A DNA stretch of 63,580 nt, counting the filler, from an uncultured Methanosarcinales archaeon (GTDB lineage Archaea > Nanobdellota > Nanobdellia > Woesearchaeales > CAYVYK01), in NCBI GenBank assembly GCA_964455675.1. It is 5 parts of 4 records of this genome, joined end to end, with 100 filler letters (N's around TTAATTAATTAA, not from the genome) between each part and the next. Parts side by side here need not be neighbours in the genome. Positions count along the whole stretch, not along the records: positions 45,588 to 63,580 come from CAYVYK010000020.1; 4 more parts are not named here. One strand, written 5' to 3'. How positions within the stretch are numbered: the stretch's first letter is position 1; every line of letters begins with the position of its first letter. This document shows positions 1 through 63,580 of the stretch, one piece after another. A program made the position numbers and the translations under genes. The notes under the pieces are model-generated. The model made no database searches. It saw only the letters and a list, made by a program, of their open reading frames with translations, and was not told the origin of the DNA.

Positions 1-1
1 A

Positions 2-128
2 TCCCCGTGGCCGGATTCGAACCAGCAACCTTTCGGTATCGGCTATCGTGCGTTCATCCAAGGCTTTTGCCAATGTCAGCACGTGTTTGTACTACAGCCG
101 AACGCTCTAACCGTTGAGCTACACGGGG
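2..128 (-). tRNA. tRNA-Tyr(GTA) with 54-nt canonical 37/38 intron (intron 38..91)
   Basis: Minus strand CCCCGTG-TA-GCTCAACGGTTAGAGC-G-TTCGG-CTGTAG[intron]A-CCGAA-AGGTT-GCTGG-TTCGAAT-CCGGC-CACGGGG-A; the C1-G72 pair is typical of archaeal tRNA-Tyr. Confidence 0.93.
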
Positions 129-175
129 TTAATATGATCGTGATCATAACTTGTTTTTAAATATGCCGTAGGTAC

Positions 176-285
176 TTCTTTTTCCCCAGGCTTTTTCTTG
201 CGAGCCTGTAAGGCGAGCGAAGAAAAAGGCTGCGGTTCAGCTACACGGGGATAGTATGAACGTGATTTCCATCTGTTTTTAAATC
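176..285 (-). repeat. Palindromic element plus duplicate of the tRNA-Tyr 5' end and promoter
   Basis: AGCTACACGGGG..TATGA.CGTGAT..TGTTTTTAAAT at ~117-162 recurs at ~239-284; between them lies the hairpin GCTTTTTCTT-GCGAGCCTGTAAGGCGAGCG-AAGAAAAAGGC. Confidence 0.8.
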
Positions 286-338
286 TACCGTCCAGAAGAG
301 GCTCTTGCCACAAGACCCGTTTCTCCCGAACATGCGCG

Positions 339-395
339 CCCTTTTCCAAGATTGATTTGTGCAGGGAAAAGGGCTCGCCGAAGGCTCGCAATAAT
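339..395 (-). repeat. Dispersed double-hairpin repeat (family A)
   Basis: Minus strand ATTATTGCGAGCCTTCGGCGAGCCCTTTTCC...GGAAAAGGG, matching copies at 21757-21811 and 62622-62677. Confidence 0.85.
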
Positions 396-419
396 TTATC
401 TCGTTCTACGTAGAGACTT

Positions 420-965
420 CTAGCTCTTCTCAATCGCTCCAAGAACATCTGATTTCGTGATCACACCAACGATTTTTCCCCCCTCGCCAACGAGGACCAT
501 GGGAAAATGCTTCAAGAGGGCGTACACCACGGATGATGGTGTCTCAAGTCCAACGATCGGTGGAGGCTCAAGCATGATCTCGCGCACGGTCCGTACATGC
601 TTGTCGAGCAATCCGGAGAGAATGACACTCTCGCTCACCATGCCGACGACATGATCATGCTCCATCACCGGTAGCTGGCTTATTCCGTGCTTCTTCATCT
701 GATCGATGACTTGCCGGATTTCATCCTGTGGATGGCACATAATGAGTTTTTTGCGCGCCAGCTCTTTCGCTTTCTTCTCCGCTGAATGCGTCAAACGGTC
801 AAGCACTTCAAAAATCCTGAGGGCTGTCGTATATGAGGGATCGACTTTCCCTGCTTCGATCTTTGCGACCATGCTCTGAGAAACGCCGCTTTGTGATGCG
901 AGAACTCCCTGTGTCAATCCGTGCTTCTTTCTGAGGGTCTTAATCTCACCAAGACTTTGATGCAT
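420..965 (-). CDS. XRE-HTH + CBS-pair transcriptional regulator
   Basis: N-terminal LRKKHGLTQGVLASQSGVSQSMVAKIEAG HTH; CBS motifs GISQLPV and VGVITKSD; a common archaeal architecture. Confidence 0.9.
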   Translation of the reverse strand: MHQSLGEIKTLRKKHGLTQGVLASQSGVSQSMVAKIEAGKVDPSYTTALRIFEVLDRLTHSAEKKAKELARKKLIMCHPQDEIRQVIDQMKKHGISQLPVMEHDHVVGMVSESVILSGLLDKHVRTVREIMLEPPPIVGLETPSSVVYALLKHFPMVLVGEGGKIVGVITKSDVLGAIEKS

Positions 966-1005
966 CTTGATGAATAATTAGCCAGCCTATTTATTCCTTT
1001 TGGAA

Positions 1006-2163
1006 TTAAAGTCTTGCTTCTTTCTTGAGGACCGGTGCCTTATCCGTCCGCTCCCATGTGAATATGGCAGCTTCACGCCCAAAATGCCCATAACTTGCTG
1101 TCTGTTTGAATATTGGGCGCTTGAGATCGAGTGCTTTGATTATCTCTCCAGGTTTTAGCGGAAAGATCTTCCGTATGAGCTTGCTAATCTCGTCTGGAGG
1201 GATTTTATTTGTACCAAAGCATTCCACGTTGACGCTTACAGGATCAGCGACGCCGATCGCGTAGCTGATCTGCACTTCGCATTTGTCCGCAAGGCCTGCC
1301 GCAACGACATTTTTTGCGATGTACCGCGCTGCGTACGCCGCGCTTCTATCGACTTTGCTTGGATCCTTTCCAGAGAATGCTCCACCGCCGTGCCGACCGA
1401 CACCCCCATAGGTGTCAACAATGATCTTCCGTCCCGTCACGCCAGTATCCGCTTCAGGTCCTCCCTTGTAGAACTTCCCTGTGGCGTTAATGTGGAACTT
1501 CGTGTTCCGGTCGATAAAATCGTTACAAACAGGGAGTATGACATTTTCCATGATCATTTTGTGCAGCTGTTTTTCCTCAATCTCTTCAGTATGTTGCTGC
1601 GCAATAACGATCGCATCGATGCGCATAGGTTTTCCGCCGATGTATTCAAAAGTAACTTGAGTTTTTCCATCCGGTCCAAGGTGGGGAATAATGCTCTTTT
1701 TACGCACCTCTGCAAGTTTCTTTGCGAGCTTATGCGCGTAAGTTATCGGAGCAGGCATGAGTTCCGGCGTCTCATTTGTAGCGTATCCGTACATGATTCC
1801 CTGATCGCCCGCTCCCTGCTCCTTGCTTTTGCTCTCGTTTACACCCTGCGCAATGTCAGGACTCTGGCCGTGGATGCTTACCATGACCCCACAGTCTTCT
1901 GAATCGATTCCGAATCGGGGGTCAGTGTATCCAATTTCCTTAAGAGTCCTTCGACTGATCTGTTGTACATCTGCAAATCCTTGAGTAGTAACTTCACCCG
2001 CTACTACGACAAGGCCTGTCGTCGTCAGGCATTCTACGGCAACCCTTGAGTTTGGATCCTGACGAATAAGCTCATCAAGAATCGCATCTGATATCTGGTC
2101 GCAGATTTTATCAGGATGCCCTTCAGTAACACTTTCACTTGTGATTAATACTTTTTCACCCAT
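1006..2163 (-). CDS. metK: Methionine adenosyltransferase (bacterial/eukaryotic type)
   Basis: Signatures [17 protein letters not shown] and [16 protein letters not shown]. Confidence 0.98.
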
Positions 2164-2285
2164 AATTCTACCTCCAGAATTTGCCCATAAAACAATTGCT
2201 GAAAAAAGGTGTGCGGCTTATAATTTTTATTATTAGAAATATTCATAAAAGAATAAAACTGAAAAGAAGAACAATAGTATGATCT

Positions 2286-2684
2286 TTAGTCAACGCTCCA
2301 CATATTTCCTTTTCCCGCCAACCATGCGCCAAGCGTTGCGACGATAATATAGCTCATATTTGTGGATACAGATGCTCCGTTATCGAGGATCATGAGGCCA
2401 ACATTAAGCAAGGCAAACAGCAGTATGGTGAGTCCAAATGCAGCTTGTGTCTTCCATCCCATGATGAGAAGCACGCCAAGGAATAACTCAAGGATGAGGA
2501 CTACCCAACCGAGGAAGGCGATGAGTTGTGCAGAAATCCATGGAGATCCTGCAAAAAGCGTGATCAGGTTTGCGCTCCATCGTTCGGTCCCCATGAGTAT
2601 TTTGCCAAATCCTGCAAACAGTAGTAGCGAACCAAGTACCATGCGCAGTGAGAATGTCACGAAACCGTTGAAAGCTTTTGTCAT
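2286..2684 (-). CDS. DoxX-family membrane protein
   Basis: LRMVLGSLLLFAGFGK ... ELFLGVLLIMGWKT pattern; four hydrophobic segments. Confidence 0.75.
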   Translation of the reverse strand: MTKAFNGFVTFSLRMVLGSLLLFAGFGKILMGTERWSANLITLFAGSPWISAQLIAFLGWVVLILELFLGVLLIMGWKTQAAFGLTILLFALLNVGLMILDNGASVSTNMSYIIVATLGAWLAGKGNMWSVD

Positions 2685-2812
2685 ACGTCACCCCCAGATT
2701 GGATATATGGGATAATCTGGGAAGGATTATAAAGCTTTTGATTGATTATCTACTCATAAGTAGTCTCAGTGCTGGATACAAGAATGAAGGATGGCAATAA
2801 GAAAGGAAAAAA

Positions 2813-3730
2813 TTACTTCTTTTTGATCTTCTTGAGTTCCCGCTCAAGCTTCAGTTCATCAAGGAGTTCCTTGTAACGGTTCCTGATCGTGACTTCCGTC
2901 ACTCCGGCTATATCCGCCACTTCGCGCTGTGTGCGCTTCTCCCCATGGAGAAGTGCCGCTACGTAGAGTGCCGCTGCCGCAATACCTGTCGGCCCGCGTC
3001 CCGATGTAAGCTCAGCCTTCTGTGCCTGTTCTAGGATCTCAATGCTTCTAGACTGTGTCTCCGCGCTAAGCTTAAGTGAACTCGCAAACCGAGCGACATA
3101 ATCTGCTGGATTGCTTGGGAGAATGGTTATTCCAAGTTCCCTTGTCACGAAACGGTACGTTCGTCCGATTTCTTTTTTCTCAATACCGGAAGCTTCGCTG
3201 AGTTCATCAAGCGTCCTTGGGATCTCATGGCGTCTGCATGCAGCATAGAGTGCTCCAGCAACAACGCTTTCCATGCTTCGTCCGCGTACAAGGCCTCGCT
3301 GCACAGCGAGCGTATAGATGCGAGCGGATTCCTCTTCAACGGACTTGGGAAGTTTGAGGTATGAGGATACTCTCTTAAGCTCAGCAAGAGCGAGCTTTAA
3401 GTTCCTTTCAATAGCTGTCGAGATGCGATACTGCCATTTTCTCAGCCTGAAGAACTTGTTCCTGTCCTTGCCATCAAGACTGTAAATATCAGCTTTCTGT
3501 CCAACTTCAGTTCCAAGACCCTGATCATACTGGGTATAGGTCATTGGCGCCCCGGTTCGTCGTCGCTTCTCAGCACCCTCGCTGTCGAAGTCTCTCCATT
3601 CCTGGGTAAAGTCTACCATCTTGTCTTCAACGACTAGACCGCAATCCTTGCAAATGATCTCTCCCTTATCACGATTGAGAAATAGGTTTATTCCACCACA
3701 TTCCGGACATTTCTTGACGAAAGTGCTCAT
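2813..3730 (-). CDS. tfb: Transcription initiation factor IIB (TFB)
   Basis: Zn ribbon CPECG..CKDCG, B-reader EWRDF, cyclin repeats with GRSMES and GRGPTG..VTEVTIRNRY; start taken at ATG 3730. Confidence 0.98.
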   Translation of the reverse strand: MSTFVKKCPECGGINLFLNRDKGEIICKDCGLVVEDKMVDFTQEWRDFDSEGAEKRRRTGAPMTYTQYDQGLGTEVGQKADIYSLDGKDRNKFFRLRKWQYRISTAIERNLKLALAELKRVSSYLKLPKSVEEESARIYTLAVQRGLVRGRSMESVVAGALYAACRRHEIPRTLDELSEASGIEKKEIGRTYRFVTRELGITILPSNPADYVARFASSLKLSAETQSRSIEILEQAQKAELTSGRGPTGIAAAALYVAALLHGEKRTQREVADIAGVTEVTIRNRYKELLDELKLERELKKIKKK

Positions 3731-4019
3731 GTGTACCACCCGGCTTCTTGTTGCCCCCAACAAGCTGTCGTTTTTTCCTAATGTATATTACCGATAATTA
3801 CAATAAGTTTATATATGAAATCTAATGGTAGTATTTAAATCTTGTGGTGTTTTTTGTCCCAATCCCCAAGTTTCACGTCTATAAACTGATTTTTTTGTCA
3901 CGATCTCGTTGGAAAGCAACATTTAAATGGCTTTGCCATTCTCGCCTATATCTGTGTTTTTCTGATGTTAGAGCGATTTTATCACAAAACTTATTAATGA
4001 GCTAATTCTTGATATGCGA

Positions 4020-4187
4020 ATGCCAAAGGATCCGTTAAGTAAAGAGTTGTTTGGTATTCTTGCTTGCCCGGTATGTAAGGGATCACTGAAGTATAACGAG
4101 AAAAAAACAGGCCTCTCCTGTAGTCGCTGCAAACATATCTACGCCATAAGAAAGGGTATTCCCATCCTTATGCCACCGGAGAAGTGA
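4020..4187 (+). CDS. Trm112-like small Zn-ribbon protein
   Basis: Translated by hand (below the ORF cutoff): MPKDPLSKELFGILACPVCKGSLKY...LSCSRCKHIYAIRKGIPILMPPEK. Confidence 0.85.
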   Translation: MPKDPLSKELFGILACPVCKGSLKYNEKKTGLSCSRCKHIYAIRKGIPILMPPEK

Positions 4188-4191
4188 AGTA

Positions 4192-4635
4192 ATGGACCAC
4201 AAGACGAGGGAATTCATCGAGTCTCTCATCGCAAACGGATATTCCGAACAAGATATCCATGCGGCACTGACAAGAGCGGGCTGGAAGGATGAGCATGTAT
4301 ACGACGCATTTCAGGACTTCTATGACAAGCGTGTTGAGCCTAGTACGAGAAAATTGACTCTTCATCAGGGTAAAAATTCCAAGATACCATCGCCACCTAA
4401 CCCACCACACTACCATCCTATGCAGCACTGGATTCCAGTCGCCGCTGCGGGTGTTTTTCTGGTAATTGCGGGCGCTCTCGCTTTCGGTGTTCCCTCAATG
4501 AGTGCGAATGCAATATACGATGTCGATCCAACGGGTTTACTCAAGACGCCATTTGCACTGATAATCGCTGGGTTCGCACTGTTCTTCGTCATGATGATTG
4601 TATTCATGTTCATGACACTGCGGGCGAACGATTAA
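4192..4635 (+). CDS. Hypothetical membrane protein
   Basis: Short helical N-domain (GYSEQDIHAALTRAGW) plus two C-terminal hydrophobic segments; directly follows Trm112. Confidence 0.7.
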   Translation: MDHKTREFIESLIANGYSEQDIHAALTRAGWKDEHVYDAFQDFYDKRVEPSTRKLTLHQGKNSKIPSPPNPPHYHPMQHWIPVAAAGVFLVIAGALAFGVPSMSANAIYDVDPTGLLKTPFALIIAGFALFFVMMIVFMFMTLRAND

Positions 4636-4884
4636 GGGACCAGTGATTATGACAGGATTATTGACAATCACTGTTTTTCTCTTCACCCGTCGTTCGTAGG
4701 GTACCCAGTCATATTCAAAAGACTCATATGTGCTGTTATTGTGTTCTGCATTCCTGAAGGTTGCAGTCCTTCTTTGTGCGTGCGAATCTCGGTACGCCCA
4801 ATCATCGTTAATGTTCGTAGTTGAACAACCGCTGACTGCGAGTGCTCCTGCGACCATCCATTCAAGTATACGTCTGGTTTTCAT
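4537..4884 (-). CDS. Hypothetical lipoprotein-like protein
   Basis: Basic N-terminus, hydrophobic stretch and AVSGC lipobox-like motif; overlaps the convergent gene by ~100 nt. Confidence 0.5.
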   Translation of the reverse strand: MKTRRILEWMVAGALAVSGCSTTNINDDWAYRDSHAQRRTATFRNAEHNNSTYESFEYDWVPYERRVKRKTVIVNNPVIITGPLIVRPQCHEHEYNHHDEEQCEPSDYQCKWRLE

Positions 4885-4919
4885 AACTAAGAAGAATCGA
4901 TTGGGCCATAAAAATGTTG

Positions 4920-6518
4920 CTACTCTCTGGAGTGGTCATAGAGTTCGGTTTGGCTGCGCTGCATGGCAAGTATTCGTTCGGCGAACTCAAGGTGTCTACG
5001 TGCCATCACATCATCTCGAAAATTCGTGTCAGCGAACTTTTTTGCCAATCGCCGTTTCTGTCGGAACTGCTCTGGATCTCCATGGTATTCTGCCAGAAAC
5101 CTGCAAATTCCATTGTATAAACCCTCGCTGCTGAATGGTGAGAAGCCGTCTTCCGGGGTTCCAAAGTGAAATCCGTTCTGACCATCGATGATTGTGTCGT
5201 TGAAACCACCGATTCTTGGGGCAACAGTAAATACCCCATACTTTCCTGCCTTCTGCGGAATATACTCACATGGTGCACGCTCCGAACAATTGAGTGCACA
5301 ATCCGCTGCTCCCATCATCTTTCGTTCGAGTGAATCCTCAAATTCTTTGACCAGTATTCTTCCCTTATGACCTCGCTCTTCAAGCCTTCGCGCCTGTTCT
5401 CGTACTGAACCATACAGCACTCCATCGGCGGCTATTGCGATCTGTGCTGCGGGCTGCTGGTGATACTCCATGAGTGCTTCCATTGTGTGTATGAGGTGTT
5501 CTGCGCCCTTATCACGAGTTAACCGATTATTCCAAATGAATAATGGCGCTTCCGGATCGATCTGCAAATGCTTTCGATGTTCTGCCTGGAATGCTGCTTT
5601 GTTTTGCCGCTTTCCCTCATCCAAATCCACGCTATTGAATACCGTGTATCGAGGGTCCGCATCGAGTGCATAATCTATCTCGGACATATAGCTCGTCGGT
5701 GGAGCATTTGGAATCCCGGTCGCGCGGTTGTGCTTTGCCTTCTCCCGTATCTCATGCGCAAACATAACATGGGCACCGCTGATGCCTTCATCTTTCAGTA
5801 CTTCGAGGAACCATCCCTGGCTTGGAAGTACGACTCCCTGAGAGGCATAGATCCCGCTCATCTGAAAATTGACGATATCGCCTCCCCATGAATCCTTGTA
5901 GAGTCGATCATATCCCCACAGCGTCATACCAGCTGCTTCAAGTTCCTTCTTTGACGCCTTTTCGGAGTATGTTTGATGCACGATGTGAATGACTGGTAGC
6001 GCAATATCAGTTAATCCAGCAATGAGTCCCGTCGTCCAACAGTGTGTTACAACAAGATCCGGCTTCAGGTACGGAATTAGGGCGTCTTGACAATATCGCT
6101 GGAATGCAATGCTTTGTGCAAGCCTTTCTCCACCGTAGACCTGGCTACTCGTCATCGCTCGATCAAATATGGGATCTCGTATCAGGAATAAGCGCTCCTC
6201 TGCATGGTGAATTCCCGCACGTTCCATCTGCTGATACTCCCTTCTTATACGATCCGCGAGAATATCGTTTCCCATGACGCCCCAGTGTGGCATCGCGACA
6301 GCGACATTCGCCCCAAGATTATGCTGTCCGATGGCAAGTCCCGCAACCATATCTCCTTGTCCGCCTATTTTCAACATCTTTCGAGTTGTATTGTAGACAG
6401 TCCGTGTAACCCCACTGGACTCAACCTCTGTAGGGAGCGTAAAATCTGGCCAGTTCTCAAGTTCCATGCTAAGGTGTAAAATGAGCGGTCGATTTTTTCG
6501 TGCTTTTTCATCTGTCAT
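4920..6518 (-). CDS. Divergent glycogen/starch synthase-like glycosyltransferase (GT5/GT-B)
   Basis: KIGGQGDMV (cf. KTGGL), GKRQNKAAFQ, RLTRDKG, SERAPCE (cf. SRFEPCG), GGFNDTI. Confidence 0.8.
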   Translation of the reverse strand: MTDEKARKNRPLILHLSMELENWPDFTLPTEVESSGVTRTVYNTTRKMLKIGGQGDMVAGLAIGQHNLGANVAVAMPHWGVMGNDILADRIRREYQQMERAGIHHAEERLFLIRDPIFDRAMTSSQVYGGERLAQSIAFQRYCQDALIPYLKPDLVVTHCWTTGLIAGLTDIALPVIHIVHQTYSEKASKKELEAAGMTLWGYDRLYKDSWGGDIVNFQMSGIYASQGVVLPSQGWFLEVLKDEGISGAHVMFAHEIREKAKHNRATGIPNAPPTSYMSEIDYALDADPRYTVFNSVDLDEGKRQNKAAFQAEHRKHLQIDPEAPLFIWNNRLTRDKGAEHLIHTMEALMEYHQQPAAQIAIAADGVLYGSVREQARRLEERGHKGRILVKEFEDSLERKMMGAADCALNCSERAPCEYIPQKAGKYGVFTVAPRIGGFNDTIIDGQNGFHFGTPEDGFSPFSSEGLYNGICRFLAEYHGDPEQFRQKRRLAKKFADTNFRDDVMARRHLEFAERILAMQRSQTELYDHSRE

Positions 6519-6685
6519 GGGGCCTTTAAGCGGCTTTATACCAGCTTATAAAGATATCTTTTTTATAATTAATATATAATTATAGAATCAGACAACTTTA
6601 TAAATTTCTGAAGCCATATTTATTTATAGTCCTTATAAACACATACGAACAGACTGTGGCTTATGTATGTAGAATAATACCATAT

Positions 6686-6863
6686 GCCACGGTGAAATAA
6701 CAAAGGCAAATTCATGCCACCGTGGCATACACACCGAGACAAGCTCGATGGTCGCCACGGTGAAATGATAAAGTCAAATTCATGCCACCGTGGCATACAC
6801 ACCGAGACAAGCTCGATGGTCGCCACGGTGAAATGATAAAGTCAAATTCATGCCACCGTGGCA
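6686..6863 (+). repeat. 68-bp tandem repeat running into the tRNA-Ser 5' end
   Basis: CAAATTCATGCCACCGTGGCA starts at 6707, 6775 and 6843; two identical full units, each with the internal inverted repeat CACCGTGGC/GCCACGGTG. Confidence 0.9.
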
Positions 6864-6935
6864 CAATCTGGTACTGCGCTAGCCTTGAGAGCTGGTTCCC
6901 GAAAGGGTTTCTCGGTTCAAATCCGAGCGGTGGCG
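6852..6935 (+). tRNA. tRNA-Ser(TGA)
   Basis: GCCACCG acceptor, anticodon arm CTAGC-CTTGAGA-GCTGG, long variable arm, CTCGG-TTCAAAT-CCGAG, G73. Confidence 0.93.
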
Positions 6936-7280
6936 TTAGCCGACGCGAGGGCTTAAAAATCGCCTTGCGATTTTTATTGTCCGAGCGGTGGCGTAGTGAG
7001 TGAAGTAAACGAAGCCATTGCTCGGGCTTAGAAACGAGCGTAGCGAGTTTCAATTGTCCGAGCGGTGGTGTTTNNNNNNNNNNNNNNNNNNNNNNNNNNN
7101 NNNNNNNNNNNNNNNNNNNNNNNNNNNNNNNNNNNNNNNNNNNNNNNNNNNNNNNNNNNNNNNNNNNNNNNNNTGCTCGGGCTTAGAAACGAGCGTAGCG
7201 AGTTTCAATTGTCCGAGCGGTGGTGTTTAGCCGACGCGAGGGCTTAAAAATCGCATGGCGATTTTTATTGTCCGAGCGGT
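6936..7280 (+). repeat. tRNA-linked repeats containing copies of the tRNA-Ser 3' end (interrupted by a 100-N gap at 7074-7173)
   Basis: TCCGAGCGGT(GG) recurs at ~6980, ~7055, ~7212 and ~7271, each preceded by a hairpin. Confidence 0.85.
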
Positions 7281-7341
7281 AAATTGGATCAGTTATTTCT
7301 CCTCTGAATATTTTTATATAAGACAGGATCTCACATCACTT

Positions 7342-7790
7342 GTGAAGGCGCCAAACGAGTGGAGTCGAGTTCTCGAGTATCTGGTGGTATTCATTTGTGT
7401 TGTCATTCTCGTCTGGATTCCTGCGGGTCTTTTCTATGATCACCGTCTAATCCACGGGTACCCTGTTGCCTGCAAAGAATTCTGTTTTTTTCATATCCCA
7501 TTTGCAGAGTACATCATGCAACACGGATTCCTTGACCAAGCTCCCCCTCAAGTGGCTGCAGGAATTAAGCACACATACCCTATCCAGCCAGCGATCCCAA
7601 GTTATTTGGTGGCGTATTCGGGTTTGTTCGTTCATGAAATATCAGTCGACGAGCTTCATAACCTATTCCTTTTTGCCATTCTGATATTCATTCCGCTGAT
7701 GGCATACGTGATCATTAGACATCATGACAAAAAATTGGCGATTCTGAGTTTACCTTTGCTGATGTTTAGTGTCAGGGACGAGTTTATCAC
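7342..7790 (+). CDS. Membrane protein, possibly GT-C-like (partial, cut by contig end)
   Basis: Open frame with several hydrophobic segments up to the linker; start uncertain. Confidence 0.5.
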
Positions 7791-7890
7791 NNNNNNNNNN
7801 NNNNNNNNNNNNNNNNNNNNNNNNNNNNNNNNNNTTAATTAATTAANNNNNNNNNNNNNNNNNNNNNNNNNNNNNNNNNNNNNNNNNNNN
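7791..7890. other. Artificial contig linker (N44-TTAATTAATTAA-N44)
   Basis: Stop-in-all-frames spacer embedded in Ns. Confidence 0.97.
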
Positions 7891-7935
7891 AGATTCGCCA
7901 CACATTTTATATAGGAAATTGCCGATTCCGCAAGC

Positions 7936-8097
7936 ATGGACAAGAAAACAAGCGAGTACATAGTTGCGGCGGTATCCTTTGGTCTTGGACTACTCCTACT
8001 CTATACGAACGGGTATCGCATCAGTCTTGGGCTGTTTCTTGGCATCGTCCTCTTTGTGTTCGGTATTTGCGGATTCCTGTGGGCACGACGCGCATAA
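7936..8097 (+). CDS. Small two-TM protein (53 aa)
   Basis: Translated by hand: MDKKTSEYIVAAVSFGLGLLLLYTNGYRISLGLFLGIVLFVFGICGFLWARRA; TATA-like TTTTATATA upstream. Confidence 0.65.
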   Translation: MDKKTSEYIVAAVSFGLGLLLLYTNGYRISLGLFLGIVLFVFGICGFLWARRA

Positions 8098-8153
8098 CCA
8101 GAGGAATTTTCTGTACCGCAAGATTTTTAAGCTCATAATATTGGCATAACTGA

Positions 8154-8735
8154 ATGTTCGTTCAACTCATCAAGCTCATCGTACTTTTCGTCGTCATTTT
8201 TGACCCGCTTGCGAGCTTTGCGGTATTCGTCGTGGCGACACAACATATGCTGCCCAAAGAGAGGAGACGGACTGCAATGCTATCCGTGCTTGTCGCGGGG
8301 TCCATATCGCTTGGGTTCCTTCTCCTTGGAAAGTACCTCCTTATCGCATTCAGCACGACACTTGATGAGTTTCGAATCGCTGGCGGAATCATCCTTGGAA
8401 TACTCGGAGTGAAAATGGCCCTTGGACATTCCCTTGCGGATCTTGACAGTGTTCGGCACAGCAGTGGTCGCGCGATTGCCGCAATCATCGGGACGCCGCT
8501 TCTTACAGGACCTGCCGCGATCACCGCAATAATGATATCCACGAGTGACTTTGGCATTGCCACTACCGGACTTGCCGTCTTCATCGTCCTTCTTGGAACC
8601 GCAGTCCTGTTCTATTACGCGGAGGCGCTCTCGCACAAGTTTGGCAAGACATTCATCCAAGTGCTTTCCACGATACTTGGCCTCATCACAACCGCGTGGG
8701 GCGTCAAATTCATCCGCGAAGGACTTGGTATCTAA
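8154..8735 (+). CDS. MarC-family membrane protein
   Basis: LFVVIFDPL, FRIAGGIIL, PLLTGPAAIT and ILGLI motifs. Confidence 0.92.
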   Translation: MFVQLIKLIVLFVVIFDPLASFAVFVVATQHMLPKERRRTAMLSVLVAGSISLGFLLLGKYLLIAFSTTLDEFRIAGGIILGILGVKMALGHSLADLDSVRHSSGRAIAAIIGTPLLTGPAAITAIMISTSDFGIATTGLAVFIVLLGTAVLFYYAEALSHKFGKTFIQVLSTILGLITTAWGVKFIREGLGI

Positions 8736-9655
8736 CCACGCTTTATAACGACAAGGCTCATGTCATCCTGGGGTTTTGCGAACTCAAGTGCATCTTCCAT
8801 GATCGCCATGTAGATTACGTTCGCGGAATAATCCTGGGATGCCCGAAGCGCTTCCTCAAGTTTCTGTTCCGAATACCTCTCCCATCTCTTGCTTGGATCA
8901 TCGGACTCACGCGCGTGATCAATAACACCATCAGAGCACAGCACCATGATGTCGCCAGGAGAAAGCAAGTTGATCTCGTTGATCGTGTAGTTGCGCTTAT
9001 ATCCAAGCCAACTCCTAATGTTACGGTGAGTTCCGTCATCCTCGGAAGGCTTGAGGCCCATATGCTCAAGCGTCACCAGGCGATCCTCATCAATTGGAAC
9101 AATCTTGCCAAACTCTCGCGAGTACACGATCGGCGTTGGATGACCTGCCGATAGAAACCTGAACCTTCCCTTGCTTGAGATCTCGCCGTAGAGCATCGTG
9201 AAATACTTCTCAGGAGGCGTGAGGAAGTACATGAGCGTGTTCAGGCGCTCAAAGAGCTTGATCGTCACCTCACCAAACGCGTCAAGCTCATACTGCATGG
9301 CAAGCTTAAACGCGACATGGACAGCCCCGCACATTGCGGCGTCCGTGATATTATGACCTGCGACGTCCACGATACCGACGCCAATCTTCTTTTTGTTTCT
9401 CGCGAGCATGCGAACGAGAGCATCATTGCCCTCTGCCTTCGCCTGCTCGATCCGGAACTCAAGGCCATACTTCTGTTCGTCACGAAAATTCACGAAGAAC
9501 ACATGATCGCCGCCAACACCGCCGTACATCTGCATGGAATCGCCATACAGATCAATACCGTCAAGAGATGGAATACCCTGGGCCTGCGGCAACAAACCGC
9601 TCTGGATCTTCAAGAGGTTGCGCACTTCCGCATCAAAACGCCGTTCGTCCGTCAT
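8732..9655 (-). CDS. PP2C/SpoIIE (RsbU-like) Ser/Thr phosphatase
   Basis: VGGD, IVDVAGH, SAGHP, CSDGV and DDMSLV motifs. Confidence 0.88.
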   Translation of the reverse strand: MTDERRFDAEVRNLLKIQSGLLPQAQGIPSLDGIDLYGDSMQMYGGVGGDHVFFVNFRDEQKYGLEFRIEQAKAEGNDALVRMLARNKKKIGVGIVDVAGHNITDAAMCGAVHVAFKLAMQYELDAFGEVTIKLFERLNTLMYFLTPPEKYFTMLYGEISSKGRFRFLSAGHPTPIVYSREFGKIVPIDEDRLVTLEHMGLKPSEDDGTHRNIRSWLGYKRNYTINEINLLSPGDIMVLCSDGVIDHARESDDPSKRWERYSEQKLEEALRASQDYSANVIYMAIMEDALEFAKPQDDMSLVVIKRG

Positions 9656-9987
9656 GGGACTCGGAAGGTTTTCGGGGTATTATATAAGAGGTACGTTTCG
9701 GCCGTATGCTCTCTGAAAACAACTGCCTGATTATTCTCTCGCGAGCTTGTGATCAGGTGTCAGTATGTACACAGGATCATTACTCAAGGGAGCTGATGCA
9801 CCATCCTTACTTTCCAGGTCCTCCCTCTTTAACTGCTGTATAGTGACGATATATTAGACGACGCACTGCCGCACCTTTGGTACTCTTCGTATACCACAAT
9901 AGTGCGTATACCATATGAGCTGGATGAGCGGTCTAGTAGCTTTGGCTGTGAGCAATTTCAAGTTTATCAAATTTATCATAACAGAGT

Positions 9988-10026
9988 AGGACGGTCGGCC
10001 TCCCGCTGGTCGGCCTTGAACGGGCA
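9988..10026 (+). repeat. Short dispersed hairpin repeat (family B)
   Basis: AGGACGGTCGGCCTCCCGCTGGTCGGC; near-identical copy at 54925-54951. Confidence 0.75.
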
Positions 10027-10323
10027 GTATCTTCATTGCTTCGCAAGAATGATACTTTTGCGGTACATGAATGGCCGATTCATCATTCTAGCACGTTACT
10101 CATTGTCTAGGGTCTCTTGCTTCATTCATATATGGCTCAATTGCTTTCCACAACGGGGGGGTTGGTGGGGTGGACCTAGCACGGCAGGAGCAACAGTTCG
10201 AACCGACCACCACTATTATTATCATCGTTTTCATCGGGTATTCACCGTCATGGCGACAACAGGACTTTCCACCGGGCAACCCCTGCGGCAAGATTTATAT
10301 CAGGCAGATGGCTCCCTTTCACC

Positions 10324-12369
10324 ATGCTGCTCAAGTATGTCACTCTTCAGAATATCCGAAGTTACGTGAACCAGCACGTCGAATTCAAGGAAGGAAAAAC
10401 GCTGCTGGCTGGGGACATCGGTTCAGGGAAAACGACAATACTTCTTGCGATCGAATTCGCGCTCTTTGGAATCCTCAAAGGAACGACGTCGGGAGCGACA
10501 CTCCTTCGGCAAGGAGCATCTTTTGGAAGCGTGGAACTTGGATTTGGGCTTGAAGGAAAAGAATACACAATCAAACGGACGCTTAAACGAATTGCAGGGA
10601 CGGTTACGCAAGACGTTGGCTACATCACCATCAACGGGATGCGCAAAGACCTCTCGAGCGTCGAACTCAAGTCAGAAGTGCTTGAGCTACTCGGGTATCC
10701 CAAGGATCTCCTCACCAAATCAAAAGCACTCATCTATCGCTACACGGTGTACACACCACAAGAGGAAATGAAACACATCCTCATGGACAGTCCCGAAGAA
10801 CGACTCGAAGTACTACGGAGGGTGTTTGGCATCGACACGTACAAACGCATCAGGGAAAACGGACAAGTATACGCACGAAATCTTGGCGAACGCATAAAGA
10901 TTCTGCAGGCAAGAACGGAAGGGATACAAAAAAAACAAGACGAAGCGCGCATGCAGGAAGCCTCGCTCCTCGAGAAGCGCGCAAGACACGCACTCGCAGA
11001 AAAGGACATTTCCTTGCGGCGGGCACTCACGACACAGAAGCGAGAGGAACTGGCACGCCTTGAGGACGCCCTAAAAAAGCAACTTGAGCAGAAACGCGCG
11101 CGTTCTATCCAGGAAGTACAGCAGAAGCACGCAAGCCAATACCTCCAGCAATACACAGAAGAGCTCACGCGAACAGAGCGGGAGATCGCAACACTAGCTC
11201 AGCAAACACAGCACAAAGCAAGCATCATGCCACGGGCTGACATCCAGAAAGAATATGAGAGCCTCCTCACCAAAAAAGCGGGATGCGAGGGAGAACTAGC
11301 GCTCATCAGAAGAACAATCATCCAATCAAAAGAAACAATCGCGAAAATCGCAAGCCTCTCGCAATGCCCCCTCTGCAAGCAGAACGTGACACACGAACAC
11401 AAAGAACAGATCTCAGCCGAAGAGAACAGCAAACATGCCGAACTATCACGACAAGCTGAAGCACTCAACGCGACACTTGCCACACTGCAGAAAAGCATTA
11501 CTGAAGCAAAAACACGCTACGACATCGCAGTCCAAGAGGAGAAGAAGCAAGAAGCACAGAACATCCAGCGGGCGCTTCAGATGCAAAAAGAGCGGCGTGT
11601 GGTGGAGCTAACTACGCTCATCGAACAAAAGAAGCAGGAACTCGAGCGCATCACGGCGACACTGCATGCGCATAAGGAAGGAATTCACGACGATCTTGAG
11701 CCAATGTATGACAAAGCAAAGAGGGAACATGACCAGGCGCTAACCGAAGAACGAAGAGCAGACATCCTTGTCGCGACACTACAAAAAGAGTGTGACATCA
11801 CAAGCGACATCTTGAAGAAAACACAGGAAGAAATCACTCGCCTTGCTGAAGCCATAAAACAGATGGATGAGATCAAGCAAATTCGCTCATGGATCCTAGA
11901 ACACTTCCTTCCCCTCATGAGCCTCATCGAACAGCAAGTATTCCTCCATGTATACGCAAAATTCAACGAGCTCTTCACGCAATGGTTTGGAACACTTATC
12001 GAAGACGAGCTCCTGCAGGCGCGGCTTGATGAGAATTTCACGCCCGTGATCGACCAGAACGGATATCAGATGGACTACCAAAGCCTCTCGGGGGGAGAAA
12101 AAACAAGCCTTGCGCTCGCATACCGGCTTGCCCTAAACAAAGTCATCAACGACATGATGACAAGCATCAAAACACACGACCTCCTCATCCTCGACGAGCC
12201 AACGGATGGATTCTCGGATGAGCAGCTCGACCGCATGCGCGACGTCCTTGACGAACTTGCGTTACGCCAGGTCATCATCGTCTCCCACGAAGCAAAAATG
12301 GAAAGCTTCGTCGACCATGTCGCGCGTATCGAGAAGAAAGAACACTCGTCACGCATCGAAGTCTCATAA
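10324..12369 (+). CDS. rad50: Rad50/SbcC-type SMC ATPase
   Basis: Walker A GDIGSGKT, Zn hook CPLC within coiled coil, signature LSGGE, Walker B ILDEPT, H-loop IVSH. Confidence 0.92.
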   Translation: MLLKYVTLQNIRSYVNQHVEFKEGKTLLAGDIGSGKTTILLAIEFALFGILKGTTSGATLLRQGASFGSVELGFGLEGKEYTIKRTLKRIAGTVTQDVGYITINGMRKDLSSVELKSEVLELLGYPKDLLTKSKALIYRYTVYTPQEEMKHILMDSPEERLEVLRRVFGIDTYKRIRENGQVYARNLGERIKILQARTEGIQKKQDEARMQEASLLEKRARHALAEKDISLRRALTTQKREELARLEDALKKQLEQKRARSIQEVQQKHASQYLQQYTEELTRTEREIATLAQQTQHKASIMPRADIQKEYESLLTKKAGCEGELALIRRTIIQSKETIAKIASLSQCPLCKQNVTHEHKEQISAEENSKHAELSRQAEALNATLATLQKSITEAKTRYDIAVQEEKKQEAQNIQRALQMQKERRVVELTTLIEQKKQELERITATLHAHKEGIHDDLEPMYDKAKREHDQALTEERRADILVATLQKECDITSDILKKTQEEITRLAEAIKQMDEIKQIRSWILEHFLPLMSLIEQQVFLHVYAKFNELFTQWFGTLIEDELLQARLDENFTPVIDQNGYQMDYQSLSGGEKTSLALAYRLALNKVINDMMTSIKTHDLLILDEPTDGFSDEQLDRMRDVLDELALRQVIIVSHEAKMESFVDHVARIEKKEHSSRIEVS

Positions 12370-13188
12370 TTCCTTTCTACGCTCCAATGTACCCATGCAT
12401 GTCAGCACGGCAATGTACGCGGTCAATAGCAGCATGAGCCACGCCATGAAAAGCGAGACAAAATACGACGAGACCGGATGGATCTCAGCGTACATCTGCA
12501 TCGTCTCAAACGACTCCCCGATCAGCCAAGAATGAACGAACGCGCCACCCTGAGGGATCATCGTGATCAAGTAGACTACTGCAAATACAAGGAGGATGAA
12601 TGCCGAATACCACTTGTGCACCTGCACGAATCTCCATCCTGCGCGGAACATATGCAGAGGTTTCATATCAGACAAAACAAGGAAGGGGATACTCTGCAGT
12701 AGGACAACAATAAAGCTGAAGACAAGGATCAATCCTGCAATGAGGACGAGGACGAGGCCAAGCTCAAGCCATGACCAGATCGCTGAGAGACCTATAAAGA
12801 TAACCGCGAGAAGGTACACCGGAATCATGACGAGTGCGAAAAACAGCAACGCCCAGAGCTGGAAGCGAAGCAGTGCCCACGCACTCCTCCACACGTCCTT
12901 CCACGCGAGCCCAAGATCAAGAGGTTTACCTGTCAATCCTTGCCGAAGAAGAGTGATAAACCAACTCAGAGGCAAAATACTTGCCACGAATGTGAGAATA
13001 CCAACCACAATAATGAGGACAACTTTATAGAGCATCGTGGATGCGGGATCATACTCATGAATCTGCAACGGAACAGTAAGCAGGAGAACAACGATGTCAA
13101 GAGCCGCAAGCAGCAAGAGCGGAACAAACATCAACGGATTCTGCAGCATGAATCCAAACGGACGTAGCACGAGGGATCCCTGCTTCAT
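12364..13188 (-). CDS. Multi-pass membrane protein
   Basis: About six hydrophobic segments; coupled to the upstream ORF. Confidence 0.75.
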   Translation of the reverse strand: MKQGSLVLRPFGFMLQNPLMFVPLLLLAALDIVVLLLTVPLQIHEYDPASTMLYKVVLIIVVGILTFVASILPLSWFITLLRQGLTGKPLDLGLAWKDVWRSAWALLRFQLWALLFFALVMIPVYLLAVIFIGLSAIWSWLELGLVLVLIAGLILVFSFIVVLLQSIPFLVLSDMKPLHMFRAGWRFVQVHKWYSAFILLVFAVVYLITMIPQGGAFVHSWLIGESFETMQMYAEIHPVSSYFVSLFMAWLMLLLTAYIAVLTCMGTLERRKEL

Positions 13189-13589
13189 TGTACCACCTCA
13201 AAATTTCGGAGTTCTGCGAGCAAATCCTTGAGTGGACCCGAACACGCGTCAAGATCATATGACACCTCATCAAGAAAACCCTCATCAAAACTCCCCTTCG
13301 TATACGGGCAGCGCATGATTTTACCCGTGAATGCATCGACAACCTCCTTTGGTTCTGCTGCCCCAAAACTCTCAAACTCGGCTTGTAGTATGCAGTCAGA
13401 CGTGCGATACATTAGGGTGCTCCCTGCGTAGCCAACAGCGATCGTTGCAGTCTTGCACGCATTCGCCCTCTCAACAAAACAGGAACGCTCATCCTGGCAG
13501 CGCGGCCAGAGTAGGATAACAATAACAACGATGAGTACCATACCAATTCCAAGGAACAACCACAACCTATCAATCCTTGATGTATGCAC
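13185..13589 (-). CDS. Membrane-anchored Cys-containing protein
   Basis: N-terminal TM, then C..CF..ANAC...CSGPL pattern. Confidence 0.7.
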   Translation of the reverse strand: MHTSRIDRLWLFLGIGMVLIVVIVILLWPRCQDERSCFVERANACKTATIAVGYAGSTLMYRTSDCILQAEFESFGAAEPKEVVDAFTGKIMRCPYTKGSFDEGFLDEVSYDLDACSGPLKDLLAELRNFEVVQ

Positions 13590-13788
13590 ATCCCGCTGGC
13601 TTTCACCCTTTCGGAATGCTGCAAGATTTGGTGATATCTGCTTTTCTGGAATACTTATCCCCCGTCAGTCCCAGAAGTATCACTATATATAGCTTTCGCG
13701 CAGGAAAAAACCAAACCAGTATCGGATGCTTCATCTGCTAGATAGGAATATGTATTTTTTACAACAAAATTGTATAAATACCACCAGA

Positions 13789-14169
13789 ATGGGAGATCGG
13801 GGCATGGCACACCAAGAATTGCTTCTCCCTGACGTACAAGGGGTACCCCCAGGGTACGGACGATTTGAAGTACGATACCATGTCCACAGCTGCGAGAAAA
13901 GGAAGCGAGGGCTGCCAGGAGTCAACCTCTTTGGAGATCTTGAATCCGCAACGCTTACGTGCGAGCACCATCCCTGTGGAGAAGTCCCGGACTGCGTTCT
14001 CGAACAGCTACGAGTACTCAAAGACGTCCGTATTGGATACAAGAGCGATCAGGCAGTTGACACCGTTGCCGTATGGATGAAGCCAGCGCGAGCACAGGAC
14101 GTACAATCCCTACCAGGCGTCGTGGGAATTAGGCCTGCTCCGCAAATGTACCTTGGGGAACTTGACTAA
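13789..14169 (+). CDS. Hypothetical protein
   Basis: Open frame with TATA-like TATAAATA upstream; C-terminus (VQSLPGVVGIRP) loosely resembles subtilisin-propeptide folds. Confidence 0.55.
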   Translation: MGDRGMAHQELLLPDVQGVPPGYGRFEVRYHVHSCEKRKRGLPGVNLFGDLESATLTCEHHPCGEVPDCVLEQLRVLKDVRIGYKSDQAVDTVAVWMKPARAQDVQSLPGVVGIRPAPQMYLGELD

Positions 14170-15086
14170 GCCTTCCCTTCAGAACCGTATACCTTGATTC
14201 TGTCCATGACCATATGCTTGATAAGGTCTCTTGCAGGCATCATAATCTCGCGAGGATTGAAGTCATTCGGTTTCGCCGCAAGCTGTTTTCTTACAGCAGC
14301 TGTGAACGCAAGACGCAAATCCGTATCCTCATTCACTTTCGAAATACCAAGCTTCACTGCCGCCTTGATCAATTCCTCATCAACACCCTTCGCGCCCTTG
14401 ATCTTCGCGCCATACTTGTTCGCCATCTTCACGATATCTTGCGGAACACCGGACGCGCCATGAAGCACGAGAGGAATCTTGCACGCATCATTGATCTCTT
14501 TTAGGATGTCCAAACGGATGGAGGACTTGCCCACATACTTGAACGCGCCATGCGACGTACCAATCGCGACAGCAAGACTGTCGCACTTGGAGGCGCGGGC
14601 GAACGTCACCGCATCAACAGAAGTTGTGTACAGCGCTTCCTTGGCATCAACCTTCACCTGGTCCTCAATACCCTGCAGGCGACCAATCTCTGCTTCCACC
14701 TGAATGCCATGCCATCGCGCCATGCTCACCACTTTCCTCACCATGCCCGAATTCTCCTCAAAAGGCTTTGAGGAAGCATCCAGCATGACCGAAGTGTAGC
14801 CTGCCTTGATGCAACGCTCAGCAAGCTCAACATCAAGACCATGATCCAAGTGCAATGCGACAGGAATCTTTACCTGGCTTGCGAGACTTCTTACCATCGC
14901 GACCATATTCTGCAGTCCCGCATATTCGATCGCGGAAGGAGACGTCTGCACGATTACCGGAGCATTCATCTCTGCAGCAGCGTCGATGATCGCCTGAGTG
15001 ATCTCAAGATTGCTCGTATTGAATGCACCAACTGCGTATCCATTCTTCCACGCATTCCACAACATCTTTTTTGAAGAGACTAACAT
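14166..15086 (-). CDS. fba: Class II fructose-1,6-bisphosphate aldolase
   Basis: YAVGAFN, LHLDHG, SVMLDAS, AIGTSHGAFK, LVLHGAS. Confidence 0.97.
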   Translation of the reverse strand: MLVSSKKMLWNAWKNGYAVGAFNTSNLEITQAIIDAAAEMNAPVIVQTSPSAIEYAGLQNMVAMVRSLASQVKIPVALHLDHGLDVELAERCIKAGYTSVMLDASSKPFEENSGMVRKVVSMARWHGIQVEAEIGRLQGIEDQVKVDAKEALYTTSVDAVTFARASKCDSLAVAIGTSHGAFKYVGKSSIRLDILKEINDACKIPLVLHGASGVPQDIVKMANKYGAKIKGAKGVDEELIKAAVKLGISKVNEDTDLRLAFTAAVRKQLAAKPNDFNPREIMMPARDLIKHMVMDRIKVYGSEGKA

Positions 15087-15721
15087 GCCACAACCTCCCT
15101 CATTTTTTTAAACACTTCCGCTGGCAATGGCCATAACGCCGAACCCATAACGACTTGCGAGGCTCCCGCATCAAGCACGGTCCTCATGTTCTCAAGATTA
15201 ATACCGCCGTCGACGACAATACGGACGCGCGAGCTCCTTGCACGGATGTCCCTAATCTTCTGCAAGGCAGAAGGAAGGAATCGCTGGCCGCCCTTGCCAG
15301 GATGAACGCTCATCACAAGCACGGCATGGACCTTCTTTAAGTAAGGGAACGCAACGCGCGCAGGCGTATCAGGATTGAGCACGATGCCGGCACGCACACG
15401 CATGTCACGGATATCCCTGATCAGAACGTCAGGATCATCACTTGCCTCAACATGGACGAAGTATGTCGACGGATGGAGAAACTTTGCAAACCACATCCTT
15501 GGGTGTGCAACCATGAGATGAATGTCAAGCTTGAGCGAGGTCTTTAGAGCGTTGATTTCGCGAGGCTCAAATGAGCGCTCGCGCACGAACTTGCCATCCA
15601 TGATATCGACATGCAGTGTCTTCACGAACGGCTCAACATCCTCGACGGCCTTCTGTATATTGCCATGCTTCTCCTTGACCGAAAGAATGGATGCGGCAAC
15701 GGTCTTCTTAGTGTCCATCAT
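15080..15721 (-). CDS. rpe: Ribulose-phosphate 3-epimerase
   Basis: LHVDIMDGKFV, DIHLMV, VMSVHPGKGGQ, VDGGI. Confidence 0.97.
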   Translation of the reverse strand: MMDTKKTVAASILSVKEKHGNIQKAVEDVEPFVKTLHVDIMDGKFVRERSFEPREINALKTSLKLDIHLMVAHPRMWFAKFLHPSTYFVHVEASDDPDVLIRDIRDMRVRAGIVLNPDTPARVAFPYLKKVHAVLVMSVHPGKGGQRFLPSALQKIRDIRARSSRVRIVVDGGINLENMRTVLDAGASQVVMGSALWPLPAEVFKKMREVVAC

Positions 15722-16140
15722 TCCATCTTCTTGATGCGGCGTACATGGCGGCCTGCGTCAAACTTCGCATTGAGGAAAATCATGATCAAGCGTTTCGCGA
15801 GCGGAAGATTACCCGGACGGCCCGGCAGGCAGAGAACGTTTGCGTCATTGTGCCTGCGTCCGAGCGTTGCGGCGCGCGCGTCGCAAGGAGTGTACGCACG
15901 GATTTTTTTATGACGATTTGCGGCCATGCACATTCCGATGCCCGTACCACAGATGAGAATCCCTCTGTTGATGCTCGACTTTCTGACTTCATTACAGACC
16001 TTACCTGCAATATCAGGGTAATCAACTGGTTCTATCGTTGTCGTGCCCACATCATGCCATGCGATACCCTGCAGAGTAAGCCAGACCCTTAGCTTCTGCT
16101 TCAATCCAAACCCTGCGTGATCCGCCCCGAGATATAGCAT
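15718..16140 (-). CDS. rpiB: Ribose-5-phosphate isomerase B
   Basis: GADHAG, DYPD, ICGTGIG, HNDANVL, GRHVRR. Confidence 0.97.
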   Translation of the reverse strand: MLYLGADHAGFGLKQKLRVWLTLQGIAWHDVGTTTIEPVDYPDIAGKVCNEVRKSSINRGILICGTGIGMCMAANRHKKIRAYTPCDARAATLGRRHNDANVLCLPGRPGNLPLAKRLIMIFLNAKFDAGRHVRRIKKME

Positions 16141-16185
16141 GTTCCCTCATAAACCTTAAAAAGAGGTGTATATAAACATTTCTCC

Positions 16186-16626
16186 ATGAAGCTGGTACGA
16201 CTGCAGTTTATTCTATGCATCATCATTCTTGCACTCTGCGTGTGGTACGCGTTCGCGTCAGGGAAGAATTTTGAGAATCCAGGACTCTGCAGTCTTTCGC
16301 CCGACGGCAAAGCCGGATGCACCACCGTATATAACAGCCCGTATGGACGACTGCTCGGCTTTCCGAACGCATATCTTGGCATCATGGGATTTAGTATTCT
16401 CCTTGCGGTACTCGCATATCACACCCATAACCCGAGCACAGTAACTTCCTCGGCACTCCATACGATGATTGCTGCTGCCGCACTACTAACACTACGGTTC
16501 CTCTACATCCAGTACTTTGTTCTTGAAATGGTCTGCGGATACTGCCTTGCGATAGATGCTGCCGTGCTAGCGCTTGCGGCGGTACATCTCCTCTCGGTAT
16601 GGCAAATATCAACTCAAAAACGCTAA
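16186..16626 (+). CDS. Vitamin K epoxide reductase (VKOR) family protein
   Basis: Loop Cys pair, C-TTVYNSPYG serine motif and active-site CGYC. Confidence 0.9.
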   Translation: MKLVRLQFILCIIILALCVWYAFASGKNFENPGLCSLSPDGKAGCTTVYNSPYGRLLGFPNAYLGIMGFSILLAVLAYHTHNPSTVTSSALHTMIAAAALLTLRFLYIQYFVLEMVCGYCLAIDAAVLALAAVHLLSVWQISTQKR

Positions 16627-16741
16627 GTGAACTCCTGAAGAATTGTCTCACCACAACTACTCCAATGATAACGCCACCATTTGAAATAAGGCATGGAAGA
16701 AACAAGACTCCAGCACATTTATATGCCACTCTTGAAGAACA

Positions 16742-17113
16742 ATGAGCAAAATGGTAACGATTGATTTATACGGTGTACGCATCACGTATGACAATGGGCC
16801 AATCGGAATGTTTCTGCCGGATGAAAACGGCGTATATGCTACGCTTTTTCCCAAATATACAGCAATGGACCCTGTCGCATTGGAACATTCATCAAGAACG
16901 AAAGGGAGAAGCGCATTTGTTGCCGAATTGACACAGCAATTGGTGTGGATTAGACTGGAACAAAACGGGTACAATCCGTTCTTTTCACCAAAGGACCAAA
17001 AAGGCGGGACATATATGCATGGCTTACTCAACATTCCCGAAGAACAAAAAGAAGGTTTGAGAAACGCCGAAGCATTTATCGTGGAAGTTCTCTCTGCGCT
17101 TCGAGGAGAATGA
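16742..17113 (+). CDS. Hypothetical protein
   Basis: Clean ATG-led ORF with TATA-like TTTATAT ~20 nt upstream. Confidence 0.6.
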   Translation: MSKMVTIDLYGVRITYDNGPIGMFLPDENGVYATLFPKYTAMDPVALEHSSRTKGRSAFVAELTQQLVWIRLEQNGYNPFFSPKDQKGGTYMHGLLNIPEEQKEGLRNAEAFIVEVLSALRGE

Positions 17114-17298
17114 ACTGATCTTGATCAATTGCGCGTTCTTACGTCTTCATGGTCAAGGCAATTCACGTATCATAGAACCAAATAAACTACGCGATGGCGC
17201 ACAATCAGCGATGGTACGAACAAACGCCGAGCCTATCAATCCATAGGCCGCAGGATTGCGCGCTTCATAGACGGCCTGCCTGCGGCTCGTGATTTCCG

Positions 17299-17409
17299 CT
17301 ACTGCAACACGTCAATTACGGGAAGATAACCCTGCTTTTCCACAAACTCCTGCGCAGCACCGCCAGTCGAGACCCACTTGATCTTTTTCTTGAAGCCCAT
17401 GAGCTCAAT
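17299..17409 (-). pseudogene. Remnant of a pgk 3' end
   Basis: IELMGFKKKIKWVSTGG-AAQEFVEKQGYLPVIDVLQ* vs pgk IELMGLKKKIKWVSTGGGAAQEFVEKQGHLPAVDVLL*. Confidence 0.9.
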
Positions 17410-17822
17410 TGGTGCATCCTTGTCGTCCAATACTTCCAGGTCCTGGAGATACCCCCTTAGAATCCTATGATCCTGCAAGGCTCCCGCACAATGAGCTTCC
17501 TCAACTTCCTCCGCCTGCAGAGATAGATGACCAGATCGAGACGATTCCAATCCGGATTGTGGTGCATGGTGATGACAACCAAAGCACCTTTACGTTTAAT
17601 CGTGCGGAGAATACTCAACTGTGTTTGAAAGTTGCTATTCCCACAGATATTCCTGAACGTCACCGTCAAGAAATGGCCGGCATTTTTATTGAAAAATCAG
17701 GGTTTGAGCGAACGATTTCTTTACATCAAGCACTTTGTTTAGAAATTGTCTTTTTATACTACTTTGCGATAGATATCACGGTGCTCGCGGCAGTGCACTT
17801 CATTGCATTATTCAGCAACTAG
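17409..17822 (+). CDS. Hypothetical protein (start uncertain, possibly 5'-truncated)
   Basis: 137-codon open frame abutting the pgk remnant. Confidence 0.4.
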   Translation: MVHPCRPILPGPGDTPLESYDPARLPHNELPQLPPPAEIDDQIETIPIRIVVHGDDNQSTFTFNRAENTQLCLKVAIPTDIPERHRQEMAGIFIEKSGFERTISLHQALCLEIVFLYYFAIDITVLAAVHFIALFSN

Positions 17823-17842
17823 CATTACGAGAACAGACACAC

Positions 17843-18448
17843 CTATCTAAGATTTTCCATCAGATACTTTGCAGCAGAAGCACCATCCTCAAAGGGCACT
17901 TGCGGCATGCAAGTCGCATTTACGAATGAAGACTTGTAGAGGAGTTCCTCAACCCCGCCAAAACCTGCGATCGGGGCGATATACTTCGGAGTCTTTCCAT
18001 CACGGATCCGATCAAGGCTGATCTTCAGAGCCTGAAAAACCTCAACAGCAGCGCCGGGACCCCCTCCAATCAGTTCAATCCCGTCACATAATTTCCCGAA
18101 GAGCTGGGACTCATCGCACCACTCGCTCTGCCCATAGATCGAGGGGACCACGAGCTCGAGATCAAGACCTTGAACTTTATGCTTAAGCCCGCGCTCAGGA
18201 AGAACACCAATAACGGGCAATCCATGCGCCTGCGCGATCGCGCTTGCGTGGCCGGGAAGATTCCACTTCGTTCCCCCCGTCAGGATCGCGACGGGATAAC
18301 CCTGGTAGAACTTCATGCTTTGTTCGATAACCTGCTTTGCGCGGTCCTCGTGATCCATGTATCCGCCGGAAAACCCAATGATACTCCGAACTCCACGCCG
18401 ACGAAGAAACTCATCAACTCTCGCCACATAATCAATTGGGTCTGCCAT
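17843..18448 (-). CDS. SLOG/LOG-superfamily nucleotide-binding protein
   Basis: IGFSGG, ILTGG, VIGVLP, DGIELIGGGPGAAVE pattern. Confidence 0.75.
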   Translation of the reverse strand: MADPIDYVARVDEFLRRRGVRSIIGFSGGYMDHEDRAKQVIEQSMKFYQGYPVAILTGGTKWNLPGHASAIAQAHGLPVIGVLPERGLKHKVQGLDLELVVPSIYGQSEWCDESQLFGKLCDGIELIGGGPGAAVEVFQALKISLDRIRDGKTPKYIAPIAGFGGVEELLYKSSFVNATCMPQVPFEDGASAAKYLMENLR

Positions 18449-18543
18449 GCTGCTCGTAAGTATCAAGCGGCATATAAAACTGTAGGTCACTATGTCTACA
18501 GCACCGAGGAGAAGTGATTAGGTCGGAAACATACTCGAAACGC

Positions 18544-19851
18544 TCACGGCTTCCAGCGCAGGATTGTGCGCGGGAACGCGATCGCGTCCTTGATATTATC
18601 GAGACCGCAGATCCAGGCGACGACGCGCTCGACGCCAACGCCATACCCGCTGTGGGGAACACTGCCATACCTGCGTAGATCAAGATACCACTCATAATTT
18701 GCCGGATCCTCGCCCTGACGCCTCAGGCCATCCATCAACTGGTTGATATCAGTCTCCCTCTGACTGCCACCAACAATCTCGCCAAAGCCCTCGGGGGCGA
18801 GCATGTCAAAGCAGAGTGCGGTCTTCGGGTCTTTCGGATCAGCAGGCTTATAGAATGCCATCGCTTCTTTAGGATAATTTGTGACAACAACAGGAATGTC
18901 AAAATGCTTCATGAGGTTATCCTCCTCAATCGTCCGCAGGTCCTTGCCCCACTCCACATCCATTCCCTCCTTGTCCTTGAGGATCTCGAGCGCCTCCGTG
19001 TATGTGATTGTAGGCCAGTCCTTGGCAACCATATTCTTCAGCAGCTCCAGATCGCGGCCAAGAACCTTCAGCTCCTCCTCGTTTTCCTGGAGCACTTGAC
19101 TGACGATGAACCTAATCTCGGCCTTTGCCGTTTCCGTCAGCTCGGGAAGAGCCATCCACGCGGCTTCCATCTCCGCCATCCAGAACTCAGAAAGATGCCT
19201 GCTCGTCTTGGAACGCTCGGCGCGGAACGTCGGACCAAAATTGTAAATTTTTTCCAGCGCGAAGACCGCGGCCTCCGCGTATAACTGCCAGGACTGCGAA
19301 AGGTACGTCTTCGCCTCATAATACTTGACCTCAAAAAGAGTCGAGCCACCTTCGCACTGGCTCGGCTGTAAGATGGGAGCATCAAACTCATGATAACCAC
19401 GTTCACGGAAAAACTTGTGGATCGCACCAGCAACCGTACTCCTGATCTTCAAAATTGCGGTGAGCCTTCTGCTTCGAATCCAAAGATGCCGCTGATCAAG
19501 CAAGAACTCAGGAGATTGATCCTTGGAAATCGGGTAGGTATCAGACTTGCCGACGACATTGAAATCCTTCACATGGATCTCGAAACCTGTGGGAGCTCTC
19601 TTGTCCTCGTGGATTTCGCCATGAATCTCCATGGACGTTTCAATCTGAATGCCGTCTGCCTGCCTGAACTTTTCCTCACCGAGGGAATTCTTCTCAAGCA
19701 CGCACTGGATCGTGTTCGATACATCCCTCAGGATGATGAACTTGAGCTTGCTACTGCCACGCTCGCGGTAGACCCATCCGCGGATAGAAACATCCTGCGT
19801 GGCAACTCTCCCCTTGTCCATGGCATTCTGGATTGACAGGAATTCTGGCAT
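18544..19851 (-). CDS. asnS: Asparagine--tRNA ligase
   Basis: OB fold, CEGGSTLF, YLSQSWQLY, FRAERSKTSRHLSEFW, EIVGGSQRE, VPHSGYGVGVER. Confidence 0.95.
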   Translation of the reverse strand: MPEFLSIQNAMDKGRVATQDVSIRGWVYRERGSSKLKFIILRDVSNTIQCVLEKNSLGEEKFRQADGIQIETSMEIHGEIHEDKRAPTGFEIHVKDFNVVGKSDTYPISKDQSPEFLLDQRHLWIRSRRLTAILKIRSTVAGAIHKFFRERGYHEFDAPILQPSQCEGGSTLFEVKYYEAKTYLSQSWQLYAEAAVFALEKIYNFGPTFRAERSKTSRHLSEFWMAEMEAAWMALPELTETAKAEIRFIVSQVLQENEEELKVLGRDLELLKNMVAKDWPTITYTEALEILKDKEGMDVEWGKDLRTIEEDNLMKHFDIPVVVTNYPKEAMAFYKPADPKDPKTALCFDMLAPEGFGEIVGGSQRETDINQLMDGLRRQGEDPANYEWYLDLRRYGSVPHSGYGVGVERVVAWICGLDNIKDAIAFPRTILRWKP

Positions 19852-19954
19852 GCACACACGATTTTTCAGGGGATTAAAAACTTTGTTGTTTTCCTCGAAG
19901 AGTATTAATCTTTACACATGGGAACACGTACTCAATCCTGAATGTGTGTAAGTC

Positions 19955-21160
19955 TCACAGCAGCACATCAACCGCCGGAAGATGGCCCTGTTTCTCGACG
20001 AATTCTTGAGCAGCCCCTCCACCGGTTGAAACCCACTTGATCTTTTTCTTGAGGCCCATAAGCTCTATCGCAGCGGCAGAGTCGCCTCCGCCAACGACGG
20101 TAAAGCCCTTGCACGCGGCAACGGCCTTTCCGACCTCGTACGTTCCCTTGCGGAATGCCTCGGTCTCAAAAACACCAAGCGGTCCATTCCAGAACACGGT
20201 GTTTGCCTTCTTGATGTCTAAAGCGAATAGCGCGACCGTGCCCGCGTCAACATCGAGCACGTACGTGTCGGGAGCAGGAGAACCTTTCGCGAAATTAACC
20301 GAACCAGAAGGAACTGCAGAGGTAATCTTCGCCGCAGGATCCTTGAGCCTCCCAAGCACACCATCAACAGGAATGACGATTTTAGGGTTCTTGAGCAATT
20401 CCTTGACCTCAGGGATGAATTCCTCCTCAACCTTCGACTTGCCAACACTCTTACCGGAAGCGACGAGAAACGTGTTCGCCATGCCGCCGCCGATGAGCAC
20501 TTTCGAGAAGAGCTTGACGAGCGTCTTGATCGTGCCAATCTTGTCCTTGACCTTCGCGCCGCCAACGATAGCGACTGAGAATCCTTTGGGCTTTAGCAGC
20601 GGAGTGAGCATCTCAATTTCCTCGAGCATCTGAAGGCCAACACAGGCAGGCTTTTTCAGCTCCTGCATTCTCTTCGGAATGCCAACCATGGATGCAGAAG
20701 CGCGATGACTCACGCTGAATGCTTCATTGACAAAGATATCAGCGAACTTCGCATAGTACTCGCACAGGGCAGGATACTCAGGACTTTTTGCGTCCTCACC
20801 AGGCTCGTAGCGAATGTTCTCGAGAAGCAAGACATCACCATCCTTCATCGCTTTCAATTCAGCGTCAAAATCCCTTGTCTTTGGAACGAACGAAAGCTTC
20901 AATTTCGCAAGCTTCTGCAGCACGGGAACGACCGGCTTCAGACTTAATTTTTGGTCCTTGCCTTCCGGCCTGCCAAGATGGGAGAGCAGCACGGTCCTTG
21001 CGCCTTTAGACGCGAGGAACTTGATCGTCGGAATGGTCGCGCGAATCCTCGCGTCATCGGTGATTTGCAGCTTGTCGTCGAGAGGCACATCGTAGCCAAC
21101 CCTGACGAGAACGACCTTGCCCTTGAGGGCCTTCATTTGTTTTATTGAGCGGATTGCCAT
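19955..21160 (-). CDS. pgk: Phosphoglycerate kinase
   Basis: SHLGRP, LLENIRY, GGAKVKDK, WNGPLGVFE, GGGDS, STGGGA; start taken at ATG 21160. Confidence 0.97.
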   Translation of the reverse strand: MAIRSIKQMKALKGKVVLVRVGYDVPLDDKLQITDDARIRATIPTIKFLASKGARTVLLSHLGRPEGKDQKLSLKPVVPVLQKLAKLKLSFVPKTRDFDAELKAMKDGDVLLLENIRYEPGEDAKSPEYPALCEYYAKFADIFVNEAFSVSHRASASMVGIPKRMQELKKPACVGLQMLEEIEMLTPLLKPKGFSVAIVGGAKVKDKIGTIKTLVKLFSKVLIGGGMANTFLVASGKSVGKSKVEEEFIPEVKELLKNPKIVIPVDGVLGRLKDPAAKITSAVPSGSVNFAKGSPAPDTYVLDVDAGTVALFALDIKKANTVFWNGPLGVFETEAFRKGTYEVGKAVAACKGFTVVGGGDSAAAIELMGLKKKIKWVSTGGGAAQEFVEKQGHLPAVDVLL

Positions 21161-21266
21161 ACAGGGATTTGCTGGAAGTTGGTATATAATTGTTATGCTA
21201 CAAGACCTGCAAATTGAAAAAATCCGCAACCAAACCTTTATTAAATAAATCTGCATCATACCCTAG

Positions 21267-21581
21267 ATGCTGTTTTTCACGATCGAAGACAAGGGAAGTT
21301 ACATCTACTTCAAAAGGAAAAAGTTCACCTATCCTGCAGCAATTGCCATCGTCGCCATCCTCGCCGTACTGATGCCTCTTGCAGGAGTCTTTGTACGCGG
21401 CAGTGCGTTTGTAGCGTTTCTCGTGGTTCTTCCTTTTGCACTCATTATCGCGGGAGTATGGATTGGCGTTGAAGGAAGCATTACCAGCACGAAAATCGGC
21501 CGCTACCGAAAAGCAGGCAAGAAAATAGAGTATGAAACCGGAAAGGAAGTCGGGATATCGGGAGTAAAAGTGTATAAATAA
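21267..21581 (+). CDS. Small two-TM membrane protein
   Basis: ATG ORF divergent from pgk, TATA-like TTTATTAAATA upstream. Confidence 0.65.
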   Translation: MLFFTIEDKGSYIYFKRKKFTYPAAIAIVAILAVLMPLAGVFVRGSAFVAFLVVLPFALIIAGVWIGVEGSITSTKIGRYRKAGKKIEYETGKEVGISGVKVYK

Positions 21582-21636
21582 TTCTTGCACGATTATCGGG
21601 CGATGTCTGTCAAGCATCATTTCGTTTTGCAGCATC

Positions 21637-21830
21637 ATTATTACGAGCCTTTCAGCAAGCCCTGTCCGCAAAATATACCGCTCTGGTTTATCACGAGCCT
21701 TCGGCGATCCCTGTTCGAGTAGGGATACTCTAAAAGGATAAGAAATCACTCATAACATTATTGCGAGCCTTCGGCGAGCCCTGTTCCTTATACAACGCGC
21801 TTGGAACAGGGCATGTGTTCGTGGGAACAG
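21637..21830 (+). repeat. Cluster of three family A repeats
   Basis: (A/G)CGAGCCTTCGGCGAGCCCTGTTC variants at ~21643, ~21693 and ~21763; the last is followed by the CCCTGTTCC..GGAACAGGG hairpin. Confidence 0.88.
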
Positions 21831-21956
21831 TTACTCCAACGCTGTCGTACGTCCATGCTTTCATGATACTGCTCCCCTGACTCCAGGGTGCATATCCACT
21901 GATGCATGGGCTATTCGTTCGAAAGGTATTTAAGCCATCTTTGGGTTTTCTTCTGT

Positions 21957-23450
21957 ATGGACGACAGAACCAAGATCATCATCTGGGCGGTTATCATTCT
22001 CCTTGTGTACGCCCTCAACGTGAACGATAATCTTGGCGTTACAGTGGATCATGCTGAGTACATGATCTTCGCGGAATCACTCTTCGAAGGTCACGGGTAC
22101 CGGTATATCAACACATACACAGAGCAACCCGGATTCTCATCACTACCGCCCCTGTATTCGGCATTCATCGCGCCACTACTCGTCTTTGGAATGCATTTCT
22201 TCGTGCCAAAGATCCTCAACATACTGCTCATCCTTGTTATGCTGTGGTTCTACTACCGGTGGCTGCAAGAAAAGAAGGTGCTCTATCCGCTGCATCTCAC
22301 TATACTTTTCGCGCTTCTGCCGTTCACAATCTTTTTCGTCGTGAATATCCAAAGTGAAATCCTCTATGTTGCACTGTCATTCCTTGCGATCTACCTCCTC
22401 GACAAATCTGCAGAACGTCCTCGCATGCTGTGGCTTGCAGCACTCTGCGCGTACGCAGCATACATGACGCGGCCAGTAGGACTTGCCGCGATTACAGCAG
22501 TGCTCGTCTATTCCGTTATCCTCGTCCGCAGAAAGAAACACTCGGCACGGCACACCGCGCTCGTGATCGGAACGCTCATTGCCGTACTTGTCGCGACCCA
22601 CGTATTTATCGCGTGGTATGACCCAACGCCATCAGCCGCGTGGAGCAGGCTCCTCCTCAAAGACAATTACCGACCAGAACTAGGATACGTCACCGCCGGA
22701 GATCTGCTCCTCCGCATCCCGAGCAACTTCTTCGGATACCTTGGATTCAGTCTCGCGCGGGACACGCAAAGAATTGGCATGGACGGCTTTGGAATCATCC
22801 TACCAGTATACATCGCACTCAACCTGATCGTCATTGCGCTCTGCATCGTCGGAATCTTCCGGTCAAAGAAAACTAGCTCCGCGGCATGGTACCTACTGTT
22901 TTATCTCCCCATCCTGCTCCTGTTCGTGTGGACAAGCTATCGCTACCTCTATCCACTCTTTCCATTCCTGCTATTCTACCTGATGAACGGAACAGAAACT
23001 ATCCTCCAGCGATGGAAGAGACAAGCACTCACATCGCTACGCTACATCCTGTCCGTCGGTATCGGATTATGTGTGATCTTCTCGTGCTACCTTATCTACT
23101 ACCATCACGGCCACGACTACACACCGGAATGGAATGGCTTAGAAGAGACAAGCAGATGGGCCGGCGAGAACTTACAAGGCGCCAAAATCATGGCGCAGAA
23201 CTGCGACTTCTTCTACCTGCACTCAGGGCTGAAATGCACGCCGATGAACCTTGAAATGAACGTTGAATCAATTGAATCACAGATCCGGGAGGGAGGTTAT
23301 ACGCACGTCGTTGTAACATCGGTTGCGACGACCAAATTGCTCGTGACAGGAACGGACCCGCGCGCCGCGTTCCGAGAGCATTTCGCCCAATCCAGATTCT
23401 ATCAGTTGGTTCATGAAAACCAGGGAACCTTTGTCTATGCCGCTCATTAA
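21957..23450 (+). CDS. GT-C (ArnT/PMT-like) membrane glycosyltransferase
   Basis: D..EY..AESL..G.GY, PPLYS, SEILY, MTRPVG and RYLYPLFP motifs; many TM segments. Confidence 0.85.
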   Translation: MDDRTKIIIWAVIILLVYALNVNDNLGVTVDHAEYMIFAESLFEGHGYRYINTYTEQPGFSSLPPLYSAFIAPLLVFGMHFFVPKILNILLILVMLWFYYRWLQEKKVLYPLHLTILFALLPFTIFFVVNIQSEILYVALSFLAIYLLDKSAERPRMLWLAALCAYAAYMTRPVGLAAITAVLVYSVILVRRKKHSARHTALVIGTLIAVLVATHVFIAWYDPTPSAAWSRLLLKDNYRPELGYVTAGDLLLRIPSNFFGYLGFSLARDTQRIGMDGFGIILPVYIALNLIVIALCIVGIFRSKKTSSAAWYLLFYLPILLLFVWTSYRYLYPLFPFLLFYLMNGTETILQRWKRQALTSLRYILSVGIGLCVIFSCYLIYYHHGHDYTPEWNGLEETSRWAGENLQGAKIMAQNCDFFYLHSGLKCTPMNLEMNVESIESQIREGGYTHVVVTSVATTKLLVTGTDPRAAFREHFAQSRFYQLVHENQGTFVYAAH

Positions 23451-24211
23451 TCATCAAGCTTCCAACCATACATGTTGAGCAATTTGCGAGCCTCATTAGG
23501 TAATATCTTTGCCTCCGGATCATACCATCCGTCAATACAGAGTAACGCATACTTTACAGCTGCCATATTCGTCGGGTAATCACCTTTCCAGTACTCAATC
23601 AAGTGATGACGGTTCGCAATTTCGACAGGCAAACCAACACCCTCCTCAAACAATCGCACCCGCTCCTCCCGACTTTTTTCACTAAACCTTTGTTGAGATA
23701 GTCTTGAAACCACTGCTTCAAGCGACTTCCCTCGGTGATGTTCACAGAGCAAAAGGATATACCTATCATACATCTTCTCAGCTTCTGATACCACTCTCGA
23801 AGCAAATTCATCATTCAACTCCTTGTAATACCTTTCTGTTCCCGCCAGGGATTCCAATTCCACTACTGTCATTCTGTCCGGTCCATGGCGAGTTATTTTC
23901 ACCACATCACCGCATTTCCTTTGTATTGAAAGCGTTGTTGTATAGTCAGAAGCTCCAGGCCACCAACCATCTTTGCGTTTGAGATCAATGATTTCATCGC
24001 CAATCTTGCACGTATAGTCTTGAAGTAACCTTCCGTCCGTCCAGGGATCCGAAAAAAGACCATTTGACCATCCAACGGAAAGATCCCCAAAAATCCGAAC
24101 AACACCATTTGATTCCTCTATCTTGTACTGGGAAGCCAGGCATCCCCCTAGTCGGTAGGCTCCAAGCATGGCAAAGCCGGCGATTAGCCATCTCAATCCT
24201 CTGCGACGCAA
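23447..24211 (-). CDS. Hypothetical protein with N-terminal signal/anchor
   Basis: 254-codon ORF; start uncertain (near contig end). Confidence 0.6.
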   Translation of the reverse strand: MRRRGLRWLIAGFAMLGAYRLGGCLASQYKIEESNGVVRIFGDLSVGWSNGLFSDPWTDGRLLQDYTCKIGDEIIDLKRKDGWWPGASDYTTTLSIQRKCGDVVKITRHGPDRMTVVELESLAGTERYYKELNDEFASRVVSEAEKMYDRYILLLCEHHRGKSLEAVVSRLSQQRFSEKSREERVRLFEEGVGLPVEIANRHHLIEYWKGDYPTNMAAVKYALLCIDGWYDPEAKILPNEARKLLNMYGWKLDD

Positions 24212-24245
24212 TTCTGTACCGCAATTACCACAAAATCTCCCCAGC

Positions 24246-24345
24246 NNNNNNNNNNNNNNNNNNNNNNNNNNNNNNNNNNNNNNNNNNNNTTAATTAATTA
24301 ANNNNNNNNNNNNNNNNNNNNNNNNNNNNNNNNNNNNNNNNNNNN
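24246..24345. other. Artificial contig linker
   Basis: N44-TTAATTAATTAA-N44. Confidence 0.97.
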
Positions 24346-24435
24346 CGGAGAAGACCGGCGGCGACCTGCCCACGTAACACCACACCGGGCGACACGTGTC
24401 ACCTGGCGTTGCACAATCTGACAACACTGGCGCGG

Positions 24436-24454
24436 AAGGAGACTTGCGATGTAG
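24436..24454 (+). promoter_or_regulatory. SD + ATG-TAG start-stop minimal ORF
   Basis: AAGGAG-ACTTGCG-ATG-TAG; same 7-nt spacing as the three copies at 33678-33816. Confidence 0.55.
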
Positions 24455-24478
24455 ACACTTAGTTCTGCGGTGGAAGAT

Positions 24479-24515
24479 GGGGTCTTCGCGTGCGTTGCGC
24501 GAAGACCCCTGTTTT
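24479..24515 (+). terminator. Terminator/attenuator-like hairpin in the ABC operon leader
   Basis: GGGGTCTTCGCG-TGCGTTG-CGCGAAGACCCC-TGTTTT. Confidence 0.7.
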
Positions 24516-24554
24516 GACAGGAACAGACATTTCTGGAACTATGGAGAATCACTC

Positions 24555-25769
24555 ATGAAGAAGTCACTCATTGGCATTGCGATCACTTGCATTCTGATGG
24601 TCACTACCGGCGCGCACGCCGTCGTCAAGCACGCGTGGAGCGAGTACCCCAGCTGGAGCGTGTACGGCGTCGCGGAGCTCATCCAGATCGATGGGAAGCC
24701 AATCATCGATGGTGCGGAGGGCAAGCGCGGGTACGTCGAGGACGTCTGGAACGTGGACATCGAGAACACGTTCAAGGACTACGACGGGTGCCTGCAGGTG
24801 TACAGCACCGGCGTCGTGGACAGCGTGAACATCACGAACCTCGACATCCTGTCGAGCTGCCAGAACCGCAAGAGCGTCGTGTACCTCCTGACGAGCACGA
24901 GCTTTGGCGCGGACGCGGTCATCGTGCAGAAGCATATCACGGACCTTGAGCAGCTGCGCACGACGAAGACCGGCGTTGCTGTGAAGGGCCTTCGGAAAAC
25001 CGTGACCGAGCAGATGTACCGCGGATGCCTGCGGGCGCGCAACGTCGCGAGCCCCCTGCAGTTCAAGATGGAAAACCTCGACCCCGCGGAAGCCGCGAAG
25101 AACATCATCATGGACGTGCAGAACGGCGGCGGCCCGAAGACGGACCACCAGGCGATCGGCGTCTGGAATCCGTTCACGATGACGACGCTCATCGAAGGAC
25201 AGAAATACGGCGTCCACGTGCTGTGCGACAGCACGGAAATCCCGGGCGAGATCATCGACATGGGCGTGATGAGCCTCGAGAAGGCCCAGACCGAAGAAGG
25301 CCAGCGGGCGATGTGCGCGCTTGCCCATGCGTACTACCTCGTGTGCCAGCAGCTCGCAAACCCGGCGACACAGGAACGGACGCTCGTTCAGCTCGCCGAG
25401 AAATTCTCGCGAAGCCTTGATGCCAAGAAGATGGAAACGGTCGTCCGGCAGACGCGCTTCTATGCGACGCCCGAGGAAGGCATCACCACGATGACCGGCG
25501 GTATCGTGTTCCCGTGGCAGAAGACCGTCGCGGACACGAGCACACTCTTCAACGGCAAGGGCTTCGACAAGGGCTTCAAGGGCGTGACGACGAAGACGCT
25601 CAAGGATATCATGGAAGGCCAGGGCGGTGTCGTGGACTTCGCATTGAGCATTCGGCTCATCGAGCCTGGCGCTCCGCTGAAGATCCACTACGGTCAGTTC
25701 GACGCGAATGCCCACTTGTCGTTTGACCCGCAGTTCATGCAGCGGGCCGCGAACAAGCTCGGGAAGTAA
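24555..25769 (+). CDS. NitT/TauT-family ABC transporter substrate-binding protein
   Basis: Signal peptide, AWSEYPSW, DY..C...Y, ITNLD, S.GADA, VWNPF, DSTEIPGEIID; SD GGAG. Confidence 0.8.
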   Translation: MKKSLIGIAITCILMVTTGAHAVVKHAWSEYPSWSVYGVAELIQIDGKPIIDGAEGKRGYVEDVWNVDIENTFKDYDGCLQVYSTGVVDSVNITNLDILSSCQNRKSVVYLLTSTSFGADAVIVQKHITDLEQLRTTKTGVAVKGLRKTVTEQMYRGCLRARNVASPLQFKMENLDPAEAAKNIIMDVQNGGGPKTDHQAIGVWNPFTMTTLIEGQKYGVHVLCDSTEIPGEIIDMGVMSLEKAQTEEGQRAMCALAHAYYLVCQQLANPATQERTLVQLAEKFSRSLDAKKMETVVRQTRFYATPEEGITTMTGGIVFPWQKTVADTSTLFNGKGFDKGFKGVTTKTLKDIMEGQGGVVDFALSIRLIEPGAPLKIHYGQFDANAHLSFDPQFMQRAANKLGK

Positions 25770-25876
25770 CTGCGTCCCGTCGCAACGACGGCAATGCACC
25801 TATGCCTGTGACTCGGCCAACCATGGCCGAGTCACGGGCCAGCATTGAGCAAAGGCAATCTACAGGAGAATTCCAA

Positions 25877-26689
25877 ATGATCCGACAACCGATCAGCAGG
25901 AAACGCACCATCGCGCTCGGCATGCTGTCGGTCGCGATGCTCGTCGGAGGCTACTGGTACCTCTCGTACCGGCAGCACCAGAAGAATCCCGACGACAAGA
26001 CCGTGCCAACATTCACACAGCTCTACCAGGGCGTCATCAAGGCAATCGAGATGGATGACCTGGACCAGGAACGGTGGATCGTGGTGGATGGGAAGGCAAC
26101 CCTCAAGCGGCTCACGCTCGGGCTTGCCATCGGATGGTTCCTTGGCCTCCTCATGGGAACGCTCATGGGTGTGAACGACTCCCTGCGTGCGTTCTTCTTC
26201 CCGCCAAACATCCTCTCAACGAAGATGATCCCAACCGCGATGATGGCGATCTTCATCATCATGGTGGGAGTGAAGCTCAAGCTGTACGTCACCGTGATCG
26301 CGTTCGGCATCACGGCGGCGTTCGCGCTCGCGCTCTCGGAAGCACTGCGGGACGTCAAGAAGGAGCAGCAGCACACGGCAGAATCACTCGGCGCAACTGA
26401 TGCTGAAGTCGTGGTGAGCTTCATGCTGCCGCTCGTGCTGCCACAGATCATCAACCTCATCCGGTGGAGCATTGGGCCCGCGCTTATCTTCCTTGTCGCG
26501 ATGGAATACACATTCGCGAACGAGGGATTTGGCTTTCGGCTGCGCGTGTGCCCGAGGCTCTTTACCTACAACGTCATGTACGTGTACGTGGCTATCATTG
26601 CCGCGGCAGGATTCCTCGCAGACCTCAGCTTGCAGGGCCTGATGCGGTGGTGGTGTCCGTGGCACCTTGGGAAACGGAGGTCGTCATGA
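25877..26689 (+). CDS. NitT/TauT ABC transporter permease
   Basis: TLKRL, IPTAMM, EAA-like AESLGA loop, LVAME...GFGFR; SD AGGAG. Confidence 0.9.
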   Translation: MIRQPISRKRTIALGMLSVAMLVGGYWYLSYRQHQKNPDDKTVPTFTQLYQGVIKAIEMDDLDQERWIVVDGKATLKRLTLGLAIGWFLGLLMGTLMGVNDSLRAFFFPPNILSTKMIPTAMMAIFIIMVGVKLKLYVTVIAFGITAAFALALSEALRDVKKEQQHTAESLGATDAEVVVSFMLPLVLPQIINLIRWSIGPALIFLVAMEYTFANEGFGFRLRVCPRLFTYNVMYVYVAIIAAAGFLADLSLQGLMRWWCPWHLGKRRSS

Positions 26690-27906
26690 ACGGAAGACGC
26701 GAAAGCGACCACGTGGTGCTCACGGCAAGGAACGTGAATCACTGGTTCCGCAATCCTGACGGCACCCGGAAACACGTCCTGTACGACGTGAACCTCGAGG
26801 TGCCTCAGGGACAAGTGCTCGCCATCGTCGGGCCGAGCGGCGGCGGCAAGAGCACACTCATCAACTGCATCCTCGGTATCCTGCGGCCACAGAATGGCGA
26901 GATCATCCTGCACCGGAAAATGCCGGACGGCACGGTGCAGAACACCCTCGTACGCAACCCATCGCGGGACGTGGGCATCGTGTGGCAGCAGTACGCGCTC
27001 ACGGACAACCTGAAGGCGCAGGAAGACGTCGCGCTCGGGCCGAAGTTCGACCAGACGAGCCTGACGTACCGCAGCCTCGGCATCCTGTGGTGGGCGGTGA
27101 TCGGAATGCTCTTCTGGCTCCGTCGCAAGATCAGCTGGTGCCGGGTTCGGACACTGGGCAGGTTCTCGAGCATCCTCGAGCAGGAACCGATGGGTGCGCT
27201 TTACGCGAGCATCCTCACACCGATCTTCAGCGCGAAGGTTTGGCAAGAGGTTGTTCCACCGGCGATTGCCCGAGGCAAGCAACCCTGGTATAAGTCCTAC
27301 CAGTGGCGCAGACTCCGGCGGCAACACCTTGCTGAAGCGATCGAGCTCCTCAAAAAGCTCGGCCTCGAAGATGCGGTCGGCAAGTATCCGCACGAGCTGT
27401 CCGGCGGTATGAAGCAGCGCGTCGCGATCGCGCGGGCGCTCAACATGAAGCCCAAGATCCTGCTCATGGACGAGCCTTTCTCGGCAGTAGACCAGACGAC
27501 GCGCATCAAGCTCCAGAGTCTGATCATGACACTGTACCAAGAGAACCAGCAGGCGCTCGAACGCGGCGAGGATCCACCGCACACGGTGATCATCATCACG
27601 CACGAGCTCACGGAGGCGATCCTCGTCGGGTGCAGGGTTGCTGGCGTCTCGAAGTACTTCAAGCGCACTCCCGAGGACGAGAAGGACCCAAGGTCCAAGG
27701 GAGCGTCAACCATCGTGTACGATGCTGCAGCGCCGGTGTTTCGTCCCGACGTCGAGCGGGATGCAACTCTCTACCAGCAGTTCGGAGTGCAGCGCGCCGA
27801 GATCGAACGCACCGTGTTCTGTGATGACCCCTCGAAGTGGCCTCTGCGAGGGGAGGGCATCAGGTATTTCGACGAGGTCAAGCGTGTCCTTGTGGAAGAG
27901 AGGTGA
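26686..27906 (+). CDS. ABC transporter ATP-binding protein with internal insertion
   Basis: GPSGGGKST, Q-loop VWQ, LSGGMKQR, LMDEPF, ITH; ATGA overlap with the permease. Confidence 0.93.
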   Translation: MNGRRESDHVVLTARNVNHWFRNPDGTRKHVLYDVNLEVPQGQVLAIVGPSGGGKSTLINCILGILRPQNGEIILHRKMPDGTVQNTLVRNPSRDVGIVWQQYALTDNLKAQEDVALGPKFDQTSLTYRSLGILWWAVIGMLFWLRRKISWCRVRTLGRFSSILEQEPMGALYASILTPIFSAKVWQEVVPPAIARGKQPWYKSYQWRRLRRQHLAEAIELLKKLGLEDAVGKYPHELSGGMKQRVAIARALNMKPKILLMDEPFSAVDQTTRIKLQSLIMTLYQENQQALERGEDPPHTVIIITHELTEAILVGCRVAGVSKYFKRTPEDEKDPRSKGASTIVYDAAAPVFRPDVERDATLYQQFGVQRAEIERTVFCDDPSKWPLRGEGIRYFDEVKRVLVEER

Positions 27907-27908
27907 TC

Positions 27909-29732
27909 ATGGACTACCAATTCTACCGGAAGGTAGGAAGGATCATCACGTCGGGACAGACGCACAGTGTTGTCCTCACCGGCAACATTGATGATCTCTT
28001 CCACCTGGCCGAACGAGACGATTACGTCACGATCCAAGAACTCCTCCAGGCGAAATGGGGCGGCCTGAAGGAATACATCTTCATCGTGGCAGAACTGAAC
28101 GGCCCCATCAGGTTTTTCTCGGAAGCTGACCGTGACGCCGTGCGAAAGGCATGGGTGCTGCAGCGCACCGGAATGCCGGCGGCAACGTACGCGCTCTCGC
28201 GAGTGCTCGAGTCCCGCAAGGGTAAGGAAACACCGGACCACGCGGCAGACTTTGACCGCATGCTGCTGGAAGCTGCAGGCAATCCGCAGCGGACGCTCGA
28301 GGTACTCCGGCAGCTGTGCCTATGCTCGCGCATGAAGATCAAAGGCGAGCCGCTCCTGCCGGACAAGAACCTCATCATCCTGATCGAATCCGCGGACATG
28401 CTGATCCCGGCAAAGGAAATCGCCCAGCTATCCGACTCGGACCGGAGAAGCGTCTCCATCTGCGCGGACTGGTTCAGCGATCCGGGATTCTGCCGCGGCA
28501 AAGATGCGGTTGTGCTCCTCGCCGAGTCGAGAAGCTCGCTCAACCCCAAGATCGCGCGCCTGCCGCAGCTCGTCACCGTGGAGATACCATCTCCCGACAT
28601 CGATCAGCGGATCCACGCGATCAAGTGGTACGACGGATTGCAGGAGGAGGGCAAGAAGCTCAAGCTCTGGCGGGAGGATGTGACCACTGATACGGTCGCG
28701 ATGCTCACTGCAGGCCTCTCCGTCCAAGCCCTCATGCAGCTCCTCAGGTACGTCTGCCACTTCAACGAGACTCTGACACCGGACCACATCGTGGCCATGG
28801 TGGAAGAGTACATCAAGAGCCAGCTCGGCGAGGACGTGGTCGAGTTCCTTCGGCCGACGCACACGCTGAAGGACGTGATCGGATTCTCAAAGCTGAAAGA
28901 GTGGATGCTCAAGGAAATCGTCCCCCGCATCCAATCGCCAGCGAAGATCCAGGCCGTGCGCGGCGTCGGTGTTGCGGGACCCCTCGGCGCAGGAAAGACG
29001 TTCATCTGGTCGGCGATCGCAGGGATGCTCGGGATCCCGGTGCTCATCCTCAAGAACATCCGCAGCCAGTGGTTCGGGCAAACGGATGTCATCTTCGAGC
29101 GACTGCGGCGCGTGCTGCAAGCGCTTTCCAAGGTGCTCATCTTCGTGGATGAGGCTGACACTATGTTTGGAGGCGTTGGGCCGGACTCGCACGAGACCGA
29201 ACGGCGCCTCACCGGAAAGATCCAGGCCATGATGAGCGACCCCGCACTGCGCGGAAAGGTCACATGGTTTCTGATGACTGCGCGCATCCACCTGCTGTCG
29301 CCGGACATTCGCCGCATCGGACGCCTTGACGCCATCGTTCCGGTGCTCGACCCAGTCGGCGAGGACCGGACCGAGTTCCTGCGGTGGATCACGGATGACT
29401 TCGTCGAGCAGCCGGACATCACGCAAGGGTCGGCGCTCGAGCAGGCGATCGGCGAGTGCTCGGCGGCAGGGTTTGACAACTTGCGGACCCAGTTCGCCAG
29501 GGCGAAGGACAAGAAGGGCGGAAAGATCAGCAATGATGATGCTGTGAGTATCGCTCGCGACATCATTCCGCCCGACATCGATACCGCGCGGAGAATCCAA
29601 GAGCTGTACGCGCTACGGAACTGCACCGTGCGAACCCTCCTCCCGGACCCGAACGTGGACATCAAGAGTGCACGTACGACATGGGCGAAGGAGATCGCAT
29701 ACCTCGAATCGGCCGGCGCGCGAGCAGCGTAA
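27909..29732 (+). CDS. AAA+ ATPase (degenerate N-terminal module plus active C-terminal module)
   Basis: LKDVIG, Walker A GPLGAGKT, SQWFGQT pore loop, Walker B FVDEAD, RRIGRLD; SD GAGGTGA. Confidence 0.9.
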   Translation: MDYQFYRKVGRIITSGQTHSVVLTGNIDDLFHLAERDDYVTIQELLQAKWGGLKEYIFIVAELNGPIRFFSEADRDAVRKAWVLQRTGMPAATYALSRVLESRKGKETPDHAADFDRMLLEAAGNPQRTLEVLRQLCLCSRMKIKGEPLLPDKNLIILIESADMLIPAKEIAQLSDSDRRSVSICADWFSDPGFCRGKDAVVLLAESRSSLNPKIARLPQLVTVEIPSPDIDQRIHAIKWYDGLQEEGKKLKLWREDVTTDTVAMLTAGLSVQALMQLLRYVCHFNETLTPDHIVAMVEEYIKSQLGEDVVEFLRPTHTLKDVIGFSKLKEWMLKEIVPRIQSPAKIQAVRGVGVAGPLGAGKTFIWSAIAGMLGIPVLILKNIRSQWFGQTDVIFERLRRVLQALSKVLIFVDEADTMFGGVGPDSHETERRLTGKIQAMMSDPALRGKVTWFLMTARIHLLSPDIRRIGRLDAIVPVLDPVGEDRTEFLRWITDDFVEQPDITQGSALEQAIGECSAAGFDNLRTQFARAKDKKGGKISNDDAVSIARDIIPPDIDTARRIQELYALRNCTVRTLLPDPNVDIKSARTTWAKEIAYLESAGARAA

Positions 29733-29740
29733 CATTCAGA

Positions 29741-29783
29741 GCAAGGCGCACCCTGGAAGCTTTGCGGAAAGGGTGCGCCTTGC
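29741..29783 (+). other. Intergenic 14-bp stem hairpin
   Basis: GCAAGGCGCACCCT...AGGGTGCGCCTTGC, no U tract. Confidence 0.6.
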
Positions 29784-29792
29784 AGAGAGGAT

Positions 29793-30881
29793 ATGTGGAT
29801 GATTACTAAAGTGCCCAAGAACTTCAGGCCAATCGTGGAGGCCATCGGGAGAAAGTGCCACGAGAATGGCAAGGTCGGTGAATTCAACGAAGCGCACCCC
29901 CGCAACCGGCCCGTGACATACTTTTTCCAGGAAAGCACGGACGGACTCGTGCTGTTCGTCGTACTGTACACCATGGCGTGCAGGTACGGCCAGTGCCGGG
30001 GATGTAACCTCGTGTTCTCGGCGTCGCAGTATCCGGTACGGCACCGGGACCTGTTCGCGCAGATCAACTGGATATTCGACCAGGCAGACGTGCAGGCGAA
30101 CGCAGGACGAATCGAGAAGGTCATCTTCAGCAACCAGGGAAGCGTGCTTGACCAAGTCACGCTACCGGGCACCGTGCTCATGTACTTTGTGGGCATGATG
30201 AACGACCACTTCCCTCGGGTAAAGATCTTCTGCCCGGAAACCCGGATCTCGTTTATCGACAGCCACGAGATTGGTATGCTCCGAAATGCACTGCTTCAGG
30301 AGCGCCATCTGTGGGACAGCACGAAGGCCGAGCTGGAATTTGCCATCGGCATGGAAGCGTTTGATCCTGAAATCCGACGGTGGTATGACAAGGGCTTCCA
30401 CCGGTCGGAATTCCAGATCATGCTGGAACGGCACGCACGGCCGGCGCGGGACACCGTCCGCATCAAGATCCACTTCATGCAGAAGCCGATTGTCATGTCC
30501 GACGAAGACGCCGTGAGGGATGTCATGAACGGCATCGACTACCTCGCGGAACAGGCAACGGCCCATGGGGTGCGCATTAACATGCACCTCAATCCCACAT
30601 ACGCGGCGCGTCACACTTTCCTCGAGGAGAAGTTATACGCCGGCGATTGGGATCCGCCCAAACTGGAGGACGTCATCCGGGCCGTGCTCCACGCAAAGGG
30701 AAAGAACATCACGGTGTTCGTGGGGCTGAACGACGAAGGCATGGCGGTCACTCGACGCCCGGACGGCACTCCTGTGCAAGGCACGTGCCTGCGGCCGGAG
30801 CATGAGCACCTGCATGTCGCGATCGAGCAGTTCAACAAGACGGGCGACTTTACAGTTCTCGAGCGCGCGGTCGCGGCGTAA
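29793..30881 (+). CDS. Radical SAM protein, RaSEA/TIGR01210-like
   Basis: CRYGQCRGC, NQGSVLD, PETR, AIGME, MQKP..MSDEDAVRD, HLNPTY...T.LE...G.WDPP. Confidence 0.78.
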   Translation: MWMITKVPKNFRPIVEAIGRKCHENGKVGEFNEAHPRNRPVTYFFQESTDGLVLFVVLYTMACRYGQCRGCNLVFSASQYPVRHRDLFAQINWIFDQADVQANAGRIEKVIFSNQGSVLDQVTLPGTVLMYFVGMMNDHFPRVKIFCPETRISFIDSHEIGMLRNALLQERHLWDSTKAELEFAIGMEAFDPEIRRWYDKGFHRSEFQIMLERHARPARDTVRIKIHFMQKPIVMSDEDAVRDVMNGIDYLAEQATAHGVRINMHLNPTYAARHTFLEEKLYAGDWDPPKLEDVIRAVLHAKGKNITVFVGLNDEGMAVTRRPDGTPVQGTCLRPEHEHLHVAIEQFNKTGDFTVLERAVAA

Positions 30882-30943
30882 CACGTAGCAGGTCACCTTA
30901 GTACATAACGGTGAGGATCTCCTCACAGAAAGGACACCAGCAT

Positions 30944-31216
30944 ATGCTCGCGGTAATTATCACGGGCACGAACATCCTGGCCACGCTCGAGGGGCTATTG
31001 TTCCTCGCCGGATTCGCAGCTGCAGCCTTTATGGCATTCCACGGTTTCGCGGAAGGATTGGACTACGGCAGCTCGAGGAAGGACAGGGTGATCGCGATCG
31101 TTGTCAGCAGCTTCCTGGTCCTGCTTGGTCTGCTGCTCCTCGACTTCGCGCTGTACATGTTCATCGAGCAGCGACCGATCTTCTACTGGTTCACGGGACA
31201 CAGTATCGGGGCGTAA
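30944..31216 (+). CDS. Small two-TM membrane protein
   Basis: SD AAGGA, island-type codon usage. Confidence 0.7.
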   Translation: MLAVIITGTNILATLEGLLFLAGFAAAAFMAFHGFAEGLDYGSSRKDRVIAIVVSSFLVLLGLLLLDFALYMFIEQRPIFYWFTGHSIGA

Positions 31217-31278
31217 CCGCCACCGATGTTACTAACACAGGGACAAACACAGGGGACAATATTCCCCAAGGAGCATGT

Positions 31279-31839
31279 ATGAGCAAATGGAGAGACGCCG
31301 CAACGAAGATCGGGGATGGATTCGGGGAAGCATACGCAGCGGCGTGTGAGTCGCTCGGCAATCTCGTCGATAGCGCACAGAGCGCTGCCGCCGAAAGTAA
31401 GACCCTTCAATCGCTGCAGGAGCGTACGGACCAGCTCGGCAACGTCGCCCGGCAAAGCGTCCACGATCTGCTGCGTGTTGTGCAACCGCAGATCAAGGCG
31501 GTCTTGCCGGCACTGCGCAATCATGCACAGATGCTGCGCAGGAGCATCGAAGGGCTCGGGCATTTGCCGCAGTATGCGGAAACCGAACAGCAGACGCTGC
31601 AGCGATTGGCGGAGATCGAGGCGCAGATCCGCACGATCGAGGAAGGACTCGCGCAGATGCCCGAGCACGCGCCCGAGCCGATCATCACACCGCCACTGCC
31701 CCCCCTCACACCAGTGCCTGGCCCCTCAGACCAGCTCAAGCCGACGAAGATGTTCCCCAAGACGGCGCCGCGCACGAAGGGCAAGACGAAGAAAGCAGCG
31801 CCGCGCAAGAAGCCGATCAAGGCGACGCGGCGGAAGTAA
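31279..31839 (+). CDS. Coiled-coil protein with Pro-rich linker and Lys/Arg-rich tail
   Basis: SD AAGGAG; tail TKGKTKKAAPRKKPIKATRRK. Confidence 0.75.
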   Translation: MSKWRDAATKIGDGFGEAYAAACESLGNLVDSAQSAAAESKTLQSLQERTDQLGNVARQSVHDLLRVVQPQIKAVLPALRNHAQMLRRSIEGLGHLPQYAETEQQTLQRLAEIEAQIRTIEEGLAQMPEHAPEPIITPPLPPLTPVPGPSDQLKPTKMFPKTAPRTKGKTKKAAPRKKPIKATRRK

Positions 31840-31907
31840 GCACACCCACCGCAGCCAGCGGAGAACGTTTGTACTGATTCACAACTGCAACGAAAGGACA
31901 AGAACAG

Positions 31908-32174
31908 ATGATAATTGCGCAAGGCTGGTTCACATTCGGCAACGTGATCACGTTCATCGTTATGACCATTCTCGCGGCGTGGATCGTGAACAACCTCAAG
32001 ATCCCGAACTACCACATGGTGTGGATCATTCCCGCCGTCTGGGTTCTGTTCGGGATCGCGAAGTTCGTCATCGGCTGGACGCTCGCCGTCCTCGTTCCGA
32101 TCATCGCCATCGCGGCCATCATTGCGGTCGTCCTCCAGATGCAGAAGACCGCAGAAGGGAAGAAGGTGTCATGA
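31908..32174 (+). CDS. Small three-TM membrane protein
   Basis: SD AAGGA; hydrophobic; ATGA overlap with the next gene. Confidence 0.75.
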   Translation: MIIAQGWFTFGNVITFIVMTILAAWIVNNLKIPNYHMVWIIPAVWVLFGIAKFVIGWTLAVLVPIIAIAAIIAVVLQMQKTAEGKKVS

Positions 32175-32713
32175 AGACCACCACGAAGCTCGCGGTCATG
32201 CTCTGCATGCCGCTCCTCGTGTTCTGTCTTGGGGCTGACGGCGGCTGTGAGAATTCCAACGCTACCTTCAAGGACCCGAGCCAGGACGACCTCAAGAAGG
32301 GCGAGAACATCGACATCGTCCGGATGACCGGCGTTGTGATCTCCAAGGAGGTGAATTACTACGTCGGCGACCGGACCGAGACGAAGGAGAAGATCGGCAA
32401 ACCATACTACACGATCGGCATCCGCCGGGACGTGCAGAACACCCAGGCGCCGGCCGAGCTCTTTCACGGGGTCACGCCCGAAGTGTTTGACTCACTCAAC
32501 ATCGACCAGACGCTCCCCACGGACCGGATCTACACACTCGAAGAAGTCGTGCGGCTCGAAGGCAAGATCGTCGACAAGATCGTCGATGGGAACGAGTGGG
32601 GCATCGTCATCAACCAAGGCCTGCGGAACTACAGATACTTCCGCCTCACGCCGAGCGCGTTTTATGACGAACGCATCGGCGTCGGCGCAGAACTGCCACT
32701 GCGGATCGAGTAG
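32171..32713 (+). CDS. Secreted/lipoprotein-like protein with two OB-like repeats
   Basis: Signal peptide ending GADGGC; internal duplication (GVVISK..VTPEVFDSLNIDQTLP / GKIVDK..LTPSAFYDERIGVGAELP). Confidence 0.7.
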   Translation: MKTTTKLAVMLCMPLLVFCLGADGGCENSNATFKDPSQDDLKKGENIDIVRMTGVVISKEVNYYVGDRTETKEKIGKPYYTIGIRRDVQNTQAPAELFHGVTPEVFDSLNIDQTLPTDRIYTLEEVVRLEGKIVDKIVDGNEWGIVINQGLRNYRYFRLTPSAFYDERIGVGAELPLRIE

Positions 32714-32749
32714 TAGCGCGTACACGCGCAGAAAGGATGCATGCATTAG

Positions 32750-33625
32750 ATGTCAAGTATGACAGAATCAATCCACGCAAGTGCTGCGGCACTCGTGGCG
32801 TGCGAACGATTCCTCGGAGAGAATCGCACGTGGATGCCCTATGGCAAACATGCCGACCGACAGACGGCATTCCTCGTTATGTTCGAGCAGGCACGACGCG
32901 AGCTCGGGCAGCTGCCAATCGAGTCCATCGCGGAAATCGGCAACGAGGCGCCGGTCAACGAGTTCCTCGGAAAGAAGGGCGTCGACATTCGTCTGGGCAA
33001 GATCGTGTTCCCGCACATCGCAAGCGCAGCCGTGCTTGACTGCCTGATGACATGGGCAGTTCCTGGCACAAAGTGCAAGCTCCGGCCTGCAGGAAGTGGA
33101 ACCTTCTATCCGGCAGCAAGCATCAAGGGCGGATGCATGGTGTACAAGGTCCGCGGGCACATCGTCGTCTGCATCAGAACGACCGGCGCAGACAAGGTGT
33201 ATCTGACGTGTCCGAACGGCGCACCGGCGAGCAGTCACGAACTCTACGAGATCGGACGAACGCTTGCCAACAGTGAGAACCACGGCGAGCCAAGCGACTT
33301 TTCCGGCGTCCAGTTCCCGATGGTGAACCTGAAGTACCGCCCGGACATCAGCTACCTGCTCGGCCTCACGTGCCCAGACACCAAACTTGGGGTGCCGGGC
33401 GTGATCGAGCAAGCGCTGCAGGAAGTCTCAATACGGATGAACCACCTCGGCGCGCGTGTGAAGGACGCAGCAGCGTTCGAATCCAGAATGCTTTGCGCCG
33501 AGGATCCGTACGTGATCGACCGGCCGTTCGTCGCGACATTCCATCGCGACAATCTCGTGCTGCCGTACATGGTCGCATACTGCGACACGGACTGCTGGGC
33601 GGATCCTGGCGACCTGAACGCCTGA
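32750..33625 (+). CDS. Divergent serpin-like protein
   Basis: C-terminal EQALQEVSIRMNHLGARVKDAAA...YVIDRPFVATF matches the serpin hinge/RCL/DRPF layout. Confidence 0.6.
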   Translation: MSSMTESIHASAAALVACERFLGENRTWMPYGKHADRQTAFLVMFEQARRELGQLPIESIAEIGNEAPVNEFLGKKGVDIRLGKIVFPHIASAAVLDCLMTWAVPGTKCKLRPAGSGTFYPAASIKGGCMVYKVRGHIVVCIRTTGADKVYLTCPNGAPASSHELYEIGRTLANSENHGEPSDFSGVQFPMVNLKYRPDISYLLGLTCPDTKLGVPGVIEQALQEVSIRMNHLGARVKDAAAFESRMLCAEDPYVIDRPFVATFHRDNLVLPYMVAYCDTDCWADPGDLNA

Positions 33626-33677
33626 CCCGCGTTCCACTGGGTCGGCTTTTGAAGCACGTCACTGCCGCACAATCATC

Positions 33678-33836
33678 AGGAGGAAATGTCATGTAACCAA
33701 AAAGTTCCCGCGTAGCACGGGGACGGTAACCTTCTAGGAGGCAACATCATGTAGCATGGAACACTGCAGAGAGGAGGGGACGATTCACCAAGGCCTTTGG
33801 AGGATCTGCCATGTAACCACAGCGAGGGTTGGGACG
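33678..33836 (+). promoter_or_regulatory. Tandem array of three SD + ATG-stop minimal ORFs (~60-nt period)
   Basis: GGAGG-N7-ATGTAA (33691), GGAGG-N7-ATGTAG (33749), GGAGG-N7-ATGTAA (33811); each followed by GGGACG. Confidence 0.75.
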
Positions 33837-33851
33837 GATACGTAATCCATC

Positions 33852-33884
33852 GAGGGGTCTCGCGCGAGCGAGACCCCTCCTTTT
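33852..33884 (+). terminator. Terminator/attenuator-like hairpin with GNRA loop
   Basis: GAGGGGTCTCGC-GCGA-GCGAGACCCCTC-CTTTT directly before the SD of the next gene. Confidence 0.75.
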
Positions 33885-33897
33885 ACAGGAGGCAGCA

Positions 33898-34200
33898 ATG
33901 CCAAACATTGAAGTTCACGGAAGATTCAACAACCCAGACGGAAGCTTCACGGAAGCGTACACCATCTGGTGCGAAGTCGTACGGCGCGTTGCAAGACTGC
34001 CATTCCACAAGGATGCTGTCGTCACGAAGTGCGACTGCACATGCCAAGGATGGAATGACCAGGATGAGTTCGGCATCGAGATGCCGTTCATCAGGATCTG
34101 CGCCACGAAGCGGAGCCAGATCGACGACCTCATCTCATTTCTCTCTGGCATCGCGGACATCGAGATCCTCCCGCTTCAGGAGTTCATCCCGAAGCGGTAG
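33898..34200 (+). CDS. Small protein, possibly tautomerase-like (Pro1)
   Basis: SD AGGAGG; begins MPNIEVHG; fold assignment tentative. Confidence 0.6.
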   Translation: MPNIEVHGRFNNPDGSFTEAYTIWCEVVRRVARLPFHKDAVVTKCDCTCQGWNDQDEFGIEMPFIRICATKRSQIDDLISFLSGIADIEILPLQEFIPKR

Positions 34201-34236
34201 CACACGAGCAAAAACACCTCTATGGAGGACACAGCC

Positions 34237-34665
34237 ATGCGAAGAAAAGGGTTCACCCTCGTCGAGTTGCTGGTAATACTTGCGATCATCGGCCTCCTTG
34301 TCACGATGGTTATCGCAGGAATCAGTAACAAGCGAGAGCAGCTCCAGAAGCAACAAGCGACTCAAGCGACCGAGCAGCCAGCGGCGCTTCCTCCGATCAC
34401 GTTCTCGCTCTGCAACAAGGACCAGGGCGACCTCATCACCGCCGGCGACGTGATCGTCGTGACCTACCGCGGCGATCAGCCGACAGGCATTTACACGTGC
34501 AGACGCGCGCCCGTCAGTTTCGCGCAAGGGTCACTCGAGATCCAACACGTGGAGCGCCTCAAATACCGCGTCGAATACAAACCAGTCCTCGGGACGAAGA
34601 CATACTGGTTCACAGTCGAAAGCGTCCCGTCGGGACTTCAGTTCTTCTTTGACAAGGTCAACTAG
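34237..34665 (+). CDS. Prepilin-type N-terminal cleavage/methylation domain protein
   Basis: MRRKG-FTLVELLVILAIIGLL class III signal peptide with Glu+5; SD GGAGG. Confidence 0.85.
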   Translation: MRRKGFTLVELLVILAIIGLLVTMVIAGISNKREQLQKQQATQATEQPAALPPITFSLCNKDQGDLITAGDVIVVTYRGDQPTGIYTCRRAPVSFAQGSLEIQHVERLKYRVEYKPVLGTKTYWFTVESVPSGLQFFFDKVN

Positions 34666-34701
34666 CTCCGCTCAGCGGCGCACATTCAACGAAAGGACCC
34701 C

Positions 34702-37605
34702 ATGAAAACTCTTATCGTCCTCGTGTGTTGGGCCATTGCCGGATACTTCATCGGCAAGGTCATCAACCAGGCAGCGAAGAAGGAAACGTTCAACCTCAAG
34801 CGCACGATCATCGGCGCGATCTTCCTCGCGCTACCGTTCCCAATCTTCTGGGTGCTCGGCTTCTCTGCCGAAATGTTCTGGTACGACCAGCTCGGGTATA
34901 GCGCAAGGTTCTGGAAGGTGGTGTGGCTCGCGAAACTCACGCCAGTCGTCGCCGCAGTGGTGTACGGCCTCGTGATGTATCTCCTCACACTGCCCCTGCG
35001 CAAATCGCGCTGGACCAGAATCTGGCCGGAGGCCGTCGGCGCACTCACTGGGCTCATCGTGTTTCGGGTCGCGTGGCAGACGGTGATGCAGTACCTCAAC
35101 GGCGTGGACGTCGGCACGGTAGATCCGATCTTTGGCAAGGACATCGGGTTCTACCTCTTCACCCTGCCGATTTACAACATGATGTACTGGTCGCTCATGT
35201 TCCTCGCGAGCGTGCTCGTCGTTATCGGAATCGTGCACCTCGTGGAAGTCCACCCCGAGGACCGGTACTCCAACCGACACAAGATGTACAACGACGATGA
35301 CCGGCGACATTCGTGCAACGTCATTTCGTACAACATCGGTTGGCTCCTCATCGTGATGGCGTTCGGCTTCTGGCTCGACAAGTTCGACCTCCTCACGAGC
35401 AGCTGGGGATCCTTTACCGGCGTCAACTACGTGAGCGACCACGTCCGCATCCCGGCATACGGCATCCTGCAGTGGGTGTGCCTCCTTGCCGGAATCCTGA
35501 TGTTCTTCCCGGCACTGCTGCGCAAGATCCCCTTTGTGGGAAGGTTCAGAGTAGGTGACGAAGCAGAATCAGCAATTCCCGCGGGCTCGATCCTCTGCGT
35601 TCCGGCACTGCTCTTCCTTGTTTACGTGATTGGGTTCTGGGTATGCGCGCCCATCACGTACTACCTTAAGGTCAAGCCGAACGAGTACGCGTGCGAAGAG
35701 CCGTACATCAAACACAATATTGCGTTCACGCGCGCGGCATTCAACCTCGGCCAGGACGTGCTGACTGAGCATGACGTCAAGCTCTCGGATAGGGTCACAG
35801 CCGAAACCGTTCAGAGCTACCAGGATGTCCTCAGTCAAGTACGGCTTCTTGACTGGCGGCCGCACGAAGAAGTTCTGCACGAACTCCAGCGTGGCCGCAC
35901 GTACTACCGCATCGGCGACGTGGACGTCGATCGCTACTGGATTGGCGGGAAGTACACGCAAGTCATGATCGGCCCGCGCGAAATGGACATGAGCGCGCTG
36001 CCCGATGGCGCGAAGACATTCATCAACACACACATGCGCTACACGCACGGCCTTGGCGTATCCGTCGCGAGCGTTAGCGACTTTGAGGACTGCAGAGCGA
36101 AGCTACTCGTGCGCGACGTTCCGCCCAAGACGGACCATCCGGAACTTACCGCCCCCGAGTGGAGCATCTACTTTGGCGAGCTCACGGACAGCCACGTGTA
36201 CGTGAACACGACCGAACAAGAACTCCACTACGAAGGCGACAACGTGGATCACTTCTCCACGTACCAGGGACTTGGTGGTGTACCAATTACGAGCTTCTGG
36301 CGAAGGCTCGTCTTCGCGTACGAGCTCGACGGCCTCCGGCTCTTCACAGCGAGTGCTATCACGCCGCAAACGCGCGTCATGTACCAACGGAACATTTTCT
36401 CACGCGCAAAGAGCCTCGCGCCATTCCTGACGTATGACCAAGACCCGTACGTGGTGATCGCTCCTACTGTCACGAACATGGATGGAACGGACGAGATCAA
36501 CGCTCCGCACGGGCTCTTCTACATCATGGACGCGTACACATCAAGCACCCACTACCCATACTCAGAACCGTACAGGACGCATGAACACGACGGGAACCCG
36601 AACAAGGATCTCGACGGCGTCAATTACGTCCGCAATTCGGTGAAAGTGGTGGTCGATGCGTACAACGGCACGGTGAAGTTCTACATCAGTGACCCTACCG
36701 ACCCCATCATCCAGATGTGGTCGAAGATTTTCCCCGGGATGTTCCTGCCGCTGTCGGTCATGCCAAGCGAACTGCGCGCTCACATCCGCTATCCCGAGGA
36801 CATCTTCAACGTCCAGGCACGGATGTACGCACGCTACCACATGACAAATCCGAGCAGGTTCTACTCTGACTCGGATCGGTGGGTTCGTGCGACAGAGACA
36901 TACCATCAGGAATCGCAGCACCGCGTGCAGCCTTACTACATCATGTGGCGAGCACCTGAATCCCAGCAACCCGAGTACGTGATCATGGCTCCCTTCACGC
37001 CAAAGGACACGAACGTGATGGTGGGGTGGCTTGCCGCGCGGTGCGATCAGCCTAACTACGGCCAGCTGCTCGCGTACAAGTTCCCGAAAGAGCAAACGGT
37101 GCTCGGCCCGCAGCAATTTGACGCGCGGATGGACCAGCACGACCAGCTCTCCGCGCTCTTCTCACTCTGGGACCAGAAGGGCAGCACAGTCATCCGTGGG
37201 AATGTCCTTGTGATTCCGCTCGGCGACACGTACATCAACGTGAAGCCGATCTACCTCCAGGCGCAAGGAGCTAAGTTCCCGGAACTCAAACGCGTGGTCG
37301 TCGGCAACTCGAGTGGCATCGGCTTTGGCACGAGCCTCTCGGAAGCGCTTGATGACTTCCTCCACAAGGGAGGTTTGCGCGGTGAGTCCCGGATCGTCGG
37401 GATGCCCGAGAGCATCAACGTCGAGAGCAGGGGCTTCGCCCTTCCGACGGAGGTCGCTCAATACCAGACCCTCGCGACTGCCGCGAACAAAGCGTTTGAG
37501 CAATACCTGAAGCTGCAGGGCGAAGGTAAGTTCGTCGAGGCAGCACAGGAACTCGAGAAGGTCCGAGGGTACCTGCAGCAACTGACTGGACAAGCCGGCG
37601 ACTAG
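34702..37605 (+). CDS. UPF0182 (COG1615) membrane protein
   Basis: DPIFGKDIGFYLFTLP, NIAFTRAAF, DVDRY, YTHG, IYFGE, DPY, NYVRNSVKVVVDAYNG, RYP, IRGN. Confidence 0.93.
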   Translation: MKTLIVLVCWAIAGYFIGKVINQAAKKETFNLKRTIIGAIFLALPFPIFWVLGFSAEMFWYDQLGYSARFWKVVWLAKLTPVVAAVVYGLVMYLLTLPLRKSRWTRIWPEAVGALTGLIVFRVAWQTVMQYLNGVDVGTVDPIFGKDIGFYLFTLPIYNMMYWSLMFLASVLVVIGIVHLVEVHPEDRYSNRHKMYNDDDRRHSCNVISYNIGWLLIVMAFGFWLDKFDLLTSSWGSFTGVNYVSDHVRIPAYGILQWVCLLAGILMFFPALLRKIPFVGRFRVGDEAESAIPAGSILCVPALLFLVYVIGFWVCAPITYYLKVKPNEYACEEPYIKHNIAFTRAAFNLGQDVLTEHDVKLSDRVTAETVQSYQDVLSQVRLLDWRPHEEVLHELQRGRTYYRIGDVDVDRYWIGGKYTQVMIGPREMDMSALPDGAKTFINTHMRYTHGLGVSVASVSDFEDCRAKLLVRDVPPKTDHPELTAPEWSIYFGELTDSHVYVNTTEQELHYEGDNVDHFSTYQGLGGVPITSFWRRLVFAYELDGLRLFTASAITPQTRVMYQRNIFSRAKSLAPFLTYDQDPYVVIAPTVTNMDGTDEINAPHGLFYIMDAYTSSTHYPYSEPYRTHEHDGNPNKDLDGVNYVRNSVKVVVDAYNGTVKFYISDPTDPIIQMWSKIFPGMFLPLSVMPSELRAHIRYPEDIFNVQARMYARYHMTNPSRFYSDSDRWVRATETYHQESQHRVQPYYIMWRAPESQQPEYVIMAPFTPKDTNVMVGWLAARCDQPNYGQLLAYKFPKEQTVLGPQQFDARMDQHDQLSALFSLWDQKGSTVIRGNVLVIPLGDTYINVKPIYLQAQGAKFPELKRVVVGNSSGIGFGTSLSEALDDFLHKGGLRGESRIVGMPESINVESRGFALPTEVAQYQTLATAANKAFEQYLKLQGEGKFVEAAQELEKVRGYLQQLTGQAGD

Positions 37606-37641
37606 TCGCTGACGCAATACGGCCCTGTTTCGCTTCCACAC

Positions 37642-37690
37642 AGCAAGCCAGATTCTTCCCTATGAGGGTTGAGTTTGGCTTGCTTTTTTT
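37642..37690 (+). terminator. Intrinsic terminator ending the island operon
   Basis: AGCAAGCCAGATTC...GAGTTTGGCTTGCT followed by a T tract. Confidence 0.8.
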
Positions 37691-37723
37691 GGTATTTTAT
37701 TTCTATATGGTAATTATTTATGG

Positions 37724-37769
37724 AAAAAAAGGGGATACCCCCGGGCGAATGGCTCGCCAAGGGGTATCC
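37724..37769 (-). terminator. Convergent intrinsic terminator
   Basis: Minus strand GGATACCCC...GGGGTATCC then CC and T7. Confidence 0.7.
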
Positions 37770-37781
37770 GAACGGTCAGAC

Positions 37782-37982
37782 CTACACGCTCAACGGAGTC
37801 CTCCCACGAGATGTGCACCTGCGCGACTGACGATGGGGTCCCACGTAGGCATCGCAGCACTTGTCACAGAAGGTGCGACCCCTCGGAACCTTGCGCTTGC
37901 ACAGGCGACACGTGGGCTCGGGCTCTGATGTGGTTTCCTTGCCCTGATTTCCGTTTGAGCTAGAAGGAACACAAACCGTCAT
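37782..37982 (-). CDS. Small Zn-finger protein
   Basis: CRLC-x10-CDKC; purine-rich leader and a terminator directly downstream. Confidence 0.55.
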   Translation of the reverse strand: MTVCVPSSSNGNQGKETTSEPEPTCRLCKRKVPRGRTFCDKCCDAYVGPHRQSRRCTSRGRTPLSV

Positions 37983-38490
37983 CTTCCACTCAATCCTTTC
38001 TGCGGAATCATTCCGCTTGGGACAATTGCCTCTTCTCCCACTCCGACCGTTTCATACCCAATGCTTCCTTACCCACTCCGGAGAGCACCACTACCAGCCA
38101 CGGTAGTATCCAAATTTCTCCCTCACTCGCTAAATTGCCTCATCATAGTACCAACCCCGTTGGGTTACGTGTATGTATACTTCCTCTCGGAAGGTTATGG
38201 TTACCACTAGCAAGAATTAGTACTGCCCAACATCCGAAAAACGATAGTTCTCCGAATTCCAGCAAGTTCCAGGCGTAAGATATGCCCTACCCGCGACACC
38301 CGACCGCAAAGCTTCCGTGAAGCAAAGCTGGAAAGGACCACGATGAACTGGAACGGCGTCAAGCCATCTAAACACAATTAAATTTTTGAAGGCGAAAGGA
38401 GCCACAGTCCCTTAATAAAGGTTTCATTTATATGCAAAAAACCAGGCAATAGCCGAAAGATTCTTATTTGGAAAGAAGGCATCCATTATC

Positions 38491-39075
38491 ATGAGTGAAC
38501 TCGTTGTTCCAGAATATGAAAGCAAGCATCCGTTTGTTCGACGATTGTTTCATCGCAGGCTCCGAACAGCCATATGCATGGATGACCAACACGGCGCAAT
38601 CCTTGACGCCGGATGCGGTGATGGATACCTTGGAACTCGTATTCACAACAGAGAGATCATAGGCATTGATATTTCTCCAGAAAAATGTGTGTACCCTGCA
38701 AGGTATCGATCCGTTGTTGGAGGAGCGCTGAACGCACTCCCCTTCTCAGATTCTAGATTCCACACGATCTTCTGCCTTGATGTACTTGAGCACATCCCCG
38801 ATATTAACAAAGCAACAAGTGAGCTTGCGCGAGTACTTGCGCCGGGAGGATGCCTCATTCTTAGCATCCCAACAGAAAGCTTTCTCTACCGAGTAAGTAG
38901 ACTCCTCACGAGCGGTCGATGGAACGAACCGAGCACGGGCAAGGATGAACATCATTACCATACATCCGAGGGGGTCCTCAGGGCTATCCGAGCGCACTTC
39001 ATCATCGACCGGAAGAGAGTGCTCCCGTATCGATGGTTCCCGCTCTTCCTCATCGTGCGATGCAGAAAACGCTAA
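38491..39075 (+). CDS. Class I SAM-dependent methyltransferase
   Basis: ILDAGCGDG, GIDIS, LPF, DVLEHI, RVLAPGG. Confidence 0.92.
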   Translation: MSELVVPEYESKHPFVRRLFHRRLRTAICMDDQHGAILDAGCGDGYLGTRIHNREIIGIDISPEKCVYPARYRSVVGGALNALPFSDSRFHTIFCLDVLEHIPDINKATSELARVLAPGGCLILSIPTESFLYRVSRLLTSGRWNEPSTGKDEHHYHTSEGVLRAIRAHFIIDRKRVLPYRWFPLFLIVRCRKR

Positions 39076-39953
39076 TGCAGTTTCTTATTCATGTCAGCAA
39101 GAAATCCAAGCATGATGATCTGCAATCCCGACAGCAAGAGGAACAACATCAACACGAGCTGACCAGTACTCAATTTCCCAGGAGTAAAAAAATGAAGGTA
39201 TGTAAATCTCAGCCCGAGAATAAATCCAATTCCAAAAAGAAAAGATCCGACACGGCCAAAGAATTTCAACGGCTGATAGTCACGATACACCCGAAGGATG
39301 TTCACCCAAGCACGCATTGCATAACCAAAAGGGTTGTTAATCAATCGGCTCGTTGTGCCACCACCACGCCGTGCAAAATAGGTCGGAACTTCCGCAATCT
39401 TAAACTTCGCCCAAACTGCATGAATGATCTGCTCCTGGGTGTAAGTGTGATCTGAGGTGATCTGTATCTTTTCTGCAACCTCACGCGTAAACGCCCGAAA
39501 TCCAGTCTGACAATCAGAAATAGGAAACTTCACGATCTGCGAAATCACATGAGAAAACGCCTGGTTCCCCCACCTCTTAATGAGCGGCATCTCCTGAATG
39601 CCACCTCGGAATCTGCTACCAAGCACAAGATCAAAGCCCTCCTCCACTTTCTTGACCATCCTTGGGATGTCAGACGCCTGATACTGACCATCAGCGTCGG
39701 TATGCACAATAATATCCGCCTTTCGTGCAATACACTGCTCCATCTCTGTCCTGAACGCAGCAGCAAGACCAAGATTCCTCGGATGGGAGATTACAATTGC
39801 GCCATGAGCTTTTGCCACCTTCACCGTCCCGTCCTTGCTCCCATCATCTATTACCAGCAGTTCATACTGATAATTCGTTTTCCTCATGACTGCATGGATC
39901 CCATCAAGCACGGAAGCTAGCGTACGCTCCTCATTGTACGCGGGGATAGTCAC
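39072..39953 (-). CDS. GT2 glycosyltransferase (polyprenol-phosphate mannosyltransferase-like), 5'-partial
   Basis: IPAYNEE, IDDGSKD, TDADGQY, VLGSR, DCQTGFR, two C-terminal TMs. Confidence 0.93.
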   Translation of the reverse strand: MTIPAYNEERTLASVLDGIHAVMRKTNYQYELLVIDDGSKDGTVKVAKAHGAIVISHPRNLGLAAAFRTEMEQCIARKADIIVHTDADGQYQASDIPRMVKKVEEGFDLVLGSRFRGGIQEMPLIKRWGNQAFSHVISQIVKFPISDCQTGFRAFTREVAEKIQITSDHTYTQEQIIHAVWAKFKIAEVPTYFARRGGGTTSRLINNPFGYAMRAWVNILRVYRDYQPLKFFGRVGSFLFGIGFILGLRFTYLHFFTPGKLSTGQLVLMLFLLLSGLQIIMLGFLADMNKKLH

Positions 39954-40053
39954 NNNNNNNNNNNNNNNNNNNNNNNNNNNNNNNNNNNNNNNNNNNNTTA
40001 ATTAATTAANNNNNNNNNNNNNNNNNNNNNNNNNNNNNNNNNNNNNNNNNNNN
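39954..40053. other. Artificial contig linker
   Basis: N44-TTAATTAATTAA-N44. Confidence 0.97.
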
Positions 40054-40058
40054 AAACA

Positions 40059-41255
40059 ATGAATGCAGATCTCCAAGTGGAAACAATCGGTGATTATCTT
40101 TTAGGGCGAACAATCGCGCTCTGCGTCACAGGAGGCATTGCGGCGATCGAAACACCAAAACTAGCGCGACAGCTTCGCAGATATGGCGCCCGTGTGCAAT
40201 GCTACGTCACAACGGAAGCTGAGAAATTCATCGGACGATCTGCCCTCGAATGGGCAACCGAAAGGCCTGTCATTTCCGAGCTATCAGGCCTTGCCGAGCA
40301 TATATGCAGGGAGGAAGCAGTCCTTATCGCACCTGCGACAGCAAATACCATCAGCAAGATTGTACACGGAATCGCGGACAATCCTGTGACAGCGCTTGCT
40401 GCAAGCGCGCTCGGCATGAACAAACCGGTCTATATCGCACCCACCATGCATGAATCACTCTATCAGAACCCTTTCTTCCTTGAGAACTACCTCAAGGCGG
40501 CGGAGCACGGCATCCGCATCCTACTCCCCCGCGAGGGCGAAGGCAAGCGCAAAATGCCGTATCTTGATACGATGGTCGCACGGATGTGCCATGACCTCGG
40601 GAGCCACCCCATCCGAGGAACAAGGATCCTTGTAACCGGAGGACCAACACCTGTCAAGATCGACAGCATCCGAAGGATCACGAATATCTTCAAAGGGACT
40701 CTTGCTGTGGAAATTGCGCGCGAAGCATATCTCCTCGGAGCACAACCAAAACTCCTCCTTGGGGAATCATCAATAGCTGCTCCATCATATATCCCTACTG
40801 AACGCCATACAGACTATGACACTTATGTCCAGCATGTGCTTGATACTCTCAGCCTAGGATATGATGCAGGCATCTTCTCCGCAGCGGTTGCAGACTACCG
40901 ACCGGTGCAGGAAGTAGAAGGAAAAATACCCTCACGAGGTGCACTCAAGACAATTCAGCTCACAGAAACTCAGAAAGTTATCGGAATCGTACGAGAATCA
41001 TATCCAGAACTCTACATGGTCACATTCAAGTATGAGCTAGGCGTTTCCAAGGACGAGCTCTTTGATATTGCGAGACATCGTCTTGCAGAGGGGTATCAAG
41101 CAGTCGTAGCAAACCGAGGGGAAGACATGACCACCACGCACCGCGCGTACATCTTTAAGGGTGATGAGGTAACCGAAGCAGTCGGCAAGCATGACATCGC
41201 GCGAAAAATTGTTGACCTCATTGGAAGCAGGGATGCTCAAGGCAGAAAACAGTAG
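40059..41255 (+). CDS. coaBC: Phosphopantothenoylcysteine decarboxylase/ligase
   Basis: VTGGIAA, APATANTISK, APTMH, VTGGPT, ID.IR.ITN, AAVADY, FKYE, VVAN. Confidence 0.92.
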   Translation: MNADLQVETIGDYLLGRTIALCVTGGIAAIETPKLARQLRRYGARVQCYVTTEAEKFIGRSALEWATERPVISELSGLAEHICREEAVLIAPATANTISKIVHGIADNPVTALAASALGMNKPVYIAPTMHESLYQNPFFLENYLKAAEHGIRILLPREGEGKRKMPYLDTMVARMCHDLGSHPIRGTRILVTGGPTPVKIDSIRRITNIFKGTLAVEIAREAYLLGAQPKLLLGESSIAAPSYIPTERHTDYDTYVQHVLDTLSLGYDAGIFSAAVADYRPVQEVEGKIPSRGALKTIQLTETQKVIGIVRESYPELYMVTFKYELGVSKDELFDIARHRLAEGYQAVVANRGEDMTTTHRAYIFKGDEVTEAVGKHDIARKIVDLIGSRDAQGRKQ

Positions 41256-41268
41256 GCTCATGAACTAT

Positions 41269-41940
41269 TTAGTGCAAGGTTAGCTTGAAGACTAGGGTTA
41301 CCGCCATAATCCAAATGAAGCCAGGAATGTACGCAAGCAGGGGAACAAGAGACCATGCAACCTTCTTTCCAAAAGAGATCTCCTTTTGATCCTTAAAATT
41401 ATTCTTCAACAGGAGATACGGCACAATGAAGAAAAATCCGTACACAACAGAAAAAAGCGGAAGACCAAGCAGGGCAAGTATCGGGCTTGCAAACAAATAC
41501 CCGCTTACCACAGCTTCGACGACAAACCCATGGAACCCTCCGAGGATGAATGCTTCCATTACTGAGAATCTGAACCGCTTCAGTATCCTATACCATAACA
41601 TCATCCACATGATGTACCAAGGAGCGGTGAGCAACAAATCAATCAGAAGATTACGATGCAAGGGCTTAGAAAAAATGTATGCTGTTTCCGCAACAACTGA
41701 AACAAGGTATCCGATGACAACGAAATACATCGCAAGAGGATGCGCTCCGTCGAGAAGCTGCGAGAGGCGTTTTCGGAGTAGAAAAACAAGCCCGAAAAAC
41801 AAGAAGAGCAAGAGCTCACTTACTACGACCAAAGTTTCACGAGACGCTCCCTGCTGAGATAACTGAACACATTGAAGGATTAGGAAGAAAATGGCTAGAC
41901 CAAAAAAAGCAGAAAGTGCAAGAATTTTGAGTAGTTTCAC
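41269..41940 (-). CDS. Multi-pass membrane protein
   Basis: About seven hydrophobic segments; start taken at GTG 41940 because the longer ORF runs into tRNA-linked repeats. Confidence 0.7.
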   Translation of the reverse strand: MKLLKILALSAFFGLAIFFLILQCVQLSQQGASRETLVVVSELLLFLFFGLVFLLRKRLSQLLDGAHPLAMYFVVIGYLVSVVAETAYIFSKPLHRNLLIDLLLTAPWYIMWMMLWYRILKRFRFSVMEAFILGGFHGFVVEAVVSGYLFASPILALLGLPLFSVVYGFFFIVPYLLLKNNFKDQKEISFGKKVAWSLVPLLAYIPGFIWIMAVTLVFKLTLH

Positions 41941-41950
41941 AAATTCCCCT

Positions 41951-42091
41951 CCACTTCGTTCATTACGGCTGCCGGCACAAAAAAAATGTGCGACATTTTT
42001 TGGTCCACAGCAGTATTCACTTCGTTCATACGGCTGCCGGTTCACAAAAACAAGGTTTTTGGCTCCGTCAGCCTTCGTTCGCTTCGCTCAC
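41951..42091 (-). repeat. tRNA-linked repeats with two copies of the tRNA-Gly 3' end
   Basis: TACGGCTGCCGG at 41963, 42029 and 42092 (the tRNA itself), each preceded on + by C(A/G)CTTCG(T/C)TCA. Confidence 0.85.
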
Positions 42092-42162
42092 TACGGCTGC
42101 CGGGATTTGAACCCGGGCTCCAAGCTTGGGAAGCTCGTATGCTGCCGCTACATTACAGCCGT
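42092..42162 (-). tRNA. tRNA-Gly(CCC)
   Basis: ACGGCTG acceptor, CGAGC-TTCCCAA-GCTTG, CCGGG-TTCAAAT-CCCGG, CAGCCGT-A. Confidence 0.9.
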
Positions 42163-42196
42163 ACTCCTGCAGGGTAGACGGAGCCGCTATAAAAAG

Positions 42197-43042
42197 TTAT
42201 TCAGGCTTCACAGAATTCTTGCCCGCAAACGATTTACTCACTGATTCACCCCAGAAGCTTGGAAGAGCATTTGCCACAAAGCCGGTAAACTTGTCAGAAT
42301 ACACGTAAGTGAGACCGGGAATACCTTCATGCGCTGAAAAATCATCCTTCACAGACCTATAAATGTCTTTAATCTTCTTCCTCTCAAAATCCATCTGGAG
42401 AAGTGATGAAGGTTTGAGGAATAATGCATCAGCCTGCCGCAGCACGTTTACCTCAATCGTTGAACTGTTTTGTGTGATGAAGAATAATGTCAGATTTTTA
42501 TGCCTCGCGACGAAGATGAGTTCGCTGAGAAATTTATTCTGCTCCTTCATACTATCTCTTGAACTGAACAGAATACCACCCTCATCGACCAGTACCGTGG
42601 AACCATTCGTGATCTCATTTGGATTTGATACTGGCGTAATCCAGGAAGGAAGCGAACTGTGCTCAAAACCCATAACACACGCCTTGTTCTTTCCGCGCGC
42701 GACCATGTTCTCGAGAAGCTTCATCCCAAAAGCGGTCTTCCCAGACCCCCGCGCACCGAGGATCAGACAAACCACGCTATCTGACTTCTGAATATATTTC
42801 TCAAACGAAGGCCAGGAACCGCTTTTTCCATCAATAATCCGCATCGCGACATACTTTGCTTCTCCTGGGAGGGATGCACGCACGCTTGTTGAATCGTGTT
42901 TCTTCGCAAACACCCTGCTTAGTATGATTGCCTGGCCTCGTAACGCAACGAACGTGTGCTTCACGACAAATACAAGAGATTTCCAGCAGAATTTCAGAAT
43001 GGACCACACCGCACTCCCGAAAGTACTCTTGCGCCTATGCAT
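42197..43042 (-). CDS. P-loop ATPase (Zot/FtsK-HerA-like)
   Basis: LILGARGSGKT, VLVDEGG, ARH, FITQ. Confidence 0.75.
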   Translation of the reverse strand: MHRRKSTFGSAVWSILKFCWKSLVFVVKHTFVALRGQAIILSRVFAKKHDSTSVRASLPGEAKYVAMRIIDGKSGSWPSFEKYIQKSDSVVCLILGARGSGKTAFGMKLLENMVARGKNKACVMGFEHSSLPSWITPVSNPNEITNGSTVLVDEGGILFSSRDSMKEQNKFLSELIFVARHKNLTLFFITQNSSTIEVNVLRQADALFLKPSSLLQMDFERKKIKDIYRSVKDDFSAHEGIPGLTYVYSDKFTGFVANALPSFWGESVSKSFAGKNSVKPE

Positions 43043-43073
43043 GACGCATTCCACACTATGGGAGATTATAATT

Positions 43074-45347
43074 TTATCGGCGCAGCACTTTACGAAGCGG
43101 ACTTTTTTGGTTGAAGTCACAGAGCGGCAACTCTGCGCTTGGCAGCCGATCATCGCCATACCAAGACCTGAGCGTAGCAAGAATATCGCCCTTGTCTCCC
43201 CGGTGGAGGTATCCACGGAACTGGATCGGATTAATCGCGATCTTCGCGGCAGGAGGATAGTATGTGGCAATCAGGCAGCGGTCAAAATTCTTCGGATTAA
43301 GCCCCGCAACAATATCATAGATTTGCTCCACGACCTCGGCATCCGTCAGTGGTCGATTGGTCCCATCACGCATCTCCTGCCCCATAATTATCGGGTATCT
43401 TGTCCCGGGCTTTTCCGTCATCGTATGGAATGTTATATACCGCGGGTGGAGCGCGTTCAAGATGGCCCTTGTCTCACGTACATGCTGCTCGTAAAAACGA
43501 ATACCACCAAGTCCAGGCATGATCATTAGCGAGAGCATCATATCCGTCTGGGTTATCTTCTCTCCAGCAAGGTCCATTTCCTTGCGCGTTATACCCTTGT
43601 TAACGTAGTCGAGAATCTCTTGCGCACCAGTCTCGACGCCCCAGTACAGCAACCGTAGATTGTGATCCACGAGCTCTTGAAGCTCATCCACACTCTTCCT
43701 TGAAATGCCTTCCGTTCTTGTAAAAATTCCGACTCGCCTAAGTGCTCCACGACGACTCTTTCTCGCCACTCTTCGCTCTACGGTATCAAGGTATTGCATC
43801 AATTGTTTTGTCGGAAGCGCGAATGAGTTACCGCCAGCGATGAAAACGCGCTCGATGAGTTTACTATCCTTCCCTAGACGTTCCATTACCCGCGCAACGT
43901 GCGCATCAAACTCACTAGGCTTGCGCACAAAGAAATCTGCGTGAGCATATTCATGACAAAATGTACACTTCCCGTAATTACAGCCATTGCCTGCCTCCAG
44001 CTTCAGCACCCTCACCAGCTGCTCTGAGGGCGGTGAGAACGGATCGCCACCCCTATACATATCGCGATCATTGTAGAGCATGAGCCGACGCGTCCAAGGC
44101 TCACCATCTTTTGCCATCAGACGGGAAAATATTGCTCCAACAACATCACTTGTTGGCTCATTCACATTCAGCTCGCGAGCAACGAGGTAGTGTTCCTGGG
44201 CGAGCAAAGCGCCCATCCATCTGATGATATTTCCAGCGAGCGAGGGGTCTTTACTTACTTGCCCTGCCGCAGCGGCCACCGCGGATGTGAACTGACCCTC
44301 ATCACCGATATCACCACGGATTTTCACTTCGCGACCTGTCTTCTGCTTTAAAAACATTTCCGCGAGTTTTGCAGCATCAGAAAACGGAAGCGTGACTTGC
44401 TCATGGTCATACGCAACAACATCTATCACTGGACCCTTGCCTTCTGCAATCGCACGGAGGTTTTCATCCTTCAGATCATATTTTCGACGAAGACTGGAAA
44501 GTTTCTGCAAGATGAGCTCGTCAAAGCGAGCACGGATTTGCTCTTTTGCCTCACCGAGCAGATCTGGATAAAGCTCACGAGTTGCCTCGGCAACAAGTAA
44601 TTTGGCGGCCGCATTCACGGATCCGGCTTCCTGCACTAATCGATTATAGAAATTTGCTCCCTCTTGCTCAACTTCCGATGGGTGCAAAAGCCAGGATTGA
44701 CCTTTCTCATTGACCAACCGCTCCCCGTTGTAGGGTCTTACGGTCACGAGATTTGGATCAGAAGCAAGTACTATAACGCGAGTTCCAAGCGGAAGATCGG
44801 ATATATCGCCGCCATAATGGTACTGGGCTGTGCCGTCCTCAAAATCATAGCCCACCATACTGTTAACTCGTACTATATCACCCTCTGTGAAACCAGGATT
44901 TGCGACAGGATGCACGAGGAGATATTGTTCCACAAGCTCCTCAAGTTTCTGCCCGATGATTCCACATTTTTTAGGCTCTTCATCCATTTTCACGGGAACT
45001 GTAGCGGCAAGACGATCAATAAGAGCCGATTTGAACCTTGACGGTACTGGCTCTGCATTCCTAATCTCATCATCACGCTGCCGCTTTAATTCTTCGATTT
45101 GAGCAGACACCAGATGATACTCGCGTCTGATCTCCTCGGCAGTCTTCTGAGCCGTTTCTTCCGGCGTTGGCAGACTTCCAGCCCATTGTTGTAAGTCGTC
45201 GTACGAGGTAATAGCCTCGGCAGCCTTTGCGAAATCCGCATATTCCTGTGTGTGCCTTAGAAATCTCAACTCTTGTTCCAGCCTCTTCTTTGCCATCGCA
45301 CCATACATGGCAGCGAAGTGACCGTTCGTCATCTGTCTTTGCCCCAT
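43074..45347 (-). CDS. Radical SAM protein with long N-terminal extension
   Basis: GCNYGKCTFC, VFIAGGN, YWGVETG, NKG, IMPGLGG in the C-terminal ~320 aa. Confidence 0.85.
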   Translation of the reverse strand: MGQRQMTNGHFAAMYGAMAKKRLEQELRFLRHTQEYADFAKAAEAITSYDDLQQWAGSLPTPEETAQKTAEEIRREYHLVSAQIEELKRQRDDEIRNAEPVPSRFKSALIDRLAATVPVKMDEEPKKCGIIGQKLEELVEQYLLVHPVANPGFTEGDIVRVNSMVGYDFEDGTAQYHYGGDISDLPLGTRVIVLASDPNLVTVRPYNGERLVNEKGQSWLLHPSEVEQEGANFYNRLVQEAGSVNAAAKLLVAEATRELYPDLLGEAKEQIRARFDELILQKLSSLRRKYDLKDENLRAIAEGKGPVIDVVAYDHEQVTLPFSDAAKLAEMFLKQKTGREVKIRGDIGDEGQFTSAVAAAAGQVSKDPSLAGNIIRWMGALLAQEHYLVARELNVNEPTSDVVGAIFSRLMAKDGEPWTRRLMLYNDRDMYRGGDPFSPPSEQLVRVLKLEAGNGCNYGKCTFCHEYAHADFFVRKPSEFDAHVARVMERLGKDSKLIERVFIAGGNSFALPTKQLMQYLDTVERRVARKSRRGALRRVGIFTRTEGISRKSVDELQELVDHNLRLLYWGVETGAQEILDYVNKGITRKEMDLAGEKITQTDMMLSLMIMPGLGGIRFYEQHVRETRAILNALHPRYITFHTMTEKPGTRYPIIMGQEMRDGTNRPLTDAEVVEQIYDIVAGLNPKNFDRCLIATYYPPAAKIAINPIQFRGYLHRGDKGDILATLRSWYGDDRLPSAELPLCDFNQKSPLRKVLRR

Positions 45348-45445
45348 CTACAATCGCCCTACCGAGCGGGCTATAGATATATCTCCATTTAATAATGTTA
45401 CTACTTTATAAGGGTGTCTTTTTCGGAATTTTTACTTACGGCCGC

Positions 45446-45487
45446 CAGCCCTTTTCTTGTTTCGCCCTAAAGGCTCAACAAGAAAAG
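45446..45487. repeat. Palindromic element at contig end, related to the tRNA-flanking element
   Basis: CCAGCC-CTTTTCTTGTT-TCGCCCTAAAGGCTC-AACAAGAAAAG; cf. 186-233 and 56531-56574. Confidence 0.65.
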
Positions 45488-45587
45488 NNNNNNNNNNNNN
45501 NNNNNNNNNNNNNNNNNNNNNNNNNNNNNNNTTAATTAATTAANNNNNNNNNNNNNNNNNNNNNNNNNNNNNNNNNNNNNNNNNNNN
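45488..45587. other. Artificial contig linker
   Basis: N44-TTAATTAATTAA-N44. Confidence 0.97.
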
Positions 45588-45708
45588 GCCGGTGTAACTT
45601 AGCCTGGTTAGAGTGCCACGCTCATATGCTATGAGCTAAGAGGCAAACGCCGATGACTTAGAGCACGGAGCCACGTGGAAGTCGGGGTTTCAAATACCCC
45701 CACCGGCA
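45588..45708 (+). tRNA. tRNA(CAT), probably elongator Met, with 46-nt 37/38 intron (45627..45672)
   Basis: GCCGGTG acceptor, CCACG-CTCATA[intron]A-CGTGG, GGGGT-TTCAAAT-ACCCC, CACCGGC-A. Confidence 0.88.
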
Positions 45709-45715
45709 TTCTCCA

Positions 45716-48112
45716 TCAAGTAAAGAACCCAGGATCGGGGGTTGGTTCCACAGGCCCAATAGAAGGATCTTTGTCATCTATGTGGTCCTCGGAATCCTCG
45801 TGTTCCAATTCTGTGGGGACTGGGTTCGATGTACATATACATGCATGAGATGAGTGGCTCCAGATACACATTTGACTCGGTGGACAGGGCAAAACACGGC
45901 AACTGCATGCCCTGCACGCCCATGTTCCCAAGTCATACGAACAGATTTGGCTCGATGCACAGGGAACATCCGCTTGACAATTATGACAGTTCTCCCCAGG
46001 GTCTACCTCACCATCCGAACAGGAAGTGTATTCAAAGGGCCAGAGAGGATTGTAGCCACCAACACCATCACATTCAGGATCATTCTCATCGATCAGCAGA
46101 TCAAAGTCATTGTCCACACCATCCGAGCAGTCGGGCTTCTCACTCCAGTCATCAGCAAATTGACAACCGTCATCAGACAATCCAGGATCAGGATATCCGT
46201 CACCATTGATATCATAATCAATCAAGCCATCTTCATCATTGTCGATGCCATCCCGACAGTGCGGCAAATCAAAGTCCTCCGCGTCCAAGCTCGGATCGTA
46301 CACGCTCAAGGGAGTACAGCCGCGATCATTCTGGTCGATAGCAGTATCACCATCGTTATCGATACCGTCACTGCACTCGGGCTTTTCCGAGGAGTCAAGA
46401 GCGGAACTGCATTGACTATCCGGAGGATAACCCGCAAAGACGCCATGACCACCATTCCAGTCAACTCCCCCATCAAAATCATCGTCCAGATTATTATTGC
46501 ACTCGGTTCGCTCATCGTGACCTGAAGGGGCCACTGGCAACCCAAGGCAAGGATACAGCTCGCAAGTATCGAGGAAGTTCTGGATGGATGAGGGATCAGT
46601 CATGTCAATCGTAGGCTTATCTATCGTCGGATCCGAGAGATTTGAGAAATATCTGTAGAAAATAATTGGCTCCCCATAATCAAGCATGCCATAGCGCTCG
46701 AGAGCACAGCAGTCACTCTTAAGCCACCGGGCAATCATCATAAAATCAGTCTGATCCGCAGATGCAATACTCGAGTCGATCGCAATTGCACTTGGGAGGG
46801 AATCAATCGCACAACCAGTCTCGTCCGGATCCAGAGCCGTCGGACATGTCACGGGATCCCGCTCACGACCAGGATAGTACATATCATTGAAATACACCCA
46901 ATCAAGGAGAGGCTTATTGAGCGGAGGTTGGCCCACATCAAGCGCAGCATCAGCATTCACAAAGCTTTCAATCCCTAGCAAACCTCCAGGATTAAGCATA
47001 CCATCATCAACAGGAACCGTCCTTCCATAAAACCGCTCGAGAAATGATGGACCGGAAGGAGACGGACGGTAGTAGGAATGACCCGATGGGCCCTCCAAAT
47101 ACGCGGCAAGAGGAGTAACATTCGCAATTCCGGTCCCCGAATCAAGGCTGAGATCGGCATAGATGTACTCGCCGTCCTGCGGGAAACGCTGCACCCGATT
47201 CTGCAGCTTACCACCAGTCATACCAGAGTACAGAGGATCCTGAAGGTTCGTGATCGGAACCTTCACGACAACCTCCTTATCCACAATGCGAATATCCGCA
47301 ACACCCGTACGATCAGAAATGTTCAGACTGTAATACAGCACAAATTCCACGTATCCATACTCACTTTGGCGGACCGTGATATCATACGGGAGGACAGCAT
47401 TTGTATATCCTCTCGACGTAATCGATGCATCATACGGGACAGGAACGACACTCCATGTCCCATCAATTCCTTGACGGTATACCCAGATCATTGGGTCCTG
47501 TACCTTCACACGCTTAACATCCATGTGCACATCAAGCCCTGCTAGGCTACCCTGCTGTGCAACGCTCTCAATCCACTCTGGAAGGGTACTAGGCGTCTGC
47601 AATTCAAACATGGACTGGACGCGCGATCCCGTGGACAATTGGAGTTGGTTATTTTGCGTAATGTTGTACACTATCATAAATTTGGATTTCTCAATCTCAC
47701 CCGTCACAGGATTACGATAGGGAATCTTCGCATTCCATGATGACACTGAATAATTATTTAGCTCAACTACAGGAGCAATACCCGACGTCATCACGCGACG
47801 GACGTACACGCTGATATTCCTTCCACCGTCTGGGACAAACTCCGGCTGATCATTATACGAACTCGCATTCCTGATCCAGTCATTTAAGCCAAGAAGCGCG
47901 CGAAAGCCAGAAATATACACAGCACGCTCAAGATCGCGCTCAATGTTTGTGGAGAGCGACGTCATCGAACGAGCTCGCGACTGCACAGGAACCATCTTAC
48001 TTGAATAGCGCTCAGAATTCGTGATAAGCGCGGCAATAATGACGAGAAGAACTATGAACGAGAGCGTGATGATAGTAAAGACTACACCCCTTTTTGAATA
48101 TACCACACCCAT
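45716..48112 (-). CDS. Large surface protein with class III-like signal peptide and Cys/Asp-rich repeats
   Basis: SKRG-VVFTIITLSFIVLL N-terminus; four C.DG.DND.D..ID...D..C repeats; Cys-rich tail. Confidence 0.85.
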   Translation of the reverse strand: MGVVYSKRGVVFTIITLSFIVLLVIIAALITNSERYSSKMVPVQSRARSMTSLSTNIERDLERAVYISGFRALLGLNDWIRNASSYNDQPEFVPDGGRNISVYVRRVMTSGIAPVVELNNYSVSSWNAKIPYRNPVTGEIEKSKFMIVYNITQNNQLQLSTGSRVQSMFELQTPSTLPEWIESVAQQGSLAGLDVHMDVKRVKVQDPMIWVYRQGIDGTWSVVPVPYDASITSRGYTNAVLPYDITVRQSEYGYVEFVLYYSLNISDRTGVADIRIVDKEVVVKVPITNLQDPLYSGMTGGKLQNRVQRFPQDGEYIYADLSLDSGTGIANVTPLAAYLEGPSGHSYYRPSPSGPSFLERFYGRTVPVDDGMLNPGGLLGIESFVNADAALDVGQPPLNKPLLDWVYFNDMYYPGRERDPVTCPTALDPDETGCAIDSLPSAIAIDSSIASADQTDFMMIARWLKSDCCALERYGMLDYGEPIIFYRYFSNLSDPTIDKPTIDMTDPSSIQNFLDTCELYPCLGLPVAPSGHDERTECNNNLDDDFDGGVDWNGGHGVFAGYPPDSQCSSALDSSEKPECSDGIDNDGDTAIDQNDRGCTPLSVYDPSLDAEDFDLPHCRDGIDNDEDGLIDYDINGDGYPDPGLSDDGCQFADDWSEKPDCSDGVDNDFDLLIDENDPECDGVGGYNPLWPFEYTSCSDGEVDPGENCHNCQADVPCASSQICSYDLGTWACRACSCRVLPCPPSQMCIWSHSSHACICTSNPVPTELEHEDSEDHIDDKDPSIGPVEPTPDPGFFT

Positions 48113-48180
48113 AACACGGAATCCTAGCAGTACCCCTTTATAAGTTTTTCCAAGAGCATTGACAACAATCTGACATCCGT

Positions 48181-48873
48181 TCAGAAGGAATCAACAAATT
48201 CGGTACGTAGAGAGTGGTACAATTCCTTATCCTGAGAAATCAGCTGCAGGCGCGATAGATAGGGTCCACGAGTTGCCAGACGATCGAGCACCTTCTGCAT
48301 TGCAACACGCGCTTCACTGTGGATCGCACCGATTTGGCGAATGGTGAAGTCGAGCTCGGAAGCACGACCAATCGCCCGATGCCAAGCCTCACGCTCAATC
48401 CCAAGCACGATCTTTACGTCGGCTAACTTCATATCGCGGTCCCGACGGTTCACCCTCCACATTGCCCACTCTTCTCTCGTCACAGTCCATGGGCTCTTGT
48501 AGTAATAATCCCACGCATGACCATACTCATGGAGCATCGTTGAAGGAAGGTTCACGTCCTGACAGAAATTTGGCAAATCGATACACTCCTGATGATGATC
48601 ATAGGTGCCGTGGGATGTCGGCACAAAACCATTCGTTCCCCTCCGTTCATACGCCCATACACCCATCCCTTGAGGCAAACCATGCAGAAGCGATACACCG
48701 GTCTCCTCAATCACGAGATCGGAAAGCTCGTGCTTCCACACATAGGTATCCTCCTCCCACGCATTCGTAAACCAATGCTTCATCCTCTTTTGAGTAAACG
48801 TGGCTCGCAGATCCCCATGCCATTTCGTGTGCAGTATTCCTGGATTCATCATCACGTGGAACTTTGGATACAT
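48181..48873 (-). CDS. Hypothetical protein with zincin-like HExxH motif
   Basis: TMLHEYGHAWD followed by ..EREAW. Confidence 0.65.
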   Translation of the reverse strand: MYPKFHVMMNPGILHTKWHGDLRATFTQKRMKHWFTNAWEEDTYVWKHELSDLVIEETGVSLLHGLPQGMGVWAYERRGTNGFVPTSHGTYDHHQECIDLPNFCQDVNLPSTMLHEYGHAWDYYYKSPWTVTREEWAMWRVNRRDRDMKLADVKIVLGIEREAWHRAIGRASELDFTIRQIGAIHSEARVAMQKVLDRLATRGPYLSRLQLISQDKELYHSLRTEFVDSF

Positions 48874-48976
48874 TATTTAAGAGTATTCATTCTGTAACCA
48901 CTAACTGAGTACGATCTTTTTAGCTTCATACGTGTTCCAAAAATGTTATTTCACCTCATGGAAAGGGCATTTCGTC

Positions 48977-51289
48977 TCACGGCTTTTGGATCAAGGGAAG
49001 AATGTCGATACCGCTATTGTGCAAGATGGCAAGGGCGTCACAGCAGTACCTGCTTTCCACGTAGCACTTGGTGCACAATTCCTCAGATTCCCGATAGGAT
49101 TTATGCAACGACCAATCATGCTCACCATTCCTTAGCGCAGCTTTACTCTGAACCATGCTCGCAGCGATCCTAAACACTTCCTCATGGAAGGGGTGGTCGG
49201 GAGTGTATTTTATTATCGGGGAGAACTTCTGCACGCCTAGAGGCCTTGGAAGAGCGGAAGCCCGCTCAACACCAAAGAACAAGTGATCAAACGGATTACG
49301 GTCAAGACAGGTGTAGATATTACCCGTGTTCAATCCTGAATCCTTGAGATGACGCAGAATCAATGCACCATACAGGAACGTCTGACGGCGATAATGATGC
49401 TCAGGATAGGGAGTCACACGCTTATTCTTGATATCGATGACGACAACATGATAGGTATCGCCATCTTTCAGGAACATGAACTGATCAGGATGAAATGAAA
49501 CGGAAAAATCACCGGCGGATCCACCCACACGCATGAAGAAGGGAACTTCTGCGTAGGTATCCGAAGAGATGGGCGGGACACCGATCCTTTGAAGCGTGGT
49601 GTAATGCGCAAGGCCTGGTAAGGGCGACGTGGAAAGCTTGTGAGCTGCCGTGCCCGTCACAGCATAGATTGAATCCAAGGATCCAGGAACATGGCTAGCA
49701 AGGAACGCAGCGCGATCCGATGGAGACAATCCCGCAACACACTCCTCCAAAAACCGCGTCTTTTTCGCGGGATCTAGGGAGCCGATGATCGCTTCCGCAG
49801 GACAAACGCGCGAACCAATCGTAAACTCAGAACCGCGAAAATCACCCACTTGGGAACTCGTGGGCCACGCAATATTCAGCTGATGCGGAAAGACAATCTG
49901 AAACCCCCGAATTTCCTCCTGCCATTTCCTATTAGTCTTGTTTGTCACGCGGTCGCCAAGATAGATGGAAGGGTCAGCAAGGAAAAATTCAACTGTTCTT
50001 GGCTCCCTGCGCTTGTAAGCTACCCCACGATCCCTCGCAAAGCGCGCGAGCAGGTCCTGCTCTATTGGAGAGAGACACTGCTCGAACACGTCCTCAATAT
50101 TTGGGCGCATATGCAGCGCTTCAGGCTCAAGAAGGAGGAAGGGATATTTTTCTGAAGGAGCGTAATCAATGACCTGCTTTTGCGACGAATACCTCGTTCG
50201 GGCAGGCGCAGGAACCCGATCAGGTGATATAGCGCGTCTGCGATGCTGAAAGATACCGAACAACCGCTCCATCGAGGAAGGATGCGCGATACCTCTCTCG
50301 GTGTACCCCTGAGGGTCCTTTGCAGTCGCCATGGGACCTTTGCAACCCCCGACAAACTCAAAAGTCAGAGGAACATCATGCATCGCAAGCGCGTACTTCT
50401 CAGCCTTGCGAAGAATGTGTGCGGCAACCGACGTCTTCTCCGCAAACACTTGAACATGCCGCAGGCCATGCTCATGAAGCTTGTCTATGCACTTTGGCCA
50501 CAGTTGACCGAGCAGAAGACCATACTTTAATGCAAGAAGTTCCTTTGCGAGGTATGTCTCACGCTGACGGTATTTCAGATATTCTTCCGCATCCTTGCAT
50601 CCCGTACGGGAAAACTCAGTTCGTACCAACTCCCAAGACGAAGGAACCGCAGGATTAAAGAGGTCAGGCGATACGCGCATCAATCCCAAACGATCCGAAA
50701 AATCATCAGCCTTTCGGAAGTCTGCAAGACTGTACCCATCCCACACTGTATCGTCCAGGACCGCACACTCAAGACCATACGGGCCGTTCCGATCAGAAAA
50801 CACCATCGGAAAATCTACGCAGGAAAGAGGCCAGAAGAGATACTCATCAAGAACTTCCTTAGGAAAGACTGCACGTTCATCGGGAGCATGATGAAGCACG
50901 GTTCCCGGAGCTACCTGCAGAAGGAGCGACGTCGGAATGCAGGAGTTTGAGAATGGATCAAGCCACTCCTTACCTCTACCACCAAACTCGGTGAGCGCAA
51001 GACCATTCATCATCACGAGCACCTTTCCCTCAAGAGAGGAAAGGTCCCTCGCGAGATTTGCCTCATGCAAGCGGTACATATCATGACGCGCGAGCAATCG
51101 TTCATCTACCGCGAGCGCAGACTCAAAAACACGCGGACAGGGATCGTTACCCTTGCGGCAAGCTGGCGGGAGTATCAATTCATCCCAGATGCGTTCGGGC
51201 GGAACATTGAACGAATCAAAAACACCCGAGGAAATGTGCAACAGGCTATAGAGCCGCTTGATACTCCGTATCGTATCGACATCAACCAT
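48977..51289 (-). CDS. Large protein with C-terminal Cas4/AddB-like PD-(D/E)xK nuclease
   Basis: VCP, GTAAH, AEVP, FHPD, IDIK, QTFLY, CTKC...CC; start taken at ATG 51289. Confidence 0.75.
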   Translation of the reverse strand: MVDVDTIRSIKRLYSLLHISSGVFDSFNVPPERIWDELILPPACRKGNDPCPRVFESALAVDERLLARHDMYRLHEANLARDLSSLEGKVLVMMNGLALTEFGGRGKEWLDPFSNSCIPTSLLLQVAPGTVLHHAPDERAVFPKEVLDEYLFWPLSCVDFPMVFSDRNGPYGLECAVLDDTVWDGYSLADFRKADDFSDRLGLMRVSPDLFNPAVPSSWELVRTEFSRTGCKDAEEYLKYRQRETYLAKELLALKYGLLLGQLWPKCIDKLHEHGLRHVQVFAEKTSVAAHILRKAEKYALAMHDVPLTFEFVGGCKGPMATAKDPQGYTERGIAHPSSMERLFGIFQHRRRAISPDRVPAPARTRYSSQKQVIDYAPSEKYPFLLLEPEALHMRPNIEDVFEQCLSPIEQDLLARFARDRGVAYKRREPRTVEFFLADPSIYLGDRVTNKTNRKWQEEIRGFQIVFPHQLNIAWPTSSQVGDFRGSEFTIGSRVCPAEAIIGSLDPAKKTRFLEECVAGLSPSDRAAFLASHVPGSLDSIYAVTGTAAHKLSTSPLPGLAHYTTLQRIGVPPISSDTYAEVPFFMRVGGSAGDFSVSFHPDQFMFLKDGDTYHVVVIDIKNKRVTPYPEHHYRRQTFLYGALILRHLKDSGLNTGNIYTCLDRNPFDHLFFGVERASALPRPLGVQKFSPIIKYTPDHPFHEEVFRIAASMVQSKAALRNGEHDWSLHKSYRESEELCTKCYVESRYCCDALAILHNSGIDILPLIQKP

Positions 51290-51380
51290 GCACGGCGAGG
51301 GTGTGGACAAGTATTTTAAAGGTTCCCCTATTACTCACTTACGGATAGTAAATATTTACGCAAGTATTTTGGTGGAAGGC

Positions 51381-53996
51381 ATGCAAGCACTCCTCATCAG
51401 CGCACGACGAGACACAAGCATCAAAGGCAGGAAAGAGTCCAGAATAACAGTTCTTGGAAGGCAACTCATTCCTCAAGATGGCGTTCTCTCCATTGGCCCA
51501 AGCATCGAACTTGAAGCCCGCGTGCGGCACCTCATCCCAACACGGGCCGTCCACGCATCCCTTCGAGTGCAAGATCTCGTGGAAGAAGGAAAACACCAAA
51601 TCGAAAAGATGTACCCAAGCTATGCGGAGACTGTGAGAGACATCGTTCTTTACGGACCATTCCCCGTAGGAAACGGCCACGTCAGGTACCAACTTGCGAT
51701 GCCACACCTTCCCACAACGATCCAGATCATGTGCTTTGGAGACCCATTCCAAAGCGCATCACCGCACAACGCAATCACGCAAGTCATCAACAGGAGACTA
51801 GCCATCCCGTACTCGATCGCAGAATATGAGGACGGACGAATCACCAAGATAGCTCGACCTGCAGATGTCGGTCTACTGCTGCGCGGAACATCCGTCACGT
51901 TCGATGAAGAAACACACAACTGGCAGACACTTCGGATCATGACGGACCTCGCGGAACTGACGAATGAAACAATAGATGCCATGTACGAGGCAACGCATGA
52001 CACGCATCATAAGATCCTTGAGCGCATGACACGACGGGACAAGGAACGAGCACTTGAAGATGTCGCAAACCTTGCGAGGGATGAACGCGTCACGATCCTT
52101 GCCGCAGAATATGGTGAGGAGGGGGTGCTCTTTACGACACTTGACGCAGGAACTGACACGATCATGGTGGATGTCAACGGGAAGAGCACGCGCTACAGGA
52201 TTGTGCGACTCAACGACACCAGGGAGATACAATCGGCGTTTGAACAGTACGTCGCAACGCACGATCCGCTCGAGATCGTAGGGTACAACCACCAGAAATT
52301 CGACATCATGAAGATCGGGGAAATCACCGGCGAGCGACTAAGGATTGGCACTCAAGGAAGGAAAGCACGAATCGTTTCAGGAAGCAATTTCCTCATGTAT
52401 CTTGACGTACCCGGCCGCGTGGTGCGCGACCCATTCCCCTACCACCAGCATCGCGGAAAGACAGTGAACAACAAACTCGCGACAGTGGCACACGATGTGC
52501 TCGGCATCCCCACACAGAAAGACATGACCCACGCCGAAGTCGCGATCATGACACGCATCGCAGAAGAATCGCAGGACGCGACAGAGAGGCAGAAGAGCGC
52601 GCACAAACTCCTGACATATTGCGCAAAAGACGTCATGATCACAGGGCAGATCGCGGACGCGGAACGAGAAGAGCATTATCGGCTCGCCCGATTTCACGCT
52701 TCGCCATGCAGCAGGATCAACACGGTATCACTGCGCAAACTTATCGAGGATGACTGGACGCGATGGCACGTGGAAAGGTATGGCAATTATCCACAAAAAA
52801 ATGTATCACGGACAGACTCATGCGAAGGAGCGTGGAACGCGTTTGACAGCGCCGCATGGGTTGCACGGCAGCTCCAGACACATCACAAGCATGACCGTTT
52901 CTTCTCCCCGGAACAAGGACTAAAAGAAGGCCACCTGATCGCATTCTTCCCGCTCACCAGGTTCTACGCACAAGAAATGAACGCACATCCGCGATTCCAA
53001 GAACTGCTTGCATTCATTTCGCAGGACAGCGATCCCAAACGACGGACAAGGATGAATCAAGATCTTGAAGCGTACGCAGAATGGCCAATCTTCCAAATGA
53101 TCGCGGACAGTCCAGGACCACTCCAGCTCGTCGACCGCGTTTCCCCCGAAGCGGACAGAGCATACTCACGCTGGTTTGGAGGGAGCGCACTCCTGAAGAA
53201 ACACATCGACGCATGGCACGAATTCCTCACAAAGGTCCAAGGCGATTTTCGCGGCATGAATGTCATCAATAGGAGCGACTTCCTGTACGTTGTCCTATCA
53301 GAAGCGCTAGATACAATTCCAACCGGAGCGGTATACCTTGGAAGGGGAAGATTCCTGTCCGGAAATCCCGGAAGATTTGTTGCGCTCATCGACGGACAGT
53401 ACATCAGCCCAGGCATCATGGACTTTGCGTCACAGAAGGGCGATCGGAACTCGTACACACGCGAGTTTAGCACAGGATTTATCGACCGTGCACTCGTACA
53501 GGATGATGCCGCAGGCGCACTTGCATTCGTCGACGAGCAATGCAAGAGATTCTGGAATGATGCGGCAGACCTCACATATACGCGCACCCTGCGGAGGGAC
53601 CCTCATCACTTCTCGCGCCGCGCACAAGCAGGGTATGTCGATATCGTCGCACGCATGGACGCGCGAAGCGGGGATGAAGTCCAGTATCACTATGAAAAGG
53701 ATGAACTAGCGAGCAAATACTTCGGCATCCAAACAGACGCGCGGGAAGCACAACTGAAACGACATGAACAGTACCTGAACGAACTCGCACATTGGGAACA
53801 GCACCAAAAGGAAGGCGGAAGCCTCTTTCCAAAACCGGAAGCTGTAGAAAAACCACAGCAGCACGAAGGATTCCTGAGGGAACTCGTGATGATGAGGTTC
53901 CCCGTAGATTACGGGTCAGCAGAAGCACAGGCACTTCATGAAATTCTCTCAGGGCGCGGAACGGCAGAGCACCACAGAATTCTCACGGAACGCTGA
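51381..53996 (+). CDS. Family-B DNA polymerase homologue with intact 3'-5' exonuclease motifs and apparently inactivated polymerase domain
   Basis: ExoI FDEET, ExoII GYNHQKFD, ExoIII YCAKD; no DxxSLYPS or YGDTDS, but thumb-like DLTYTRTLRRD and SGDEVQY. Confidence 0.78.
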   Translation: MQALLISARRDTSIKGRKESRITVLGRQLIPQDGVLSIGPSIELEARVRHLIPTRAVHASLRVQDLVEEGKHQIEKMYPSYAETVRDIVLYGPFPVGNGHVRYQLAMPHLPTTIQIMCFGDPFQSASPHNAITQVINRRLAIPYSIAEYEDGRITKIARPADVGLLLRGTSVTFDEETHNWQTLRIMTDLAELTNETIDAMYEATHDTHHKILERMTRRDKERALEDVANLARDERVTILAAEYGEEGVLFTTLDAGTDTIMVDVNGKSTRYRIVRLNDTREIQSAFEQYVATHDPLEIVGYNHQKFDIMKIGEITGERLRIGTQGRKARIVSGSNFLMYLDVPGRVVRDPFPYHQHRGKTVNNKLATVAHDVLGIPTQKDMTHAEVAIMTRIAEESQDATERQKSAHKLLTYCAKDVMITGQIADAEREEHYRLARFHASPCSRINTVSLRKLIEDDWTRWHVERYGNYPQKNVSRTDSCEGAWNAFDSAAWVARQLQTHHKHDRFFSPEQGLKEGHLIAFFPLTRFYAQEMNAHPRFQELLAFISQDSDPKRRTRMNQDLEAYAEWPIFQMIADSPGPLQLVDRVSPEADRAYSRWFGGSALLKKHIDAWHEFLTKVQGDFRGMNVINRSDFLYVVLSEALDTIPTGAVYLGRGRFLSGNPGRFVALIDGQYISPGIMDFASQKGDRNSYTREFSTGFIDRALVQDDAAGALAFVDEQCKRFWNDAADLTYTRTLRRDPHHFSRRAQAGYVDIVARMDARSGDEVQYHYEKDELASKYFGIQTDAREAQLKRHEQYLNELAHWEQHQKEGGSLFPKPEAVEKPQQHEGFLRELVMMRFPVDYGSAEAQALHEILSGRGTAEHHRILTER

Positions 53997-54765
53997 CCGT
54001 CTCATGCTTCTCGGTGACACTAGTCATCTTATACAGCTGCATGGCAGGAATGGACGCCATATCAACTAGACGATACGCAAGTTTGTCAGAACGATCATTC
54101 ACAGCCGCCACGATCTCGATTGCAGGCACATAACAGAACCCCGGATGATCATCAACGCGGCTGCCACCGGGCACTAAGCGTATACGAAGCTCTGCTTGGG
54201 GCTCTATGTGCAACGCGGGAGCCAATCCGACAAAAAGCCCGTACTCAAACAAGAAGCCAGAAAGAGCATCAATCGAAAGCGTCTCCCTCCCCCTGGCGTA
54301 CGCGAGACGAACCGTGTCCATGAGGGCTCCCTCCCGCTCTGGAAACCTCTCATCAAGAGCCTTCTGAAATCTAGCGATATTCTTCGGAAGATCCAGACGA
54401 TCCATGAGAACCTTGCCATGCAATCCGTCCGTCAGCAACGGAACACGCTTCCCCTCATTCCAGTAGCTCTCCCTCGGCCTCGGAGTACCAGGACGGTCAA
54501 ACTGCAATTCCGCGTAGATCATCTCATTAAAGGCTTCAACAGAATCAAGATCGGCATCTGTAGCGTTCGGATGCAGCCTCTTCGCTTCCTGCCGAAACAT
54601 CTCCTCAAGCGTCTCCTCGGAACAATGATGAAAGTCAAGCACGCCATGACGCGCCTCAACATGCGCCATCGTCATGTACTCGGAGAATTCCTTTGGGAGA
54701 ATACACGTTGTATCGATCACCATACGTCTGGATATACAGTGCTTCTGTGGATGGAGTTTTTGCAT
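53983..54765 (-). CDS. Hypothetical protein
   Basis: 260-codon ORF convergent with the PolB homologue; start uncertain. Confidence 0.6.
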   Translation of the reverse strand: MQKLHPQKHCISRRMVIDTTCILPKEFSEYMTMAHVEARHGVLDFHHCSEETLEEMFRQEAKRLHPNATDADLDSVEAFNEMIYAELQFDRPGTPRPRESYWNEGKRVPLLTDGLHGKVLMDRLDLPKNIARFQKALDERFPEREGALMDTVRLAYARGRETLSIDALSGFLFEYGLFVGLAPALHIEPQAELRIRLVPGGSRVDDHPGFCYVPAIEIVAAVNDRSDKLAYRLVDMASIPAMQLYKMTSVTEKHETVSVP

Positions 54766-54924
54766 AGCACTCGGAAGTCTGTCCTGCGTTAAAAAGATTT
54801 CTTTATGCGTACGGAGGATTATTCTAGGACGACCTCTGCAGTTGAAGGTGCTTGCTTAGAATTGGAATGCCGGCCTCCCGACGGTCAAAGAAGAACTCAA
54901 TACAGAGCCTCATAATACTTAAGG

Positions 54925-54980
54925 AGGACGGTCAGCCTCCCGCTGGTCGGCTGGTTTCGGTCGCCATCTTAAAGACGGGC
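54925..54980 (+). repeat. Family B hairpin repeat, second copy
   Basis: AGGACGGTCAGCCTCCCGCTGGTCGGCTG...ACGGGC. Confidence 0.75.
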
Positions 54981-55086
54981 TTTAATGATGGCTTTGCTGT
55001 GTGGATGGTTGATGGGGAGTACAGATACGCTAGGAATAATTACTATCCACAATATAGATCATCTTTAGTGTGCATGATAGATACGT

Positions 55087-56178
55087 TCATTCCTCAAAAT
55101 GTCTGTCCATGGAGTACATTTTCATATAATTGTGGAAGAGCCCCAAGCACGGTTTGGTTCTCAGTTTGACTTTATCTCCAGGATTGAATGCCGCAAAAAT
55201 ATGTGTGTGCTCGACCGCACCTGAACCACGTATTCCCTGTGAGGGCATGATATGGTAATCTGCGCTATGTTTGACTCCAAAACACGCGAGAAATTGCTGA
55301 AGATACTCTCGCACAGCACGTGCAATGACGTCTCCCTCTCTTCCGCAGGATCCTGGCGCGCATCGAATGATTGTACCAACAAAAATGTCATCAGGATGGT
55401 GGTCTTCCGTCCAATGTTCTATTGAGTAAGGATCTGCATTCACCGTACCCTCTCTCGCATATCTTTCTGTGAACTTATGAACTCTCTGCCACACTTGGTT
55501 GGAAACGTTATTGAGGATATTTCGGTCTGTTCCAGGAAGTTGTAACTGTCTATGTTCCTTTTCAGATGCCGCTTCTAGGAGAAATGCCAAACTTGCCTCT
55601 ACGCTGCCATACACCCTCACCATTTCATCTGCTGCCACGCCAGGAACCCCTCGGTTCCAGCCACCGTAACAGCCATGCCTCTGGAGGATAAGACGAAGCG
55701 TTTTCACCTCTCTTCGTCCTCTATCATCAAATGGTGTAATCATCTCGTTATAAACAAATTCAGCATTCGCCTGATAGACCTCTTCTGTGTAGAGAGCCAT
55801 GCTGACATTAAAATCCCCGCAGTTAAGCACGCCGATCACTTTGTGGTATTTCTCGTCTGTATGCGTGTGCCCTCCACGACTGAATGGTGCCATTAAAGAT
55901 CTCTCAAGCCCTTTGGGTATTTCTGAAACGTCAACAATGACATTGAGGTCAACATCGGGAGGAAATAACTTGTATTTTCCTCGAGGATCAAGAATGTAGG
56001 TCTTGCGTGTTTTTCCCGTGGAGCCATTATTTACGACCCTTCCTTGAACTCCCTGTTCCCTGAGCACTCGTTCGAGGCGCGTCGTGACATACCGTTCATA
56101 CGTTTCAATCTCTTCCTCTAAATGAACGCTGTCCACCTGTTCCCTAACATCATCAAGAGTGCAAAGGTCCCCCACCAT
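55087..56178 (-). CDS. Pol-beta-superfamily nucleotidyltransferase, divergent archaeal CCA-enzyme-like
   Basis: NGSTGK...DVD catalytic motif; EVKTLRLILQRHGCYGG..GVPGVAADEMVRVYGS resembles the class I CCA neck/body motif. Confidence 0.65.
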   Translation of the reverse strand: MVGDLCTLDDVREQVDSVHLEEEIETYERYVTTRLERVLREQGVQGRVVNNGSTGKTRKTYILDPRGKYKLFPPDVDLNVIVDVSEIPKGLERSLMAPFSRGGHTHTDEKYHKVIGVLNCGDFNVSMALYTEEVYQANAEFVYNEMITPFDDRGRREVKTLRLILQRHGCYGGWNRGVPGVAADEMVRVYGSVEASLAFLLEAASEKEHRQLQLPGTDRNILNNVSNQVWQRVHKFTERYAREGTVNADPYSIEHWTEDHHPDDIFVGTIIRCAPGSCGREGDVIARAVREYLQQFLACFGVKHSADYHIMPSQGIRGSGAVEHTHIFAAFNPGDKVKLRTKPCLGLFHNYMKMYSMDRHFEE

Positions 56179-56244
56179 CCTAGAAAGGATTCCTCCTGGA
56201 TTTATTAATATTGCCGGAAGCGAAACGGTGCTGAAAAGGGAAAT

Positions 56245-56386
56245 CGCCAGGACAGATCAAAGATTTTTAAGCCCTGGCACTGTCTTCGTGCGCTTCGCTC
56301 ACTACGCCAGCGCCAGGATTTGGAACCAGCCTTTCTTTTAGCCTCCCCTACGGGTCGGCAAAAGAAAGCCTGGGGAAAGAAAAAAA
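56245..56386 (-). repeat. tRNA-linked repeats with copies of the tRNA-Ser(CGA) 3' end
   Basis: CGCCAGCGCCAGGATTTG at 56305-56322 duplicates 56387-56404; CGCCAGGA at ~56245; palindromes between them. Confidence 0.85.
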
Positions 56387-56471
56387 TCGCCAGCGCCAGG
56401 ATTTGAACCTGGAATTCCTTGCGGAAAGCGGTTTTCGAGACCGCCGCAGTACCGGATTGTGCCACGCTGGC
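56387..56471 (-). tRNA. tRNA-Ser(CGA)
   Basis: GCCAGCG acceptor, GCGGT-CTCGAAA-ACCGC, long variable arm, CCAGG-TTCAAAT-CCTGG, G73. Confidence 0.93.
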
Positions 56472-56520
56472 AGGATACTGTAGCAAGTGGGTCAGAACTT
56501 TAAAAGGCTTATGCTCACAA

Positions 56521-56635
56521 TTCTTTTTCGCCAGCATTTTTCTTGCCGATCGGGCGAGGTAAGAAAAAGCTGCGTCTCTACCGGATTGTGCCACGCTGGC
56601 AGGAACCAGAAGCTATTCGATACTTTTTAAACTTG
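56521..56635 (-). repeat. Palindromic element plus duplicate of the tRNA-Ser(CGA) 5' end and promoter
   Basis: TACCGGATTGTGCCACGCTGGCAGGA at 56579-56604 equals 56450-56475; the intervening hairpin resembles 176-235. Confidence 0.88.
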
Positions 56636-56656
56636 CCGCAGGTATGAAGTGTGGGA

Positions 56657-57673
56657 TTATTGTAACGGCAACTCAATAGGCGTGGCAGCAATATACATCG
56701 AGAACTTTGTGGGCGTCTGGGTCAGAGGAATGGGCTCAAAATAGTAATGACCCTCCAGCGGAACAGATGCTGCAAGAGTGTGCCTACCATCAAGCGAACC
56801 GCCAAACTTTCGCTCGTATTGATTACCTCGGACGTCGGTAACAAGGATACTTGAAGGATCAAAAACCGCAGACCGATTCGCGGTAACCCGAAGATCGATA
56901 CGGTAATAGCTGGGACTTGTGCCAATCGGGACAAGTGGGCTAAAATGACCCGCACGGATGACCGTAATGTTGTAGATACCACTTGAGATCCTGTTTGCTA
57001 GGAAGTGAGCGGATGCCTTGAACAAGCGATCATTCTCGGCTTTCAATTCATCAACAGAAAACTTCGGAAGATTGTCAACATTCGCCTGGACCCTGTAAAC
57101 CTTACCAAACACGGTAACTGATAGCTGCGCAGTCCCCGCCGATGTCGGCGACTTATTCACAAGCGCCGTCGGAATGAGGTACGAAAACGCCACTCCTTGC
57201 CTTCCGGCAATCTGCTCCGTCACGAAATCAGCATATACCATCGGGACAGTCTCGCTATAGACGATATTCTGCCCCTCGCTTACGAGGTTAAGCTGTATTG
57301 AACCTGTCTGCGCGACATACTTACCCTGCAAATCCTGCATGGCAAAGCGGAGCTCATAGTGGGTTGAATTCCGCATGAGCAAGCGTAAGTTGCCAACTGA
57401 TGAAGGCTCACCCACAGCGCCAAGCACAACCGGATTAATCTCGGTCACGGGGGTTGGCGTCGGAACCTGTGAAGCCGTGGGAAGTGGAGGAAGGGTGATG
57501 AGCGGAGTTGGAGATGGTGTTCTTTCCTCCGTATCACAGATATTATTCTGATTTGCATCCAAACAACATGAAGTTCCTACGAGGATGTAAGGATCATTAC
57601 AGACAACCTTTGGGGAGCACGCTGCAAGGGTAATCACAAAAAGCGCAATCAGGACGGGCATGAGATATTTCAT
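56657..57673 (-). CDS. Lipoprotein-like surface protein
   Basis: LAAC lipobox, CNDPYILVGTSCCLDANQNNICD motif, Pro/Thr linker, beta-rich domains. Confidence 0.8.
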   Translation of the reverse strand: MKYLMPVLIALFVITLAACSPKVVCNDPYILVGTSCCLDANQNNICDTEERTPSPTPLITLPPLPTASQVPTPTPVTEINPVVLGAVGEPSSVGNLRLLMRNSTHYELRFAMQDLQGKYVAQTGSIQLNLVSEGQNIVYSETVPMVYADFVTEQIAGRQGVAFSYLIPTALVNKSPTSAGTAQLSVTVFGKVYRVQANVDNLPKFSVDELKAENDRLFKASAHFLANRISSGIYNITVIRAGHFSPLVPIGTSPSYYRIDLRVTANRSAVFDPSSILVTDVRGNQYERKFGGSLDGRHTLAASVPLEGHYYFEPIPLTQTPTKFSMYIAATPIELPLQ

Positions 57674-57881
57674 ACTAGGTATTTATAGCTATAAGTATAA
57701 AAATGCTGTGCTGAAATACCAGGATTCCTCTCAACAAATCCTCGTTCGTTTTCTTCCAACATGAAACCCTTTCCCGATATACACATACGCTAATCATGGA
57801 TTAAGTCCGCACATGTAAAATTTATGTTACATTTTCGATACATTTATATATGTAATATATTTTTTACATTGCGGTGAGAAT

Positions 57882-58310
57882 ATGATCGGTAAACCAACAT
57901 GGTTCGCACGACGCAAATATTCCGGATGGGGATTTGTCCCCCGGACATGGCAGGGATGGGTATACATCGCCGCACTGATACTTCCCATCGTGGCATTCCA
58001 GTCAATTCCTTATTGGAGCACAACTACCAGGATTGCCGTCACAGCAGTGTGGTTCGTCCTATTCGGCATTGACGCAATTGACATCATGATCCACCTCAAG
58101 AAGGACGAACGAGAAGTGATGCACGAGGCAATCGCGGAACGCAACGTCGCATGGTTCATGGTGATTGTCCTTGCCGCCGGAATCGCATATCAATCCGCCA
58201 GGAGCGCGGCAAGCGGTAGCGTTAGCATCGATCCATGGATGGTCATCGCGCTCGTCGGCGGACTCCTTGTCAAGATCGCGACAAACCTCTATATGGAGCA
58301 CAAGGCATGA
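57882..58310 (+). CDS. Membrane protein (DUF2178-like)
   Basis: WF.R..Y.GWG..P.TWQGW, KDERE; coupled to an XRE regulator. Confidence 0.75.
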
Positions 58311-58507
58311 AGACACTCATCACGGAACTACGCAAGAAGAAAAAGATGACGCAGGAGGAACTTGCCACTCGCGTTGATGCTACAAGGCAAACCATCATCG
58401 CGCTTGAGCAAGGAAGATACAATCCGTCACTATTCCTTGCGTACAGGATCACAGTTGCGCTTGGGAAGAAGAATGTCCAAGATGTGTTCATCCTCAAGGA
58501 GCGATAG
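58307..58507 (+). CDS. XRE-family HTH transcriptional regulator
   Basis: [29 protein letters not shown]. Confidence 0.93.
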
Positions 58508-58538
58508 ATTCCTCAAGGAGGTTACGCAATACTATTGT

Positions 58539-58784
58539 TCATTGTTTCCTATCCGACGTCATTTTCCTGCCTTTCTTGGGATTCGACACCCTCATGAGCA
58601 CAAGACAAATCATCGCAACAGAAGCAAGAATTATTCCGTCAAACACTTGGGGATTTCTTGCCGTGAGACTATCGAACGTGCTATGACCGGTCAGTGCTTG
58701 GACACCTCCGCTGCCAATGAGTACTGAGAGGATACCTATGCCTAGCCCGATGAGCACGCCTGTGAGGAGAACGGTATACTTCAT
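58539..58784 (-). CDS. Small two-TM protein
   Basis: Hydrophobic ORF with ATGA overlap to the upstream gene. Confidence 0.6.
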   Translation of the reverse strand: MKYTVLLTGVLIGLGIGILSVLIGSGGVQALTGHSTFDSLTARNPQVFDGIILASVAMICLVLMRVSNPKKGRKMTSDRKQ

Positions 58785-59029
58785 CTTGGCTTCCTCCGAC
58801 TCTCAAACACCCAGATGATTCCATCGGGAGTGTACTCCACTTTCTTACTCTCCCACAAATATTTCAGAATCTGCTGAAGTGTCCCGTGCATAACCTGACG
58901 GGAGAGACTTTTCTTTAGGCCAGGAATCTTGATAGGACTCTTCCCTTTTCTCAGAACACGCTCTACCATGAGGACGGTTGCCAAGTTCGGCATTCGGCCG
59001 GAATTATGCATGCTATGTGTTAATAACAC
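58781..59029 (-). CDS. Small winged-helix-like protein
   Basis: PNLATVLMVE..L...LKKSL..QVM..TL..IL.YL.ES.K; start uncertain. Confidence 0.65.
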   Translation of the reverse strand: MLLTHSMHNSGRMPNLATVLMVERVLRKGKSPIKIPGLKKSLSRQVMHGTLQQILKYLWESKKVEYTPDGIIWVFESRRKPR

Positions 59030-59250
59030 TACTGGTATATTAATATATCTTTTGTGTATCTAAGTATCTATTTTGTATATCAAATGATACTTACAGCTGT
59101 TTATCTCCACAAGAATACGAAGAACATGTAATCGGCTCCAGATGAGAATCATTGCCGCTCTGAATAGATCTACACTGCTAATTCAAGGATTACGCCTTTT
59201 TTACCAGTAATTATGAAACAATAGGGTGGTTACTCATCCTTTCACAACAC

Positions 59251-59841
59251 TCATACGGTCTCGCGATCCGCATCAAGCACCCGCTGCACCAGGGAGCGAT
59301 ACATACTGCGGCCACTCACACCATCCAACGAACCGAGCAAGTCCTTGTCACGATCAAACAGAACCACTACATCACGACAATCGATCGGCCACAAGATATG
59401 AACTTCCCCAGGAAGAAAATCTGCCACAATACGATCTGGGATGTACGGCCGGACATCAATCGCAAGAAGAACAGGATAACCAAATCGAAAACTCGGAAGC
59501 AAGAGACCTGTAACAGAATCATACCGGCCCCCCTTGACACGCGGAAGGTAGGACCTTTCCGGAGAGTTATGTAACACTTCGGAGGGCTCCTTCGCTGAGC
59601 GCGACAACGCATAGAGGATGGCATCCGCACAATTGTACGCAACAAGCGTCCTCTGCGATGAAGGATCCCCCGTATAGAACTCCGTCCCTCGCCTTGAGGT
59701 TATGGACGAACGAAATTTTCCACGTTCCCCGCCGCGAAAACGAAGGATCGGGCGAGTCCAGTCAAAGGGGGGAACATCAAAACGGTCAAGGAGGGGATCC
59801 TTTTTTTCGCGAAGAAGAGCGATAACATCATGCTCGTCCAT
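59251..59841 (-). CDS. Hypothetical protein, possible ADP-ribosyltransferase-like fold
   Basis: FRG..FYT..A.LYA..PVLLAIDV..GEV ordering; start taken at ATG 59841, divergent from pfk. Confidence 0.5.
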   Translation of the reverse strand: MDEHDVIALLREKKDPLLDRFDVPPFDWTRPILRFRGGERGKFRSSITSRRGTEFYTGDPSSQRTLVAYNCADAILYALSRSAKEPSEVLHNSPERSYLPRVKGGRYDSVTGLLLPSFRFGYPVLLAIDVRPYIPDRIVADFLPGEVHILWPIDCRDVVVLFDRDKDLLGSLDGVSGRSMYRSLVQRVLDADRETV

Positions 59842-59914
59842 ATACCGGGTGAATACAACTCGATTTAAAAGAATAGAGGTCAGATTAATAAATCGCAAAA
59901 GATTCTCCGCAATC

Positions 59915-61057
59915 ATGAAAAAACGCCTTGGAATCCTCACAGGAGGAGGGGACTGCCCCGGACTCAACAATGCGATAAAGCAGATCGTTCTTGACGCACA
60001 GCACCATGGATTTACAGTGGAAGGACTCACAGAAGGATGGAAGGGCCCTTTGATGTACCTATCCGGGAAGGCACCACTTCGGACAATCACGCTGCCTTTA
60101 AACATTGTTGCCGTACGCAGAGTCAACCGCGAAGGGGGCACGATGCTCATGAGCAGCAGGGCAAACCCCTTCAGGTATCAAGAGCAGGACCTTTCCGACA
60201 AGATGGTCGACTTCCTCAACGGAAGGTACCATAGCGTGATCACGATCGGAGGAGAGGACACGAATGGCGCAGCAGGACGCCTTGTACTCAAAGGAGCTCG
60301 GCTCATCGGCGTCCCAAAAACGATCGATAAGGACCTCTGCGGAACAGACGTCACCCTTGGATTTGAGAGCGCCGTAGACTTCGTCGCAGAAAGCCTCTAC
60401 AGGCTGCGGAGCACGGCAGGGTCACACGGCACCGTCTACTTTGTCGAAATCATGGGAAGACACGCAGGACACCTCGCCTACCACGGAGCGCTTGCAGGAG
60501 ACGCACACTTCCTGACAATACCTGAAGTTGAGATTGAACCAGAAGAACTCTACGAGCGCATCGCGGAACGACGAGGATCACTCCCCATGCAGCGAGGGTA
60601 TACCCGCGATGGACGAAGATATGCCATCGTAGCCATCGCAGAAGGAACACGGCCGAAAGGAGAGGGACTGATCGGCGAAGAAAAAGTCGACGATCACAAC
60701 AACAGATACATCACAGGAGTCGCACGACGATTCGCGGAAGGATTTAAAGTTGCGACGGGATATGATGTACGAGTGTGCGAACTGCGACACCTGCAGCGCG
60801 GTGGATCCCCATCACATAAAGACAGAATCCTCGGACGGATGTTTGGAAAACACGCCGTGGCACTTGCAGAGGAAGGAACGTTTGGACGAATGGTTGCAAT
60901 CCAACAGAATTCCATCACGGACGTACCACTCGAAATGGTCATCGGACGGATGAGAGTGCTTGACGCATCTGAATGCTATGACGCAAAGAACTGCATCCCA
61001 ATCCCAGGAACCAAACTCTATCATGAAGTCGAGGTTGCAAAACCCAACAATGATTAA
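59915..61057 (+). CDS. pfkA: PfkA-family phosphofructokinase (group III, probably PPi-dependent)
   Basis: LTGGGDCPGLN, GGT, GGEDT, PKTID, EIMGR, HLQRGG. Confidence 0.93.
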   Translation: MKKRLGILTGGGDCPGLNNAIKQIVLDAQHHGFTVEGLTEGWKGPLMYLSGKAPLRTITLPLNIVAVRRVNREGGTMLMSSRANPFRYQEQDLSDKMVDFLNGRYHSVITIGGEDTNGAAGRLVLKGARLIGVPKTIDKDLCGTDVTLGFESAVDFVAESLYRLRSTAGSHGTVYFVEIMGRHAGHLAYHGALAGDAHFLTIPEVEIEPEELYERIAERRGSLPMQRGYTRDGRRYAIVAIAEGTRPKGEGLIGEEKVDDHNNRYITGVARRFAEGFKVATGYDVRVCELRHLQRGGSPSHKDRILGRMFGKHAVALAEEGTFGRMVAIQQNSITDVPLEMVIGRMRVLDASECYDAKNCIPIPGTKLYHEVEVAKPNND

Positions 61058-61983
61058 CGCTTCGCAAGAACGTCGGCAAAACTTCTTTTTTTCCTCGCAG
61101 CCTCTTTGAGGAGCTCATCCTTCCTTGCTTCCCACGCGCGCCCAGTCTTCGTCTTAGCCAGGCCTCCGCGCGCGGTCTCCTTCAAGTCCTCATTCATACT
61201 GTCGCCAATCCAGCACATCGCCGTCGCAACCTCATCAAAAGGAATGTAGGAATGAATTCCTGACAAGGCAAGCTGCGCTGACGTAAACGCGATGGACACC
61301 ATAATAGCATTACGCTTCCTACAAGGAACGCTAACAACACCAGCCACGGGATCACACACCAACCCAAGCGTGTTCTTCAACGCCAAAGCAGCAGCATTCT
61401 CGACCATCTCGGGATTTGAGGAAGAAGGATTCAGCAGCTGAACGATCGCGGCTGAGGCCATCGCGGCAGCTGAACCGCACTCGGCTTGGCAGCCATGCAC
61501 TGCGCCAGAGATGGAAGCATTCTTGACAATCGACATCTCGACAGCAGCCGCGGCAAGCAGGGCCTTATAGCAATCGGTCTTTGACAACCCATAATCCTGG
61601 GCAACAGCCAGAATGCAGGCCGGAACAACACCTGAAGCACCAGCAGTCGGACACGCGATCACTTGACCCATATTCAGATTGTTCTCCGTGATGGCAAGCG
61701 AGAACACGCATGCGTTGTGAAGAGTCGTCCCAAGAATGCGGACCTTCACGCGGTTCAGACGCCTTGCATCGTCCGAGAACATCAAGTTCGTGAACTTGTA
61801 TTTTCCTTTCAACCCCGTACGGACTGCCTTGTCAAACACGAGGAAGGAACCCTTCAGCCTCGCATAGACTTCCTTTCGCGACCTTCTAAAGCGCTCCATC
61901 TCATAGTCAACAACGGCATCACCAAGCGTCTTCTTCCCATGCCTCGCCTTCTGGGCAAATTCTCTCAATATATACTCAGTCAT
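61054..61983 (-). CDS. sdaAA: L-serine dehydratase, Fe-S-dependent, alpha subunit
   Basis: ACPTAGASG, SISGAVHGCQAE, LGLVCDPVAG.V.VPC..RN, ETARGGLA. Confidence 0.95.
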   Translation of the reverse strand: MTEYILREFAQKARHGKKTLGDAVVDYEMERFRRSRKEVYARLKGSFLVFDKAVRTGLKGKYKFTNLMFSDDARRLNRVKVRILGTTLHNACVFSLAITENNLNMGQVIACPTAGASGVVPACILAVAQDYGLSKTDCYKALLAAAAVEMSIVKNASISGAVHGCQAECGSAAAMASAAIVQLLNPSSSNPEMVENAAALALKNTLGLVCDPVAGVVSVPCRKRNAIMVSIAFTSAQLALSGIHSYIPFDEVATAMCWIGDSMNEDLKETARGGLAKTKTGRAWEARKDELLKEAARKKRSFADVLAKR

Positions 61984-62390
61984 AACGAGCTCACCTTGAA
62001 TCTGCCGCCGCCAAGAGAGATTCCCTTGAAAGACTTTGGAGGAGCGCACGAAACAATCGCATGCAGAGTGTTTGGATGTATGGACTCGTCACGCTTATGC
62101 GCCCAGATGATCTTGAGATGTGATTCCTCAGCGTACCTGAACGAGAAAGGAATCCTCGGATCATCATCATTCCAACGCAAAAGCCCTGCGACGAGCGCGC
62201 TCTTTGTCATGTGGGCATCTCCAGTATCTGCCAAAGAATTGAACAGCGTGATCTTTACCCGCGAAAATTTCCCAGACTTTTCGGCGATGGTCCTGCCGAT
62301 CCGCATGACGCCAGCAGTGTGCGAGCTTGAAGGGCCGACAATCTCAGAAGTCACAAGGTCCAAAGGACTGATACCGGAAGGCTTTTTCAT
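61980..62390 (-). CDS. sdaAB: L-serine dehydratase beta subunit (short, no ACT domain)
   Basis: VGPSSSHTAG..RIG, SLA.TG..H.T..ALVAGLL, HPNT, GISLGGG. Confidence 0.9.
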   Translation of the reverse strand: MKKPSGISPLDLVTSEIVGPSSSHTAGVMRIGRTIAEKSGKFSRVKITLFNSLADTGDAHMTKSALVAGLLRWNDDDPRIPFSFRYAEESHLKIIWAHKRDESIHPNTLHAIVSCAPPKSFKGISLGGGRFKVSSL

Positions 62391-62546
62391 TAACACAAGG
62401 CACAATGCAGGGATTAATAAGCTTTTGGACGGCCAGCACGCGTTCACGTCCACAAGGGGCTGGGGAACTATCCGTATCACGTGTCAGGCGTTCGGAGCGT
62501 ATTCCCCGTTAGTATTATCATATTCATGTTTAGTATTCAAAGTATG

Positions 62547-62710
62547 ATTACGAGCCTTCGGCGAGCCCTGTTCACAAAGGAATTCTCCATACAATCACAC
62601 TTGTCACTCTTAACATTCAAAATTATTACGAGCCTTCGGCGAGCCCTGTTCCTTGCACAACACGCTCAGGGAACAGGTCGCCTGTTTTTGGATGCGCGGA
62701 AACGGGTATC
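62547..62710 (+). repeat. Two family A repeats
   Basis: TTACGAGCCTTCGGCGAGCCCTGTTC at ~62548 and ~62626; the second is followed by the CCTGTTCC..GGAACAGG hairpin. Confidence 0.88.
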
Positions 62711-62798
62711 CATTGTGGGTTTCCTGTGTCTGTCCATTGTGTGTGTCTCTCCTGCTCGTGACAAACACATAAAAAGGAAGAATTACTTCTCTGAAACT

Positions 62799-63580
62799 AT
62801 GGGGCGATGGAAGGATGAGTACTGGGCGATTCTTCCAGTGGTTGCAGCGCTGGTGCTGATCGTGTGGCAGATGCCCGTGATGTTCTCGACGCACTTTTCG
62901 AGCGGAGGAGACTCGATCTGGCACTACGCGAATGCCAAAGCGCTACTTACCCGCATGAACTTGGGCGAGACAATAGTGTGGTTTCCCGACGACGGTCTTG
63001 GATGGCCCATGACAAGGGTGTATCCTTCGCTCTTATACTATCTTGCGATCTCGCTAACGGGTATTACCGGATCACTCGTACTGTCACTCAATGCACTTGC
63101 GGGAATATTCATCGCGCTCACGCCCATCTCAATCTACTACTTTGCACAACAACTCCGATTGTCGCGACTTGAGGCGGGAATCACGAGTTTTCTCTCGCTG
63201 TTCCTCATCGGAGGATGGGCATACTCAATCGAGGCATTCTACGAACTTGGAACACTCACATTCGCACTCCTTACATTCCTGACCCCGTTACTGCTTGGAC
63301 TCCTCGCAAAATTCATCCATGAAGGCAGCATCCGGATTGGTATCCTTGCTCTCACTATTGAACTACTGTTCCTTCTCAGCCACAAGATGGCATTCGCTTA
63401 CGCGGCATTCTTCATCCTGCCATTCATCCTCGTGCTCGCACTATCAGAGAAGCAAGGCATACGATGTTTCCTCATCGGATTCGGATTTATCATGATACTC
63501 CTTATCATGACAATCCCCCATGCACTCATATATCCGGAATTCAGCAGCAACATACTCTATGAAACATTCGGGGGAGCGCC
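62799..63580 (+). CDS. GT-C-like membrane protein (PTPS-related domain type), 3'-partial
   Basis: Translated by hand (absent from the ORF track): MGRWKDEYWAILPVV...GGDSIWH...WFPDDGLGWPMTRVYPSLLYYL..., open to the window end. Confidence 0.75.
   Translation, partial: MGRWKDEYWAILPVVAALVLIVWQMPVMFSTHFSSGGDSIWHYANAKALLTRMNLGETIVWFPDDGLGWPMTRVYPSLLYYLAISLTGITGSLVLSLNALAGIFIALTPISIYYFAQQLRLSRLEAGITSFLSLFLIGGWAYSIEAFYELGTLTFALLTFLTPLLLGLLAKFIHEGSIRIGILALTIELLFLLSHKMAFAYAAFFILPFILVLALSEKQGIRCFLIGFGFIMILLIMTIPHALIYPEFSSNILYETFGGA

What the first reader, a model, noticed from the sequence alone, without database searches (positions are those of the whole stretch)
33678..33900. Tandem array of Shine-Dalgarno + ATG-stop minimal ORFs ahead of a terminator: candidate ribosome-sensing leader or ribosome-binding RNA
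Seen: the 270-nt gap between the serpin-like gene and the 33898 gene holds three units 58 and 62 nt apart. They are AGGAGG-AAATGTC-ATG-TAA, AGGAGG-CAACATC-ATG-TAG and TGGAGG-ATCTGCC-ATG-TAA. Each has exactly 7 nt between SD and ATG, and each has GGGACG 14-23 nt after the stop. Everything else has diverged, and the stop switches synonymously (TAA/TAG), so the translation signals look like the conserved part. A 12-bp GNRA-capped hairpin plus CTTTT follows and abuts the next gene's SD. Known: minigenes (lambda bar) and start-stop uORFs can stall or sequester ribosomes. Inference: this is a peptide-less attenuator sensing initiation, release or recycling, or a stand-alone RNA that titrates ribosomes. 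I know of no described arrayed version.
Basis: partly seen in the sequence, partly recalled or inferred. Interest (0 to 1): 0.82.

Follow-up and report, generated by a model that had tools for sequence, protein, structure and literature searches.

The report
Three empty start-stop ribosome sites before terminator
A 272-base gap between two genes carries three perfect ribosome-binding sites whose start codon is followed at once by a stop codon, just ahead of a terminator hairpin; it looks like a peptide-free regulatory leader, but it is known from this one contig only and no function has been tested.

Summary
GGAGG-N7-ATG-TAR occurs three times within 140 nt and nowhere else in 63.6 kb (0.02 expected). 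Outside the motifs the units are only 24-38% identical. A 12-bp GNRA hairpin plus CTTTT follows, 13 nt before the start codon of a real gene.

New points:
- A fourth start-stop lies 24 nt upstream of a paralogous hairpin-terminator, in the leader of an ABC-transporter operon on the same contig.
[quoted passage not shown] It lies 2.1 kcal/mol above the optimum, closer than all 566 controls. A ribosome footprint on that unit restores the terminator in silico.
- No Rfam, plasmid or phage match was found.
- A two-unit scan of 185,579 genomes gave 11 hits, all plain tandem repeats.
- The window is a chain of contigs joined by artificial linkers.

Best reading (confidence 0.35): a cis-acting leader in which ribosome occupancy of zero-length ORFs chooses between terminator and antiterminator. 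A free ribosome-titrating RNA is not supported. Conservation across genomes could not be tested.

The parts
32750..33625 (+). Upstream gene P0001 (291 aa), distantly serpin-related. Its stop codon opens the 272-nt gap.
   Evidence: ORF list and translation. One relative, P0006, at 34% identity, which matches Pfam Serpin C-terminal positions 295-367 of 370. P0001 itself has no Pfam or NCBIfam match.
33626..33897 (+). Intercistronic leader holding the array and the hairpin. It is by far the longest gap in a run of same-strand genes; by my reading of the ORF coordinates the other gaps are about 35-65 nt or overlaps.
   Evidence: No Rfam family reaches its threshold. No plasmid or phage DNA match.
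33678..33696 (+). Unit 1: AGGAGG, 7 nt, ATG, TAA.
33736..33754 (+). Unit 2: AGGAGG, 7 nt, ATG, TAG. Another ATG lies one base after the stop.
33798..33816 (+). Unit 3: TGGAGG, 7 nt, ATG, TAA. It is the unit nearest the terminator. Its SD is the most paired of the three in the ensemble (unpaired probability 0.21).
33720..33725 (+). GGGACG after unit 1. It forms the 3' arm of a small hairpin, 33704-33724 (-10.8 kcal/mol).
33777..33782 (+). GGGACG after unit 2. It is part of AGAGAGGAGGGGACGA (33768-33783), which is complementary to the terminator's 3' arm plus U tract.
   Evidence: -20.1 kcal/mol; 7 of 1000 shuffles do as well.
33831..33836 (+). GGGACG after unit 3.
33756..33845 (+). 29-codon ORF. 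It starts one base after the stop of unit 2, runs through unit 3 in another frame, and stops 6 nt before the terminator stem. It is a candidate conventional leader peptide (rival explanation).
   Evidence: No evidence that it is translated.
33764..33888 (+). Alternative long imperfect hairpin: 33764-33823 pairs with 33828-33888. It buries the SD of unit 3, the terminator's 5' arm and the U tract.
   Evidence: It lies 2.1 kcal/mol above the optimum for 33756-33890. None of 300 shuffles, 250 natural segments of the contig or 16 GGAGG-bearing segments came as close. In longer contexts the gap is 5.5-6.6 kcal/mol.
33852..33884 (+). Terminator-like hairpin (12 bp, GCGA loop, -26.0 kcal/mol) followed by CTTTT.
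   Evidence: Sub-threshold Rfam hits (sX12, BjrC68) cover essentially this hairpin plus a short upstream stem-loop. The consensus terminator scan does not list it because it has only 4 T.
33888..34200 (+). SD (33888-33893) and coding sequence (33898-34200) of P0005, a 100-aa protein with a tautomerase-superfamily fold.
   Evidence: 16 remote homologues. Invariant Met1, and Pro2 and Asn3 in at least 90% of 17 sequences, which fixes the start codon. AlphaFold2 pLDDT 93.4. Foldseek hits to DUF1904, MIF, cis-CaaD, CHMI and fused 4-OT.
24437..24516 (+). Second module on the same contig: AGGAG 24437-24441, 7 nt, ATG 24449, TAG 24452-24454, then 24 nt, then hairpin 24479-24509 with a T-run. It lies upstream of the substrate-binding protein gene of an ABC transporter (ATG 24555).
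   Evidence: Hairpins of the form GGGGTC...GACCCC occur only twice in the window (expected 0.05). Hairpin plus tail are similar to 33854-33892 (0 of 500 shuffles).

Best explanation
The three units are real ribosome-binding sites with zero-length reading frames. They sit in the untranslated RNA between the serpin-like gene and the tautomerase-like gene P0005.

Proposed mechanism:
1. As the RNA is made, the region around unit 3 (33791-33809) can pair with the stretch that includes the terminator's 5' arm (33842-33860).
2. The purine-rich stretch after unit 2 (33764-33789) can then pair with the 3' arm and the U tract (33862-33888).
3. This long helix prevents the 12-bp terminator from forming and leaves the SD of P0005 free, so transcription and translation run on.
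4. If a ribosome occupies unit 3 at that moment, the 5' arm stays free, the terminator forms, and P0005, the pilin-like gene and the UPF0182 gene are not expressed.
5. Because start is followed at once by stop, occupancy depends only on initiation and release, not on any amino acid.
6. Units 1 and 2 either add ribosome-loading sites or are older copies of the same module kept under the same constraint.

What is shown: the motifs, their selective conservation, their position in the leader, the competing fold in silico, and a second start-stop before a paralogous terminator. What is inferred: that ribosomes bind there, that the hairpin terminates, the direction of the switch, and the signal sensed.
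For: - Three exact motifs against 0.02 expected.
- Identity outside the motifs is 24-38%. The only change inside ATG-TAR is TAA/TAG.
- The SD-to-ATG spacing of 7 nt falls within the range used by real genes on the contig (GGAGG-N5 and N8).
- The start of P0005 is fixed by an invariant Met1 and near-invariant Pro2 and Asn3, so the hairpin's T-run lies 13 nt upstream of it. No promoter-like site was found on the + strand.
- The unit 3 region pairs with the 5'-arm region at -19.0 kcal/mol; 11 of 1000 shuffles do as well. 33768-33783 pairs with the 3' arm plus tail at -20.1; 7 of 1000.
- The alternative fold is 2.1 kcal/mol above the optimum. None of 300 shuffles, 250 natural segments or 16 GGAGG segments came as close.
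- With a footprint on unit 3 the full terminator forms.
- Of 12 SD-plus-start-stop sites found with a loose definition on both strands, only the ones at 24449 and 33811 are followed by a hairpin of -26 kcal/mol or better with a T-run. Those two hairpins are paralogous.
Against: - All support is from one contig. No homologous locus was seen, so there is no covariation and no proof of conservation.
- At equilibrium in the full leader the terminator wins: pair probabilities are 0.95-1.00, and the gap to the alternative fold is 5.5-6.6 kcal/mol.
- The leader as a whole is not unusually structured (z = -1.25).
- The second leader (24346-24520) shows no bistability: its gap is 13.9 kcal/mol, and 215 of 300 shuffles do as well. 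Its SD region is not significantly complementary to its terminator (380 and 779 of 1000). That leader is cut by the contig end.
- The T-run has only four T, so the hairpin may be a weak terminator.
- Units 1 and 2 have no assigned role.
- The downstream genes (tautomerase-like, pilin-like, UPF0182) give no reason to sense ribosome state.
- The bin carries archaeal-type tRNA introns. If the host is an archaeon, hairpin-dependent termination is not the expected mechanism.
- No similar array exists in 185,579 representative genomes at the exact pattern.
Confidence: 0.35

Rival explanations
1. Ribosome-loading pads without sensing. The start-stops keep ribosomes on a long untranslated intercistronic stretch. 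This protects the RNA from nucleases or from factor-dependent termination, as an SD-like stabiliser does. The hairpin is a constitutive partial terminator or an RNA-end stabiliser that sets the ratio of upstream to downstream gene expression.
For: - The same module (start-stop, hairpin, T-run, ACAGGA) stands before two unrelated gene sets, as expected of a generic expression element.
- The gap is the longest in the gene run.
- The units are evenly spaced, 58 and 62 nt apart.
- The second leader has no alternative fold.
Against: - An SD alone would do for stabilisation; this does not explain the strict ATG plus stop.
- It does not explain the competing fold around unit 3.
- The SD of unit 3 is mostly paired in the ensemble (0.21 unpaired), which is odd for a constitutive loading site.
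Confidence: 0.22
2. A conventional leader-peptide attenuator. Ribosomes released at the stop of unit 2 restart one base later and translate the 29-codon ORF 33756-33845. That ORF ends 6 nt before the terminator stem, so a ribosome at its end would mask the 5' arm. The start-stops are feeders or by-products.
For: - The ORF geometry.
- The ORF runs through both halves of the alternative helix.
Against: - Its ATG is 14 nt from the SD of unit 2.
- By my reading of the translation, the peptide has no run of a regulatory amino acid.
- It does not explain units 1 and 3, or the single start-stop of the other leader, which has no such ORF.
- No relatives are available to test conservation.
Confidence: 0.1
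3. Repeated binding sites on DNA or RNA for a protein, with a bipartite motif GGAGG-N7-ATGTAR plus GGGACG. The resemblance to translation signals is incidental.
For: - Fixed spacing and extra conserved bases that translation does not obviously need: C before ATG, C after the stop, and GGGACG.
- No consistent RNA structure is shared by the units.
Against: - The motif is a textbook ribosome-binding site with the spacing used by neighbouring genes.
- The only variable base inside ATG-TAR is the one that keeps a stop.
- No DNA-binding protein gene is recognisable next to it.
- The distance from the motif to GGGACG varies from 14 to 23 nt.
Confidence: 0.08
4. A stand-alone small RNA that soaks up ribosomes or another SD-binding factor such as a CsrA-like protein. 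It would end at the hairpin.
For: - Several exposed GGA/GGAGG motifs followed by a terminator hairpin resemble sponge RNAs (resemblance recalled, not tested).
- Sub-threshold Rfam hits to small RNAs.
Against: - Those Rfam hits cover essentially the hairpin plus a short upstream stem-loop and are below threshold (29.7 against 106 bits; 28.9 against 39).
- No promoter-like site upstream.
- Three sites could not titrate a ribosome pool.
- No conservation is known.
- No CsrA gene was looked for.
Confidence: 0.05
5. A transcript of the opposite strand carrying three CCTCC anti-SD-like motifs. It would use the small hairpin with its T-run at 33721-33707 as terminator and block ribosome-binding sites of other mRNAs.
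For: - A terminator-like site on the minus strand.
- The minus strand folds somewhat better than shuffles (z = -2.09).
Against: - It does not explain ATG-TAR.
- The minus-strand terminator lies between units 1 and 2, so it would split the array.
- No promoter was found, and the 53-aa minus-strand ORF has no relatives.
Confidence: 0.04

Closest known systems
Start-Stop sites inside E. coli genes (Ribo-RET study, 10.1101/520783; passages read)
   Same: An SD-like sequence, a start codon and an immediate stop. Ribosomes were shown to bind there (toeprints with an initiation and a termination inhibitor). No product is made, and a modest regulatory effect was seen (about 16% on yecJ).
   Different: Those 14 sites are single, lie out of frame inside coding sequences, and have no terminator. 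Here there are three in a row in a non-coding leader before a hairpin. The authors state that operational Start-Stops had not previously been reported within bacterial or archaeal genes.
Eukaryotic start-stop upstream ORFs (plant NIP5;1 AUGUAA, PMC11915504; human start-stop elements, PMC13338717; search listings and abstract beginnings only)
   Same: A zero-length ORF in a 5' leader acts as a ribosome stall or gate without elongation. AUGUAA is the very hexamer of units 1 and 3.
   Different: Those work through cap-dependent scanning and mRNA decay. They have no SD and no transcription terminator.
Leader-peptide transcription attenuators (trp/his type and antibiotic-responsive leaders; recalled, no paper read)
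   Same: The position of a ribosome on a short leader ORF decides between terminator and antiterminator folds upstream of the regulated gene.
   Different: Known cases need decoding of at least a few sense codons. Here no codon after the start is decoded, so no amino acid or nascent peptide can be the signal.
Upstream ribosome-binding sites that are occupied but silent (Sinorhizobium meliloti, PMC13285730; abstract and passages read)
   Same: An SD plus start in a leader binds ribosomes and regulates without a detectable product.
   Different: The proposed mechanism there is direct occlusion of a main RBS 3-25 nt away. Here the nearest unit is 87 nt from the gene's ATG, with a hairpin in between.
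Minigenes (lambda bar, recalled; axe-txe minigene, PMC8708949, search listing only) and the STAB-SD stabiliser of cry mRNAs (listing only; mechanism recalled)
   Same: Very short ORFs, or SD sequences without a gene, that act through ribosome binding.
   Different: Minigenes have at least two sense codons and act through peptidyl-tRNA drop-off. STAB-SD has no start or stop codon. Neither is arrayed before a terminator.
Type III toxin-antitoxin loci (ToxIN type; architecture recalled)
   Same: The order: repeat array, terminator hairpin, small protein gene.
   Different: Those repeats are near-identical tandem copies. Here Tandem Repeats Finder finds none and identity is 24-38%. P0005 has a tautomerase-like fold, not an endoribonuclease fold, and has no PADLOC hit.

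Membership tests
Start-stop (zero-length) upstream ORF | [quoted passage not shown] | tested here: met
   ATG-TAA, ATG-TAG and ATG-TAA at 33691, 33749 and 33811. The position upstream of the P0005 start is fixed by family alignment.
Start-stop (zero-length) upstream ORF | A ribosome-recruiting signal in functional register | tested here: met
   GGAGG exactly 7 nt before each ATG. Genes on the contig use GGAGG at 5-8 nt.
Start-stop (zero-length) upstream ORF | Ribosomes actually initiate there | not testable with these tools
   Needs toeprinting or ribosome profiling.
Ribosome-dependent transcription attenuator | An intrinsic terminator between the leader ORF and the regulated gene | tested here: inconclusive
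   A 12-bp hairpin of -26 kcal/mol, but only CTTTT follows. The consensus scan does not call it. The paralogous hairpin at 24479-24509 is called. The host domain is uncertain.
Ribosome-dependent transcription attenuator | A mutually exclusive antiterminator fold whose formation depends on ribosome position | tested here: inconclusive
   Met in silico for leader B: gap of 2.1 kcal/mol, matched by none of 566 controls, and a footprint restores the terminator. Not met for leader A. No covariation test was possible.
Ribosome-dependent transcription attenuator | A leader ORF with sense codons whose decoding is the signal | tested here: not met
   The units have no sense codon after ATG. The only longer ORF (29 codons) has no support.
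Any Rfam family | Score at or above the family's gathering threshold | tested here: not met
   Only tRNAs pass in the window. In 33500-34000 the best hits are sX12 (29.7 against 106 bits) and BjrC68 (28.9 against 39), which cover essentially the hairpin plus a short upstream stem-loop. Leader A gives nothing meaningful.
Type III toxin-antitoxin RNA array | Near-identical tandem RNA repeats | tested here: not met
   Tandem Repeats Finder gives 0 rows. Identity outside the motifs is 24-38%.
Type III toxin-antitoxin RNA array | A downstream ToxN/AbiQ-like endoribonuclease | tested here: not met
   P0005 has no Pfam, NCBIfam or PADLOC hit and a tautomerase-superfamily fold.
CsrA/Rsm-type sponge RNA | Several GGA motifs in hairpin loops, an own promoter, and a csrA gene in the genome | not tested
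   GGA motifs are present, but their loop placement is not consistent. No promoter-like site was found. csrA was not searched for.
Decayed coding sequence | Residual similarity to a protein in some frame | tested here: inconclusive
   The longest ORF in the gap (53 aa, minus strand) has no relative. The other frames were not searched. No DNA match in plasmids or phages.

The most novel reading that the evidence does not exclude
This is the first example of a peptide-free attenuator. An array of zero-length ORFs works as a pure ribosome-occupancy sensor, reading initiation and release capacity rather than any amino acid, antibiotic-arrested peptide or metabolite. It flips a terminator/antiterminator switch inside an operon, and a single-unit version of the same module controls an ABC-transporter operon in the same genome.
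Probability: 0.22. Interest if true: 0.8.

Novelty: new variant of a known kind. Interest (0 to 1): 0.55.

Why it matters
Start-stops are established regulators in eukaryotes. In bacteria they have been seen only as isolated sites inside E. coli genes, with small effects.

A leader that uses several of them before a terminator would show that prokaryotes can couple gene expression to the state of the translation machinery without decoding a single sense codon. It would also give a compact, testable model for how initiation and termination kinetics are read out.

My searches of the held literature found no arrayed prokaryotic case.

The caveat is heavy: one contig, no homologues seen, and no experiment.

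Tried and rejected
- **Rfam:** searched at gathering and at permissive thresholds. Only terminator-like sub-threshold hits.
- **Tandem Repeats Finder:** nothing.
- **Representative genomes:** the two-unit pattern gave 11 loci. All are plain tandem repeats. In 9 the paired motifs share 6-7 of 7 spacer bases. In L001 and L005 the period is 21 and 33 nt. None has GGGACG. My own estimate of the chance expectation under uniform base composition is about 8, and lower with real composition. The window's own genome was not hit.
- **Plasmid and phage collections:** no match with the DNA or with P0005.
- **Relatives of flanking proteins by word search:** P0005 found only itself. P0001 found one relative.
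- **Minus-strand 53-aa ORF:** no relative.
- **Protein atlas:** uninformative for P0005 (best score 0.79) and for the taxonomy of UPF0182.
- **Single-sequence fold of P0005:** poor, pLDDT 55. Superseded by the alignment-based model.
- **PDB profile search:** nothing.
- **PADLOC:** nothing relevant.
- **Similarity of the two leaders outside the hairpin:** not significant (87/500 and 145/500).
- **Pairing of units 1 and 2 with the terminator's 5' arm:** not significant (703 and 235 of 1000).
- **Read-through or alternative genetic codes:** considered by eye only and rejected. Genes are intact under table 11, and the P0005 family has a fixed N-terminus.
- **Integron attC, iterons and box C/D RNA:** considered from memory and dropped for lack of matching motifs.
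- **'GC island' idea:** withdrawn for the left edge, which is an artificial contig join.
- **Closed collections:** metagenome and viral contig collections stayed unchecked.
Full report
**1.

Reading 33400-34100 shows three units on the + strand:
- Unit 1: AGGAGG (33678-33683), 7 nt, ATG (33691), TAA.
- Unit 2: AGGAGG (33736-33741), 7 nt, ATG (33749), TAG.
- Unit 3: TGGAGG (33798-33803), 7 nt, ATG (33811), TAA.

The pattern GGAGG-N7-ATGTAR matches three times in the 63,580-base window on both strands, all here. Shuffles give 0.02 on average, and 0 of 100 reach three. GGGACG follows 23, 22 and 14 nt after the stops.

In ungapped register, identity outside the motif is 19/50, 17/50 and 12/50, and Tandem Repeats Finder sees no repeat. 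So either the units are old duplicates in which only the translation signals were kept, or they arose separately. Both readings imply constraint on SD, spacing, start and stop. The only difference inside ATG-TAR is TAA against TAG.

A 12-bp hairpin with a GCGA loop (33852-33879, -26.0 kcal/mol) and CTTTT follow. Then come AGGAGG (33888-33893) and the ATG at 33898.

**2. Context, and a correction about the window**

The window is not one piece of DNA. It is a chain of contigs joined by artificial linkers (44 N, TTAATTAATTAA, 44 N) at 7791-7890, 24246-24345, 39954-40053 and 45488-45587.

The finding lies on the 15,608-nt segment 24346-39953. Its GC is 0.576, against 0.45-0.50 for the other segments, and within it GC drops to 0.49 after about 37.65 kb. 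Tetranucleotide signatures of this segment correlate with the larger neighbours at 0.80-0.82, within the range seen among the other segments. So neither mis-binning nor common origin is settled.

Other segments carry tRNA genes with a 48-nt insertion at the canonical intron position, which points to an archaeal bin. The array contig, in contrast, has SD-led genes, a bacterial-type prepilin motif and hairpin-plus-T terminators.

All genes of the segment up to 37605 are on the + strand:
- an ABC transporter (binding protein, permease, ATPase);
- an AAA ATPase;
- several proteins without a family;
- a lipoprotein-like ORF;
- P0001;
- the gap with the array;
- P0005;
- a pilin-like protein whose true start is 34237;
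- a 967-aa UPF0182 protein.

**3. The flanking genes**

P0001 (291 aa) has no family hit of its own. Its only relative, P0006 (34% identity over 97% of the query), matches the C-terminal part of Pfam Serpin (E 9e-7). 'Serpin-like' is therefore a fair but indirect label.

P0005 (100 aa) found only itself in the word-based search, but the exhaustive HMMER search gave 16 relatives at 35-43% identity. In the alignment Met1 is invariant, and Pro2 and Asn3 are present in at least 90% of the 17 sequences. This fixes the start codon at 33898.

The alignment-based model is confident (pLDDT 93.4). Its best structural matches are DUF1904, MIF, cis-CaaD, CHMI and fused 4-oxalocrotonate tautomerase (E 5e-4 to 9e-3, TM 0.34-0.55). 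It is thus a small tautomerase-superfamily protein with the N-terminal proline. That this proline is catalytic in the superfamily is recalled, not tested.

Because the T-run ends 13 nt before this start, and no promoter-like site lies on the + strand between 33000 and 34700, P0005 can only be expressed from RNA that has passed through the array and the hairpin. The array is therefore a leader or intercistronic element, not a free gene.

**4. A second copy of the module**

At the very start of the same contig there is another start-stop module:
- AGGAG (24437-24441), 7 nt, ATG (24449), TAG;
- 24 nt later, a 14-pair hairpin (24479-24509) with a T-run;
- 45 nt later, the start of the signal-peptide-bearing binding protein of the ABC transporter (24555).

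Hairpins of the form GGGGTC...GACCCC occur only twice in the window, at these two places (expected 0.05). Hairpin plus tail, including TTTT and ACAGGA, align significantly (0 of 500 shuffles). The rest of the two leaders does not (87/500 and 145/500).

With a loose definition (four- or five-base SD, 4-10 nt, ATG/GTG/TTG, any stop) there are 12 SD-start-stop sites on both strands of the window. Only those at 24449 and 33811 are followed by a hairpin of -26 kcal/mol or better with a T-run. So 'start-stop, then this terminator' recurs before two unrelated gene sets.

**5. A competing fold**

When the RNA is folded only up to the terminator's 5' arm, that arm pairs with the region of unit 3. Two duplexes stand out:
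- 33790-33810 with 33842-33861: -19.0 kcal/mol; 11 of 1000 shuffles do as well.
- 33768-33783, which contains the GGGACG of unit 2, with the 3' arm plus U tract: -20.1 kcal/mol; 7 of 1000.

Together they make one long imperfect hairpin, 33764-33823 against 33828-33888, with the ATG-TAA of unit 3 near its tip.

For 33756-33890 this fold lies 2.1 kcal/mol above the optimum. None of the controls came as close:
- 300 shuffles of the upstream part (mean gap 15.0);
- 250 natural segments of the same contig (mean 14.1);
- 16 segments with GGAGG placed at the position of unit 3's SD (smallest gap 6.8).

Forcing a 30-nt ribosome footprint on unit 3 gives back the full 12-bp terminator.

Against this, in the full leader the gap is 5.5-6.6 kcal/mol and the terminator has pair probabilities of 0.95-1.00. 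Any switch would therefore have to be kinetic. The other leader has no such competing fold (gap 13.9; 215 of 300 shuffles do as well). The leader as a whole is not unusually stable (z = -1.25).

**6. Searches elsewhere**

- No Rfam family reaches its threshold. The sub-threshold hits cover essentially the hairpin plus a short upstream stem-loop.
- No DNA match in 72,556 plasmids or 50,697 phage records, and no tblastn match for P0005.
- The two-unit pattern in 185,579 representative genomes gave 11 loci. All 11 are ordinary tandem repeats in which the motif happens to lie in the repeat unit: spacer identity is 6-7 of 7 in nine loci, and the period is 21 or 33 nt in two. None looks like this array, where the spacers share 4 and 1 of 7 bases.
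- The window's own genome was not among the hits.
- Looser versions of the pattern, and the metagenome and viral collections, were not searched.

**7. Interpretation**

The most economical reading is that these are working ribosome-binding sites with zero-length ORFs in a regulatory leader, and that occupancy of the terminator-proximal unit decides between the long helix (read-through, with the P0005 SD free) and the terminator. I give this 0.35.

The rivals are:
- constitutive ribosome-loading or stabiliser pads (0.22);
- a conventional 29-codon leader peptide fed by restart after unit 2 (0.10);
- protein-binding repeats (0.08);
- a free sponge RNA (0.05);
- an opposite-strand RNA with CCTCC motifs (0.04).

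A type III toxin-antitoxin array is rejected on repeat identity and on the protein's fold.

**8. Comparison with what is known**

- Start-Stops inside E. coli genes bind ribosomes and change expression slightly. The authors state that operational Start-Stops had not previously been reported within bacterial or archaeal genes (passages of 10.1101/520783).
- Occupied but silent upstream ribosome-binding sites that act by occlusion are described in S. meliloti (PMC13285730, abstract and passages).
- Eukaryotic start-stops, including AUGUAA of NIP5;1, are established (search listings only).
- My searches for arrayed or leader start-stops in prokaryotes found none. These searches cover only the held open-access library.

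The element works like a leader attenuator, but it fails that family's defining need for decoded sense codons. I therefore file it as a new variant of a known kind, not as a member.

**9. Verdict**

It is plausibly functional, but it is known from a single contig and has no comparative or experimental support. Interest 0.55.

Noticed in passing
7791-7890, 24246-24345, 39954-40053, 45488-45587 (and a plain 100-N gap at 7074-7173): The window is a chain of separate contigs joined by artificial linkers (44 N, TTAATTAATTAA, 44 N). Features that seem to span these joins, such as the left edge of the 'GC island', are artefacts of concatenation.
   Followed up: yes
24437-24516: A single SD-ATG-TAG start-stop lies 24 nt before a hairpin-terminator paralogous to the one at 33852-33884. 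It sits in the leader of an ABC-transporter operon. The leader is cut by the contig end.
   Followed up: yes
33898-34200: P0005 belongs to a small unnamed family: 16 remote relatives, an invariant Met1, and near-invariant Pro2 and Asn3 at the N-terminus. A confident model has a tautomerase-superfamily fold (DUF1904, MIF, cis-CaaD-like). No Pfam or NCBIfam model covers it.
   Followed up: yes
45588-45708 (+) and 2-128 (-): tRNA genes of 121 and 127 nt. The first has a 48-nt insertion right after the anticodon loop position (anticodon CAT), as in archaeal tRNA introns. ARAGORN in bacterial mode misses both.
   Followed up: partly
24346-37650 against 37651-39953: Inside one contig GC falls from 0.59 to 0.49 just after the UPF0182 gene and its hairpin-plus-T7 terminator (about 37648-37690). 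About 800 nt without a long ORF follow (37700-38490). This could be the true edge of a foreign island.
   Followed up: partly
34237-34665: A pilin-like protein with a bacterial-type prepilin cleavage/methylation motif (Pfam N_methyl, E 5e-7). Its real start is probably 34237, with GGAGG 8 nt upstream, not 34222. This is unexpected if the bin is archaeal.
   Followed up: partly
31316-32713: This 465-aa ORF is probably not one gene. Its first two thirds read as arginine-rich nonsense, and a lipoprotein-like signal sequence begins at about 32231. A separate coiled-coil-like ORF, 31279-31839, overlaps it.
   Followed up: no
33707-33721 (-): The small hairpin after unit 1 is followed on the minus strand by a run of five T. 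It is listed as terminator-like for the opposite strand.
   Followed up: partly
33621-33648: A weak hairpin (GACCC, 10 nt, GGGTC) followed by GGCTTTT overlaps the stop codon of P0001. It could be a partial terminator of the upstream gene, read by eye only.
   Followed up: no
33691, 33811, 33898: The ATGs of units 1 and 3 are in the same reading frame as the P0005 start, and that frame contains only TAA stops in between. I judged this a coincidence, because the read-through product is arginine-rich and the family N-terminus is fixed.
   Followed up: partly

Follow-up and report, generated by a model that had tools for sequence, protein, structure and literature searches.

A conserved head-to-head gene pair of Woesearchaeota-like archaea encoding a PolB homologue with an intact exonuclease site and a predicted Cas4-type nuclease

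What might a DNA polymerase homologue do if it has kept the residues that remove nucleotides and not those that add them, and does its pairing with a nuclease gene point to a shared task? This question is raised by two genes in a 63,580-nucleotide stretch of DNA from an uncultured archaeon (the window). The initial annotation had described them as a head-to-head pair of a polymerase-dead, exonuclease-intact PolB and a large Cas4/AddB-like nuclease, and had proposed end processing, nucleotide scavenging or defence as their role. We analyzed the folds, motif conservation and genomic context of both genes and compared them with known systems.

Locus architecture and the PolB-like protein

ORF prediction and translation gave a PolB-like protein (P0001) of 871 aa plus stop for gene A (51381..53996, + strand) and a large nuclease (P0002) of 770 aa plus stop for gene B (48977..51289, - strand). 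The listed ORFs, 48977..51310 (-) and 51258..53996 (+), overlap through their TTG starts. The start of gene B was assigned to the ATG at 51289 because of the homologue N-termini and a conserved MxxxDT start in the alignment, and that of gene A to the ATG at 51381 because of the homologue N-termini, the alignment of homologue P0006 beginning at residue 8. The two ATGs are separated by a divergent spacer of 91 nt (51290..51380), in agreement with the initial description of ORFs diverging from a spacer of about 90 nt. The AT-richness claimed for this spacer is only mild, with a GC fraction of 0.429 versus 0.511 in the window, and is unremarkable because 12% of all 91-nt stretches in the window are at least as AT-rich. 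A/T 9-mers at 51312-51320 and 51350-51358, whose centres each lie 27 nt from the ATG closer by, can be read as candidate TATA boxes. The co-regulation put forward initially is likewise a reading of this spacer and may or may not apply. The 11-mer TATTACTCACT at 51329-51339 has one copy in the window (expected 0.02) and a single occurrence among 13 loci, in the L009 spacer.

The AF2 model of P0001 had a pLDDT of 89.1 and a pTM of 0.87. Foldseek against the PDB returned 270 matches at E<=1e-3, the best being KOD PolB (E 8.3e-21 over about 870 columns, prob 1.00); alignments to archaeal PolB were full-length (about 860-890 columns), and the editing-mode structure of P. abyssi PolB gave a TM score of 0.53-0.54. 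Model and Foldseek revealed a complete family-B fold with N-terminal domain, exonuclease, palm, fingers and thumb, so that the PolB layout originally traced up to the thumb was borne out. Single-protein sequence searches of the PDB gave no match, and word-index homologue searches with both proteins and the nuclease profile returned only the query itself. An exhaustive HMMER search recovered 57 relatives of gene A at E<=1e-3. The family profile aligned to KOD-type PolB over the exonuclease (residues 184-378) and thumb (E 1.5e-14), and among thumbs to KOD 616-681 and the Pol delta thumb. PF03104 was detected in 7/30 and 6/20 relatives, with P0001 below the cut-off, and PF00136 matched 0 of 30 and 0 of 20 family members.

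The PolB N-terminal domain (residues 1-165; 51381..51875, +), with an estimated boundary at residue 165, was modelled with pLDDT mostly >90 and is covered by the full-length Foldseek alignments. The DEDDy 3'-5' exonuclease domain (residues 166-470; 51876..52790, +), recognized from invariant residues and profile alignments, contains Exo I (FDEET, residues 174-178; 51900-51914, +), Exo II (GYNHQKFD, residues 301-308; 52281-52304, +) and Exo III (YCAKD, residues 413-417; 52617-52631, +), and, after Exo I, a helical insert (about 55 aa, residues 180-235) that is specific to the family. It is followed by decayed palm and fingers (residues 471-662; 52791..53366, +), assigned from motif patterns and hhalign, and by a region (residues 663-785; 53367..53735, +) that holds a KxY-like strand (PGRF) and the thumb, assigned by alignment to Pol II. 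In the extended hhalign alignment PGRF lies opposite Pol II KKRY, and LTYTRTLRRD opposite LVYRKRLRRP. The quoted strings of this region were located at residues 664-678 (GRFVALIDGQYISPG), 688-696 (DRNSYTREF), 730-740 (DLTYTRTLRRD) and 763-769 (SGDEVQY). The protein ends in a family-specific helical tail (residues 786-871; 53736..53993, +), with AF2 helices at 786-810, 831-839, 847-856 and 862-870 and a G830 that is nearly invariant across the family alignment. The gene A C-terminus lacks a PIP box, a loose terminal PIP-like pattern being present in just 1 of 58 sequences.

The exonuclease residues D175, E177, D308, Y413 and D417 were invariant in 30/30 relatives of gene A and intact in all 8 locus orthologues that span them. 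The family carries Exo I as DxE, Exo II as NxxxFD and Exo III as YxxxD, with Exo II and III matched to those of KOD and E. coli Pol II by alignment. Columns conserved at >=90% numbered 23 in the exonuclease domain, the most of any P0001 domain, and 8 in palm and fingers, none of these 8 being acidic. In active PolBs, palm and fingers are generally better conserved than the exonuclease. The intact DEDDy exonuclease reported initially was thus confirmed as the best-conserved part of the protein. This pattern suggests that selection preserves the exonuclease site and not the polymerase motifs, and exonuclease activity is predicted from it.

No gene A family member (0/58) carried a canonical motif A, B or C pattern, and the Pol II control was positive for all three. 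This applies to the motif A Asp (DxxSLYPS), to motif B in the fingers (KxxxNSxYG) and to motif C (YxDTDS). The palm was mapped by pattern and greedy-local hhalign, at an overall probability of 37% and with only the exonuclease as the confident part; default profile-profile alignments of the family to Pol II alone and to Pol II plus three phage gp43 aligned only the exonuclease. This mapping places a motif A remnant, WNAFD, at residues 485-489 (52833-52847, +) and a motif C remnant, NVINRSDFLY, at residues 627-636 (53259-53288, +), where AF2 shows a beta-hairpin (627-632/635-639). The sequence originally read for motif C was found as quoted; motif A, called missing, is absent in its canonical form but has left a remnant with Ala (A487) at the Asp position. 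Strand 513-522 was also considered as motif A and rejected, as greedy-local hhalign puts the motif at 485-489; this strand and the following FPLTRFY form a hairpin and helix ahead of the fingers. In the extended alignment Pol II D545 and D547 lie opposite S632 and F634. The metal-ligand positions of P0001 are A487 and F634, and a shifted register could restore the ligands because D489 and D633 adjoin these columns.

Could gene A nevertheless encode a derived but active polymerase, working with the nuclease in resect-and-fill or translesion repair, by analogy with the re-evaluation of PolB2? The position of the motif A Asp is acidic in 7/9 locus orthologues and the second motif C position in 9/9, and the basic finger residues K553 and R557, the KxY-like strand and the thumb are conserved in the family. 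There is also a precedent in PolB2, which was predicted to be inactive and later reported to polymerise (PMC8764526). Against this, P0001 itself carries Ala and Phe at the ligand columns, and motif B and SLYP patterns are missing in 58/58 sequences. Among 30 family representatives, D/E occurs at column 487 in 19, an acidic residue at column 632 (the first motif C Asp) in 0 and at column 634 in 13; both ligand columns are acidic in 10/30, and one or both acids are lacking in 20/30. The lower conservation of palm and fingers relative to the exonuclease also weighs against polymerization, and we consider an active polymerase improbable as an explanation of the pair. These results suggest that P0001 is likely polymerase-dead, as annotated, but that the label may not extend to the whole family, other members of which may have residual polymerase activity.

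Gene A resembles the archaeal replicative PolBs (KOD, Tgo, Pfu and P. abyssi; B1-3-like clade, PMC7544198) in its fold from N-terminal domain to thumb, its DEDDy motifs, its KxY-like strand and the sequence similarity of its thumb. It differs from them in lacking canonical motifs A, B and C, detectable PF00136 and a terminal PIP box, in its C-terminal tail of 85 aa and the insert that follows Exo I, and in its inverted conservation, with the exonuclease ahead of the palm. Like PolB2/Dpo2 (PMC4104785), it is a PolB paralogue with degraded active-site motifs and a conserved partner gene. In PolB2, however, Exo I is not conserved and Exo III is missing (PMC7544198), and the partners are arCOG07300 and an inactivated RadA (PMC4104785), whereas the exonuclease motifs of gene A are invariant and its partner, the only other gene in all loci, is a Cas4-type nuclease. 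Gene A is therefore not a member of PolB2/Dpo2, and the contrast drawn initially, of an exonuclease degraded there and kept here, agrees with both papers. PolB folds in non-polymerase roles are also described in the literature, including PMC7544198, for the C-terminal half of Pol epsilon, poxvirus F12 and Polinton helicase-PolB fusions, the latter two being called 'inactivated DNA polymerase' in paper titles. Both polymerase and exonuclease are described as inactivated in the Pol epsilon module (PMC2669801, PMC7544198), unlike the gene A family with its complete exonuclease site.

In our literature search neither the pair nor a family of exonuclease-only PolBs was found to be described. The parts covered of PMC7544198, PMC4104785, PMC12926913 and bioRxiv 10.64898/2026.05.13.725050 contain no description of either, and four family-specific motif strings were absent from the part of the PMC7544198 supplementary sequence tables that was searched (cells up to 500 characters).

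The Cas4-type nuclease and its N-terminal region

The C-terminal part of P0002 (residues 480-770; 48980..49852, -) forms a PD-(D/E)XK nuclease domain of the Cas4/RecB type and carries a four-Cys signature. Its motifs were located at C496, GTAAH 546-550, E581, HPD 600-602, DIK 619-621, QTFLY 636-640, CTKC 739-742 and C750. The gene B family was drawn from the 8 loci with upstream flank, and alignment A4 holds the 8 full-length sequences. Twelve residues were invariant in 8/8 orthologues (C496, G546, H550, E581, D602, D619, K621, Q636, Y640, C739, C742 and C750), so that all eight have the PD-(D/E)XK core (E, D, D/ExK, QxxxY) with one cysteine N-terminal and three C-terminal of it. The four-cysteine signature presumably binds an iron-sulfur cluster. 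The C-terminal spacing is CX2CX7C, compared with CX2CX5C in Cas4 and AddB. The motif strings quoted in the initial annotation were all present in the translations of both genes and are not chance occurrences, because the exonuclease residues are invariant in 30/30 and the nuclease and cysteine residues in 8/8 sequences.

The fold search agreed with this assignment. The top PDB match of gene B was the Cas4-family protein ACE1 (E 2.4e-3, prob 0.96), followed by Cas4 SSO0001, AddB and Cas4-Cas1, with E values from 2.4e-3 to 0.15. Named BFVD matches were nearly all PD-(D/E)XK, Cas4-like or RecB-like (best E 5.5e-5) and included phage PD-(D/E)XK proteins. The whole P0002 model had a pLDDT of 64.9, the C-terminal half reaching 70-90. 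With family HMMs, PF12705 matched the C-domains of 2/8 orthologues (best E 1.2e-3), below Pfam thresholds; the nuclease domain of P0002 itself had no Pfam match, and a PDB profile search returned nothing relevant. The Cas4 assignment is thus sub-threshold in Pfam, and its PDB Foldseek E value is weak. The statement that the - gene ends in a Cas4-like motif set was upheld by the invariant residues and by the kind of fold matched.

The N-terminal region (residues 85-479; 49853..51037, -) was recognized from orthologue alignments as a conserved alpha/beta region. Alignment A4 showed G96, K107, P112, S114, K255, E284, S287, G318, G333, Y376, E388, N397, D400, R427 and E429 to be invariant, and in alignment A6, which adds the L008 fragment (from about residue 179), those from K255 onward were still invariant in 9/9. 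AF2 gave pLDDT values of 70-90 for residues 230-480 and poor values for 85-230. Comparison of residues 85-479 with Pfam and PDB sequences returned nothing better than E 0.13, and residues 1-479 of the 9 orthologues matched no helicase or P-loop family, with a cut-off as loose as E<=10. A beta-strand-EKTS-helix and an hhhhE motif do no more than recall degenerate Walker motifs, the EKTS Lys being Asn in 2/9. Gene B therefore shows no sign of the architecture of an AddB-type helicase-nuclease (global AdnAB Foldseek prob 0.08-0.12), and the 'AddB-like' part of the initial reading is unsupported. As judged from sequence comparison, residues 85-479 are a conserved domain without known relatives. 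The half of gene B without an assigned function (residues 1-479) could alter the overall picture.

The PD-(D/E)XK core, the QxxxY motif and the arrangement of one N-terminal and three C-terminal cysteines are shared with the nuclease domains of Cas4 SSO0001, ACE1, AddB/AdnAB and Dna2. Unlike Cas4 SSO0001 and its kin, gene B encodes a protein of 770 aa whose N-terminal region (480 residues) matches no known family, has no cas genes nearby and stays below the family HMM threshold.

Conservation and genomic context of the pair

A locus scan with the 8 closest gene A sequences gave at least 9 loci, a lower bound because a single peptide pattern was used. All loci holding the pair were Woesearchaeota-like. 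A gene B orthologue lay upstream on the opposite strand in 8/8 related loci with upstream flank, so the lack of co-occurrence in other genomes, named at the outset as an observation that would count against the pair, was not found. Genes A and B were the only genes common to all loci, with no third gene, and the 15 window neighbours of the pair had 0 homologues in the related loci. Pairwise identities of the two proteins correlated over 28 genome pairs (r=0.96), as is expected from shared descent alone; in two close genome pairs the A and B proteins shared 74 vs 75% and 49 vs 54% identity. Complex prediction with gene B 172-770 and gene A 471-871, halves picked by guess, gave a score of 0.01 against a mark of 0.32, which speaks neither for nor against binding.

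Divergent gene pairs are common, and genes A and B could encode independent DNA-metabolism enzymes that merely share a promoter region without cooperating physically. The head-to-head arrangement was, however, kept in all 8 loci down to 21-30% protein identity while all other neighbours changed, which makes this explanation rather improbable.

The neighbours are housekeeping genes, including eIF2-gamma, S6e, ParA/MinD, PAN, aaRS, EF-1alpha, TFB and PGK. An integrated element with tRNA-derived repeats was considered and rejected, as the copy of a tRNA-Ser 3' fragment lies just 83 nt away and there is no distant flanking copy. Among the ORFs and neighbours scanned, gene B showed no linkage to cas1/cas2 or an array of the kind that a CRISPR-associated Cas4 would have. 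In tblastn searches neither protein matched phages, and the PolB-like protein had no match in plasmids.

A defence role, in which the pair would act like RecBCD and degrade the ends of foreign linear DNA from viruses or plasmids, would fit the fast divergence of both proteins relative to their neighbours and the known presence of Cas4-family nucleases in defence systems; the top fold match, ACE1, is Argonaute-associated, and Atlas look-alike clusters carry viral labels, which is a lead only. PADLOC and PHROG searches, however, gave no match, and at the thresholds used a scan of 41 ORFs of the window and 63 neighbours at the loci detected no cas, integrase or transposase family and no further family linked to defence, with no CRISPR-like repeat family or array in the window. 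The pair is also single-copy in the genomes examined, with stable linkage and matching divergence, and has no evident self/non-self discriminator. Because of the missing PADLOC match, the housekeeping neighbours and the missing phage and plasmid matches, defence has the least support among the three roles put forward initially, and we consider it very improbable.

Possible roles at DNA ends

AddAB, AdnAB and RecBCD attack both strands of a DNA end with two nuclease activities, one of them of the Fe-S RecB type. Genes A and B likewise would provide two predicted nucleases, one of the Fe-S RecB type. Unlike these complexes, neither protein has a helicase Pfam match, so that the pair has no motor, and the second nuclease is a DEDDy enzyme on a polymerase scaffold instead of a RecB-type one. 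We infer that the products of genes A and B are probably a pair of enzymes that trim back DNA ends. We give an even chance to the fuller proposal that they form a conserved divergent module whose two nucleases act on the same DNA ends without a helicase.

In such a module, the polymerase-dead scaffold of gene A would bind a duplex end or primer-template junction and remove the 3' strand, with selection preserving its DNA-gripping thumb and KxY elements. The Cas4-type domain of gene B would thread the complementary 5' strand and cut it, and progress would be driven by phosphodiester hydrolysis itself instead of a helicase motor. Against this mechanism, a 3'-5' exonuclease would oppose classical resection, which leaves 3' tails.

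The location of the pair on the chromosome among housekeeping genes argues for genome maintenance through the processing of ends during repair or recombination. The close second is DNA recycling, in which both nucleases would degrade imported or damaged DNA to nucleotides that feed salvage. DPANN organisms are generally poor in nucleotide biosynthesis, and a pair of exonucleases with opposite polarities would turn linear duplex DNA into mono- or oligonucleotides. As far as scanned, the pair was seen solely in Woesearchaeota-like genomes; L004 and L006 carry a phosphoribosyltransferase gene no more than about 5 kb downstream of it, and in L004 a PNP/UDP-type nucleoside phosphorylase adjoins it. 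Between these two loci the pair evolves faster (49-54% identity) than S6e and eIF2-gamma (80-89%). The salvage genes are, however, limited to one lineage (2 related loci of 8), and the pair has no signal peptide, no uptake gene beside it and no link to imported DNA. DNA recycling is therefore unlikely when taken by itself, and we favour genome maintenance. Of the roles proposed initially, end processing thus comes first, nucleotide scavenging follows closely and defence comes last.

More tentatively, the pair might be an undescribed DNA-end machine, in which a PolB that runs only backwards, its exonuclease being the one catalytic activity left on an intact DNA-tracking scaffold, is combined with a Cas4-type Fe-S nuclease bearing a new N-terminal domain, free of any helicase. 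If so, it would be a lineage-specific means by which Woesearchaeota-like DPANN archaea break down the two strands of a DNA end, with no helicase, for end processing or DNA recycling. DNA repair and nucleotide economy are poorly understood in DPANN archaea. In the known inactivated PolBs (PolB2 and the Pol epsilon C-terminal half) the exonuclease is either lost or degraded. The gene A lineage would show that a proofreading module together with a DNA-tracking scaffold can serve a purpose of its own, and gene B supplies a 400-residue conserved domain without a known fold family. That gene A is strictly paired with the gene of a Cas4-type nuclease points to a two-nuclease system of DPANN archaea that works without a helicase.

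Arrangement and conservation of the divergent gene pair

The ORF listing placed a minus-strand ORF at 48977..51310 and a plus-strand ORF at 51258..53996, each from a TTG start, and these two starts overlap each other. Homologue N-termini supported ATG starts at 51289 for the minus-strand nuclease gene (P0002; conserved MxxxDT start, 770 aa) and at 51381 for the plus-strand PolB-like gene (P0001; relatives align from residues 8–11, 871 aa), leaving a 91-nt divergent spacer at 51290-51380 between the two ATGs. The initial annotation had described an AT-rich spacer of about 90 nt; the size and the AT-richness are genuine (GC 0.429 vs. 0.511 for the window), but the composition is ordinary, 12% of all 91-nt windows being at least as AT-rich. 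All motif strings quoted in that annotation were found in the two proteins in the order given there. Two A/T 9-mers at 51312-51320 and 51350-51358, each with its midpoint 27 nt away from the closer ATG, would fit candidate back-to-back archaeal TATA boxes with leaderless transcripts. The spacer also contains the 11-mer TATTACTCACT (51329-51339), which occurs once in the window against 0.02 expected and once across 13 loci, in the spacer of L009 (9922-9932), where it points the same way with respect to the PolB-like gene; its significance is uncertain, as the pattern was picked after being seen.

One genome per species was scanned with a peptide pattern of the PolB-like family, and at least nine loci were confirmed. 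Their record titles name six Woesearchaeota and three "Methanosarcinales". In all eight loci having upstream flank, a P0002 orthologue lay directly upstream on the opposite strand (tblastn E 6e-22 to 9e-87); L007, a contig of 1,871 bases only, stands outside this count. Co-occurrence of the two genes in other genomes, which the initial annotation had proposed to check, was observed, with ATG-to-ATG spacers of 55–544 nt. ORF clustering revealed only these two genes as common to all loci, and none of 15 window neighbours had a homologue in the loci.

The contigs titled "Methanosarcinales" (L004, L005, L007) are syntenic with the Woesearchaeota-titled L006 and L008, and one set of labels is probably wrong. 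L004 and L005 are 80–96% identical to L006 and L008 in eIF2-gamma, S6e and ParA; the loci effectively represent a single DPANN group that comprises about six distinct lineages. Over 28 genome pairs the two proteins had nearly equal pairwise identities (r=0.96): 74.1 and 75.1% in one close pair, 48.9 and 53.5% in the other, and 21–30% between the window and the other loci. Such agreement is compatible with joint inheritance at one shared pace; a correlation is also expected from shared descent alone. Both proteins evolve faster than the products of adjoining translation genes (49–54% vs. 80–89% identity).

Fold, exonuclease and polymerase centre of the PolB-like protein

In a single-sequence family scan, P0001 matched PolB exonuclease models below threshold: NF004421 (E 3.5e-5; score 22 bits, cut-off 570), and PF03175, PF18136 and PF03104 (E 0.006–0.065). 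An exhaustive HMMER search returned 57 relatives at E<=1e-3 and, with the query counted in, 24 entries at E<=1e-30. The AlphaFold2 model built on a 30-sequence alignment had a pLDDT of 89.1 and a pTM of 0.87. Foldseek returned 270 PDB matches to this model at E<=1e-3, the best of which were all family-B polymerases aligned over about 860–890 columns (KOD PolB, E 8.3e-21); the top TM scores (0.53–0.54) belonged to P. abyssi PolB in editing mode and P. calidifontis PolB, followed by Pol delta and Pol alpha. At E 1.5e-14 the family profile matched two stretches of Thermococcales PolB, KOD residues 184-378 in the exonuclease and 616-681 in the thumb; further matches were to the thumb of Pol delta (2.7e-7) and to E. 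coli Pol II (5.7e-6). The PolB layout read from the sequence by the initial annotation therefore reappears as a complete predicted PolB fold, and the model places P0001 in the PolB fold superfamily. A conserved terminal PIP-like motif was not found, a candidate occurring in 1 of 58 PolB-like and 0 of 9 nuclease family members.

Residue 367 of P0001 (52479-52481), within the exonuclease domain and not part of the DEDDy set, is Ala, vs. Asp in 28 of 30 relatives (NNKLATV here, NNKLDTV in the family). The L008 gene (2300-5288) is broken into two ORFs of 829 and 164 aa, which may reflect a frameshift or a sequencing error. The versions of L002 (9512-12967) and L003 (9278-12946) are far longer (1151–1222 aa), the extra length sitting between the exonuclease and thumb matches.

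All three DEDDy motifs are kept, as had been claimed: 30/30 relatives share the Exo I residues D175 and E177, D308 of Exo II, and the Exo III residues Y413 and D417 without exception. The same residues are intact in the eight locus orthologues covering them, while the L007 fragment shows Exo III only. Columns conserved at >=90% numbered 23 in the exonuclease, 8 in palm and fingers, 4 in the KxY region and thumb, 2 in the N-terminal domain and 1 in the tail. PF03104 was matched in 7/30 and 6/20 family members scanned. This pattern of conservation argues that the exonuclease is under selection.

Canonical motif A (DxxSLYP), B (KxxxNSxYG) and C (xDTDS) patterns were present in 0/58 family members, query included, and the control, E. 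coli Pol II, was positive for all three and for KKRY. PF00136 was detected in 0/30 and 0/20 members scanned. In default mode, profile-profile alignment covered the exonuclease only, whether Pol II was used by itself or with three phage gp43 proteins. The palm and thumb were mapped by a greedy local hhalign run extended through the thumb, with an overall probability of 37% and confidence in the exonuclease only; here VIN-RSDF faces Pol II VIY-GDTD (D545 opposite S632, D547 opposite F634), PGRF faces KKRY, and LTYTRTLRRD faces LVYRKRLRRP. The mapping agrees with the AlphaFold2 hairpin 627-632/635-639 and with the independent thumb profile alignment.

Motif A had been reported as missing; the canonical form is indeed absent, but a remnant following the family pattern [FWY]-x-[DE]-[FY]-S lies at P0001 485-489 (WNAFD). 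The motif A Asp position is Ala in P0001 and D/E in 19/30 representatives. At motif C, the first Asp position is acidic in 0/30, and the second is Phe in P0001 and acidic in 13/30; the motif A and second motif C positions are both acidic in 10/30. Among locus orthologues the motif A position is acidic in 7/9 and the second motif C position in 9/9, the L009 and L002 types being examples with both acids, and D489 and D633 of P0001 directly adjoin the two ligand positions. The family as a whole has therefore not kept the canonical polymerase centre, and P0001 as aligned lacks it. We infer that P0001 is "polymerase-dead", as the initial annotation had it; the label extends less well to the locus orthologues, most of which have acidic ligand positions and some of which possibly retain residual or altered activity. 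For this reason, a pair made up of a derived but active polymerase and a nuclease stays alive as an alternative. Archaeal PolB2, once called inactive and reported afterwards to polymerise (PMC8764526), is a cautionary precedent for such calls.

The Cas4-type nuclease and its N-terminal domain

P0002 had no match in Pfam, NCBIfam, PHROG, PADLOC or PDB sequence searches. Eight orthologues were recovered from the loci, that of L008 being incomplete, so that the full-length alignment comprised eight rows including P0002. Invariant in 8/8 within the C-terminal 290 residues were C496, G546, H550, E581, D602, D619, K621, Q636, Y640, C739, C742 and C750; with its acidic and Lys core motifs, QxxxY and 1+3 cysteines, this set is the signature of Cas4/RecB nucleases. 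The AlphaFold2 model had a pLDDT of 64.9 overall, 70–90 over residues 230-770, and was poor for 1-230. Foldseek matches in the PDB were weak but coherent, with ACE1, an Argonaute-associated protein of the Cas4 family, at the top (E 2.4e-3, prob 0.96), and Cas4 SSO0001, AddB, Cas4-Cas1, Exo5, MGME1 and RecE among the others. Named BFVD matches were nearly all PD-(D/E)XK, Cas4-like, RecB-like or ExoV (best E 5.5e-5), and PF12705 was found in 2/8 orthologue C-domains (best E 1.2e-3). The Cas4-like C-terminus noted by the initial annotation is upheld by these invariant catalytic and Cys residues and fold matches. P0002 carries the motifs and fold of the Cas4/RecB clade, falls below HMM thresholds, and has no CRISPR link.

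Residues 85-479 are also conserved. K107, P112 and S114 are invariant in the eight full-length sequences, and E284, S287, E388, N397, D400, R427 and E429 are so in these eight and in 9/9 with the L008 fragment. This region gave nothing better than E 0.13 in Pfam or PDB, so the label "AddB-like" is unsupported outside the nuclease domain. With strands and helices alternating and its invariant residues polar, it may be an alpha/beta domain that acts as an enzyme or binds nucleotides.

Genomic setting and proposed role

The window is archaeal chromosome. Around the pair it encodes TFB, SAM synthetase, a Rad50/SbcC-like ATPase, aldolase, RPE, a class II aaRS, PGK, CoaBC and PFK; neighbours in the loci include eIF2-gamma, S6e, a ParA/MinD ATPase, a PAN-type AAA protein, aaRS, EF-1alpha, peptidases, a DEAD helicase, a PRTase and a nucleoside phosphorylase. 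At the thresholds used, window and locus neighbours matched no integrase, transposase, Cas or defence family, and the window contains no CRISPR-like array. tblastn gave no match for either protein in 50,697 phage records, or for the PolB-like protein in 72,556 plasmid records. Atlas look-alike clusters carry a viral label, which is a lead only.

Other features of the window were recorded. Rfam detected five tRNAs, two of which (2-128, minus strand, and 45588-45708, plus strand; ~127 and ~121 nt) were missed by ARAGORN and are presumably intron-containing archaeal tRNAs. At 6686-7285 a 68-nt tandem unit (3 copies) leads into tRNA-Ser(tga), with four more partial copies of its 3' end at 6971-7285; one partial tRNA-Ser(cga) end copy lies at 56305-56420, 83 nt from the gene. 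These copies look like remnants of integrating-element attachment sites; no distant copy was found that would bracket the pair together with the one near 56.3 kb. Adjoining the nuclease gene are two minus-strand ORFs with no Pfam match, one of 798 aa (45716-48112) that has a hydrophobic segment at its N-terminus and Cys-rich repeat units of the "DGxDNDxD" type, and one of 230 aa (48181-48873) with HEYGH, an HExxH metalloprotease-like motif. The block at 24000-38000 (GC 0.56–0.61 vs. 0.45–0.52 elsewhere in the window) encodes an ABC transporter permease and ATPase, an AAA ATPase and a 967-aa UPF0182 protein (E 8e-223), and is possibly a horizontally acquired island. The SAM synthetase (1006-2163, minus strand) has the three S-AdoMet_synt Pfam domains N, M and C (E 1e-68 to 5e-41), which we take to mark the bacterial/eukaryotic type and not the usual archaeal one. 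Two pairs of a 30-nt element (ATTATTACGAGCCTTCGGCGAGCCCTGTTC-like) are separated by about 40 kb (21687-21786 and 62544-62651), the copies within a pair being 70–78 nt apart. A 681-aa Rad50/SbcC-like SMC-type ATPase (AAA_23, SMC_N, SbcC Walker B) is encoded at 10324-12369 on the plus strand, with a 155-aa ORF just upstream (9902-10369); a Rad50-type system for sensing ends is therefore present in the organism, at least in part.

P0001 as aligned lacks the motifs A, B and C of active PolB. Nor is it PolB2, which has a degraded exonuclease (PMC7544198) and different partner genes (PMC4104785), whereas the P0001 exonuclease is invariant; this bears out the contrast drawn by the initial annotation. 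Unlike CRISPR Cas4, P0002 is not CRISPR-linked. The closest functional analogy is AddAB/AdnAB, whose motor is absent from the pair. No description of the pair was found in full-text searches that reach little of the subscription literature, or in part of the PMC7544198 sequence tables; an earlier description is possible.

The observed basis for a mechanism is a PolB scaffold in which the exonuclease, the thumb and a KxY-like strand are conserved, a Cas4-type nuclease that bears a cysteine signature, and the obligate pairing of their genes. In the manner of a polymerase in editing mode, the PolB-like protein would grip a junction or duplex end and strip the 3' strand. Enzymes of the Cas4 type are known as exonucleases (5'-3') or endonucleases acting on single strands, and the nuclease would take the complementary 5' strand exposed by this reaction. 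Together, and with no helicase, the two proteins would trim or process a DNA end on both strands. Among possible roles, defence ranks third and DNA recycling for nucleotide salvage second. Because of the housekeeping gene context, our first choice is a role of the pair in genome maintenance.
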